A stretch of DNA of 64,000 bases from Squalus acanthias. Taxonomy: Eukaryota. Positions 1-64,000 of the stretch are shown piece by piece (the first letter of the stretch is position 1; every line of letters starts with the position of its first letter). The stretch spans positions 22,074,001 to 22,138,000 of the forward strand of contig CM059432.1 of NCBI GenBank assembly GCA_030390025.1. Reading direction: 5' to 3'. The notes under the pieces are model-generated. The model saw nothing but the letters and a program-made list of their open reading frames with translations, ran no database searches and had not been told where the DNA came from. The translations under genes were made by a program, and so were the position numbers.

Positions 1-571
1 TTTTCCGGATGGATACTGGGGAAGTACTGGCAACAAAACAAAATCTGCTCAATTTCCTTTCCTCTTTAAAATCTGCTGCTTGTGACAATATCATAAATCC
101 ACTTGCTCACATGACAGATTCCATGCATTGTGATTTGTCAGTTGTCATTTTACAGCACAACCTCCAGTGATGTGAGTTGCAATTCTCCATTGTTGCATAA
201 TGTATGTAGTAAAATCCAGCATCTAGTAGATCCGTCACAGCTTAAAGTGTCACACTTGACAGTGACAAATGTGCAACATGCATATTACACTTACACCTGA
301 TGGACACAGAAGTCCTATTTATAAAACAGCATTAAATCAAAAGTTAACTGCGAAGGACTCTACCAATTAAATAAGATCAATTATTTTCTAGTCAGTTAAA
401 ATTCATGGCCTTAAAGGGATAGGTCAGCTTAAACACAGGTCCCCCTTAGCAGCAGACAGTTTTCCTCAAGGCAGTGCCTTTACACACAATAGGAAAAGTC
501 TTTTAAGATGTAACCATTCCCCTCCACATTAGATGCCAAATGGTATAACACGCCTGTTATTATAAAGCAGA

Positions 572-2225
572 GGCCCAGATTTTGCTGGGGCCAGGCATCT
601 CGCAGCATGCCCTATTAGTTAGAGTTATTCGTTCACGTTTAGGTTTTATCATTATTTGCCCCCAAAGTTGCTGGAAGTGCGAGCTGATAACGGCGCGGCG
701 AGGGCAACAGGGCATCTGGGGCTGTCGTGAACAACAGGACCAACAGTGTATCTCCTTAACCAATTAGATTAACGAATTGAGAAAAAAATAGAGGAAGGAC
801 TGAGAAGGAGGGTGAATTAGAGTGGGTGAATTCACTGTCAACTCAGGTACAGAAAGACAAATAAAGAGAGGAAAACAAAGATTGGATTAAGGGAGAAAGA
901 AAAAAGAGACAGAAAGGAAAAGTAAGAAAAAAATTAAAAATTAAATATCTGACATTTTTAAAATCTCCAACAACAATTCACAACCTGAAGAAATGAGGGT
1001 CTATGGCTGCGATTTTGTGATCGGTGCCGGGATGGGTGCGGGACAGCTGGTTTCTGGGTTCCGGTCCCACCCCCAGCCACCTCCGCTCCACAGACATGAT
1101 TTTCCCTTGATTGACCTTGTTAAGCTTGCCCTGCGGGCTTAACGGCCAATTAACAGGAAGCAGGTCTGATGACCTAATTTGATGATGCGTCATCTGCCGG
1201 TTTCCTTAAAGGGACCACACACAATTTTATTTTGACAGTTGATTTCTCAGTGTTTAACAGCATTGAGGTGCTGAAAACACTGACAATCACTGCACAAAGG
1301 TGAACTCTTTCACACAGGCTCGCCAATGACTCCCTCCATATGCTGGAATAGATGGCAGCTGCAGGTGAGGTGACAGAAGCGATCTGTCACTGGTGATAGA
1401 GGTTCTCCCAATGAGGTGACACTGGACGTATAGTTGGATCTAAAAACTTGTAAGCTAAAGAAATCTGAAAATGTTTTAAAAATGCAGTAACCAACATTTT
1501 CTTTGCTCTGAAACTCACCATGTGCAACATTGGATCCTTCACACCACTTCTGCAGCTGTCATCTTTCCACAAACATTACACCAGACTCACAACATGCCAC
1601 ACTTACCTGGCGTGGAGTCCGGACGTTGGGAAACCCGACCCAGAAGCAGGAAAATCCCAAAACAGGCTGAAAACTACTGACAAGTACCTGGTAATAGGCA
1701 GGTAATTGCCTTTAATCTGTTTCCCGCTGCTAGGTGTCGGATCCATTTGCAAATCGGGGACCCGACACTTGGGAAAGCTGTTTGGAGGCGGGTTGACGGC
1801 GGGTTCGGGACTCGCTGTCAATCAATAGCACTTTAACCTCTGACATGCCTCTCTGAGCGCTGGCAAAATCGCGGCCTATGCTTTTAATTGTTCACTTTCT
1901 GGGCCAGAGAGGTTGATTGGCAGTCATTAACAATTATCACATCGTTAAAAGGGTACTTACGCTATTAATTACCAGACTTAACTTTCTGAGGCAAGTTTAA
2001 TGGGCAATTAATGTGCAACTGCAGCAACTTCATAAAAATCACTTAAAGAGGTTAAAGACGAGATGTTGTTTTCGCGAAGCTAATGGCGGAGCGGTGAAAA
2101 TCGTCCAGCAACTTGTGGCGATTCACAATTCATGGGGTAACTCTTCCTCACCACAAGTTGCTGGCTGATTTACAGATTAACAATGGCGTCCAGATGCTGT
2201 TATTTTTTTCAGCAAATTCTGGACC
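572..2225. mobile_element. Non-autonomous PIF/Harbinger-type MITE, interrupted by a second MITE
   Basis: Left end GGCCCAGATTTTGCTG at 572; right end CAGCAAATTCTGGACC ending at 2225 (16-bp TIR, 2 mismatches). Flanks AGA/AGT match at 2 of 3 bases. Confidence 0.65.
1005..1876 (+). mobile_element. Harbinger internal-deletion derivative nested inside the 572-2225 MITE
   Basis: 13-bp TIR GGCTGCGATTTTG / CAAAATCGCGGCC with a perfect TAT TSD (1002-1004, 1877-1879). The segment near 1310-1370 resembles the start of the Myb exon at 14455-14510. Confidence 0.8.
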
Positions 2226-2982
2226 AGTGTTTCATCTGAGTTATTATACGACAAATACAATGTTGATCTGCTACTACTAAAACATTGGTGGTTGGCTGAA
2301 TTTGCGTGTAGTATCTCCCACTCGCCCAGCATAATTTTGGCATATGAGCCATCGAACCTCCAGAAAAGCGGCGAGTAACACCATTTTTACGGGTTTCCAT
2401 GGCTCTTCTGCTGAGGATACGATGGATTAGTGGGACAACACCGGTGGAAATTTACTCCCCCACTCCCAGTGTGCTTTGAGTGTCACTGAATGAACTGATT
2501 AGTCCATACAAAAAGAAACAATGACAAAGAGAATTGACTTCGCTCATTTTGCTGAGGGAGATTATATGAAGTATAACTTCATATAACACGAATGAAACTA
2601 TCAGAATATGATTGCATCGATTTGATTTTCTCAAGTCTTGAAAGATTCCCATTCCTGATCAGGCCCAATTTTAACCCTGCCCGCCTGACGGTGGCTGGTT
2701 AAAATAGCGGCCTCATGATTAATGCTGCCTTCTGGACGCTCTCCTGCTTGCCGCCATTTTAGAGGCAGCTGAGCTGCCCACCACAGGCAGGCAGGGGCTT
2801 CATGATTATATTTAAATGTAGGTCCTATGATGCAATTAGGATTTCAATGTCATTTTTACCCAGTGCCACTGCTGCCAGTAATACCTGACAGGATTCAGAG
2901 CCACTGAAACAGGTACAAATTATTTGGACTGTTCTCCAAGAGAATTAATAGAGAATAATGTTGATTATTAATGATCAAAAGA

Positions 2983-3591
2983 GCAGGTCAGAGGCTAGGT
3001 ATTCTATGGCGAGTGTCTCACCTCCTGACTCCCCAAAGCCTTTCCAACATCTACAAAGCACAAGTAAGGAGTGTGATGGAATACTCTCCACTTGCCTGGA
3101 TGAGTGCAGCTGCAACAACACTCAAGAACCTCGACACCAACGAGGACAAAGCAGCCCGTTTGATTGGCACCCCATCCACCACCTTAAACATTCACTCCCT
3201 CCACCACTGGCGACCGTGGCTGCAGTGTGTACCATCTACAAGATGCACTGCAGCAACTCGCCAAGGCTTCTTCGGCAGCACCTCCCAAACCCGCGACCTC
3301 TTCCACCTAGAAAGACAAGGGCAGCAGGCGCATGGGAACATCACCACCTCCAAGTTCCCCTCCAAGTCACACACCATCCTGACTTGGAAATATATCACCG
3401 ATCCTTCATCGTCGCTGGGTCAAAATCTTGGAACTCCCTCCCTAACAGCACTGTGGGAGTACCTTCACCACACGGACTGCAGCGGTTCAAGAAGGCAGCT
3501 CAGCACCACCTTCTCAAGGGCAATTAGGGATGGACAATAAATGCTGGCCTTGCCAGCGACACCCAGATCCCATAAGTGAATAAAAAAAAAA
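2983..3591 (+). mobile_element. 3' fragment of a CR1-superfamily LINE, same family as 42436-45292
   Basis: Translation ...HCSNSPRLLRQHLPNPRPLPP...GLQRFKKAAQHHLLKGN* matches 44680-45226; shared 3' UTR and A-rich tail. Confidence 0.9.
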
Positions 3592-5199
3592 TAGTAGTAC
3601 TGTTCTCCAAGAACAATACAGTGGGAGAATTAATAGAGAATAATGTTGATTATTAATGATCAAAAGAACTGCTCTAAACCGTAGAGAGAATTGTTAGGGC
3701 CAAATTTAACCCTCCATGCCTGAGGAGAATGGGGCATGTGGGGAATTAAAATAGAGGGAGCATCCTGCCCTTCGGCTTGGTACGGCACTCTCGGCGCAAT
3801 TTTAACTCCTGGGTTTTGCGAGGCATGTAAGGCTCTAGCCACAGACAGGCGAGGGATTCATATAATTCAAAAGTTGGGGTCCGATGACATGAATCATACC
3901 CCAACTACATTGTAACACACAGTTGCACGTTCGGCACCCAGTGCCAGCCTCGCCAGGGAAGCCTGGTGCCACGCGGACGGCAGGCAAGGTAAGAGGGTCG
4001 ATAAGGTAAGATGCTTCAAATGCTTTAAGTCTCCTTGTGAACCAGGAGGAGCAGGAATGCTCCTCCGGGCCCCACATGGAAACCTTGGGCATCTTTTGCC
4101 CTGGGCTTGCTTCCCTTCTCCCCCGATCGCAATTTCAGTCGGACTCCCCCCAACGCACTTATCTGACTGCTGGGTCCCCAGCGCTGGCCTGCAGCTGTGA
4201 GATTTCCCGCTCACAGCCAATGGTCTCCATGTCAACCATGTCAGGTTCAGGCACGAGCCTATACAAGGGTATTGCAATGAAGCTCGGGGGTTAAAATGGC
4301 CCGGGCCTCATTCTGGTGAGTCGGGGCGAGCTTGGTTTGCATTCAGCAATAGGATGCTATGAATTGATCCACTGAGCTTTTCTGCACCAAATATATTTAA
4401 TCTATGGTAAAAGCAAGAGGTTTTTCAAAACCTATTCAGGGAATCATAACAGCTACACTTCATAATTTGATGAAAAACCTACTCTACACTTAACACACAA
4501 GGTCACGACACTTTGGTTTACTTTATGCATATAAAATTGGGTCTACTGAGCTGCAGATTTGTTCAGTGCTATGAATTTCTCATTATAACAAACTTGTCTT
4601 TTTCCAGGTTTTTACTAAATTTTCATTATAATATACTGGCACTAATATAGCACATCTCACGTTGAAACGTCACGAAGCATTTTTACACAACAAATTACTC
4701 TTCAAGTAAGATGACTATTGTTATGTAAGAATTCCTTCTGTCACTATGGTTACCGACATTGTAAATGCTTTCGTGAAGATTTCCTCTGTTAGGTATTTCT
4801 AATAAAATCTTTCATGTTTACAAGGTTAATATAGATAAGGATCAAAGGAATCCTTAAACCGTAACTAGTAACAGAGCTGAAATTTGAATAAGATGAACCC
4901 ATCAATGAGAAATCCCGTTCTGGTCCCCACATGTTTAAAATAATGAATTGTGGCTGCTTGTATCTCAACATCAATATCAGCTGCTCTTCAACAATTGTGG
5001 AAACTGTTTTTTTTAAAACCAGCCAGTCCACAGGAGCAAGTTATTGCCCCAGGATATCCCTTTCAAGTGAATGTTAATGTGGTATTTGTTAACCAGTTGC
5101 AAGCTTATGCAATATTCTCTCCATATTAACCTTCCAAAAAATGCTGGAAGAGTTTCACTAGTTTTAATGCTAAACATCCATTTCATCCAATTGTATAGC

Positions 5200-5860
5200 A
5201 TTCTCTGTGACTGTGATGCATTATCCCTCTGTGTCGTTCAACACAGTCAATCACACAATCCTGGTCCAACATCTCACCTCTGTTGTCCAGCTCTGCGAGC
5301 GTCTCCTTGCTTGGTTCCACTCTTACCTATTCAATCATAGCCAGAGCATCTCTAGCAATAACTTCTCCTCCCACCCCCACACTGTCACCTCTGGAATCCC
5401 CCAGGGATCCACCTTTGGCGTCCACTTCTTCATCTACAATTAGAGCTTTCAAGACTGAGATAAAGGGACTAAGGGATATGGGGAGAAAGCAGAGACAGGG
5501 TACTGAATTTGGATGATCAGCCATGATCGCATTGAATGGCGGCGCAGGCTCGAGGGGCCGAATGGCCTACTCCTGCTCCTATCTTCTATGTTTCTATGTT
5601 TCTATAGATAGATTTTTGTTAAGTATCAAAGGAAATGGAGCCAAGGCGGGTAAATGGAGTTAAGGTACAGATGAACCATAATCTAACTAAAATGCACAGT
5701 AGGCCCAAGGGGCTTTGGCAACATCATCTGAAACCATGAAATCAACTTCCACATATATGCCGATTATGCCCAGCTCTACATCTCCACCCCTTCACTGCCC
5801 CAGCGCTTTCTTGGATGAGCCGCAACTTCCTCCAGCTAAACATTGGGAAGACTGAAGCTC
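5200..5860 (+). mobile_element. Degenerate L2-like LINE fragment with two nested CR1 3' ends
   Basis: RT-like peptide LLAWFHSYLFNHSQ...VTSGIPQGS at 5300-5420. A young CR1 3' end at 5463-5605 has a TTCTATGT tail and AGATA TSD and sits inside an older CR1 end. Confidence 0.65.
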
Positions 5861-6231
5861 TTGGCCTAGAAATTGAATTGCACTCGAATTGGGTGAGACC
5901 CCGGTGATGAGCACACGTCTAAGGAGGCAAAGCCACTGGGAAATTGGTCTTCCGGCCTCAATCGTTTATTACCGTTGAGTTGCAAGTGATGGTCGCAACT
6001 GCAGAGGCAGTTCGTCAATCTCGGGATGCACCGATAACCGCCGACTTGGACACCGGCCTAGATCACAGCGAGTCGAGGGCAGTGGCCAGCAGCAGCCAAT
6101 GAATGTAACGTGGAGCTGGGAGGAGCACTTAAAAAAATTTTTAAAGTACCTTACCGACGGCAGCCTCCAGTGGTCCCTTTAACTACAACTGGTTTGGTTG
6201 CCAAGTGTCTGAGAATAATGAGCGCAGCATG

Positions 6232-6571
6232 AATGGCAGCCAATTTACACACAGCAGAGTCCCACAAATAGCAATGAGATAATGATCAGATAATCTGTTT
6301 TAGTGATGCTGGTTGAGGGATATCTATTGGCCAGGACACCGGGGAAAACTCCCCTGCTCTTCTTCAAAATAGTGTCAAGGGATCTTTTGTCCACCTCAGA
6401 GGACAGATGGTGCCTCGGTTTAATATCTAATCCCAAAAAACGGCACCTCTGTCAGTTCACCACTCCCTAAGTACTGCACTGAAGTGTCAGCCTAAATTTT
6501 GTGCTTTAGTCTCTAGCGTGGAACAAGAATCTTTTGACTCAGCCTGCTACCACTGAGTCACAGCTGACACC
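6232..6571 (-). mobile_element. DeuSINE (SacSINE1/AmnSINE-like), tRNA-derived
   Basis: Reverse complement of the head and Deu-domain sequence seen at 35518-36010. Confidence 0.8.
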
Positions 6572-6639
6572 ACTGGTCACCACACCCAACTACATGTTTC
6601 ACGAGCCATAAAGGTTATAGTTATGAAGAGAAACTTCAG

Positions 6640-7040
6640 ACATTGAGGCTTTTTTCACTATAGCTGAGTTTAAAGGTGACCAGATAGTGGTCTGCAAGAT
6701 TACAAAGGCTTATAATAAGGAAAATAGTGATAGATTGCTTTCACTTGTCAGTGAGATAGTAACAAGAGAGGAAAAATTTAAGACAGTCATAAAAAGCACT
6801 AATGGGGAAGTTAGAAAAAGAAACTTTACACAGAAGGTGGTTCGAATATGGAATTATTTGCCACAAATCTTCGAAGCAGAATTCATGAATTATTTAAAAG
6901 GGAATTAGATAATTGTTAGAAAAATAAGAATTAAAGGATTAGGGGGCGAGCAGAAGTAGAGCAGATGTCTTGTGGAGATAAACATGGGCAAAGTCTTGAT
7001 AAGCCAAATAGCCTGTTTCTGTGCTGTTACATCTATGATT
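6640..7040 (+). mobile_element. Old CR1 LINE 3' fragment
   Basis: Peptide RKRNFTQKVVRIWNYLPQ matches the CR1 C-terminal motif [17 protein letters not shown]. Confidence 0.75.
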
Positions 7041-7249
7041 CTCCTCCCAGGGCCTTCAATGCCTTCCCTAACTAAATGTGCTTCTTTCTGCCTTCACTCA
7101 CTCTCAACCTTGCATTCACTTCCAAAGCTATAAATAGGTGTTAATGCCATCTCTGACCACTCCTTAATCTCTTTTAAAACTTACAGCCCTCTGCCCACTT
7201 CCAACCTGCCAATTCTTCTTCAGCCTCTGAAAAAAACCAGCTGTAAGGT

Positions 7250-7760
7250 GTCTTCTGTCCAACAACATCGGCACCTTGGTTGAACCTCTGTGTAACAGCA
7301 TTGCCACATTTGTAATGGCCCAGTAGTCATCCACATCTACATTCCCTTTGGTAAAATAGGCATCTCTATAGTCTCCAGCCCAGACTCCAAAGTGCTGAAG
7401 ACCTGCATACCAGAACCAGAACAACACTATGTCTGTAGTATGTAATGTCCACAAGAATCCACTGCAGTAATTCACCAAGTTTACTTAGATACCACCTCCA
7501 TGACCTGTGACCTCTACCACCAAGAAGGTCACTTCCAAATTCCCTTTCAAGTTAGATACCATCCTGACTTGGACTATTCCTTCATCATCGCCGGATCAAA
7601 CACCTGGAATTCTCTACCTAACACCATTGCGGAAGTTCTGTTAGCATATGGGCCTCAGTGGATGAAGGGCGAAGCTCAACACCATCCTTTCAGGTGTATG
7701 GAGATGGGCAATAAATAGTCCTTGCCAACATCGACCCCATCCCGAGAACAAATAAAAAAA
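7250..7760 (+). mobile_element. Degenerate 3' fragment of the 42436-45292 LINE family
   Basis: Peptide SFIIAGSNTWNSLPNT; 3' end GATGGGCAATAAAT...CCATCCC with A-rich tail. Confidence 0.7.
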
Positions 7761-8335
7761 GTGCATGTGGTGTTCCAGCAGTTCTTTACCACCACATCTG
7801 GCCTGACTACCTCTCCCACTCTGCAGCCGAACCCTAAACTTCAAGGTGATCTATAACTTAGACTGCCTCCTTAGACCTTCTTGCCTGTGCTCTCCATCCC
7901 CTTTCTTGATACTATTGATTTCTTTCTAAAATAAAAGCCACTGGCTTAACTTAGCTACAGCCGTCTTCTCAGCACTTTCCTTTCCCCGGCCTCTCCTCAT
8001 CCTCTCTGCCTCTATTGACACTGACCATTTCCTTCTGCTGTGAAGTCTAACCCCATGACCTCACTCTTTTGTGTATCCACTCCTACCTGTCTCAATGCAG
8101 GCACTATGAAGGTGATTCCACCACCAGCACTCCCAGCAGAAAAGACATGCTAATAGGGAGGGCAAGTTGTAGAAAATGCTTCAACATTGGAGCCTCAATT
8201 CTCCACATACGTTGCCTCCAAGCATGTCATGCCAAATGATAACACAGCAGGGGGAATTACCCTTATATCTCCTCAAATAATATCTCGTTCCATGCTGACA
8301 GTCATCTCTGATGTGACTCAAGGCATCAAGATCAA

Positions 8336-8642
8336 GTTCAGTGCAATACTAAGGGAGCGCTGCACTGTCGGAGGTCCTGTCTTTCTGATGAGACTTTAAA
8401 CCGAGGCCCCACTTGTCCCCTCAGGTGAATGTAGAAGATGCCATGATACTATTCGAAGAAGAGCAGGAGATTTCTCCCAGGTGTCCTGGCCAACATTTAT
8501 CCCTCAACCAACATTACTAAAACAGATTATCTGATCATTTATCTCGTTGCTGTTTGTGGGACCTTGCTGTGTGCAAATTGGCTGTCCTGTTGCCTACATT
8601 ACAACAGTGACTACACTTCAAAAGTACTTCATTGGCTGTAAA
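8336..8642 (+). mobile_element. DeuSINE, 5'-truncated
   Basis: Contains TAAACCGAGGCCC...GAAGAAGAGCAGG...GTCCTGGCCAACATTTATCCCTCAACC...CTACACTTCAAAAGTAC. Confidence 0.85.
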
Positions 8643-9450
8643 TTATTATGCAACTGGTGGTTCCTTCCTGTATTCCTTCAAAACACGATCTGAGAATCAG
8701 AACAGGGGCAAACTCAGAAGCGATCGCGCTAACGGATCTCCACCCAATCTTCTTAAAGCATGCTTTGAATTGGAAAATATCTCCTTTCAGTCTGAAAGCA
8801 ACACAAAGGGGTAAGAATTGGTTATGACCTGTGTTCTGGTACATAGCCGACAACGCGTACAGAGCTCCTGCCCCATCCGGCAGGTCCGGTGCTCGCCCGA
8901 AACTGGGCCTCGGGCCTCCTTTGGGCGAGCTGCCAGCACCTGTCATGCCTCACCTGCAGCGACCCTCAGGTAAGGTGTGGGAGCAGGGGCGTAGTGATGG
9001 CTGGAATGACAGGGGCCGATCGCAGGCCAGCGGTGAGCCTCAAGAGCGTTGTGAAGCCGGAATGAGCAATACTGCTCTTCCTGGTTCCACGTCAAGATTT
9101 ACAAACAAATTTCACTTACCCTTTGTTGCCAGCCGCTTGCTGGGCCGCATCCATGCCAAGAAAACTTGAGCCATGCACGCCCGGCGCCTGCTCTGCTCAG
9201 GGCAACCCCATTTTCCAGAGGGGTCCTAAAACAGGCATTCGAACCCTCATTGATATACACAAGGAGCCTAACACCTGTTTTAGAGCCTTAAAAATCGCCC
9301 GATATAGGGTTGGACCAATTTCTGGTACTTGTGGAGCATGGGGGACAGCAGAGGGAAAATGGTGCTTTTATCCGCATAATATGTCTGAAAAACAGGCACA
9401 GTCTGGTCTACTTTCTTCCCAAAACCATGCAGTTCACTTTGGACATGATA

Positions 9451-9700
9451 TCACTTTAAATTGAATACATTGTAATGGCTGCCTGGAAAGTGAGCATTGA
9501 CTTGCATGATCTGATGGTTACAAATGTCCTGAACTTTGAGAGAATGGAATCCTTTTAGATTTATATAAGTTATGGTTCTGTACAATAAAGCACACTGATG
9601 CAATCCATGACCTCCTGGACCTTTGCGATCCCGCCAATCAGCTAAATTGCACAGTCCTGTCATGCTGTTGCTGGTTGCTGATGAAGAGATGTAATTGCTT
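9451..9700 (-). pseudogene. Ancient Harbinger transposase relic
   Basis: Peptide [35 protein letters not shown] aligns with [37 protein letters not shown] at about 28.3 kb. Confidence 0.8.
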
Positions 9701-10491
9701 GCTCAAGCAAACAAGACATCCCTCAATTGCTTTATACCTTTACGTACTGTGGATTGATTAATGTGGATGAACGGACCTTGGATTGATCTGAAGGCAGAGA
9801 AGGTAAGGGTATTTTGACCTTCACAACCACTGGCAGTACTGTGCCTGTGGATGAGTTTTGCTGCAAGTCACTGAGGTCAGGAAAGAAATAGCAGTGGCTC
9901 AACGGTTACCATAAAGCCACCTGAATATCTAAGTGACAACAAGAAGAAACCCCCAAAAGAGCAAGAGATAAAGTTAACTAATGGGGCTCTTTAAAAGCAT
10001 TTCTGTCAGCAGCTCAGGCTTATCAATGCTGGACATCCATTTTATGTGAGCAGGTTGATGAACCTTCGCTATCCTATGGAATGCTTGTAAATGTGTGAAA
10101 GCCATTAATACATTATTAGAGATGAATTTACATATGAAAACTAAAAACCGTATGCGTCACCAGTGTAAAAAGAAAATAACAGTAGAACTCTAAAAGGTTG
10201 GGAATGAGTGGAGAAGTAATACCCCAATGTCCAGTTGGTTTTGCTGAATTCATTGACTGGAAAATCTAGGCTACAGCCAGGAATCAGGGAAAAAAGGTTC
10301 ATCTGAACTGTCTTACCTTTTGGTATAGCCAACATCACTTCTACCTAGTGATTACTCTGTCTAGATAATCTACAGCAAGAAATTCCTCAAATTGTATTCC
10401 CATATTGTGCTTGCAACCTCACATAACTAACAAGAAAATATCTGCAAACAACAGGAACTATTAAAAGGTGATAAATAGTAATTGTAATCAT

Positions 10492-10806
10492 TTTGGATGA
10501 GACTTTAAACCGAGGCCCTGTCTGCCCTCTCAGGTGGATGTAAAAGATCCCATGGCACTATTGGAAGAAGTGCAGGGGAATTCTCCCCGATGTCCTGGCC
10601 AACATTTACCCTCAACCAACATCACTAAAGCCGATTATCCAGTCAGTTATCTCATTGCTGTTTGCGGGACCTTGCTGTGCACAAATTGGCTACTGTGTTT
10701 GCCTACATTACAACAGTGACTACATTTCAAAAGTACTTCTTTGGCTGTGAAACACGTTGGGACGTCCTGAGGTTGTGAAGGTGCTATAGAAATGCAAATC
10801 TTTCTT
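10492..10806 (+). mobile_element. DeuSINE, 5'-truncated
   Basis: Deu domain plus L2-like tail GGTGCTATAGAAATGCAA. Confidence 0.85.
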
Positions 10807-13615
10807 CCATAAAACAACTTCTACTGAGATAACAGTGATACATGAGTACTCCGACCATTAGTGTAAACACACAGTGCCATCTGTCACAAACAACATCGCT
10901 TCAGTTAAACTTTGTACAAGATGTACATTGCCGTTTCAACAATATAAGAATAATATGGACATCGATGCCAACTAAAGTAGTAAGGAAACAATGCTAAAAT
11001 GGTAGTGTAGATGTCAGTTGAAATAATTGAAGACAGCACCAAAACAGTCTAAGTCTCAACATTGCTTGAAGAATGGTTTAAAATAGTCAAAACAAATCTG
11101 AACTGAATATTGATGCCCAGATTCCATCTCTAGGTCTAGCTACATAAGCATAAGTTTCTGTAACCCATATACCTTGTAAACTTGTTTCAGAGATCTTAAG
11201 AACGCTGTCCCAAGAGGCCCTTAAATACATTTAGTACTTCAAACCACATAAGTACACAATGCATTTCAACACTGTGAGCTTGAAATCCTTCTTTATTTCT
11301 TCATAGGCCCATCACCACTAGCTTTGAATTTTAGCATTGAATGAGTTCCAGCCACATGATAGCTTCTTCGAGAATAAAGGAAGAAAAATCAATGAGTACC
11401 AAGCATTATTTTCTTGTTAGTACAGGTGTGGGCTTGTGTACAAATCCAATTTCAATCTGATCTGAATGCTTCTCTACACTGAGAAGATAATATTAGGTTT
11501 GATAGGTATTCTGAAGCTTTGATCGATTTAACTTCAAGAAAGATTTGCAGGAAACAACTTTACAAAACCTTTTCTCCGGAGATTAATTGGAAGGGATAAA
11601 ATTGTTAATGGAGTAAGTTGTATATGACCTGTGAAAGGAATTGGTTTGATGAGCTGAATGGCCTCCTCTCGTTCCATATTTTCTAACACAGAATTCTTGG
11701 AAACACTTTATTTTCCCATCAGTATTCTTTGTGGGGAATCTTTAGTAACAGAAATTATTGGGACATAGTTAGGCCCACATGTCATGGCAAAGCTATGATA
11801 AGGAGAAACAGGAAATCCTCTAGCTGTGCCAGCTTGTTTCATGCCTGCCAATTTCAAACTAATATTGATAATGGTGATGAAGCTTACACCCGAAGCTGTT
11901 TCATCCTTGATGTTTTAAAGAGCATGGTGACAAGTCACTTCCAAGAGGTGTAAGCTGCAGAGAAAAAAAACTTAATAGAAAGACAAATGTTCAGCACAAA
12001 AGCTATGATAATCCAATCATATAAATATTAGTCAATCGTCTATGGCATTGCACACGAGTCAAAACCAAGTGTACTCTTCAGGTGAAGTGGAGTTAGAGAG
12101 CAAGAGATTCTTGGACCAAGATGTCAAGACATAATTCAGTCCCCATTTTAAACTCATACATTATCTCCTTATTTTTTACATAATACTTTGATTTTATATT
12201 ATTATTTATTGTTAAATTTAAGACGCAGAGATGTAGAGTTGATTGAAGCATAGGCTTTTTCCTATAGTTCACGGTGAGCAGCCGGGAGACTCAAAACTGA
12301 AGTGGTAATAGTGGTACCACTGGTGGGAGGGTATAATTACAGTGTGACAAGTTTACATATGCAGTTTCCATTCTAAAAGTCGACAGAGGAACTTATGATG
12401 GAAAAAGGTCACAAAAACATGTGACAAAAATGTGGCAACAGGTGGTAAAGTTTTTTAAAGAGGTGGTATGTCTGGACAAAATATTTTAAAAATATATTTG
12501 TATAAATGCTTCAAAATAATTTGAAGGTTAGTCGGTTAGAATAGCTGTAATTCATTTAGGTAGGATTTTGAAAAGTTTGTGTCTTAATTATACCTGAAAG
12601 AAGAAATGACTAGTTTAATAAATATGCTAACTGTTCATAAAATTTAGACGGTGAAGTTATGCAAGATAGTTAAGGAAAATATGCCGACGCTATCAGCATA
12701 TGATGGAATGAGACATTTTAAATTGGCAATGTTCAAACCTTCACACTATAGGAGAGTGTTTTAACAGAATCTTTCAAAACAAAGTTGTGAGGATGAGATA
12801 TTTTAATTTGGCTAAAATTGGAAGTTGTTAATTAACTGCGATGAGGGCTTAACCCTCCAAGACCAGTCAAACGAGCAAAAAAACTTTCATTCACTTAGCT
12901 CCGTGACAGATTCATAGGAGAATAACCTCAGCAAAGTAGGTCACTGGCGTGGGCCATATTTCGGAGATTTCATAATATCTCAAAGTGTTGATTAGTTCCT
13001 CTCAACCAGAAAATGATTTGATTAAAAAAAAAAAAATCCTGATTTGCATTTTTGCTATGTGGCATTTAAAGCTGGATAATTATCTCGGCTCTCAAAACTT
13101 GTTTAAGTAGCTGTGATAGTAACTGTGCAGTGACTAACTGATAGAATTTTGCCACAGATCAGACACATCAAAATTCAAGCACCACAGAGATTATATTTAC
13201 AATCATATCCAGAGAGGCCGCAAAACGGCTGTAGTAGGAAACGGGGAAAAAAATCACACTGGTGCAATAGGCGGACACTCTCCTGAGATAGGGGTTGAGA
13301 CACATTGCTGGGGTAGGATAGACTGAGCGTTACCCTGCCCTCAAGGATGTCCAAGCTTTTGTCTTTGTGCGGTGCATTGTTATGCGCCATGAGGCCTTGG
13401 GGGCCATAATTGAATTGTAAGTTCTATGTTCCCATTAATTTTCATACATCCCCTGTTGCTGACATTAGCAGGGCTTTGTGTTTTGACAGACTAATGTGTA
13501 GGGCCTGAACTTAGAAGAAGCAAGGTCAAGTGTGCATGAGATAGAAATTTGAGAGTATTCTACAGGACAGAAGGAAGGTCCAAGCAGCTCAAGGTTGCTG
13601 CAGGACTAATACGAT

Positions 13616-13731
13616 AGCAAAATACTGCGGATGCTGGAAATCCGAAATAACAACAGAAAACGCTGGAAAAACTCAGCAGGCCAGGCAGCATCCGTGGAGA
13701 GAGAAAGAGAGTTAACGTTTCAGGTCGATGA
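13616..13731. mobile_element. Penelope-like terminal repeat fragment
   Basis: Same sequence family as 54160-54364; ends inside the hammerhead motif (GTTAACGTTTCAGGTCGATGA). Confidence 0.65.
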
Positions 13732-14431
13732 TAATTTGGAGTCTGGGAGAAAGCCCAAGGTCTGAATGTAAGCATTGCACGCATTTTGGAGCGAGACTTG
13801 TTTACAATAATGCAGGTTAGGGGCAAAACAGCTGTGGGAAACTGTCCTTTTTGCAAATAAAACCTGTTCTCTCTTTTACTTGACATTCGTCTACTGCTAT
13901 CTGTTTTTATATCAATCAAACATAGAAGCTGACCTAGACCCATCAAAATTCCACAATTTATCTCATCCTTAGGCAGGTGTGGGGGAGATGGGTGCTGGGG
14001 CCAGGAGATCAGGCATTGGGGAGATCGAGGGCAGGGGCCGAAAATCCTTCGCCCTTCGAGCACACTCCAGTGGGAGTGTGCCTAAAGGGCCAGAAAGTAG
14101 AACAAGACCCAGATATGCTAGATCCAGGCCTCTTTCCGAGACTTTGGCTGGAATTTTCCCTACCGAGTCGGGTCGGGTGTATGCGGGCCACGTAGCGGGT
14201 CGGTACCGCAATGTCTTGATCAGCCCACTCTTCAGAGCCACTTTAGCGTAATGGCCTTATTAAAGCAGGCATGCGAGTTTCCTGGCCCTATTAAATGGTG
14301 CGGGTCTGATGACATCATCGATGACTCATTTCCAGCCGGGATATTTAAAGCAGCCTTGGCCACATCGCAGTTGAAGGTTCATTTAGGAGTGTGGAGGTAG
14401 TATTGGAGAGTTGTTGCTGAGGATTATAAAA

Positions 14432-14668
14432 ATGAGTTCACAAAGACAGAAGGCTGCACCCCACTTTTCGGATGAATCCCTACATATTCTTGTGGAGGGA
14501 GTCAGAGCACACAGGGAGGTCCTCTTCTCTGCTGATGGGCAGGAGACCCCCCAAGAGAGCAAAAGGGCATGGCTCCAAATTGCTGAGGAGGTCAACAGCA
14601 GGGATGTCATCAGGAGGACATGGGTACAGTGCAGGAAGGGATTCAATGATCTGATGAGATCAGGAAAG
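14432..14668 (+). pseudogene. Harbinger A Myb/SANT (MSANTD-like) DNA-binding gene, exon 1
   Basis: MSSQRQKAAPHFSDESLHILVEGV...AWLQIAEEVNSRDVIRRTWVQCRKGFNDLMRSGK followed by a GTGAGT donor (phase 0), at the same position as in Harbinger B. Confidence 0.85.
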
Positions 14669-15057
14669 GTGAGTGCAAAGCCACACTCACCTTCATCCTG
14701 ATGTGCCTGTCACCACATCCCCATCACTCTGCCTTCCCAAGCCTACTCCTGCACATCATTACTCATACCAACATACCTTGCACGTCCACCTATCCCTCTC
14801 TATCTATGTACATACTCACATCCCCATCTGACTAACCACCCTGCACATTCACTCTCATCCTAATGTAATCATACCAAGTAACACCATAGAAAGAGGCCAT
14901 TTGGCATTAGCACCACACTCCCTCATGGTCACCCTCTACAGATGTAACCCACACATTCCTTATACTCATTCCATCACTCTCACTCAAACTTCTCTTCTTT
15001 GATTTGGATGAGGGGACCAAATGTAATATATCCAAGTTTGCTGATGATACAAAGCTC

Positions 15058-16634
15058 TGTAAGGGGTCACGGTACTGGTGCGAGGTGAGGCCTTCGTTGC
15101 CTATACCATTGCTTGCTCTGGTCTCCGGCCAGACTTTTGCAATAAGCACCTGTGAGTGGTTCGACCCACTCGCCCTTACGGTTCTGACACCTGGACTTAG
15201 ATGCAAGGAGCAGTAATGCAGAGAAAGACTCAAATAGACCCAGTTGAATAGCACGAAATGAATATCTTTATTGCATGGCGTCTAAAATCATGAAGTACAT
15301 GTCATAGGCGCAGATCAAAGAGAGTACAAGTATACACACGTTCATAAAACTTGGTCTATGGAAATGGGGAACACACGACACATCGTAAAAGGGGGAACAC
15401 ATTATACATTAACCTTAGAAACCACCCTCCCTTAATATACCTAAACTACGTCTGGATTTGTAGGATCGTAAAACATGCTCACCACTCGGCTCACTTCGGA
15501 AATTTAAAGTGAGGCACTCAGCTCGTTTTGCTGCAGCGCCTGACTGTCACGTGGTTGTAAGGGTTTCTGCACCCCACTTGTTTACTCTCGCTGCCGCGAA
15601 AGGTAAGCCAGATTCCCTGATGTCATGAAGTGGTCGATGGATTCAGACCAGATCGTGGAGTAGTCCGTAGAATTCAAAGAAAACGGTTCATGTAGTGGTC
15701 TGTAGAATTCAAAGATGGATTCTGTCGTTATATCTTCGGGCGCGGTCGGGGTTTACTGACCGCGGCGGCACGTGGAATTTCTTCTCGTCTTTCTTCTCGT
15801 CTTTCTTCTGGTTACTCGGGCCTCTGGGTCCGGACACCGTTTACCGACGCTCGGGATGGTGTACCCTGTTACTGGCCCTGTCGAGGCGGCTCGTTCCGAT
15901 TGAGCTCCACCCAACACTCGAATAACCGACCAGCACAGCACCACCGAAGGAACCAGCGCAAGAGCAGAGAAGAGTCCAGGAAGAGCGAGAGAGAAATGGA
16001 CATTTGCTCCCTATAGTTATACTGCTTTGTCGGCCTTATCTCCCGCTCAAATCTAAACGTTATCCTTTGTGTGATTTTGGCGTCCAAAACTCCCAGCATG
16101 GGGCGATTATCTTCTTAACGGGTTTCGGTAACACCTGAAACTGGCCAACTATCCGTTAATACCTTCTCCATTGTTGAGCCAGCCAGGATGTGTATGAATC
16201 GTCTCCTCGACTGGTTTTGGGGCCCCCCGAATACTGGCTTAATCACCCACCAATGTCTCTCTCATTGTTGAGCCAGGGGGGTATTTGTGTATTGATGTGT
16301 CTGGATGGGTTCTCGATGGCCCAGTTCAATGATCCTTACTGTGCGTAGGAAACGATTCCAGCACTTATATCATTGCTATTGTTCAGGATGCAAACGGGTT
16401 GCATCCTGCCTTTTCAATGTGTACCGAGTATGATCCGATCTCATACTGAATGTATATTCGACGCCATCTTGTCTGCCCACTGTGTCTCTGGAAGCTTCTG
16501 CCACGATGCGCGGCGGCCATTTTACAGGCTTCTGTGTCCTTTATTATCAGGACAGCATTTCGTTTAATAAAAATGATCAATTGAATCTGCTTCTCTCATG
16601 TTATTTTGAATCGCGATAATTGCGAAACTCTACA
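15058..16634 (-). mobile_element. Putative solo LTR (ERV/Gypsy type), 1577 bp
   Basis: Begins TGTA and ends TACA; 4-bp flanks GCTC/GCTG; cleanly interrupts the CR1 RT frame. AATAAA lies on the minus strand at 15267-15272. CpG-rich, with no coding capacity. Orientation is inferred. Confidence 0.75.
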
Positions 16635-17391
16635 GCTGGGCGGGAATTTAAGTTGTAAGGAGGATAAAAAAAGGCTTCAAGAGGATATAGACAAGCTAAG
16701 TGAATGGGCAAAAACATGGCAAATGGAATATAATGTGGAGAAATGTGAAGTTATCCACTTCGGTAGGAAAAATAGAAAAGCAGAGTATTTTTTAAATGGT
16801 GTGAGATTGGGAAATGTTGGTGTTCAGAGGGACCTGGGTGTCCTTGTACTCGAATCACTGAAAGTTAACATGCAGGTACAACAAGCAATTAGGAAAGCAA
16901 ATGGTATGTTGGCCTTTGGACATCTTACTGCAATTATATAGGGCCCTGGTGAGACCACACCTGGAGTATTGTGTACAGTTTTGGTCTCCTTACCTAAGGA
17001 AGGATATACTTGCCATAGACGGAGTGCAACGAAGGTTCACCAGACTGATTCCTGGGATGGGAGGATTGTCCTATGAGGAGAGATTGAGTAGACTCGGCCT
17101 ATGTTCTCTAGAGTTTAGAAGATTAAGAGGTGATCTCATTGAAACATACAAAATTCTTACAGCACTTGACAGGGAAGATGCAGGGAGGAAGTTTCCCCTG
17201 GCTAGGGAATCTAGAACCAGGGGTCACGGTCTCAGAATAAGGGGTCGGCCATTTAGGACTGAGATGAGGAGAAATTTCTTCACTCAGAGAGTGGTGAATC
17301 TTTGGAATTCTCTACCCCAGAGGGCTGTGGAGGTTCAGTTGTTGAGTATATTCAAGACAGAGATTGATAGATTTTTGGAAATTAAGGGAAT

Positions 17392-17885
17392 CATAAGAAC
17401 ATATGAACATAAGAAACAGGAGCAGGAGTAGGCCATTCAATAAGATCACGGCTGATCTTCTACCTCATCTCCACTTTCCTGAACTATCCCCATATCCCTT
17501 GACTCCCTTAATATTCAAAAATCTATCGATCCACTGGTTCCCCTTATCTATTCTGCTAGTTATCACCTCAAAAAACTCTAACAGATTTGTCAAACACGAT
17601 TTCCCTTTCATAAATCCGTGTTGACTCTGCCCAATCCTATTATTATTTTCTAAGTGCCCTGTTACCACGACCTTAATAACAGATTCTGGCATTTTCCCTA
17701 CTACTGATGTCAGGCTAACTGGTCTGTCGTTCCCTGTTTACTCTCTCCCTCCTTTCTTAAATAGTGGGGTTACATTTGTTAACTTCCAATCCACGCGAAC
17801 CGTTCTAGAATCTATGGAATTTTGGAAAATGACAGCCAATGTATCCACTATCTCTATAGCCAACTCTTTCAAAACCCTAGGATTT
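17392..17885 (-). mobile_element. Antisense CR1 fragment with a large internal deletion
   Basis: Tail at 17392-17415; the 3' UTR region is joined at about 17530 directly to RT-region sequence (SQHGFMKGKSCLTNLLEFFE; NPRVLKELAIEIVD). Confidence 0.85.
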
Positions 17886-18028
17886 GGGATATGGGGATAG
17901 TGCAGGAAAGTGGAGTTGAGGTAGAAGATCAGCCATGATCTTATTGAATGGCGGAGCAGGCTCGAAGGGCCAAATGGCCTACTCCTGCTCCTATTTCTTA
18001 TGTTCTTATGTTCTTTCCCTCCTTGCAG

Positions 18029-18188
18029 GAGAAGAGAGCCCACAACAACAGGGAGGGGGAGAGCACCAGAGATGGCCTTCCATCCTTCAATACTTTGAAT
18101 GCAGCAGAGGAGGTGGGCCTGGAGGTGTTGCGAGTTGCAGAGCTGCTGGCGGCAGGAGACAGAGAGAGGGGGACCACACAGCAACCTG
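18029..18188 (+). pseudogene. Harbinger A Myb/SANT gene, exon 2
   Basis: CCTTGCAG acceptor, EKRAHNNREGESTRDGLPSF..., and a phase-1 GT donor at 18189. It is 160 nt versus 163 nt for the equivalent exon of Harbinger B. Confidence 0.75.
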
Positions 18189-18325
18189 GTGACAGAATTA
18201 CATCTCATACAGCCACATGGCACACAGCAGTCACTCATATGGTGACTGATGTCAGCAGCCAGTGAATGTTCATCATGTGCATAATGGTATTGTTATCCAT
18301 TCTTAATATAACATTTCTAAATCAT

Positions 18326-18999
18326 GGCCGCGAAATTCGGCTCTTTTGTGCCTGCCGTTAGTGCCTCTGGGGGGTGCTAACGTGGCGCAAAGGACTTATC
18401 GCCCGTGTGGGCCTCCCGAGAAATTCGGCAAGGCGCTACTGAGGTGCTAGCCAATAGCGCTGCGCCCCCGCCTGTAGCGCCCTGGGTTGCTGTGCCGCGA
18501 CCCTTAGCGCCCCGTGGCAGAAATTCGGCTGCGCCCCACGAGGCTGTCACGGGCAGTGTAAGCGCCAGCCTTGCGGTTCAGGAGCCGGGCCGACTACCGT
18601 TCGCGGGGCACTAATTAAGGGAGGTGCAGCCGCGACCCGCGCTGCCATTTTATTTATTTTTGGCCAACCTCCTGGTCAGCCCTCCATGGCAGCCCTTGGC
18701 GTGGTCCGTGGCCCGACATTACGCAGCCCGGCACTGCATCTCAGTGCCGGGCTGCAGCCACGGCACCACGCCGCCCTGGTGGGCTAGTGTGGGCCATTGG
18801 CGGCCCTGCAGAGCTCGCAGCGTCCCTCCCCTTTAATGGAAGGGGAGGGCCGCTGAAACGCATTAGCACTACGCGTAGCGGCTGCGTAGCACTCTGACGC
18901 TACCATGCTTTGTGCTCCCGACACTGCCCCGAGAGGAAATGGAGCGCCCGAGATAACGCTCCGCTTCCTCGCCATGGCGGTAAGCCGAATTTAGCGGCC
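18326..18999. mobile_element. GC-rich Harbinger-type MITE lacking a TSD
   Basis: 17-bp TIR GGCCGCGAAATTCGGCT / AGCCGAATTTAGCGGCC (1 mismatch); flanks CAT and GGA differ. Confidence 0.8.
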
Positions 19000-19051
19000 G
19001 GAGCGGTACTTGGCACAGCATGTGGCAGCCATATGGGTGCAATGCAGGAAG

Positions 19052-19906
19052 TTAAGTAAATCTGGCCATGTTGAGACCATCCCTGGCCTTCCGGACAGCA
19101 ATATGTTGATGCCATCTGGACCTCAGGTTCTTCCTGCTCCTCCTCCTCGTCTTCCAGCTGATTTCCTCCTCCTCCTCCTCCTCTGAAGAAGAAGCTGTGC
19201 GCTCTGCGCTTTGCTCCTCATGCAGCTCTAATCCTCGTTGCTGCACTGTGTTGTGCAGCGCGCAGCAGACTACGATGATTCTGGAGACCCTGGCTGGTGC
19301 GTATTGAAGGGCTCCTCCAGATGTATCAAGGCATCTGAAGTGCATCTTCAGCATCCCTATTGTTTGCTCCATAACACATCTGGTGGAAATGTGGCTTTCA
19401 TTATAATGTTCCTTGGCCTCATTGCTTGGCCTCCTCAAGGTTGTCATGAGCCATGTCTTTAGTGGATAGTCCTTGTCACTAAGCATCCAGCTGGTAAGTG
19501 TGTTTGGTGGTGCGAAGAGCAGAGGGTGGGTGGACTTGCACAGGACGAAAGAGTCCATGACAGCTGCCAGGGAATTTGACGCATACATGCATGATGATGT
19601 TACTATGGTTGCAGAAAAGCTGCACATTGAGGGAGTGGAAGCCCTTGTGGTTGATAAACACTCCTGGGTGATGTGGGGGTGCCCTGATGGCTACATGTGT
19701 GCAGTCGAAGATGCCCTGCACCGGTGGGAAGCCAGCCAGAGCGGCAAAGCTGAGCACATGCTCACTAACACTGGCTTTAGCAGTGGCAAAGTTCACATAA
19801 TTGGCTGACTTGTTAAACATGGCATCGGTGACCTGTGTGATGCATCTGTGGGCGGCCAACTGCGAGATGCCGCAAATGTCTGCTGCAGATCCCTGGAAGG
19901 AGCCTG
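19052..19906 (-). pseudogene. Harbinger A DDE transposase (HARBI1-like), C-terminal part, frameshifted
   Basis: Motifs [70 protein letters not shown] and an acidic tail. Confidence 0.92.
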
Positions 19907-22900
19907 TGGCCATCCCCCTCTCAAACAGATATACCACTTTGGATATTGTTGAGGGGGATGGCTTATCGGGGGAAGGCAGCAGCAATCAACTTCCTGGCAC
20001 CATGGGTGGTTCTGCTGCACAGGAGGGGAGGAAAAAGCCCGGGAGAGCTATAGTGATAAGGGATTCTATTGTAAGGGGAATAGATAGGCGTGTCTGCGGC
20101 CGCAAATGAGACTCCAGGATGGTATGTTGCCTCCCTGGTGCAAGGGTCAAGGATGTCTCAGAGCGGCTGCAGGGCATTCTGGAAGGGAAGGGTGAACAGC
20201 CAGTTGTCGTGGTGCATATAGGTACCAACGAGATAGGTAAAAAATGGGATGAGGTCCTAAAAGCTGAATACAGGGAGTTAGGAGGTAAATGAAAAAATAG
20301 GACCTCAAAGGTAGTAATCTCAGGATTGCTACCAGTGCCACGTACTAGTCAGAGTAGAAATAGAAGGATATTTCAGATGAATACGTGGCTAGAAGAATGG
20401 TGCAAGGGGGAGGGATTCAAATTCCTTGGACATTGAAACCGGTTCTGGGGGAGGTGGGACCAGTACAAACTGGACGGTTTGCACCTGGGCAGGACCGGGA
20501 CTGATATCCTAGGGGGAGTGTTTGCTAGTGCTGTTGGGGAGGGTTTAAACTAAAATGGCAGGGGGTTGGGAACCTGTGCAGGGAGACAGAGGAAAGGGAA
20601 GCAAAGATAGAAACACAAGACAGGAAGGAGAAAAGCAAAAGTGGAAGGCAGAGAAATCAGGGTGTAAATCAAACATGGCCACAGTAAACAATAATTCTAA
20701 ATGGTCTAAGAGTGTTAAAAAAACAAGCCTGAAGGCTCTGTGTCTTAATGTGAAGAGCATTCGTAATAAGGTGGATGAATTAATTGTGCAAATAGATGTA
20801 AACGGATATGATATAATTGGGATTACGGAGACATAGCTCCAGGGTGACCAAGGCTGTGAATTCAATATCCAGGGGTATTCAATATTTAGGAAGGACAGGC
20901 AAAAAGGAAAAGGAGGTGGGGTAGCATTGCTGGTTAAAGAGGAGATTAACACAATAGTAAGGAAGGATATTAGCGCTGATGATGTGGAATCTGTATGGGT
21001 AGAGCTGAGAAATACCAAGGGGCAGAAAACGTTAGTGGGAGTTGTATAGAGACCCCCAAACAGTAATGCTGAGGTTGGGGATGGCATTAAGCGGGAAATT
21101 AGAGATGCGTGCAATAAGGGCACAGCAGTTATCATGGGTGACTTTAATCTACATATAGATTGTGCTAACCAAATTAGTAACAATACTGTGGAGAGGAATT
21201 CCTAGAGTGTATACGGGATGGTTTCCTGGACCAATATGTCAAGGAACCAACTAGAGATCAGGCCATCTTAGACTGGGTATTATGTAATGAGAAAGGATTA
21301 ATTAGCAATCTTGTTGTGCGAGGCCCCTTGGGGAGGAGCGATCATAATATGATAGAATTCTTCATTAAGATGGAGAGTGAAGTAGTTGACTCAGAGACTA
21401 GGGTCCTGAATTTAAATAAAGGAAACTACGATGGTATGAGGCGCGAGTTGGCTAGGATGGATTGGGGAACGTTATTAAAGGGTTGACGGTGGATAGGCAA
21501 TGGCAAACATTTAAAGATCGCATGGATGAACTATAGAATTTGTTCATCCCTGTTTGGCATAAAAATAAAACAAAAAAGGTGACTCAACTATGGCTAACCA
21601 GGGAAATTAGGGATAGCATAAGATCCAAGAAGAGGACATATAAATTGACCAAAAAAAGCAGCAAATCTGAGGATTGGGAGCAGTTTAGGATTCAGCAAAG
21701 GAGGACAAAGGGATTAATTAAGAGGGGGAAAATAGAGTATGAGAGTAAGCTTGCAGGGAACATAAAAACTGACTGTAAAAGCTTCTATAGATATGTGAAG
21801 AGAAAAAGATTTGTGAAGTCAAGCGTAGGTCCCTTGCAGTCAGAATCAGGGGAATTTATAATGGGGAACAAAGAAATGGCAGACCAATTAAATACATACT
21901 TTGGTTCTGTCTTCACAAAGGAGGACACAAATAACCTCCCAGAGATGTCGGGGAACATAGGGTCTAATGAGAGGGAGGAACTGAATGAAATCAGTATTTG
22001 TAGGGAAATGGTGTTAGGGAAATTGACGGGATTGAAGGCCGATAAATCCCCAGGGCCTGATAATCTACATCCTAGGGTACTTAAGGAAGTGGCCCTAGAA
22101 ATAGTAGATGCATTGCTGGTCATCTTCCAAAATTCTATAGACTCTGGAACAGTTCCCATGGATAGGAAGGTAGCTAATGTAACCCCACTATTTAAAACGG
22201 TGGTAGAGAGAACATGGGGAATTATAGACCGGTAAGCCTGACATAGGTAGTGGGGGAAATGCTAGAGTCCATTATAAAAGATGTAATAGCAGAGCACTTG
22301 GAAAACAGTGACAGGATCGGACAAAGTAAACATGGATTTACAAAAGGTAAATCATGCTTGACTAATCTACTGGAATTTTTTGAGGATGTAACTGATAGAA
22401 TAGATAAGGGAGAACCAGTGGACGTGGTGTATTTGGACTTTCAGAAGGCTTTCGATAAGGTCCCGCATAAGAGATTAGTGTGCAAAGTTAAAACACAAGG
22501 GATTGGGGGTAAGGTACTGTCTTGGATAGAAAACTGGTTGGCAGACAGGAAGCAAAGAGTTGGAATATAAGGGTCTTTTTCCGAGTGGCAGGCAGTGACT
22601 AGTGGGGCACCACAGGGATCAGTGCTAGGACCCCAGCTACTCACAATATATATTAATGATCTAGACGAGGGAACTAGATGTAATATCTCCAAGTTTGCAG
22701 ATGACACAAAGCTAGTTGGGCGTGTGTGCTGTGAGGAGGATGCAGAGAAATTCCAGTATGATTTGGACAGGTTGGGCGATTGGGCAGATGCATGGCAGAT
22801 GCAGTATCATGTGGATAAATGCGAGGTTATCCACTTTGGTGGCAAAAACAGGAAGGCAGATTATTATCTGAATGGCAATAGATTGGGAAAAGGGGAAGTG

Positions 22901-23632
22901 CAACAAGACCTGGGTGTCCTTGTGCACCAGTCGCTGAAGGTAAGCATGCAGGTGCAGCAGACGGTTAAGAAAGCAAATGGTATGTTGGCCTTCATAGCGA
23001 GAGGGTTCGAATACAGGAACAAGGATGTCTTCCTGCAGTTGTACAGGGCCTTGGTGAGACCACACCTTGAGTATTGTGTGCAGTTTTGGTCGCCTTATCT
23101 GAGGAAGGATGTTCTTGCCATGGAGAGAGTGCAGCGAAGATTCACCAGATTGATACCTGGGATGGCAGGGATGACGTATGAAGAGAGATTGGGTCGATTG
23201 GGCTTGTATTCGCTAGAGTTTAGAAGAATGAGAGGGGATCTCATTGAAACGTATAAAATTCTAACAGGACTAGACAGACTAGATGCAGGAAGGATGTTCC
23301 CGATGGTGGGGGAGTCCAGAACCAGGGGTCACAGTCTAAGGATAAGGGGTAAGCCATTTAGGACTGAGATGAGGAGGAATTTCTTCACCCAGAGAGTGGT
23401 GAAACTGTGGAATTCTCTACCACAGAAGACAGTTGAGTCCAATTCATTAAATATATTGAAGAAGGAGTTAGATATATTTCTTAAGGCTAAGGGGATCAAG
23501 GGATATGGGGAGAAAGCAGGGACAGGGTACTGAATTTGGTTGATCAGACATGATCGTATTGAGTGGCGGGGCAGGCTCGAGGGGCCAAATGGCCTACTCC
23601 TGCTCCTATCTTCTATGTTTCTATGTTTCTAT
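19907..23632 (+). mobile_element. Near full-length CR1 LINE (truncated ORF1 with SGNH-esterase domain, APE-RT ORF2) with stops and frameshifts
   Basis: ORF1: RDSIVRG...CLPGARVKDV...VHIGTN...DGLHL. APE: IIGITET, GGGVALL, IMGDFN, RSDHN. RT: PGPDNLHP, YLDFQKAFDKVPH, PQGSVLGP, FADD. TTCTATGT tail; GAGCCTG TSD at 19900-19906 and 23633-23639. Confidence 0.96.
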
Positions 23633-23639
23633 GAGCCTG

Positions 23640-24030
23640 ATCCAAAGAAGTTGAGGGCGCTGGTGACTTTGACAGCCACTGGTAAGGAGTGTCCACCCGC
23701 TCCTCTGGGCTGCAGGTCTTACTCCAGCAATGTGCAAATGTCTGCGATGACCTGGCGCGATAGCCTGAGCCTCCTTTGGCACTGCTGCTCAGTCATGTTG
23801 AGGAAGCTCATCCTCTGCCTGTATACCCTTTGTTGTGGGTGTCGCCTCTGGTACGCTGCAGCCCTGCGCTGATGCCCTCTGTCCTGTGGAGCATCAGGTC
23901 GTTGAGGAGAAGGTTGTTGGTATTGTTGCTGCTGCTGCTGGTGTGCCTGCTGCTGCTGGTGTTGTGGCTTATCCTAGTACGATTCTGAGGACCAAGGTGA
24001 GACAGTATAATGTAGGAGAACATCCCACGG
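23640..24030 (-). pseudogene. Harbinger A transposase, N-terminal part
   Basis: Minus strand reads Q-rich...RVYRQRMSFLNMTEQQCQRRLRLSRQVIADIC...LPVAVKVTSALNFFGSG and rejoins SFQGS at 19900 once the CR1 is removed. Confidence 0.88.
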
Positions 24031-24356
24031 CACTTTGCAGAAGTGTTAAATGGTAAACAAAATTAAGCATTACGGCTGCACCCATCCAGGTGAGTTAATA
24101 ACTTTAGTATCAAGCCAGGCCTGTTGATTATTCACATGCCCATTTTATCGAAGAAAACTTGACACCAGGGGTGGATCTCAGTGGACGGACATTAAATTTG
24201 ACACAGGATCAATTGATATCATTTTTGAGGCTATGCAAGGTCAGCAGGTCATCCTCCCAAAAGTTAGCCAGTTTCTGACTTACTGACCTGCACATGACCG
24301 AGCAAGGCTCCGCACCATGAGCAGAGATTCACAACATCCTCCTGATAAGAAACAAT

Positions 24357-25099
24357 GGCCCAGATATTCCGATCGCAGGCCTCCCGCGGGCGGAGGACTG
24401 CGATCTGGAAAAATCTGCGCCCTTACCTGAGGGCTCCCGGGACGTGCACAGTTCCGCTCCTGGGCCTCTCCAAACTGCCAGTGCGCAGGGCCCATGTGTC
24501 CCAGAGGCGCAGGTAGTTCGCAGCGTCCCTGGGATCACGTGGGCCATGGGGAGCCAATCAAAGAAGGGAATCTCCCTTCATACATTTGACAGGAAGACCT
24601 GTCAAATATATGAATGGAGATCACCCCCAAAACATAGTAAAACTTTAAATACATTTTTAATAAAAATCACATTTTTAAAATGACTTGAAAGTCCAAAAAA
24701 TTAACTATTTTAAACAAAACTTTACATTTTGGAAAAAAATATTTAAAGTTTTTTACGGGGCTAAAAATAAACACCATTTTTTAAAGTATTTTTAAATGAT
24801 AAATCAGTGGAAATTGTTTTTTTTTAACTTTTTTTCAACTCTTATCCTGGTAAAAGCAGGCCTTACACCTGCTTTTACCAGGTGCAGGAATTGTAAGTGT
24901 TTTCTGCGGGCGGAGGGTCTCCAAAAAGCGGAACTATCCGCCCGCAGAGGCCCTTCTCCAGGGCAGCCGGAGGATCTGTCAAGAGCTTTCTTGACGGTTT
25001 CCAGCGCATGCACAGTGCATGCCTAAAACCGTCATTTCCGATGTCCCTACGGGTGGGTACACAGCGCGTACCCCCCGTAGGGATCGGAATATCCAGCCC
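24357..25099 (+). mobile_element. Harbinger-type MITE, family shared with 47338-48098
   Basis: TIR GGCCCAGATATTCCGATC / GATCGGAATATCCAGCCC; AAT TSD on both sides; AT-rich core. Confidence 0.88.
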
Positions 25100-25628
25100 A
25101 ATATGTGAAGCAGAAAGGTTCGTTTTTTTAAGAAACCAAGATGAAGGGCCAAGCCTTAAAGCACACAAAGCCACCAAGATGAAAAGAATAGAAGAGAGTA
25201 GAAGAGGTAAATCAGGAATCAGCACTTAGCAGATGTCAAGCTTGAGTCACTCAGTAGGATAACATTACATAACATTAACATTATGGGGGAGAAATTCAGT
25301 ATCGCCCCGTTTGGGGCGCGATTATCGGCCAGGCGCAAAGTTTAGCGCCTGCCGCTTATTATCGCTTCTGACTGCAAACTTGACTTTTATCGCCCCTGGT
25401 GGTGATTGGAGCACACCTGTCTTAAGGCGGAAAGGCCGAGGAGTGAGGCGCTAACTCAGAGCGCGGGCGCAGCACAGGTGATGTCAGTTAGCGATGGAAC
25501 ACAGACACACTGGCGCCGGCCAATTCTTAAAAGGGAGGGTCGATCTTGCTCTCCAGCCAGACCCTGCTCATTGGAGCCTTGGATCTCGGCCTGGAGAGAC
25601 CTGTGACTACATTTTCCAGCCAAGGACT

Positions 25629-27446
25629 AAGGAGAGGGTGAGAGAACAAGCTCAGTGCTTCAGCGAGCGGGCCTTGGAGGCTCTGGTTGGTGCGATGGAG
25701 CGCAGAAGATCTATACTCTACCCTGAGAGTGGCAGGAGGCCTTTGCCGCGCGAGTACAGAAGAGTGTGGAGGGAAGTGGCTCAGCACGTCTCCTCCAGGA
25801 GCATGGTGCCCAGGACCCATACTCATTGTCGCAAAAAGTTCAACGACCTCACTCGGGTCGTCAAGGTGAGTGGCTTTTTTCAATACCTCTCCATCCCTCC
25901 ATCTCAACCTCACTCTATGGCCAGAGGGTCTTAAAACCCCAATGCACAACACTCATCCAACACCTGTGGCCCTCTCATGAAACACACATGCACATTCCAC
26001 ACTTTGCATACAGTAAGGGCTATTCAACTATGGGAGACACATCAGGCAAGACCATGGCTACATGCATTAAGGGCTATTCAATTATGGGAGGCACATCAGG
26101 CAAGACCATGGCTGCATACATTAAGGGCTGTTCAATTATGGGAGGCACATCAGGCAAGACCATGGCTGTATATTTACATTTTTCTTGCAGGCCAAGCTAT
26201 CTCATAATAAGAGACAGCAGCAACGGATGGGTGGAGGGCGGCCTCAGCTGCAACCCCTCAGCGATCTTGAGGCGTACGTCCACAGGATTGTGGCAAGCCA
26301 GGTGATCGGTCCCGTCGCCCCTGGAGAGGCCGACCCCGTTCGGGACAGCAATGGTAAGGTCATCACCTTTTTCTCCTCTCTCATTCCACTTGTCCCTCAC
26401 AACACCAGCCTTTGACACTTTCAATCCAACTTAATAAATCGCTGCATTCGTTCCTCCCTTACTGCCCCCCTGTCCTCACGCTAAGCCACTCTTGTACCTC
26501 CCTGCTTTCAGATGGTGATTCACCAGCTGAGGAGACGGGCCCTGAAGCTGCCAGTGGGAGCGAAGCTGCAGGCGAGGAGGAAGAGGAAGCCGGACCATCA
26601 GCGCCACCCTCTCCCGAGGAAGCCTATGCCCACACTGGGAACACGCCTTCCCTGGAGGGGAGCAGGGGGGAAGGGTCTGATGAGGGTGAAGCTCCAGGAC
26701 CCAGCGGGCTGCAGCAACGCAATGTGGCTAGGGAAGCTCGGGGGCCTTCTCCCTAGAGGCAGAGTAGGCCAGCGAGTCCTACTGCACTGGACGCAGAGGA
26801 GGAGCGGCTCATCGCTGAAATGAACACCCAGGCTGTGGACATGCACACTCAGCTCATGGGTGCAGTGGGAAGGGTGCCCGAATGCATTGATGCACTGGCA
26901 AGGAGTGTGGAGCACTATGCTGCAGCACGGGCAGATGCCACGCAAATGCTTAGTGCTGCAATTCAGTCACTGGCTACCATGATCCTATCTCAGACTGCTC
27001 TCATGCAGTCTCAGATTGAGGCCACGCAAGCACTGACTGCTGCCATTGTCGCTGGTTCGTACACATTTCCCTGGGGCTCTCACCGCGCCGCAGCAGGCCA
27101 GCAATCTGTGCTCCAGCAGATTGCTCCGGATGCTGATGTGCTGCCCCGTGGGAGTGCCAGTGTGTCGGTCGAGCAGGGAGTTGCTGTCCTCTCTCAAGAT
27201 GACAGCATTCCTGCTGCCACCACTGTCACTTCCCCATTGTACTTGCCACCGCCTGTAGGACAGACTGCTGCCGCCCATGCAGAGTTGGTGCAGTCTGCAG
27301 CCGGGCCCTCCAGGCCCAGAGCTGGTCGAGATCGTCCTTCAAGGGCATCTGTAGTCCCATGTTCTGACAATCAGCAGCCTTCCACCAGCCTTGCTGCAGC
27401 CACTGGGGCCCCATTACGGAGGAGCAGTAGGGTGGGAAGGGGTTAA
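25629..27446 (+). pseudogene. Harbinger B three-exon Myb/SANT protein gene (exons ~25629-25865, 26191-26353, 26512-27446; ~444 codons) with one in-frame stop
   Basis: FSERALEALV...VWREVAQHVS...CRKKFNDL; GT-AG introns in phases 0 and 1 keep the frame; TAG at 26754-26756 is in frame with 26820-27446. The start codon is uncertain. Confidence 0.85.
26014..26172. repeat. 54-bp tandem repeat, about 3 copies, in intron 1 of the Harbinger B Myb gene
   Basis: TAAGGGCT(A/G)TTCAA...CATCAGGCAAGACCATGGCT units start at 26014, 26068 and 26122. Confidence 0.95.
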
Positions 27447-27799
27447 GTGCGCAAGGGAAGGAGATCACCCTCGAAGGGCAAAAAGTAGGAGGTGTGACAA
27501 AATGTTGGTCAATTTTTTATTAGAGGCCGAGGTTCATGTTCAAACTTTTGTTTAGTGATTTGGATATTATCTCCAGGTTGTGAGAACCAGTTATGTTAAT
27601 GAATGATTTTTTGTGTATGTTTCTATTGGTTTGCCATGAAGAAATGACACACACAGAGTTTGTAAAATAAATAAGTTTTTGTATTCAAAATGTACAGGTT
27701 TGGCCTTTGGAATCATTGCTGCCTTGGCCAGCTTAGCGGTTGCGGTTTGCTTTCGTTCATGTTGTTCTCCATGTCAGAAGCCATTTCCTCAGAAGGGGC

Positions 27800-28938
27800 C
27801 TAGAAGCGGCTTGTTATCAGCCGTCGACGGACGGCCCTTGCAGTTTCAACATTGTGGGCCTCCCTCCCGCCTTGGTGCTGCTGCTGATCATCCTCCTCCT
27901 CTTCCTCCTCCTCCTCTGGTGGTGCTCCAAGGCCTGGTGGCATTGGCTGGGTCCTGAGGATTGCCAGGTTATGCAGCATGCAGCACACAACTATGAAGAG
28001 GGAGACTCGCTCAGGCGAATACTGCAGGGCTCCTCCTGAGTGGTCCAGACAGCGGAACCGTTGCTTGAGCACGCCGATCGTCTACTCAATGATGTTCCTG
28101 GTGGCAAGATGGCTCTCGTTGTACCGCAGCTCAGCAGGGGTGTTGGGGTTACGGAGCGGTGTCATCAGCCAGGTGCACAGTGGATAACCCTTGTCCCCGA
28201 GGAGCCAACCACTTGGCTGATACGGTGCCTGGAAAAGTTCTGGCACAACAGTCTGGCGCAGGATGAAAGCATCGTGGCTGCTGCCAGGATAGCGGGCATT
28301 GACAGCGAGTATCAGCTGTCTGTGGTCACAGACCAACTGGACTTTTAAGGAGTGGAACCCCTTGCGGTTTCGGAAAACCTCTGCATTCTCATGCGGTGCC
28401 TGCAATGCCACATGCGTGCAGTCAATGGCGCCCAGCACCATGGGGAAGCTCGCTATCCTTGCAAAGCCCAATGCGCGTTCATGCTGTTTGGCCCGGGTCA
28501 TCGGGAAAGAGATGTACTGGTGTCTCCTTTTATAGAGGGCATTTGTGACCTGACGGATACAGCAATGGACCGCAAACTGGAAGATATTGGCGATGTCCCC
28601 AGTAGCTGCTTGAAAGGAGCCGGTGACATAAAATTTCAGAGCCACTGTGACCTTCACTGCCACGTCCTGGTCCTCAGTAGAGGCTGCAGATCTGGCTGCA
28701 GCAAGTGGCAGAGTTCAGTGACCACCTCCTTGCTGAAGCGCAGCCTGCGCAAACACTGCTCCTCAGACAAATTAATGTAGGAGAATTGTTGCTGAAATAC
28801 CCTGGGAGGGTAAGGTCTCCTGTACAGAGGCCTGTTGGCCCTCCTCAATCTGGCCATGATTGCCACTCTCTCTCTGCGTCTCTGTTGCCTCCGATTCTGC
28901 AGGCGCAGGACGACGCCCCGAATCAGTGCAGCCCCCAC
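27800..28938 (-). pseudogene. Harbinger B DDE transposase (HARBI1-like) with one frameshift (~28660) and one premature stop (28082-28084)
   Basis: Motifs GAIDCTHVAL, NRKGFHSL, PGSSHDAFIL, LLGDKGYP, RNIIE*TIGVLKQRFRCL and CCMLHN. Confidence 0.95.
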
Positions 28939-29780
28939 ATTCTCTTGGTAATTGAAGTAATGAAGGTCAAATCCAAAAGTACCTGCAAAGTGATGCTCAG
29001 TAGCCAAAACTACTTCACACAGAATTGACTCAATGCAGAAGTCTCTCCTTCACTCTCTCAGAATCTCTCTCTCTCTGTCAGAATGACTGGTGCAAAAATG
29101 TCTACCACAGAAAAAGCCAGGAAGAGGTCACCTTTAAATAGCGCCCCCCCAGTCCCTCACCGACTGGGAAACGTTCCAGTCTCCCTGTCGTTGCTTGCGC
29201 CAGGCGGAAAGGAGGGGGGGAGCCACTCAATATCCGGTCCGGGGCGCCACAAGGGCATTGCATGCTCGACTGACGTCACGATCTATGGGCACAGGAGATC
29301 GGGGCAGTAGTGTTTAGCATCGCTGCAAAATGTCTGGTCAATTTCGCGAGCGGCGCAGACATCGCTGCGCCCAGGCACTAGTTGCTTTGCGCCCAACTAG
29401 CGCCCTCTTAAGGCACTAACGGGAGGCGCAAACCAACCAAATTTTTCCCCCTATAGCATTAGCTATGAGTTTGGAGGAAGCTCCCAAGCTATATTGTCCA
29501 CACTCCTGCAATGCTTTCCTACCCATTGATGTCAGAGACATAAATTGAGAAAGAAATAAAGAAAGAAAGAAAGTGAATGCTTTACAGCCAATGAAGTACT
29601 TTGAAGTGCTTCATTTGTAATGTAGGAAATGATAATCTAGGCCAGGATAATTGATTTTATCAGTCCACTGGATAGCTTGCTGTGCAGCATTAAATGTTGT
29701 AACACTGTCTGGGTTAACCTGAGACAGTGCCTGGGATCAGAGGTAAGGGAACAGAGTTTCTGGCAGGGCCCAAAGACAAT

Positions 29781-30540
29781 GGGCTGGATTTTGTCTTGGG
29801 GTCGGGTTGTCATCCGCATTTCGTGTTCCCCCCCGCCCCCCGACTCCAGATTAATGTGGATGAATGATGCAATTTTCACTTAATTGGTCAATTGAGTTCC
29901 AGCATGTGGGAACCCATGAATTAATTAGTGGTTTCAGTCTGAAAGTTGCCTCTGATGATGTCATCATTGCTGCTGCATTGCAGGTCAGAGACTGCCTGCC
30001 TGGTCCCAGAGACTGTCTGGCTGTTGGTGAGAGAGGACCTGCCTGGCCTTTGCTGTGAGTGGACCTGGATGCATAATGTAGAGAGAGAGAGAGAGAGAGA
30101 GAATGAATTTTTTTTGCATCCAAGTCCTCTCACAGCAAAGGCCATGCAGTCTCTGATTCAATGCAGCAGCATCAGAGGCGACTTTCAGACCTAATACTAC
30201 TACCTCTCCGTTGTAATAGTTGACCTGCAGCTGATAGTCAGCTATCCACTTGTGCTCCCGCCAGGTTTCACTGGCAGTGTTTCACATCAGGCGTACTTCA
30301 CGTCGGAAAAGGGTTAAACTAGCTAAAACGTTTCAAAATGGCATTACAGAGCCAATGTAGGCCTTGTTAAGGGCTTTAATGGAACTCCCGCCTCTTGGAG
30401 GCGAGACAGAGTCGGGAACTCCGTGACAGATTTTGTCAAAATTGCGTGGAGGCGGGATGGAGTCGGGACCCCCGACCCCGCAACTTTAACCCCCCACACG
30501 CCTCCAAACCCGACTCCACAGGTCATTGAAAATCCAGCCC
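29781..30540 (+). mobile_element. Harbinger-type MITE, family shared with 61676-62399
   Basis: Perfect 12-bp TIR GGGCTGGATTTT; AAT TSD; internal (GA)n tract. Confidence 0.9.
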
Positions 30541-31720
30541 AATGTCTTCAGGTTTTCTCAATGTTTAACTAAAGGAAATTAAGAAGGAGTTAAACATATT
30601 CATTGTCAAGGAAGGCAGAATATTAGCCACTTTAAGAAAAGACTGCAAGCAGAAGAATCTCACATAATCACCCAAACTTAAGATCTGCAGTGCAGTAGTT
30701 TGGGCCTTATTACTGCATACAACTGAGACCCAGAGCTTCACATGGGCGAATACTGGATGTATTTGATCAGTGATGCCACAAAAGGGTTTTTCAAATCAGT
30801 AACAACAGAGGCTCAGACCTTGGGGATAGCATAACAGCCACAGTGTTCCAGATAATTAAGCAAAATAGGTTAACTTAAGTAAGTATGGAAGAAGAAAAAT
30901 CAATTTTGTCTCTTAATCATATTCCTTCCACAGGCCAGATACAATCCACTCTAGCCTACACTCTACACTTTAATCTTTTAAGCAAAGGTTCTTCAAGGTT
31001 TCTATTTGCTCCCAAACAATGAACCAAATAATATTCCCGCATATTTTATATTACATTTACACTATTCATATTTTTCCACCCTTCTTTTACGCTCCTTTTC
31101 TCTCCTCCCACCCCCCACTCCCAACCCCTTCTCTGGAAGGTGTTGACTCCTGCAGGAGTACAGTTCCACAGGCACTGGTTGACGTCCAATACCTCACCCA
31201 AGTGGCCATCCATATGTACTCCAGGACGGTGAGTGTCAACAAGCTATCTGACATTTGGGATGCAGTCAAGACAAAAATATATAAGGTTAAATGTAAAAGA
31301 TTTAGAATAGAGAGCAAGATAAACATCTTTACAAAGAGTTGTAATGCTGTGGAATTCACTTCCAGCGGGGTAGTGGTTGAGGCAAATACTATGCTAACAT
31401 TCAAGATGAGATTGGTTAGGACTATTTTCTTGCATGGAGGACATACATTGAAACTGCATGGTTGGTCAGAATGACTTGTTTACACACACACAGAGCAGGG
31501 GGTCGAGGCATTGCTGGAGAATGATCAGAAGCAGGAATCTTCCTCGACCTAATGTTGCAATAGTTGAGGCCAATTGAAGCAGCTCTGCCACATCTCCAGT
31601 TGAGATGGAATAACTCAGCACAGACTGGGGAATCATACCCAAAACTTTCTTGGTCTGTATGCTGCAGCTATTCACTGTGTTAAGAAGCTGAGCTATCCGA
31701 CCAGTCCATTATTTATTCTT

Positions 31721-31862
31721 TTTGACCTTTCGTCAGGTCGGGTCATCGACCTGAAACGTTAACTCTGTTTCTCTCTCCACAGATGCTGCCTGACCTGCTG
31801 AGTATTTCCAGCATTTTCTGTTTTTATTTCAGATTTCCAGCATCCGCAGTATTTTCCTTTTG
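31721..31862 (+). mobile_element. Penelope-like terminal repeat fragment with partial hammerhead motif
   Basis: GGTCATCGACCTGAAACGTTAACTCTG preceded by an inverted piece GACCTTTCGTCAG (reverse complement CTGACGAAAGGTC). Confidence 0.7.
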
Positions 31863-31914
31863 CATTATTTATTCTTGACTGTCTTGCTTGGAATAACATT
31901 CTCACAGATTCAAA

Positions 31915-32146
31915 AAAGAGCAGGGAACTTCTTCTAGTATCTTGGCTAACACTTATTCCTCAACCAACATCACTAAAACATTTATTTCAGTGCTGTATGT
32001 GGAGCTTGCTGTGCGCAAATTGTCTGTCATCTTTCCTACATTAGAACAGTGACTACACTTCAAAAGTATTTCATTGACTGTAAAGCACTTTTAGACATAA
32101 TAAGGTCATGAAGGGCGCAATATAAATGCAACTTTTTTGTTTCTTT
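31915..32146 (+). mobile_element. Degenerate DeuSINE 3' half
   Basis: Similar to 35740-36000. Confidence 0.7.
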
Positions 32147-32555
32147 CTGTTATATCATCTAACTGCTTTCAATTAAGCTGTTTGCAGGTTAGTTAACCCA
32201 CCCTCACTCTGTGATTGGCATATCTGTCAGTTCCCTCCCCTCCCCCCTGTTTTCTTTTCATTTGTTTTTCCAATGTTACTGAAATTCCTGTTCACCTTTC
32301 AGTCTTTAGTTCTGATGAAGGGTTACAGCCCAAAGCCCGCCATTTCTCTTTACAGATGCTGACTGACCTGCTGTGTATTTCCAGCATTTTCTGTTTTTAC
32401 TTCAGAGTTCCAGCATTTGCAGATTGTCGTCTTTATTCTAATTATATCCGTTATTTTGCTGATCAGTGAAGTCAATTGAATAAATTATATCAGACAATAG
32501 CAGGATTCATTTAGTAGAATAGATGCTGAATTAAAAAGAGCAATATAATATTGCT

Positions 32556-32863
32556 CTTCCCAAACCCGCAACCTCTACCACCTAGAAGGACAAGTGCAGC
32601 AGGCGCATGGGAACACCACCACCCCCAAGTTCCCCTCCAAATCACACACCATCCTGACTTGGAAATATATTTTCCTTAATCGTCGCTGGATCAAAATCCT
32701 GGAACTCCTTCCCTAACAGCACTATGGGAGTACCTTCACCACACGGACTGCAGTGGTTCAAGAAGGCGGCTCACCAGCACCTTCTCAAGGGTAATTAGGG
32801 ATGGGCAATAAATGCTGGCCTTGTCAGCGACGCCCACATCCCAGGAATGAATTAAAAAAAAAA
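32556..32863 (+). mobile_element. 3' fragment of the 42436-45292 LINE family
   Basis: Closely similar to 44980-45292, with A tail. Confidence 0.9.
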
Positions 32864-34111
32864 ATCTTTCCTGTACTATTGAAATATTCTTGTCAACCAA
32901 AAGTTAAGTAAGGGTCCAAGCAATTGGAAAGAATTGCTTCTGGTACTTTGGGAAGTGGGAAATTTAATTGGTGCTTCTCTTTTATGTACTTGTTCTGTGC
33001 TCAGGATTAAAACAGATTAAAATTATCCCTGGGCATCCATCTACTTTTGTTTAGTGGAGCAGCAATTCCTCTGCCCCAAGCTTAAGGCTTTGTAGTACCA
33101 AACAAAATGAAATAAGTTTTAAACTGCAATGTTCTGAATCATTTTAATGTTCAGCAATCTAGGAGCAACATATCTACTTTGCTCTTAAAGTTCTGATGAG
33201 TGTTGATGTAATCACAACAGACTAATGGTTTATAGCCCAAGATGATAGTCCTGCTACAGGCAACATAAAATAAGTAGAATTCTCTGGTGAAGACAGGCTC
33301 TCAAACTAATTTAGGCACCGAATCTTCTGCCAGCAGCTTCAGATACGTTGCCTTTTCCATCTCTTTTGTTGAGAGGGAGTCGACTTTCACAAGAATGTCT
33401 CCGAGTTATTACCTGTAAGAGTGAGATTAATGCTTTTGGTTGTGATTGTTTGTCAAATCCCTTCACCACGGTTCCTGATGAAAGGTTCCACCTGATACAC
33501 TAACTTACCTTTTTTCCTCTGACAGACCTTGCTGTACTTTTTGTTTCAAATTTGCAACATTTGCATTGTAACATTTTATCTCTGAATTATACATTTCACA
33601 ATTGCAAAGGGTAAGAAATGGAGTCAGCTGATCTTCCGCTAATGGCCTTAAAAATCCATGGGGACTGTTTTCCCCAAAGACGTGTTCCCGAGCTGGGACT
33701 TGCACCCTTGACTATGCTGCCCTACTGTAAAACACGGGATCAGCTCATTTAAATATCAATTGGGCGTTGCTGGAGTGCAACTCCCATGAAACATTGGAGT
33801 CCTGCATTGGGATGTTTCAGGTGCAGCCACTAAAAGGAAGCAATTACAGAAGAGTGCAGGCAGGCTGGCTGGGCGAGCAGCAGGTAATTACTGAGCATCC
33901 TGCTGTGAGACTGAAGTGAACGGCAGTTAGTATTAACAGATGATTATTTTGGATTTCCAGCAATTTTCAGTTTTTTTCTTTTTATTGCACATATCCTTTA
34001 CTTTGTTGATTGAGTAATTTATACTGGACAATTGTAGATTTTGTGAAGCTTTTAAATTTGAGGGGCAGGCAGAGGGACCCGAAGAAGCAGCTAAGCATTG
34101 GGAGAAGGTAG

Positions 34112-34660
34112 AGAAAAAAACCCAGCAAATTCACTGAGTCCAACCTTCAGATAATGATATATGAAATCCAGCAAAGGATAGAAAGACTGATGGGTGCCCA
34201 TGAGAGGAAACCTGACAAAAATTTCTCATGAGCCTTGTGAGGGGAGTTGGCAGTGGCACTGTATGCCACCTCTCTCCACCCCCAAACTGCAGAACAGTGC
34301 AGGAAAAAGTTCACTGACCTGACGAGGGCAGGCAAGGTAACCAAAAGACCACTGCTGCCTTTTCTTCCTTAGGCATCATGGGCATCAACACACTGTTCAC
34401 CCTCTAATATGACATTCTGCACAAGTCCTCAATCATACTATACTGCGGTTTAAGGATTCACTAACTCTTTACCTTCCAACAGCCTAAAAATCCACCCTCT
34501 ACTTTAAAAGGGTGTTACCAGCAGATCTATAATATCAACTATCTGATGTGACCTCGCATATTAGCCTTAATACAATGGTCTGACGCCCGTTGCAGGAGCA
34601 CATTACGCACAATGTGCGTGGACCTTATAAAGACTTGTATGGTCTGGTAGGGGAAAGAGG
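34112..34660 (+). pseudogene. Third Harbinger Myb/SANT relic (exon 1 and start of exon 2)
   Basis: RKKPSKFTESNLQIMIYEIQQR...*GELAVAL...TAEQCRKKFTDLTRAGK then a GT donor at 34337; TTGCAG|EHITHN at 34596. Confidence 0.75.
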
Positions 34661-34789
34661 TCTGATGTGCTGTGAAGTTTCAAGATGTGTAGCACATTGC
34701 AGGAGTTGGATTTGATCAGAACGTGAAAGGAAATGGAGAAATGGCAGTGGTGACAAAGGGATGTATGATCTTAGAGAGATCTTGCATTT

Positions 34790-35222
34790 ATTTCACCTCA
34801 GGACATCCCAAAGCACATTACAGACAATGAAGTGCATTTTAAAGTGTAGTCACTGTTGTAATGTAGGAAAATGTGGCAGCCAATGTGTGCATAGCAAGGT
34901 CCCATGAATAGCAATGAGATAATGACCAAATATTCTGGTTTAGTGATGTTTGTTGAGGGATGAATATTGGCCAGGACACTAGGAGAACTCCCCTGCTCTT
35001 CTTCAAATAGTGCCATGTGATTTTTAAGTCACCTGAGAAGGAAGACTGGGCCTTGGTTTAATGTCTCATTCAAAAGACAGCACCTCCGACAATGTAGCAT
35101 ATCCTCAGCACTGCACTGAAGTGTTAGCCTGGATTATGTCCTCAAGTTTCTGGAGTGGCTCTTGAACCCAGAACCTTCTGACTCAGAGGTGACAGTGCTA
35201 CCAATTGATCCAAGGCTGACAC
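34790..35222 (-). mobile_element. Full-length DeuSINE, antisense
   Basis: Reverse complement of 35518-36010, including the tRNA head. Confidence 0.85.
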
Positions 35223-35517
35223 CACGATAATTAAACAGAGTAGAATACTTCAATATTTAGTTGTTTATGAATCCCACTTGCAGCCAGCACTGAGGAATCT
35301 TCAGAGTAATGATCCTCATGAGGCTCCATTCCTTCCTGTTCAGCCTCCAAAGCAGCTGGGGCCAACATCCCTAAAGCATATTACAAAGCCCCTTCTGATC
35401 TATCCTGGCCTCTTGAATATCCCTATAGTTCTCCCTATGACAACTCTAAGAGAGACATGTGCCTCATTGTCGCACTCCTCAGCTTCTGTTCTTGCAAGTG
35501 ACAGAGTTACTATCCAT

Positions 35518-36010
35518 GTCAGCTGTGGTTCAGTTGGTAGCACACTCGCCTCTGAGTCAGAAGGTTGTGGGTTCAAGTCCCACTCCAGGGACTTGAGAAC
35601 ATAAATCTAGGCTGGCACTCCAGTGCAGTGTTGAGGGAGTGCGCCACTGTCGGAGGTGCCGTCTTCCGGATGAGATGTTAACCGAGGCCCCGTCTGCTCT
35701 CTCAGGTGAATGTAAAAGATCCCATGGCACTATTTCAAAGAAGAGCAGGGGAGTTATCTCTGGTGTCCTGGCCAATATTTATCCCTCAACCAACATAACA
35801 AAAACAGATTATCTGATCATTATCACATTGCTGTTTGTGGGACCTTGCTGTGCGCAAATTGGCTGCCGCGTTTCCCACATTACAACAGTGACTACACTTC
35901 ATTGGCTGTAAAGCGCTTTGAGACTACTCCTGCTCCTATTTTTCTATGTTTCTATGAGACATCCAGTGGTCATGAAAGGTGCTATATAAATGCAAGTCTT
36001 TCTTTCTTTT
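35518..36010 (+). mobile_element. Full-length DeuSINE (SacSINE1-like): tRNA head, Deu domain, L2-like tail
   Basis: A box TGGTTCAGTTGG (35527), B box GGTTCAAGTCC (35570); the tail AAGGTGCTATATAAATGCAAG resembles the L2 3' end at 63115. Confidence 0.9.
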
Positions 36011-37129
36011 TCTTTATGGTAGCAGGGTATATGTTTTTTTTTTGCTCAAGAGCCATCTGATCACTTGACTTTCTTCCTTGAGCAGATCAGGGATGAAGAT
36101 GTCATGACAACTCCAGCAAAATTGGCACTAACAAGGAGAATTTGGAGTTGGCCACACCCTTCCCATTGAAATCAATGGAATGCAAAATACGACGGGTTCC
36201 ATAAAGTGCGGGCAAGCTGCCTCACTAGATTACTGCCCAGGTGGTGAAAATGAAAAGCTACCCAATGGTTGCCAGTCATGCTAGGTAACCCAAGCAAAGC
36301 ATTGCCCAGTTCAAGCTTGAAACACAGGCTCTGAAATTCCTTAGGGTTCCATCAGTCTCCCACTGCAATTCCAGTGGGAGACCAGTGGAACCCCCAGAAA
36401 AATGACAGATACCCAGTTGTGCGGTTCTTAGCCATCTTTGTAAGTTTCCTCAACTGACGGCTGGGGGCAGAGCCAGGGCCAAATATTTTATAACCTGAGG
36501 TTTCCAGCTCCTCAGGCTCCAGTGGATCCAAGGTAGTAGTAGCAGCCAGTACAGAGAGTGAACTGGAACACCATAGCCTCTACAAGGGCATACGTGGGCC
36601 CGCTGGTTATGCCCAGGCCAGACAAATGGGCTGGACCTCTGAAGAATTAAAGATTTAAAACATTTTTATAATCAGATAGGCCTTCTTGCTCAGGAGGCCA
36701 AAGGGAATGTTGCTGGGTTCAGTGGGGTAGGGAGGAAACCAGGGCACCCTTGCAGGGCGAATGAGTAAGTTTTCTATGGACACGGGGCAAACCGGTGCTA
36801 GCATTGTGCCCAAAGTGGTGCTTGCGTCCACCAGTCTCATGCTTATGCCACCCCCCCTCCCACTGACCTTACAAACTAAGGCAGGGTGAGCGCTGAGGGG
36901 CATGCTGAGGAGCTGAGAAACGTTGCAGTGTATTACTGTCCACTTTAGTTTTGCCTCATTATGTCAAAAGAAAGATAAAAGGGTTTATTGTTTAAAGGGT
37001 GAATCTAATTCTGAATGCATCACATCATTTTAATCACAGAGACCCTTTGAAGGTCTGCCCTTGAGGTAGGCCAGCCTTATCCAAGCAGCAGGGAACCAAG
37101 TGTGGTGGCAGGTTCATTCAGATCTGTAC

Positions 37130-37360
37130 CAAAAACACACAATGTTTCAGATACTCAGCAAATCAGGCAGCAACCGTCAAGAAAATATGAGGCAGTTGAT
37201 GCTTCAGGAATAAAACCTTTCCTCAGTTCTGAGGATAGGTTTTGTACCTGAACCGTCAAATGCTTGTGTTTTCCTTACAGGATGCTGCCTGAACTGCTGA
37301 GTATCTCCAATGTTGTTTGTTTTTGTTTCAGATTTCCGTACTCTGCAGTACTTTGTTTTT
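37130..37360. mobile_element. Old inverted pair of Penelope-like terminal repeats
   Basis: Imperfect palindrome centred near 37227 (CCTTTCCTCAG TT CTGAGGATAGG), with degenerate hammerhead cores on both strands. Confidence 0.6.
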
Positions 37361-37464
37361 CATTCTAGATCTGTGTTATGTGCCTGCGTGAATGGTCATC
37401 TTTGAGAAGCAGGGCAGAGTCAAACCTGCAGTGAAACAAATTGGAATCAGAGGGAAAGCCAGTC

Positions 37465-38085
37465 ATAACGGCACAGAAGGAGGCCAATTGGCCCATCGAG
37501 TCCGCGCCGGCTCTCTGTAGAGCAATCCAGTCAGTCCCATTCCTCCGCTCTATCCCCGTAGCCCTGCAAGTTTATTTCCCTCAAGTGCCTATCCAGTCTC
37601 CCCTTGAAAACATGGAGTGTGTCCGCTTCTACCACTTCCGTCGGCAGTGAGTTCCAGGTCCTGACCACTCGCTGCGTAAAAAAGTTTTTCCTCACATCCC
37701 CCCCTGTATCTCTTGCCCAAAACCTTAAATCTGTGTCCCCTAGTCCTAGTACAGTGAATGAAAATATGAGCAAATGAGGTTTCTAGCTCTATTGTGCATT
37801 TGAGTTGTCCTTTGTTTTCCTCAATGCATTGAATCAGGAGAAACCATCTTTACCCAGAGAGTGGTCAGAATGTGGAGCTTTCTACCACAAGGAGTAGTTG
37901 AGGCAAATAGCATAGATACCTTTAAGAGAAAGCTAGATGAGTAAATGAGGGAGAGAGGAATAGAAGGAAACGCAGAGAGGGCTAGATGAAGCAGAGTGGG
38001 AGGAGGCTTGTGTGGAGCATAAACACCGGCATCGACCAATTGGGCCAAATGCCTGTTTCTGTGCTGTAAATTCTATGTAATGTGT
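37465..38085. mobile_element. Two CR1 3' fragments (37465-37750 minus, 37840-38085 plus)
   Basis: Peptide [18 protein letters not shown] on the minus strand; CCCAGAGAGTGGTCAGAATGTGGAGC on the plus strand. Confidence 0.8.
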
Positions 38086-38513
38086 AATTGTAAGCACTAA
38101 AGTGTGTTTTACCTGTATAAAAGGAAGCATTACCAGCCTGGAGATATCTTATTCATCGTGAGGTCTGCCCGACAAACCATCTGGTTTGTAAACTTTTATG
38201 ACCCAAAATTGTTTTCAGCAAATTGGCTGCTATGAGAAACCAGCTGCCACGGTAGTAATATTTAAATGAGCTTTGCAAAGTGATGATTTATCTCCTCAAA
38301 CTAAATTTAATGTCTAACAGCCCATGGAGTGTAGTTTGGGCAGAGAATGAAAATAACCCATACCTTACCCTATCATGTAGCTTCTGAACAGAAAGATCTT
38401 CTTGTATATCATTGATACATCAGCAGGACATATAATCTAGGCTGACATTCCAGTACTGTACTAAAAGACTGTGCATTGTCAGAGATACCATACTTAAATG
38501 GAGTACTAACTGC

Positions 38514-38664
38514 CAATGTTCCCATTAATTTCTTTTTGGGTGCGCAGCCCATTCAAGATACAGCACATGTGTGTTTTTTCCCATTGAAAAGCCGGCAAGC
38601 CAGCTACATGGGAGGTTCAGAGAGTTGGGCGGCCACATGGCCGCACAGCTTAAAGGAAACGTTG
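38514..38664 (+). mobile_element. Short hAT-type MITE inserted in a degenerate DeuSINE
   Basis: Ends CAATGTTCCC...GGAAACGTTG; 8-bp TSD CTAACTGC/ATAACTGC; same family as 61191-61355. Confidence 0.75.
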
Positions 38665-40702
38665 ATAACTGCCTATTCTGGTGGTTTAGGTGGATGCTAA
38701 TGATCTCATGACACTATTTGAAGAAGGATGCTGCCCTGACCAATGTTCCTCCTTCGAAAACAACACCACCATAAAGAACTTAACTGGTGATTCAACTCAG
38801 TGCTGTTTGCGACATCTTGCCACGTACAAAATGGCTACCGTATTTGCCTACATAACAACTCTGTATGTGAAATGCTTTAAGCTGCTTCTGAGAGATGTGA
38901 TAAGAATCATATAAATACATGTCTTTGTTTCTTAATGGGTGTAAGAACACTTGAGTCTGACACCAAATATGATTGCAATGTAATCCATTTATTGTGTTCG
39001 ACCATGTCTTTGATACACACAATGTCTTCAAGCAGTAGACGTACAGAAAAATAAATGCAATTACCCCGTTTTTCTTCTGGGTAGAGACGTAACCTTCATT
39101 GATCCTTTCGATTTTGACTCACTCTACAAATTGGGAAGGAAAGCTCAAGATCTTTATAGGCCTCTAGTCACGCACACTGTCCTAGATGACTCATTATGTC
39201 CCGATAACAGTTATTGTGAACAAGACCCCCAGAAATGAGGTAGTTCCTACAAAACACCAGATACCAACTTGTTTACTGTCTACGATGCAACTAATCATCC
39301 TGATCTCATTGTCCTATTTCCTTATCTCAAGACTATTTTGGGTATCTCTTTTCACAATGTGGCAGCAAAAGGAAGCTAACAGTCATGAATTACACATCCT
39401 GCACTTTCAGCAGGAGCTAAACAGCACAGTCAGCTAAATTGTACCCTGACACATTAAACCCTAAAGCATCCTGGGAATGAACAACTTTAACCATCTCATT
39501 ACTTCTAGCTACACTACAAATCCACAAGCCATTTATAAGTAATAAGAAAGTAAAAACCTTAATCATATGCGATTAAATCAAATCCTACTCCTACCTATAT
39601 ATGCATATAAGAATAGGATAGCTTACACAAGGAGTTGTCCTGGACTCCCTCAAAAACAACCCACTCAAACCAGATTAACTGGTCATTCATCTCATTACTG
39701 TTTTTTTTCAAGAAAGTGGATGAGGGTGATTCTAATTCTAGTATCAGTAAGACAATTCATAATAAATAAAATAGAAAATATGATATATGCAGCATCACTT
39801 TTATCAGAGATAGGGTAAATTTTAATTTCGGGTGTACATAGGGCATCCGGTGGGAGGGAGCTCAACTCAGCCTGCTCTATGACGTGAGTAGGAGGCCCAA
39901 TCAATTATCACATTTTGAGGTCTGGCCTCATTAGAATTGAATAAGTGAGGTGTCATTGCTAATTGTGCTAATTATAGGCAGCTCCTCATTTGGGGCAGTG
40001 GGAAATCCAGGGAGGTAGAGACTGAAGTGGACATGCAGCAGTACCTTAAATGGGAGGGCAGAAAAGATCAGGTGGGTCAACAGAGCAGTAGATTGAAGTG
40101 GCAGGCAAATCTAAAGAATACATCAAGCAGTAAGGCGTTGAACACTCGGGGGTTCAATTTTCATTGCCTTCGCCTGATGTTAACGGGGCGGTAATGGCCT
40201 CAAAATGGGGTCGGTAGTTTTACCGCCCCATTAACACCGGCGATATGGCCAGCTCCATTTTGAAAGGGGCCTACCACTGGGTATTCAAAGTACCCATCTG
40301 CTTCAGGCCATAGACCCCTTTTAACATGGAGATCGGAGTCTATAACATAAATTGGACTCTCAGCAATCTCAGCACGCTCCACCGGTAGGTTGCCCAAACG
40401 TCAAAATCGACCCCAAAACCAGAAAGCAGCTGATAATCCCTTTAACTGTTGCTACAAATGGCACTATTTATCACCCTGGTACAACCCTCCCTAGTGCCTG
40501 TCTTAAGTGCACTCAAACTCCTTACAAGGTGAATGGCTTCAGTTTGGAATGTAGAAGGCTGCCTGGCCTCCAATGAAGGGGCTTGAGATGGTCAGGACCA
40601 GCGATCTAGAGGAGTTATGGCCTGAGAATGCCCGAGTGCAAACCATGGCTCCTCAGCTGTTGCTGGGGTAATCTAACCCATCTGTATTTGCAGCACCAGG
40701 AC

Positions 40703-41077
40703 TTTTAAAATCATTGTCAGGATGTGGGCATCGCTGGCAAGGCCAGCATTTAATGCCCATACAACTGAGTGGCTTGCTAAGCCACGTCAGAGAGTTAACT
40801 AGTTTGGTGTAAGACTGGAGTCACATATAGATAGGTTAGCCCGGGTAAGTACGGCAGGTTTCCTTCCCTAAAGACATCAGTTGGGGTTTTACGACAGATC
40901 AACTGCTTCATGGTCACTTTTAATGATGTAAGATTTCTTTTCCCAGATTTTTTTTTAAAAACTGAATTGAAATTCTCAAACTGCCATGGTGGGATTTGAA
41001 CTCATGCTTCCTGGAATTATCAGGACAGACCTCTGGATCATGAGACTAGTAATTTAAGCACTAACACCACCACACCC
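40703..41077 (-). mobile_element. tRNA-headed SINE (Meta/MESC-like core) with the LINE-family 3' tail
   Basis: Reverse complement of 62487-62850. Confidence 0.75.
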
Positions 41078-41989
41078 AAGTATGGATAGGGAAGCAGGCG
41101 TGCTTTCATCCTGAGAGATTGCTATTATATAATATAACAGAATCTAGAACGAGCTTTAGGTTTTGCCTCAAATACTTTACCAGCAATACCCGGCGCTAAT
41201 CATTCTTTGTATAAAGAAGTTCTTCCTGACTTCCAAACTTTCCTTTCATGAGTTTTAACCTGCGCCTCTTTGATCTTGTATCCTGGCAAAACTTAAAACT
41301 GGAACAACTCAATGTCACAGCACTCTCTGTCAGCCACAGAGGCCATTTGTCATGCAAAAACATATCACAATTTTAAAAAACAGTTTATTGGAGGGGAAGG
41401 CTGTGCTCATCAAAATGAAGAATATTGCTCCTGAGGAATGGAATGCTTTTCATTTTTGACACCTGGTGTCAACATCAATGAGCCTCAGGTCAGGTTAGGG
41501 GCCGAGTAAAACTCCCTCAACTCTTGTCGCAATGAATTGTCTGAGCCCCAGCTTCAGGACAACTTCCCCGACTACACCAGCGCAACAATTTTCCAACTCC
41601 CACACTAACCATTCTGTGACCTCATTAAACGAGCTTGTTAATTAGCACTGAATTAGGGGACAGCTTTATACGGTACACTTGAGCCCACTCGGAACTGCAA
41701 TGCATGGCTTTTTACATCTTTTATTTTAAACTAGTATCTCATTTTCTAACAGAATTATGCAACGCCATAAAACTGGGATAGTCTTTTTTCAGCCGTGAAT
41801 TCTGTAATTAAAGGTTTTATCACCTTGAGGGATCTCGGCACTAAAGAAAACCATATAAAATAATTAAATATGTTATACATGAAAATGAGGACATGTAAAC
41901 TGAATGTTGCAATGTTTGTGTAATGGAATATTTAATGCTCAACTACCTGTTTATCCGGTATATTTAATTTAATAGCCAAATAGCTTGGT

Positions 41990-42412
41990 CTCAGGTTGCA
42001 GGCATTACTGGCAAGGTTGGCATTTATTGCCCATCCCTACTTGCTCTGAGAAGGCGGCGGTGGGCTTCTTTTTGAACTGATGCAGTGTAACAGTTTGCTA
42101 CAACTGAGTGGCTTGCCAGGCCACTTCAGAGCGTGGTTAAGAGTCAACCACGTTCGTGTGAGACTGAAATCAAATATAGGCCCGACCAGGTTAAAAACAA
42201 TAGGTTTCCTTGCCTAAAGGACATTAGTGAATCAGTTGGAGTTTTACGACACACTAACAGCTTCATGGTCACTTTTACTGATACCAGCTTTTTATTCCAG
42301 ATTTTGTTCAAGTTGAATTCAAATTCTCAAATTCTCAAGCTGCCACGGTGGGATTTGACCTCACATTCTTTGGACTATTACTACAGGCCTCAGGATCACT
42401 AGTCTAGAAACA
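41990..42412 (-). mobile_element. tRNA-headed SINE of the same family with a longer LINE-derived tail
   Basis: Reverse complement matches 42480-42719 and the LINE 3' end 45175-45270. Confidence 0.75.
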
Positions 42413-42435
42413 TAACAACAGCAACTTGTAATTAA

Positions 42436-45292
42436 GGGAACGGTAGCATTGTGGTAATGTTGCTGGGCTAGTAATCCTGAGGCCTGGACTATTGATCCAG
42501 AGATATAAGTTCAAATCCCACCATGGCAATTTAAATTAAATAAATTTGGAATAAAAAGCTAATATCAGTAATGGTAACCATGAAACCATCCGATTGTTGT
42601 AGAAACCCATCTGATTCCTTTAGGGAAGGAAATCTGCTGTCCTTACCTGGTCTGGCCAATATGGTCCAGACCCACAGCAATATAGTTGACTATTAACAGC
42701 CCTCTGAAGTGGCCTAGCTGGCAGGACAGATCCACCAGGGGTGGTGGCACAGTGGTATACAGTCGGGAGGGAGTGGCCCTGGGAGTTCTCAACATTGGCT
42801 CCAGACCCCCTGAAGTCTCATGGCTTCAGGTCAAGCATGGGCAAGGAAAATTCCTGCTGCTTACCACCTACTGCCCTCCCTCAGCTGATGAATCAATACT
42901 CCTCCATGTTGAATACCACTTGGAAGAAGCACTGAGGGTAGCAAGGGTGCAAAATGTACTCTGGGTGGGGGATTTCAATGTCCATCACCAAGAGTGGCTT
43001 GGTAGTACCACTGCTGACTGAGCTGGCCAAGTCATGAAGGACATAGCTGCCAGTCTGGGCCTGTGACAGATGAGAGAACCAACACGAGGGGAAAAACCTA
43101 CTTGACCTCGTCTCACAATCTACCTGTCGCAGATGCATCTGTCCATGACAGTGTTAGTAGCAGTGACCACTGCACAGTCATTGTGGAGACAAAGTCCCAT
43201 CTTCACACTGAGGACACCCTCCATCGTGTTGTGGGTGCTAAATGGGATAGATTCAAAACTAGGCATCCATGAGGTGCTGTGGAGCAGCAGCAGAATTGTA
43301 TTCCACCACAATCTGTAACCTGGCATATCCCTCGCTCTACCATTACCATCAACCCTGGTTCAATAAGGAGTGTAGAGGAGCAGCACCAGGTGTGGGGAAG
43401 CTGCAACACAGGACTGCATGCATGCTAAAAGCGGAAGTGGCATGCTATAGATAAGGCTAATAGATCAGACCAAAGCTCTCCAGTCGTGAATGGTGGTGGA
43501 CCATTAAACAACTAACAGGAGGAGGAAACTTCATGAATATCCCCATCCTCAATGATGATGGAGCCTAGCACGTGAGTGCAAAAGACAAGGCTGAAGTGTT
43601 TGCAACCATCTTCAGCCAGAAGTGCCGAGTGGATCATCCATATCGGCCTCCTCCTGAGGTCCCCACCATCACAGAAGCCAGTCTTCAGTCAATTTGATTT
43701 ACTCCACATGATATCAAGAAACGGCTGAGCGCACTGGATACAGCAAAGGCTCTGGGCCCTGACAACATCCCGGTTGTCGTGCTGAAGACTTGTGCTCCAG
43801 AACCAGCTGTGCCTCGGGCCAAGTTGTTCCAGTACAGTTATAACACTGGCATCTATTCGACAATGTGGAAAACCGCCCAGGTATGTCCTGTCCACAAAAA
43901 TCAGGACAAATCCAATCCGGCCAATTACTGCCCCATCAGTCTATTCTCATTCATCAGCAAAGTGATGGAAGGTGTCATCAACAGTGCTATCAAGCGGCAC
44001 TTACTCAGCAATAACCTGCTCACTGATGCCCAGTTTAGGTTACGCCAAGACCACTCGGCTCCCGACCTCATTATAGCCTTGGTCCAAACCTGGACAAAGA
44101 AGCTGAATTCCAGAGGTGAGGTGAGAGTGACTGCTCTTGACATCAAGGCAGCATTTGACCGAGTGTGGCATCAAAGAGCCCTAGTAAAACCGAAGTCAAT
44201 GGGGGGGAAAACTCTCCACTGGCTGGAGTCATACCTAGCACAAAGGAAGATGGTTGTGGTTGTTGGAGGTCAATCATCACAGCCTCAGGGCATCGCTGCA
44301 GGAGTTCCTCAGGGCAGTGTCCTAGGCCCAACCATCTTCAGCTGTTTCATCAAAGACCTTCCCTCCAACATAAGGTCAGAAATGGGGATGTTTGCTGATG
44401 ACTGTTCAGTGCAATTCACAACTCCTCAGATAATGAAGCAATCCATGCTCGCATGAAACAAGACCTGGACGACGTTCAGGCTTGGGCTGGTAAGTGGCAG
44501 GTAACATTCGCGACACAGAAGTGCCAGGCAATGACTATCTCCAACAAGCGACAGTCTAACCACTGCCGCTTGACATTCAACAGCATTACCATCGCTGAAT
44601 CCCCCACCATCAACATCCTGGGGGTCACCATTGACCAGAAACTTAACTGGACCAGCCACATAAATATTGTGGCAACAAGAGCAGGTCAGAGGCCAGGTAT
44701 TCTGTGGCGAGTGTCTCACCTCCTGACTCTCCAAAGACTTTCCTCTATCTACAAGGCACAAGTAAGGGGTGTGATGAAATATTCTCCACTTGCCTGGATG
44801 AGTGCAGCTCCAACAACACTTAAGAAGCATGACACCATCCAGGACAAAGCAACCCGCTTGATTGGCACCCCATCCACCACCTTAAACATTCACTCCCTCC
44901 ACCACCGGCGTACCGTGGCTGCTGTGTTTACCATCTACAAGATGCACTGCAGCAACACGCCAAGGCTTCTTCGGCAGCACCTCCCAAACCCGCGACCTCT
45001 TCCACCTAGAAGGACAAGGGCAGCAGGCGCATGGGAACACCACCACCTCCAAGTTTCCCTCCAAGTCACACACCATCCTGACTTGGAAATATATCGCCGT
45101 TCCTTCATCGTCGCTGGGTCAAAATCTTGGAACTCCCTCCCTAACAGCACTGTGGGAGTACCTTCACCACATGGACTGCAGAGGTTCAAGAAGGCAGCTC
45201 GCCACCACCTTCTCAAGGGCAATTAGGGATGGGCAATAAATGCTGGCTTTGCCAGTGATGTCCACATCTTATGAACGAATAAAAATAAAAAA
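42436..45292 (+). mobile_element. Chimeric retroelement: tRNA/Pol III SINE head (42436-42719) fused to a decayed APE-RT ORF of a CR1-superfamily LINE (42720-45226) and 3' UTR
   Basis: A box TAGCATTGTGG (42444), B box GTTCAAATCC (42509). APE: DRSTRGGGTVVY, WVGDFNVHH, SSDH. RT: ALDIKAAFDRVWH, VPQGSVLGP, FADD. The unit interrupts an L2 tail. Confidence 0.88.
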
Positions 45293-45780
45293 TATAGTGC
45301 GTTCAATGTAATAAAACGTCCCAAGGCGCTTCACAGGAGCATTATCAAAGAAAATGTGACACTGAGCCACATAAGGAGATATTGGAACAGGTGATCAAAA
45401 GCTTGGTCAAAGAGGTAGGTTTTAAGGAGCGTCTTTAAGGAGGAAAGAGAGTTAGAGAGGCGGGGAGGTTTAGGGAGGGATTTCCAGATCTTAGGGCCTA
45501 GGCAGCTGATAGTTCGGCCACAAATAGAGGAGCAATCACAATCGGGGATTATCAAGAGGCCAGAAGTGGAGGAGCATAGAGATCTTGGAGGGTTGTAGGG
45601 CTGGAGGAGGTTACAGATATAGGGAGGGGCGAGGCCATGAAGGGATTTCAAAACAAGGATGAGAATTTTAAAATCGAGGCGTTGCTTAACTGGGAGCCAA
45701 AGTAGGTCAACGAGCACAAGGGTGATAATCGAACGGGGCTTGGTGTGAGTTTGGATACGGGCAGCAGAGTTTTAGATAAA
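45293..45780 (-). mobile_element. L2 LINE 3' fragment (its last ~20 bp lie at 42414-42434)
   Basis: Peptide [28 protein letters not shown]...LKTLLKTYLF; homologous to 63115-63620. Confidence 0.88.
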
Positions 45781-47337
45781 TTTATGCATAAAACATATTC
45801 ACGTACCATTTGGCTGCACGTTCCCCAGACGACGTGTAAAATATAAGCAATGTAGGCAACATTAATATTGAACATAACTCTGCTTGCACAGATCAGTGAA
45901 ACTACTGTATTTCTGGGGAAACCCCTCTTTTCCAAATCACTGGAGAAATCTCTTTGCGATATTGTGGCCGCTCCTGGACTAGCTGAGGGTCTCTGCGGTA
46001 AGATACGCAGCCTTGCACTGCGGGTGTGTAGTTACCAATAATGCCTGGTGAAATTGTGGAAGCCACGACCTGTTTGGCTCGGACAATCTGATGCTTTAAA
46101 ATGGGTTGTCTATGTGTTTTGCAAAATGTAAAAGTGGCGTCAATTAAACAAAATGGTTTCCAATTAATTTTCATCAGCACCAACGCAAACCTCAGAACTC
46201 AAGCCATGATCGTGTCATCTGTTCTGTTCTTGCGCTGATTATTTTGAAGATATCACGATCGGATTCAGCTCCATCTCCACTCTCAGGAAGTTATGCCAAC
46301 GCCTCTTTTGTCCTTCTGATTGCACATTTGTCTCTTAGTCTAAATTGGCAGCAATTTTAGTCACAAACTCATGCATGATATATTTAACCTTTAAAAGTTT
46401 GCCACAATTTGCTATAACTGGCAACAGATGGTGACAGGCATTTTTCTCCTTACTGACTGAGACGATTATTGTGAATTTCAATGTGTTCATTAATTTTTTT
46501 TTTCTTTTTACAGCTGATAATTTCTTTTAGAATTGCTGTCTAAAACAGATGTCACTCTAACCCGCTCATGATTTATTAACATCCTCCCCACTCCGTACAT
46601 AGTCATTAGAATGAGGGAAACTTACTGCAATAAGAAATAAATACATTTATTCAGGAATTATTGTGCTGAGAACATCAGAATTTGCTCAAACATATACCTG
46701 CACGTGAATTCCTTTGGCACCCTGGCCCCGACAGAAGGAAACTGTGAGCTAGCTTAAGCCTTGCCCAAACTGCACACTGCTGCAGCTACCCCTACCGCTT
46801 CTTTGGAATTAACAGCATCATACCAGGCAATACAACTGTACAGAGCCCAGCGGTGCATAAAGCATGACCTGACACAGCAGAATGGTTTCGCTCGAGAGCT
46901 GGCTGAGATCCTTGCTGTGGCAAGGGTGCTTTATAATTGCTTGATACCAATTGATTGCATTACTCTGAAGGAAACCAAAAAAAAACTCAATGAAGCATGC
47001 TGAAGCTCGTTGAGAACTGTCTTTGTAAGTGAGGCCTTTGTACTAATAAAAACTGACTTTTACTGTAGTTCTGGTGTCTGGGTATTAGTGCCAGGCTAGT
47101 TGGCTTAAAAAGCGATGTCAGCTTTTCCAATTCACAGAGCGCTTTGCGTGAAGAATGAATTTGTGCCACAGATGCTGCAGTGCTCTCTATTTAGAATGAG
47201 AGTATGAACTCTTTGCCTGCAGAATACGTTTGCTTTTTCCAAGGGGCAATATTGGCAGCATGTTTTGGCTTGCAAGCCACAAATTCCTCTCTCACACAAA
47301 ATTACTGTTACGCCTGTTCAATCACATCCAAGACAAG

Positions 47338-48098
47338 GGCCCGTAATTTCCGATAGGAGGCTTCCTGCGTGCTGATGCCTCCTATCGGAAAAAAATCTAC
47401 GAATTTACCTGAGGGCTCCCGAGTTCCGGACACTTCTGATCCTGGGCCTCTCCAAAGTCGAAATGCGCAGGGCCCACGTATCCCAGAGGCGCATGCAGTT
47501 CGCAAGCGTCCGCAAGCGTCCCTGGGATCACGTGGGCCATGGGGAGCCAATAGAATGGGGTATCTCCCTTCATACTTTTGACAGATAGACCTGTCATATA
47601 TATGAATGGAGAGCACCACAAAAACACTCTAAAACATTAAATACATTTTAAAAAACCATCATGTTTTAAAAATTAGTTAAAATTACATTAAATTAAATAT
47701 TTTAAACAAAAATGTAATTTTTTGAAAAAAATAATTAAATTTTTTTACGGGGCTAAAAATAAACTTACCTTTTTTAAAAGTATTTTTAAATTATAAATGA
47801 GTGAAAAAAAGTTATTTTTAAAAACTTTTTTTGACTCTTATGCTGGTAAAAGTAGGTCTTACGCCTGCTTTTACCAGGCGTAAGATTTCTAAGGGTTTTC
47901 AGCGGGCGGAGGTTCTGCAGAAAGCGGAACTCTCCCCCCGCAGAGGCCCTTCTCCAGGGCAGGTGTCCGATCTGTCAAGAGCATTCTTCACAGATCGGAA
48001 ATGCCGGTTTTCAGTGCATGCGCTTGGCATGCCTGAAACCGGCATTTCCGATGTCCCGACAGGTGTGTACACAGCGTAGGCATCGGAAAATACGGGCC
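47338..48098 (+). mobile_element. Harbinger-type MITE, sister of 24357-25099
   Basis: 17-bp TIR GGCCCGTAATTTCCGAT / ATCGGAAAATACGGGCC; collinear with 24357-25099; TSD not conserved. Confidence 0.85.
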
Positions 48099-50760
48099 AT
48101 TAAGTTTGGAAGCCAATTTTGTCCCCTCCTCTCCTAAACGTGCTGACTCTTGCTGGGGTGCAGATCCATGGGTGCCAGCAGCCCTCCAAAAGGCTATTCT
48201 TCATGTGTGAGCCTTAACAATGAGCGCCAGTAGGCTTTTCAACTGTGGAATGCATAATGGCTGAACTTGTCATTACCTAACATCCATACGAGCACACTTT
48301 CCAGCTGGGGTTACGGGATAGTGATCAGGAGAAGAAACCCTGCCTAGTTTCTTTCCCCGCAAGGGTGCTGAGACCAATTGTAGCAGCCCTGGATTTTGCC
48401 TCAGCTGTGCTTGAGTAACTCAGGATGTGAGGATAAGCAAGGGTCCTTTCAGTAATGATCATTTTAATAAAAAATAAAAACAGCACAAATGTATTCCATT
48501 TTTTTTACTATGGCATTCGGATGCATCTAGTCCTGTGATGGGAGCACTTTTAAAACACTCCCTCTCACACTCTAATATGCAGCATAGTATGAAACAAATG
48601 TAACCATGTGTAACTTCTGTAATAACATTTTTAAGAATTGCTCCTAAATGCTAAGGAAGAGACATTATACAAACAAAATGGCCTCTAGTTGGGTGAACAC
48701 ATTGAAAACATGGAATAGAAGCTTCTGATTGGTTAGCAGCAGTGATTTTATATAAAAAAGAAATAACTTGCTTTTGTACAGCACATTGTCATGTCCTCAG
48801 GGCATTCTAAATTTACTTCAAATTAATTATCTTTGAGGTGCAGTCACTGTTCTTTTGCACACAAAGGCCAATTAATGCATAGCAAGGGCCTACAAATAGC
48901 AAATGAATAAATGGCCAGTTAAGCTTTTTATTTATAGTGTTGATTGTAGAGGAAATGTTGACCAGGACACTGGGAGAACTCATTTGCTCTTCTTTGGGCC
49001 ATGGGATCAGTGAAGAGATTGCTGGCTAGAAAATTTTGGTGGAGAAAGGTATAGCTGGGTGAATAGTATTGCAGAACACCTTGGCCTAGGAATTTGATGG
49101 CCCAGTGCCTGTTATTCAAGTGCAAAACAGGTGCCTAAGCATCCAATATGGCGGGCGGGGAGAGCACGCTCATTACGCAGATGTGCGCTACCCTCCATAT
49201 TGGTAAGGCAGTAAAAAAGGCATCCAAAGCTGGAGCCTGAAACAAGCATTAGGCTCTTGGAATATAGGGGCCGGTTTGAGACCCTCTGTAAAATTAGACT
49301 GCCCTGAATGCAGCTAGTGCCAGACTGGCTGTATTCAGGCAAACATCATCTACATGCGTTCGAACCAGCGGTTTTTCAAGGGACCGCTGGAGGCCACCAC
49401 CAAGAAGGTACATTTAAAAAAGAAATACTTACCTAAATGTTACTGGCCCCTGCTCACCCTCCTCCCTCTCAATCGTTGCCTACTTCCCCCTCCCGATTGT
49501 TGCCCCACTTCCTCTCCTGATCGCTGGCCCCTACCTCTCCTGATCGCTGCCCACTTCCCTCTCTTGATTGCTGCCACTCTCCCTCTCCTAATCATTGCCC
49601 CCTCCTCCCCACAGTTACTTTCTCCCCCCCTCTTCCAATTGCTGCCCCCTTTACCTGAAGGCCGCTGCTGCCAATGCAGTGGCTCGAAATTCGTATCTTC
49701 TTCGCTGGTGAGCTGCGTGGGGACGCCTGGCAGGTGTTTGCAGCTTGCCGGTCCGAGCTCAATTTTTAGGCTCTCCTTTTCCAGTTGGGAAATGCTTCTG
49801 CAGGATGTTCAGCAAAGAAGGGTTGCCCCCTTTGGGTGTGTTAGGCACCTTCCCCAAGGAAAATTGTGCACTCTACTTGAGCAGTTACAACTGACACTCT
49901 TCACCACTCATGTCTTCAAAGAGCTTAATACATAAAATAAGTTATAGCACAACCTATCTGAATTAAGATTATTTTGTGAGGTGATGAGGCACATTATTCC
50001 ACTCTTTCAAATAATCTGATTAAATTCTTGAAAGTATGCCGTTCCACCACTACTCAGCCCATCAACTCCCTAGTGGAATACATGATTTAGTCCATACAAT
50101 AGATAATGAACTGCAAGCATGAGTTGAACTTGCTTTATTTATGCACAGCCAGCTGAAAGTGCTATCACTGGATACAGTCCATCAAAACCTAGATCTTGTT
50201 GGCACCGTTACTGTACCCATAGATCCTCATGGAATTAGCAAGCAATGAAGCATTCACTGTTTCACAACTTTCTTTGAAGTTCTGCACATAACCATTCCAA
50301 CCTAAACCTGTGAGTTTACACAGGTAGGTATGACCTTAAAGCTCCTCTAAGGTACCCGCCAACATTTTAATCTCTTGCACCTCGTGTTGAGTGCCTCTGA
50401 TTTGATCATTTGCTTGGTGAGCTCTAGCTGAGTCACTGACTAACTGTTCAGCACTTTTAATTTCCTAAAATTAGCTTAATTCTAGATTCTGGTGATGAGA
50501 TCAGGTCAAACTTTACTAATCTATCTCCTGATTGACACTCTGCAGTCAATCAGAGGGAGTTTCTGAGAAAATGGTCCTCACTCCAAAAATGACTGGAGGT
50601 TAAGTGAAGATAGGTAAGTTTAGTAGCTGAGAAATAATAGAAAACAAAGAATAAAAAAGTAGAGAATATAGAAAAAAAGAGAATCAGGAAGGAACAGAGA
50701 CAGAACTGAAGTAATAAAGGCACCTTGGTTTGGGTGGAATAGAAGAGGCTTTATTCTAAT

Positions 50761-50889
50761 ACAAAAGCAAAATACTGCGGATGCTGGAAATCAGAAATAA
50801 AAGGGTTCTCTGACGGAAGGTCATCGACCTGAAACGTTAACTCTGTTTTTCTCTCTCCACAGATGCTGCCTGACCTGCTGAGTGTTTCC
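50761..50889. mobile_element. Penelope-like inverted mini-insert with the most complete hammerhead motif in the window
   Basis: 15-bp TSD AGGCTTTATTCTAAT (50746-50760, 50890-50904); CTGACGG-A-AGGTC-ATC-GACCT-GAAA-CGTT-AACTCTG at 50810-50845. Confidence 0.8.
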
Positions 50890-51354
50890 AGGCTTTATTC
50901 TAATGCTCTCTGGTCTGTTTTATCCCTGATCTAGGAATGCTTGTTACTAACACTGCATGCCCAGTGTGGAAGAATGTTTCATTTCTTAGCATTATCACCC
51001 TTCACCTTGACCACCACAAAAACACCTAGAAATCTGAAGATAGAAAATTGTCACTATAGACTAAAGTCTCATCTTTTGTACTATTGGGAGCCTCCAATAT
51101 ATTATATTTATAACTCAATGGCGTCATGCTGCCTTAATAAAATGAAATCCCCTCATAAGGCTCTTTATAGGCTTTATCTCTGTACAATGTAACATTAGAC
51201 TTGCAATCTCCTAATTGCTCAGGTATGCAAAATAAGAAAGTACTGGGTTCAGTCCCTGTTAATTTACCTGATCTCAGATGGTAGAGGTGCCCCAATTGGC
51301 CTTAGCGACTCTGCATTAGGGAGGAGGAAAAATAACCCTGTTTGCCATCTAATA

Positions 51355-51790
51355 GAAACATAAACATAGAAGATAGGAGCAGGAGTTGGCCATTTGGCCC
51401 CTCGAGCCTGTTCCGCCATTTAATGAGATCATGGCTGATCATCCAAATTCAGTACCCTGTCCCTGCTTTCTCCCCATATCCCTTGATCCCTTTAGTTAAG
51501 AAATATATCTAACTCCTTCTTGAATATATTTAATGAATTGGACTCAACTACCTTCTAGGGTAGAGAATTCCACAGGTTCATCACTCTCTGGGTGAAGAAA
51601 TTCCTCCTCATCTCAGTCCTAAATGGCTTACCCCTTATCCTTAGTCTGTGACCCCTGGTTCTGGACTCCCCCACCATCGGGAACATCCTTCCTGCATCTA
51701 GTCTGTCTAGTCCTGTTAGAATTTAATAAGTTTCAATGAGATCCCCTCTCATTCTTCTAAACTCTAGCGAATATAAGCCTAATCGACCCT
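51355..51790 (-). mobile_element. Young CR1 3' fragment
   Basis: Reverse complement closely matches 23190-23632, including the tail. Confidence 0.92.
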
Positions 51791-52025
51791 GCTTGAAGAT
51801 GGGCATGTGAGGACCTTAGCTGTGGGTAGAATCAGTTGAAGTATGATGTCCCCAAGGTTAAATAACTTGCCAACACTCATTGTCAAAGTGTATACATGAA
51901 AAAAGACCACTTCAGTGAGGCACCAGGTTGCTACTGGCACCCTTGGGCCCACATCCCAGCATGAATCATGAGAGGAACTGAAGGATACAGGCTCCAGGGG
52001 AGCTAGTTGATTTAGGTTCAATCAA

Positions 52026-52111
52026 GACCCTTAAAAGGAGCTGGATTAATATCTGATGAGAATTCTCCATCATTTTCTCATCAGATGTTAATCCAGCTCC
52101 TTTTAAGGGTC
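52026..52111. repeat. Inverted repeat: 37-bp arms, 12-nt loop
   Basis: 52026-52062 versus 52075-52111, with one mismatch (a U-G pair on the plus strand). Confidence 0.95.
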
Positions 52112-53254
52112 CAGAGTGGTAATAGCACTACATGACATTATTCATGAGAAGTCGGGGGAGAGGAAGACGTGATAGAAAAAGTATACACGAGCTCTAAAAG
52201 GCCGAATAGCTTTTTCTCACATCAGACTGCCTTGTGTTCTTATAAATCATCGGCTTTAGGAATTTATGGAACAGGAGAGAAAAAAAATTATCCTTTAAGC
52301 TTATGTATTAACTCTCCATGTTATATAGCTACTTGCATGTTTCAGTGATAATAGTGTAATTAATGACTTGGGATAACAATAAGGTAAAGCTATTTTTATA
52401 ATCAATTTTCTTCTCACTACTGCCTTTAACCAGGTAAGCCATCAGGGAGACTAGATGAGCTGGGATAGCTGCCACTCAGAGTTATGTTGGTAGTACCACA
52501 GACCTGTTGCCATCAATCGAGATGAGGCAGCTCAGAAACACAATGAGCAATCTGCATGCAAAAAGAAAATTATATATCATGTTCTTCTCATGTAATCCTG
52601 CTTTAAAATGGTAAAATAATGCCCTCATTCTATCCTCTTCCGAATGCTATTATTCATTATGATGATATCATAATTACCTCTCGGTCTTCAATCATTGTGG
52701 TGTCCACTCAGCTTGTAACTCACCCGCATTAATTTCATAAATTGAAATAATGTATACATTATAAGTGGGTATGGATGGTAGAGAGTAAGTAAAAGGCTGT
52801 AATTTAATATTGGAGTTCAGACGTGGTCCATAAATTATTATGTCATATGAATCAGTAGAGTACATTGAGCCTTATTACTCATCCCCAATCATTCACAGTC
52901 CTACCTTTTAAGTCCATGCAGGATCAATGGAAACCTGTTAGCAGCTGCTTGTCTTCTTGGTTGGATCACAATGGTTCCAATAAGAAAGAAATCCAAATAT
53001 TGATTCCCCTCATCTTTTCTCCTACTCTTTTTAACATCGGTGGTATCCTACACAATGAACCTTAGATCTTCACCTAAGATTCTCAATTTGAAGAAGCCAT
53101 CATATCCCTTAGTGAGATAACAACTGTGCAAGTATTGCAGCGACTAAGCATCTATCAGTGGAATTTCTCCGTCTGCGCTATAGTCATTGAGGAAGTTGAT
53201 GCATCTGTTTCCTTCACTAGTCACGTTCCATGGCTGAGGTATGCATTAGAATTA

Positions 53255-53835
53255 CATAAAATTACATGAAATATACAGCATAGAAACAGGCCATTCGGCC
53301 CAACTAGTCCATGCCCATGTTTATGCTCCACACGAGCATCCTCCAACCCTACTTCATCTAACCCTATCAACATATCCTTCTATTCCTTTCTCCCTCATGT
53401 GTTTACTTAGCTTCCCCTTAAATGTATCTGTGCTATGTGCCTCAACTACTTCTTGTGGTAGCGAGTTCCACATTCTAACCACTCGATGAGTAAAGATAGT
53501 TCTCTTGAATTCTCTATTGGATTTATTAGTGACTATCTTAGAATATGGTCCCCGAGATTTAGTCTCCCCTAAAAGTGGAAGCATCTTCTCTACATATACC
53601 CAATCAAAACCTTTCATAATCTTAAAGAACATTATCAGGTCACCGCTCAGTCTTCTCTTTTCTAAAGAAAAGAACTCGAGCTTGTTCAATCTTTCAGTTC
53701 TGGTATCATCCTTGTAAATCTTTTTTTCACCTTCTTCAGTGCTCCATATGCTTTTTATAATATGGAGATTAAAGCTGTGCACAGTACTTCAAGTGCGGTC
53801 TAACCAAGGTTCTATACAAGTTTAACATTATGGCC
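53255..53835 (-). mobile_element. Older CR1 3' fragment
   Basis: Peptides LYRTLVRPHLKYCAQ; ERLNKLEFFSLEKRRLSGDLI...FTHRVVRMWNSLP. Confidence 0.88.
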
Positions 53836-53869
53836 TCTGGCAGCACTATCCTGATATTATGTTGTGTGC

Positions 53870-55335
53870 TGGAGAGTGCTGTAGATAAAATCCACAGAGA
53901 CCTTCTGTCGACCTGAAGGACACAACTGCCAGACTGAGTCTTCATCTGGTGGTGAGGGAGCAAACATAAGGTAGTAACCTATTTGACTTCATCCTCATCA
54001 ATCTAGCTATTGCAGACATGTCTGTATATGATAGCATTATTAGGAGTGACCACCACACAGTCTTTGTAAAGACAACGTCATGACTCCACAAGGATATCCT
54101 CCATTGTATAGTGTGGCACTCCCATTGTGCTAAGTGGGACAGACTAAGGACAGATATTAAAAAAGCAAAATACTGCGGATGCTGGAAATCTGAAATAAAA
54201 ACAGAAACTGATGTAAATACTCAGCAGGTCAGGCAGCATCTGTGGAGCGAGAAACAGAGTTAACGTTTCAGGTCGATGACCTTTTGCCTGAAACGTTAAC
54301 TCTGTTTCTTGCTCCACAGATGCTGCCTGACCTGCTAAGTATTTCCAGCATTTTCTGTTTTTATTAAGGACAGATATTACAGCCCAAAACTGGGCATTCA
54401 TAAGGAGCTATAGGCCATCAGCAACATCAGAATTGCAAAGCACCATAATCTGTAACCTGATGGCCCTGCACATTCCTCACTTCTTGATCACCATCAAGCA
54501 AGGTGATCAACTCTGGTTCAATGGGTAGTGTAGAAGAGAATTCCAGGATGGCACCAAGCATACCTTAGTATGGACTACAAATAGGTCTACCTCCATGTTA
54601 AACACTAAAAGCAATAGACTATAGATAAAGTTGAGCAGCCCCACCACCAGCGGATACGAGCAAAGCTCTGCAACCCAAGTACATCCAGTCGAGAATGGTG
54701 GTGGACAACTATGCAACTAACAGGAAGAGGAAGCCCCAGGAATATCCCCATCCTCAACTATAATAGACCCCAGCATATGAGTGCAAGAGACAAGGCTGAA
54801 GTGATTCCAAGTGCTTTAGCCAAACGTGCAAAATGACTGGCTTATTTGGCTTCCTCCCGAGATTCCCACCCATCATACATACCAGTTTCCAGCCAATTTA
54901 GTTCACTCCAGATGATATTAAGAAGTGACTGAATTCACTGGACACAGTGAAAGCTATGGGCCCTGACAACATTCTGGCTGTATGTACACCAGAGCCAGCT
55001 TCCCCTTCAGCCAAGCTGATCCAGTACATATGTAACACTGGCATCAATTTGACACTGTGGAAGATTGCCCAGGTATGTCTTATCCACAAAAAAACAGAAT
55101 GAATCTAACCCCAATCATTGGTAAATTGATGGACGGAATCAACAAAAGTGCCACCAAGTGACACCTATTTACAGATGCTTAATTCAGGTTCCACCAGAGT
55201 CACTTAGCTTCAAACCTCATTGTTGCCTTGATCCAGACATTGATACAAGAGCTGAATGCCAGAGTAAAGATTAGAAGAAGTGCCCCTGACATCAAAACAG
55301 CCTTCGACAGAATATGGCATCAAGGAGTCCTAGAA
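53870..55335 (+). mobile_element. Highly decayed internal fragment of the 42436-45292 LINE family
   Basis: Collinear with 42920-44185 (GAGTGACCAC, GAATATCCCCATCCTCAA, GGGCCCTGACAACAT, DIKTAFDRIWHQG). Confidence 0.8.
54160..54364. mobile_element. Penelope-like fold-back insert (inverted terminal repeats)
   Basis: 15-bp TSD TAAGGACAGATATTA (54145-54159, 54365-54379); arms about 54195-54273 and 54287-54364 are inverted copies. Confidence 0.85.
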
Positions 55336-55450
55336 AAACAGAGAGATGCCCGCACAATCATGCCTAAAACAAACCAATTGCATAAAAATTCAGTGTCTGT
55401 GATCTTCACAGGTACAATTGATGCGTTGGTATAACAGAGGATAATTCTAA

Positions 55451-56189
55451 GGGGGAAAAATTTGGTTGGTTAGCGCCTCCCATTAGCACCTCCAAGGGCG
55501 GCAATTTTAGCGCTGCTCGCAAAATTGACCAGTCATTTTGCGGCGGCGCTAAACACTACCGCCACAATCTCCTGCACCCACAGATCGTGACATCAGTCGA
55601 GTGTGCAACGCCCTGGTAGCGCCCCGGACCAGATATTGAGTCGCGCCCCCTGCCTTAGCGCCTGCTGCTAGGAACGACAGGTAGAGGGGAACGTTTTCAA
55701 GTCGGGAGGAGGCTGGGGGAGCGCTATTTAAAGGCGGGCGCTTCCTGCCTTTTCTTGTCGGCAAGATTTTTGGCACACGCAGGTTGAGAGGGAGAGAGAC
55801 GTTTGGAAAGATTTAATGCTGTCCTAAGGAGTTTTGGTCCTCAGCACCACTTTTGAGGTTCCTAAGCACCAAGATTCAAGACTGCAATGAGCAGGGTGTG
55901 GCTGGCCAGCAAGATGGCCCATCCCCTTTAAGAACTGGACGGCACCAGTCTGTCTAGCTTCCATGGTAACTGACAGCGCCTGAGATTCGGTAGCGTTCTG
56001 AGGTAGCACCTCGCTCCCCGATGTTTGCGCCTTAAGGCAGGTGTGTAGCACTTGATTTAGCGCTCAAATCACCTCCAGGGGCGATAGAGGTGAATTTTGT
56101 AGTCGGAGGCGATAATTAGCGTCGGGCAGTAAACTTTGTGCCCGGCCGATATTAGCGCCCCAAAATGGGCGATACCCAAATTTTCCCCC
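55451..56189 (-). mobile_element. Non-autonomous internal-deletion derivative of the Harbinger B family (739 bp, inverted)
   Basis: TIR GGGGGAAAA.TT at both ends; TAA TSD (55448-55450, 56190-56192); halves are homologous to 29100-29451 and 25285-25600. Confidence 0.92.
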
Positions 56190-56995
56190 TAAGTGTTTAA
56201 ACACAGATGCAATTTGTGAATACACCAGTATGAGATTGAATTAGCAGAAGGACCTCTGTTTTTTTTGCTCCTAAATTCTTCTGAAAGGATAATGCGTCAT
56301 CCTCAAGATTCTTCCTCAGTTCTCTTTCTGCTGCTTTAAGGTAGCTGTTGACAAAATGAATATATTCTATCAACAAATGACATTGCAGCAAATCACTGAT
56401 ATGGTGAAAGAACTCTGTTGATGCAGTATTTAACCCTGCTTCATTTATGCTGTATATTACACAATTATGACACTGTTATTAGCTGGACAAAATGGCTAGT
56501 TTATTTATTTTAAGCAGGTAGCTGCCTAATTGGTTTCATCAATATTTTAATCATTGTGCAGTAAGTAATGCATTATGCCTGTGATAAATTAAGACTGAAA
56601 AATTCAAGTTTGCACTCAGCATGCCAAAAGTAATGTTTATATAGAGATAAACATTCTGTCATGGTGCTAAAGGAGTTGGGTGGTAATGTTATCAAAGAAC
56701 ACTGGCGCTATGTTTTTGTTTTATTATAAATGTCTTATTTTTGAAACAATAAAGAAGGCATCAGCATTGCCTTCACTGAACAGCAGTCACATATCTGCAA
56801 TACATCGAAATCTTGCAGTCACGCTCAGAAGCCTCCACTTGCATATGCCACCCTCTCACTGGTTTGCACATATCTGCAGCAGCGGAATTTGGTATACTGA
56901 ACAATTCTTGTGACACTTCCAGAATCAGCTGTATTCTTGAATGCTATGCTTGATGATGTGTATTACATTATTGCTCAATGTCTTTGGAGTTGTTG

Positions 56996-57338
56996 TGTCA
57001 GCTGTGGCTCAGTGGGTAGCACACTCGCCTCTGAGTCAGAAGGTTGTGGGTTCATAGTCCCACTCCAAGGACTTGAGCACATAAAACTGGGCTGACACTC
57101 CAGTGCAGTGCTGAGGGAGTACTGCACTGTTGGAGGTGCCGTCGTTCAGATGAGAACATTAAAACAAGGCCCTGTCTTCTCTCTCAGGTGGATGTAAAAG
57201 ATCCCATGGCACTATCTTGAAGACGAGCAGGGGTGTTATCCCCGGTGTCCTTGCCAAAAAGAACTTCATTGGCGGTAAAGCGCTTTGAGACATCCGGTGG
57301 TCGTGAAAGGCACTATATAAATGTAAGTCTTTCTTTTT
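56996..57338 (+). mobile_element. DeuSINE with internal deletion
   Basis: Head nearly identical to 35518; jumps from GTCCTTGCCAA to the tail. Confidence 0.88.
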
Positions 57339-60300
57339 GTTGGGGTGTATGATGACCGGCACAGACACGATGGATCGAATGGCCTCCTTCTGCACCGTAA
57401 ATTTCTATGATTTGTGAATATGAGACAGTATTCAGGTCTCGGATGAAATTGGAACTGGTAAAGGGTTAAGAATTGTTTTGGGAAAAGAAGAATCTAACAT
57501 GAAACAGGAAACAGCTCTGTGAATGCAGCTTTACCCTTGGAGAAGAGGTGGGATTTACATTTAAACTCAGATGGAATAGTGAGTCCAAGCACAAAAATCT
57601 ACATAGGACAAAGCACAGAGGTGGTAGTTGCTGGTTGGACTTGAGAGACGTCAAGAATTGAAAGAACAAAGATTCTCATTGTACATCAAAGAGCATGGAG
57701 GAGATCAAACTGTAGCAAATCATCCATTGCATTACTACAAGGATGAGTTTGTATGCAGCAAGTGCTCGCAATCTAAGGAAAGTCAATAGTGTCAATGGAG
57801 TCATTGGTAAAGGGTGAATAGACTAGGATGATAAGTAGAACAGATATGGAGAACGAACAGACTGGGAGAGTGAACAGAGAACAAGGCTCTAGGAAACACC
57901 TGACTTAATTTGTAATTGCTTGCTACAACAATGTGTATTATATCAGTTTTTAATTTGCTATGGTGGATTTTGTAAATTAACTGGGTTACAATGCCTGAGA
58001 ATATTAGTAAAGTCAAAAAAAGTTCAGAAATAACTGCCCAAAAGACCATCCTGAGACCATTTGCATGGCAAGAACTGACTGACAAAAGCAATAATCTTCA
58101 GAAGATGGCAGGGGGGAGAAGTATTCCTTTTTAACTATGTTTTTGAGAGAATTACTAAAATTGTTTTGATGGATTGTATGTTTCTGTAATTCTGCATTGT
58201 ATGGAAAATTCAGCATCAGCAATTTACAACAGCATTTTGGCAAATGCTATTTGATAGAGACACGTTTGAATTTTGGAAGCTGATAGAAAGATTCAGAAGG
58301 CAAAGTATTAATATTGACATGACAATCAAATAAATCCAGAGGGAAAATTTTCACACATGGCATGTAATTAAGATAGTTATCTTATCAGCAGTGTTGACAA
58401 TTATTCACCAAATCATATTTTTGGAAAGCATTTAAAAGGAACAATGATGGATCTGTATGATTGACCAAGCAGTGATTTGTTTTCAAGTGCAAGGGTTTAT
58501 ATTATTTTATAATGGGAATTCCACTGTAACTGGGAGACTATATTTTCAAGTACATTGGAAATACATTTTATGTGTTTTTTTTATAGCACTAGCGTTTACA
58601 GTACTTAATTATCACAATCGTTATCAGCATCATAAACAAATAGATAACTTTAGAGAAGGCGGTGAAATTTCTTGTAAAATTTCTTTTAAAAATCCCAGTG
58701 TTTCATTAAGTCTTCTCGTGGACTTCTGCTCCTACACCTTCTGTTTCTACTCCTTAATTGTCTTCATACAGCACAACTCTCTTCTTCAGTTGTCAGTGTA
58801 AACCTCCAGATGCAAATCTTCCCAGCTGACTAGCAGACCACAGCACGATGGGAACAAACCCAACTTAGAAATTAGATTTGATGCCCAACAAGCCCTGGCT
58901 ATGTGTGAGTGAGATCCATGGATCTGTCTGGGATGCTCTTCTACAGCTAACCATGGAATGATGTTTATCTGGGTGGAATGGGCACAATTTACAGTACATT
59001 GTACCAGAAAATCAAAGTTAAACTTAATGGACAGGTCTAATGGTTGAAATCTTCAAAATATTAGCAAATCTCAATTCTCTGCTACATTTTCTTCAATTCA
59101 GTTGAAGAAAATGACTCTTTTGATGAGAAAGCTGGACATATTTTTCAGTGTGAAATAGCATTCTGTTAGTACTGAAACATACGGGCCAAGGAGGTCCAAG
59201 GTTCAATCAGTGGTAGAGCTGCTACAATTGACTTTGATGCCTGGACAAAGGAGCAAAAAGAAATCAAACAACTCTGATTCTGGTTTTAAGTTGCCACTGC
59301 GAGAAAATACCCTGGTGAGGTAGGATGTCACTGTGCCTTGTATAGCTTTGCAACTAGATGAGGTGAAAAGTATATACTCCCCCTCCAACTGCCCCAGCTA
59401 AACTCTGATGCCTCACCTAAGTGGGCATTTTTCATGTGTGAACGTAGACAGTGAGCATCAGCAGGGATTTTGAGTGTGAAAAGTCACCCAGATTCTATCC
59501 ACGCATGCATGCTTTGCAGTAGGATTCACTGGGACACAGAGGTCAATTGTAGGACCTCTACCTCCTCCATGGCTGAGCTTAGCTAACTGAGCATATTCGG
59601 GCAACAAGCGACAGTTTGATTGAGGATGCTATCCTCAATGGCAGAAACAGAACAGATGAGGATGCTGCCGCTAAATGCTGAACAACCCTTTAATAAGCAG
59701 TTGATGCTGGCACTATTTTGAAATCAGCCCGAGTCCACAGGAGTCAGCCATAACTATCCTAAATTTACAAAATTAATCTGGAATTGGCAAGTAGATTGTG
59801 AAGGAGAAAAGCAACCACAGCATTGAAATCCAGAAGCTACTGAGGAGACTGGGCTTTTTATGTGAACGTATTCTGTTTAGAGTATGATGGTGATCTCTGC
59901 TTTGCAGAGAGTCATAAAATGCGGTTTATGTGGGAATTGTAAAAGCAATCCCATCTCTTTAATAGTTTCTTTGTAGCAGCATGCTCAGACTAGCAAAAAA
60001 TATCCTTTACCTTGGGCACTTTTTATTATTGTTTAATAACATCTTGATTGCGTATTGCGAAGTGCTGGCAATCCCAAAATAGTGTTTGCTCAATAGTCTC
60101 AATGTATCGTGTATATCTAATCTCAAGGACAGTGTGCCCATTTTATGTAAGTTGGCAATTAAGGGTACATTGTATTACAGCTTGATGTCTCCCCTGTAGT
60201 GGAAAAATTAGACCCTGAAGAGCAATATTCAGCTTTTTATAGCACCTTCATACATTGGTTCTTTTAATGCAAGAATGTTTTATTGCCCTAATGTACTAGA

Positions 60301-60829
60301 ACAACTGTGAGGAAAAAATAGTTCAGACAAGGCACTCTATTCAAAATATTTCAGCTCCATATATTTTTTTTCTGTACCTAGTGCTGGAATAGATTAGTCT
60401 CTGGTGTATCGATGCTTTCTATTTATTTGCTTAGCTATTTCCACAAAAATAGCTATTTTTTTTCCAACTTTCTTACTTATTCTGTCTCTCCGTCTAATTC
60501 ACAACCTCTCTCGCTCCAGCCATCCATCCACCGCAATACTGAGAGAATACTGCATTATTGGAGATGCCATCCTTTTAATGAGGTTAAATCAAGGCCCTGC
60601 CTGTTCAGATGTTAAAGATCCCAAGACACTTTTTGAAGAAGAACAGTGGGATCTTCGGGTGTCCCAGTCAACATTCCATTCTTCAAGCCATGACATGAAG
60701 AGGAGTTTAATATGACAATCAAATAATTGAATTGGCTGTTTGTAGGTCTTGCCGTGTGCAAAATGAGTGCTGCATTTGTCTACATGACAACAGTCACTGC
60801 AGTTCAAAGTATTTAATTGCGTGAAGCTC

Positions 60830-61410
60830 CAATGGCTAAGTCGGGAATTCCTGTCCTATCCTCTATCCTGTTTGTAGATCAAAAAGATGTCAGGTTTGAA
60901 TCCTATTCTGTTATGAGTTAGCTGATCGCAGTCAAAGCATCAGTGACTACATTGATCTCAGTGACCATGGGCCCATTAACAACAAAATCAGTGAGTGCTC
61001 TCGACCCTGATCCCTTTCTAATGCTCTGTGGTGGAAAGGATGCAGGTGCAGATGTGGATGTTATGTGAGGGCAGAACAGGTTTCTAATCTCCTATATGGT
61101 CAAATTTCTTGTTGCTGCACACTGTCAAACCTAACACTCTCAGACAGCCCACTTAATTGAGGTACTGGAGGGAAGTCGCACCCATGAAACCAATGTTCCC
61201 CCTAATTTTTTTTTTGGGAGCGTGATCCCTTTAACGGGCTGCGCAGCCCATTCAAAATTTCTCGCATGGCCGGAATCTCCCATTGAAAAGCCAGTGTGCG
61301 GCCTGCGCAGGACCTCCAGACAGCTGCAAGGCCACGCAGCTTAGCAGGAGCGTTGCATGGAACCATATCCCAGCAAAATCAGCACCTTCAGGAGAGCAAT
61401 GAACAAAAAG
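60830..61410 (+). repeat. Degenerate interspersed repeat, probably a third SINE family (related pieces at ~31085-31260, ~48120-48430 and ~59390-59590 on the minus strand)
   Basis: Shared motif CCCAGCA..AGTCA.CACCTTC and a tRNA-like GTTTGAATCC; family not identified. Confidence 0.5.
61191..61355 (+). mobile_element. Short hAT-type MITE
   Basis: Ends CAATGTTCCCCCTAA / TTAGCAGGAGCGTTG; 8-bp TSD CATGAAAC/CATGGAAC. Confidence 0.78.
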
Positions 61411-61675
61411 GGGATAAAATTGGGGAAAACACATTAGGTGGCTTCCATGCATAGGGGTAGACATTTTTCCTCACTGCTTATATTACAACAGTGACTACAC
61501 TTCAAAAGTAATTCATCCCCCAAAGCTATAGTAGGAGATTGGAAGAACTCCACGGAATTCTACCCCGAAAGCATTGTACTTCTGCTGCCTGTATTTCCTA
61601 TTCCTCCACTTTTTTTCCCCCCATTTTCATACTTTCTTCTGTTGCTTATTTTTTATTTTTTAAATCTGATATTTT

Positions 61676-62399
61676 GGGCTGGATTTTCAATGACCCGCGG
61701 AGTCGGGTTTGGAGGCGTGTGGGGGGTTAAAGTTGCAGATTCGTGGGTCCCGACCCCATCCCGCCTCCACGCAATTTTGACAAAATCAGTCGCGGGGTTC
61801 CTGACTCCGTCCCGCCTCCAATAGGTGGGAGAGGCCATTAAAGTCCTTAACAAGCCCTAAATTGGCTCTGTAATGCCATTTTGAAATGTTTTAGCTAGTT
61901 TAACCCTTTTCCGACGTGAAGTACACCTGATGTGAAACACTCCAGTGAAACCTGGCGGGAGCACAAGTGGATAGCTGACTATCAGCTGCAGGTCCACTTT
62001 TACAACGGAGATGTGATGAAGGTAGTAGTATTAGGTCTGAAAGAAAGTCGCCTCTGATGCTGCTGCATTGAATGTCTTCAGAGACTGCCTGGCCTTGCTG
62101 TGAGAGGACATGGAAAAAAATTCTCTCTCTCTCTCTCTCTTTTTTTGCATCCAGGTCCACTCACAGCAAAAGGCAGGCAATCTCTGAGACCAGGCAGTCT
62201 CTGCAATGATGACATCATCAGAGGCGACCTTCAGACTGAAACCACTAATTGGTTCATGGGTTCCCACATGCTGGAACTCAATTGCCCAATTAAGTTAAAA
62301 TTGCATCATTCATCCACATTAATCTGGAGTCGGGGGGGGGGGGCAACACGAAATGCGGATCACACGACCCCAACCCGACCCCAAGACAAAATCCAGCCC
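61676..62399 (-). mobile_element. Harbinger-type MITE, inverted sister of 29781-30540
   Basis: TIR GGGCTGGATTTT; reverse complement collinear with 29781-30540. Confidence 0.9.
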
Positions 62400-62486
62400 A
62401 TAATCTATCCAGGCTAATTTTTCTTCTGCCAAAAATTATCCTTAAAACATTTCACTTACTTGTTTTCTTCCTCCTCACTCCAACAA

Positions 62487-62850
62487 GGGAATGGTAGCAT
62501 AGTGGTAATGTTACTGGACTAGTAATCCTAAACCTGGACTAATAATTCAGTGATTAAGAATTCAAGTCCCACCACTAACAGCTGAGGAATTTAAATTCAG
62601 TTAATTAAATAAATCTGGATTAAAAAGTAATGGTGACCATAAAACTATCAGATTGTTGTAAAAACTCATCTGATTCACTAATGTCCTTTAGGAAAAGAAC
62701 ATCTGCTGTCTTTACCTATATGTAACTCCAGACCCACGGCAATGTGGTTGATTCTTAACTGCCCTCTGAAATGGACTGGCAAGTCACACAAGAACAATTA
62801 GGCATGAGCAATAAATGCTAGCGACACCCACATCCTGTGAATAAATAAAA
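62487..62850 (+). mobile_element. Full-length tRNA-headed SINE (Meta/MESC-like core) ending in the LINE-family 3' UTR
   Basis: Head and core are collinear with 42436-42719; the tail CAATTAGG...GCAATAAATGCT...CCCACATCC matches 45220-45290. Confidence 0.85.
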
Positions 62851-63114
62851 TCTGTCCATTTTGGAAGTGGGTGCAGCATCCAAAAGTTGGACTTCTGATG
62901 ACCTAAAATTATCTCGAATTGAGCACATTTATAGCAGCAATTGATTGCAAAAAAATTCAATGATTGCTAGTGCCACATTTCAAAAGTGTCCATTCAGTAA
63001 TGAGGGTTAACATTTGGCAGTAGAGATTGACAGCAATAATATATGGTTTGTATATTGCTAATGTGTGGACCGATTTACTGCTCACTCAGTAGGTTCTTTG
63101 CTGCTAAGCATCTT

Positions 63115-63620
63115 TACAACAACAGCAGCAACTTGGATTTATATAGCAGCTTTAATGTAGTGAAACATCCCAAGGCACTTCACAGGAGCGTTACCAAACA
63201 AAATTTGACACCGATCCACATAAGGAGATATTAGGACAGGTGACCAAAAGCTTGGTCAGAGAGGTAGGTTTTAAGGAGCGTGTTAAAGGAGGAGAGAGAG
63301 GTAGAGAGGCGAAGAGGTTTAGGGAGGGAATTCCAGTGCTTAGGGCCTTGTCAGCTGAAGGCACGGCCACCAATGGTGGAGCAGAAGGTTACAGAGACAG
63401 GGAGGGGTGAGGTCATGAAGGGATTTGAAAACAATGTTGAGAATTTTAAAATCGAGGCGTTGCCGGACCGGGAACCAATGCAGGTCAGCGAGCACAGGGG
63501 TGACGGGTGAATGGGACTTGGTGTGAGTTCGGATACGGGCAGCAGAGTTTTGGATGAGCTCAAGTTTATGGAGGATGGAAGATGGGAGTCGGGCCAGGAG
63601 AGCATTGGAATAGTCAAGTC
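63115..63620 (-). mobile_element. L2 LINE 3' fragment
   Basis: Homologous to 45293-45780; (CAA)n-type tail at 63115-63130. Confidence 0.85.
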
Positions 63621-64000
63621 CAGACTACATTCACTTCTGCCTAAAGCTTCTTACTAAACACACTGACTATAGAAGTGGTTTGAAGTGGCTTTGTATTTAT
63701 GCAAAGCATGTGAGTTTCCTGTTTTAACAGCTAGAAAGAATGTAACAATTGCAGAAAATAATGACTTTCACATCTAAATATAGACACATGAAAAAAATAT
63801 ATAATAGTGTAGTCCAGATTCAATGGCTGTTTAGGTCAAATTCAGTAATTTTACCTCTTGTACCTAAGCATAAAAGTAAATACTCTTTTTTTCAATGTTT
63901 GGGTTATTAGTGTAGAATTGTGGCAGAAGATTTTGTGATTGATCACAAATGAATATTGTTGGTTAATAAAACCAAGCAAATTACCTATAATTTTATTTTG

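Follow-up and report, generated by a model that had tools for sequence, protein, structure and literature searches.

Whether a LINE can carry the 5′ end of a SINE as a regular part of its structure is the question raised by an insertion in the Squalus acanthias genome, since in the standard view LINEs are Pol II units, and SINEs are Pol III units assembled from parts of separate origin. We analyzed a 64,000-nucleotide stretch of contig CM059432.1 (positions 22,074,001 to 22,138,000 of the forward strand; hereafter the window), in which the insertion occupies positions 42436-45292 on the forward strand and begins with a tRNA-like head and a core of about 190 nt, followed by the remains of an APE domain and by an RT domain, before it ends in a short 3′ UTR and an A-rich tail. 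The original prediction offered two readings of this arrangement, namely a LINE family that lacks ORF1, has a SINE-like head and gives rise to short elements by internal deletion, or else a one-off template-switch chimera. Our data strongly favor the assignment of the insertion to the elasmobranch Zenon LINEs (CR1 group, without ORF1 and with an A tail) as a full-length but dead copy; this high confidence covers the structure and the family identity, not the polymerase.

The insertion lies within an L2 element on the reverse strand, of which a 3′ terminal piece is found on the left (42414-42435, which aligns without offset to the intact L2 end near 63120) and the continuation on the right (45293-45777, 85% over 243 nt to 63141 onward). 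When joined in silico, these two flanks matched the intact L2 end near 63120 almost without gaps. The head and the LINE body therefore arrived together, and the proposal that a single event had split one L2 tail by a 2.86-kb unit was borne out. The target duplication at the insertion amounts to 1-2 nt at most. A second reading of part of the L2 stretch 42414-42425 is that it represents the decayed 5′ end of a short Zenon element at 41990. This short element and the long copy stand head to head (41990-42435), both at the tip of one L2 3′ end, and the fact that one family inserted twice within about 20 nt may indicate a preferred target.

That a tRNA-like head and a core run into a LINE was confirmed by an A box at 42444, a B box at 42509 and Pfam matches to APE and RVT_1. 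The head (42436-42530, forward strand), which represents the normal 5′ end of the family, contains the A box at 42444-42454 (TAGCATTGTGG, one mismatch to the consensus), an anticodon-loop-like CTAGTAA at 42468-42474 and the B box at 42509-42517 (GTTCAAATC, an exact consensus match). We presume from inspection by eye that the loop at 42468 resembles the anticodon loop of tRNA-Thr(AGU). An A box with at most one mismatch occurred in 54 of 500 random 281-nt pieces of the window, and the boxes of the head accordingly carry weight by their position and conservation, not by their rarity. Neither ARAGORN nor Rfam matched a tRNA in the head (all Rfam hits stayed below the gathering score), and tRNA-like folding was not significant (z −0.39 and −0.05). 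By eye, and with folding that is not significant, 42463-42503 apparently holds a tandem pair of similar stem-loop arms, and such a pair would account for the long distance of 65 nt between the A and B boxes. The head is followed by the conserved core of the 5′ region (42531-42718, forward strand), which was delimited by alignment with three short copies, has lost several segments of 6-20 nt, shows loose contig ends at 42616 in four runs and is present in the compared part of all seven published elasmobranch Zenon consensuses.

The original assignment of the core to Meta/MESC was left without support by two motif tests: a pair of 11-nt motifs from bivalve MetaSINE members matched with 3-4 mismatches in all four heads of the window, which is the level expected by chance, the comparison being with these motifs and not with the 66-bp Meta consensus itself. 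Likewise, an 11-nt bivalve V-SINE motif, used in place of HE1 itself, had at least 4 mismatches in all four heads. The Meta and V test motifs were those of the bivalve members in the supplement of PMC4824008. An identity of the core with HE1/HER1, considered at first, was dropped after the V-motif test.

The body of the element is coding in origin. Pfam recognized Exo_endo_phos (only profile positions 65-163 of 225) followed by RVT_1, so that APE and RT stand in the order of a single ORF, but a continuous frame is no longer present in this copy, in which ORF2 is broken by at least three frame changes and at least four stops. The remaining APE endonuclease domain (42719-43100, 79% identity to protein P0123, stop at 43019-43021) is followed by the APE end and a linker, in which small deletions and changes of frame are numerous (43101-43466; loose contig ends at 43116, 43233, 43283 and 43321, and blastx frames) and by the RT domain and the ORF2 C-terminus (43467-45226; FADD at 44391-44402 with a frameshift just after it, stop at 45224-45226), as delimited by ORFs, Pfam, blastx frames and the RT tree. 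The short 3′ UTR (45227-45292) has AATAAA at 45235, 45278 and 45284 and an A-rich tail, and shares its end with four other copies; A-rich ends are found at 45278-45292 and in the copies ending at 3591 and 32864. All these segments lie on the forward strand. A further Pfam match, to VapB (E 0.049), was regarded as noise.

Of particular relevance is the boundary between core and APE, since the head had been predicted to run directly into the endonuclease domain at 42719. The contact is indeed present, but it does not lie at the start of the domain, which the core meets about 50 codons in. At this joint (42718/42719) approximately 280-300 nt of leader and APE N-terminus, including the motifs TNxxGL and TES/TET, are gone: the proteins P0265 and P0267 give 281 and 299 nt, respectively, and the Pfam match begins at profile position 65. 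In addition, matches to the initial 500 nt of the element were obtained for 63 of 122 proteins; those of full length extend about 50-65 residues beyond the APE start of the window copy on the N-terminal side, and these residues include the first two APE motifs. Judged from these sequence comparisons, the direct abutment of head and APE is a deletion in the 42436-45292 copy, and the Zenon family has a leader of about 110-150 nt and a complete APE domain.

We also aligned the contigs of four runs on 42400-43400, and found loose ends where the window copy carries small deletions. Among the 32 listed of 92,042 contig pieces, none crosses the joint 42718/42719, and two of those listed begin at 42718-42720, upstream of which they carry 58 and 69 nt of differing sequence. 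Contig depth, which gives no copy number, is of similar size for head and APE in three DNA runs (best bins 0.95 versus 1.39 million in run X1), with an excess of the head in run X19, which is only guessed to be RNA. The failure to find the exact joint elsewhere among the listed pieces would suit a one-off chimera by template switching, or a nested insertion plus deletion, that combined a SINE and a 5′-truncated LINE at this locus. Such a chimera is unneeded, however, because a deletion accounts for the joint without a second event. Moreover, the known elasmobranch consensuses share the same head from the same base on, as far as their first 400 nt are concerned, and loci of the whale shark tie the core to a complete APE. 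We therefore reject the chimera, which has become extremely improbable.

The evidence that the head is a property of the family comes from two independent sources. The first is the supplement of PMC13343379, which contains 10 Zenon consensuses. As judged by eye over the first 400 nt, head and core open all seven consensuses from sharks and a ray (five species; 2886-3314 characters long), whereas the same head is found in none of the three from hagfish or coelacanth (two hagfish, one coelacanth). The A and B boxes are kept in the seven elasmobranch consensuses, two of which have deletions near the boxes, and the full-length ones begin, like SINEs, a few bases ahead of the A box. In two of them the interval from the core to APE motif I falls inside the 400 nt, which leaves no space for an ORF1. 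The window copy starts at the first base of SquAca_Zenon-1, with 83 of the first 93 nt equal by eye, and four of the differences between these two heads recur as minority alleles in the contigs of the four runs. It should be noted here that the seven elasmobranch consensuses share ancestry and hence count as one origin.

The second source consists of gene models from the whale shark, which are independent of PMC13343379 and show core, short leader and complete APE in this order. Of 35 close proteins, 23 were tested for a translated core upstream of APE, the omitted ones being 9 with fewer than 8 upstream residues and 3 that nearly duplicate P0130. In three of the tested proteins the core was detected, translated from its sense strand (P0269, z=18.9; P0158, z=6.8; P0267, z=6.7). 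The other 20, most of which are spliced models that start elsewhere, had no significant core match; these include P0265, which is not significant alone, and P0002, with a score of 5.8 for sense versus 6.4 for antisense. The upstream scores of P0190 (P=0.005) and P0266 (P=0.03) were not confirmed by a nucleotide-aware score. From the end of the core to APE motif I there are 37-42 codons in P0265 and P0267, and these two proteins read the same leader in two different frames, with 11 of 11 codons compatible (5.7-5.9 in shuffles, P=0.003), which argues against a splice artefact. All the core-bearing proteins are gene models from the whale shark or EukProt; P0158 and P0002 belong to the whale shark, and P0265, P0267 and P0269, which come from the same source collection, are taken to do so too. 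Pieces of the LINE inside shark and ray gene models (P0001, P0002 and P0066; a CWC25 homolog and others) are probably annotation artefacts. Scans of sequence collections yielded no shark DNA; one distant locus came out of 232 pattern matches in metagenomes, and none out of 4 such matches in viral contigs and 173 in prokaryote genomes. Taken together, the order of parts is established at the family level: the elasmobranch Zenon unit of about 3.3 kb is made up of a tRNA-derived head with A and B boxes, a core of about 200 nt, a leader of about 110-150 nt, a single APE-RT frame, a 3′ UTR of about 50 nt and an A tail.

The published record agrees with this assignment. In the parts of PMC13343379 that we consulted, Zenon is defined by a poly(A) tail and the absence of ORF1, its hosts are elasmobranchs, coelacanth and hagfish, and its elasmobranch members are described as absent from repeat repositories. 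The elasmobranch consensuses deposited with that study (CarCar, HypSab, RhiTyp, ScyCan_Zenon-1 and SquAca_Zenon-1/2/3; PMC13343379, Genome Biol Evol 2026) resemble the window copy in having head and core, an A tail, no ORF1 and a unit near 3.3 kb, and the N-terminus of their APE, in the compared region, is the same as in the protein relatives of the window copy. Relative to the longer of these consensuses the window copy is shorter by about 430-460 nt and is non-coding. Its deletions are unlike those in the first 400 nt of SquAca_Zenon-2 and -3 (2886 and 3096 characters), which have scattered small deletions and yet represent hundreds of copies. This suggests that deletion-riddled Zenon masters have been copied in trans. 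Copies with an intact ORF2 are few in the table of the same paper (3 of 612 in a ray and 1 of 1419 in the whale shark). The ORF1-less shark Zenon has thus already been published with deposited consensuses, and its tRNA-type head appears to have gone unremarked: the words ‘tRNA’ and ‘promoter’ have no hits in the main text of PMC13343379 or in its preprint, and we found no published mention of the head of elasmobranch Zenon in the sources searched, which leaves the Repbase/Dfam entries, subscription papers, the Zenodo files of the paper and bioRxiv supplements as places that may hold one. Phrase searches of the literature for SINE-headed LINEs as a described class also gave nothing. A tree built from 36 RT pieces joins the element to a protein from a ray (100/99). 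This tree, which has a midpoint root and includes no labelled Zenon protein, places the element among insect and other invertebrate elements, apart from bird CR1 and the canonical CR1 of the window (99/98).

The window contains further members of the family. Three short elements match 42436-42718 plus the last 60-110 nt of the long copy: one at 62487-62850 (forward strand; blastn 74%, 226 of 259 aligned columns), with an exact A box and with head and core fused to the LINE end near 45214; one at 41990-42425 (reverse strand; blastn 68%, 211 of 272), joined at about 45175, in which the core is, by eye, still followed by about 13 leader-like nt; and one at 40703-41075 (reverse strand; blastn 66%, 197 of 257), joined at about 45230. 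The predicted sharing of head and 3′ UTR by these elements is thus real, with joints that differ, but the description of the shared tail as 3′ UTR needs correction, since in two of the three it begins inside the last codons of ORF2 (stop at 45224-45226). A fourth core-to-tail joint was seen at one contig end of run X19. Such a variety of joints suits repeated internal deletion, as in the lepidopteran element Persaeus. Alternatively, the short elements might be an independent, older SINE family that donated its head once and gained Zenon tails by template switching, without being deletion products. The short copies are more divergent (77-87% of aligned columns) than the younger long copies (90-93%), and exchange of SINE tails is documented in the examined parts of PMC5786205 and PMC4824008. 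However, long fragments of equal age exist (77% at 54385), the four joints all differ, the 41990 copy apparently retains leader-like bases of the long form, and internally deleted Zenon derivatives are known from the consulted portion of PMC6740152. An independent SINE family as the source of the short forms is therefore unlikely, and both readings may be true of different periods. Together with the 5′ structure of the consensuses and the whale-shark gene models, these observations lend structural support to a LINE family that has a SINE-like head and no ORF1, with the short elements as its deletion derivatives.

Four more pieces of the family, all on the forward strand, are longer forms or their remains. 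Two are 5′-truncated copies of the same LINE (2979-3591, 563 of 608 columns identical; 32553-32864, 275 of 305), one is an older 3′ fragment (7430-7760, 64% by blastn) and one is an older internal fragment interrupted by another repeat (53914-55342, 65-70% by blastn). The copy at 2979-3591 is flanked by an unusually long target duplication of about 70 nt (2928-2984 and 3599-3668, the left copy being short by about 13 nt), and the full-length copy by almost none. Other repeats are present as well: a second and more numerous SINE family (6216-6573, 8337-8641, 10487-10825, 34795-35225, 35517-36010, 56992-57353 and 60515-60819), which may be of the Deu type (SacSINE1-like); two repeat pairs (29774-30555/61662-62406 at 83% and 24352-25106/47333-48105 at 78%); and a palindromic short repeat (13607-13738, 31725-31896, 50757-50896 and 54125-54385) that is inserted into the old Zenon fragment.

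With the structure in place, we considered which polymerase may read the element. A scan for Pol III terminators revealed no run of TTTT in the 2857 nt of 42436-45292 (dinucleotide shuffle, P=0.03; synonymous shuffle, 0 versus 3.0, P=0.03), and a single one in the 5375 nt of family pieces in the window, whereas CR1 and L2 pieces totaling 8286 nt contain 25. As a control we used the long canonical CR1 of the window (18662-23635; APE from 20702, RT to 23485), which has a 3.7-kb stretch free of such runs and whose ORF2 is equally depleted (3 versus 9.0 in shuffles, P=0.004). For this reason the depletion is not specific to the Zenon copy. The retention of both boxes in the compared consensuses of five species, the 5′ end just before the A box and the absence of terminator runs count for Pol III; the failure of the head to fold as a tRNA or to be scored as one counts against it. 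We consider it close to an even call that Zenon would be read by Pol III from a promoter that it carries itself.

A difficulty for this proposal is translation, since Pol III RNA is uncapped. In the ray consensus, the only one whose first 400 nt show both features, the first ATG past the core and APE motif I are, by eye, in different frames, and an uncapped RNA would make the translation of ORF2 from such a start harder to account for. It is quite conceivable, if somewhat short of an even chance, that the structure is as described and that the coding RNA comes from Pol II, either from the head/core region or by read-through from the host, the A and B boxes persisting as a requirement of the short forms or of TFIIIC binding. 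Transcription by Pol II is the rule for LINEs, non-LTR retrotransposons being described as Pol II transcripts in the consulted parts of PMC10886601 (see also PMC5786205), and the terminator depletion of the canonical CR1 agrees with this as well. However, the SINE-like start just before the A box and the retention of both boxes, by eye, in the opening parts of the full-length consensuses of five species speak for Pol III, and selection on the short forms would presumably not keep the boxes in the long master lineage.

The following mechanism may be envisaged. An ancestral Zenon probably captured a tRNA-derived SINE 5′ module before the split of sharks and rays, and the internal boxes most likely act as a promoter that the element carries itself, with Pol III as the leading guess, giving a transcript free of TTTT runs. 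The ORF2 protein would copy this transcript from its 3′ end by target-primed reverse transcription, and internal deletions that spare head and tail would repeatedly give SINE-sized forms that are mobile in trans. Worded as a whole, the proposal is that of an autonomous protein-coding vertebrate LINE in which a tRNA-type Pol III promoter, captured before sharks and rays diverged, has been in use ever since, ORF2 is translated from an uncapped RNA through non-canonical initiation, and SINEs keep arising by internal deletion, so that the ‘SINE core’ would here be the LINE 5′ UTR; this combined proposal, which builds on sequence comparison, is put forward tentatively as a possibility that we judge somewhat less likely than not.

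With its SINE-type head, a LINE that is very abundant in sharks and rays blurs the border between LINEs and SINEs and offers a direct route from the former to the latter, and it poses two questions on one and the same element, namely whether a Pol III promoter can support a protein-coding retrotransposon and where conserved SINE cores originate. For annotation it means that the 5′ ends of elasmobranch Zenon LINEs will be scored as SINEs. Among known systems, SINE pieces at the 5′ end of BovB would be a precedent, one that our literature search did not confirm. In the consulted text of PMC5786205, RTE-1_DAn and related elements are likewise LINE consensuses with a tRNA-like sequence that matches SINE2 elements; they differ from shark Zenon in belonging to the RTE clade and to insects, and may be a precedent for the architecture of a tRNA-bearing LINE. 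MetaSINE/MESC, V-SINE (HE1 with HER1) and other conserved-core SINEs share with the shark elements the tRNA head, the core and the LINE-derived tail (PMC4824008, PMC3747384, as far as consulted), and in the parts seen MetaSINE heads were aligned to tRNA-Thr (PMC4824008) and bivalve SINEs of these groups carry CR1-Zenon tails (PMC11481361). Unlike shark Zenon, the conserved-core SINEs apparently have no 5′ part in common with their partner LINE, as judged from the same sections of PMC4824008 and PMC3747384. A further parallel is provided by lepidopteran Zenon and its derivative Persaeus (PMC6740152, in the portion consulted), where a single-ORF Zenon also yields short head-plus-tail forms that end in poly(A) and vary in their break points. 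Persaeus takes part of the Zenon 5′ UTR, but this part is described there as lacking tRNA homology and a Pol III promoter, whereas the common 5′ module of shark Zenon is tRNA-like, and its derivatives for that reason look like SINEs.
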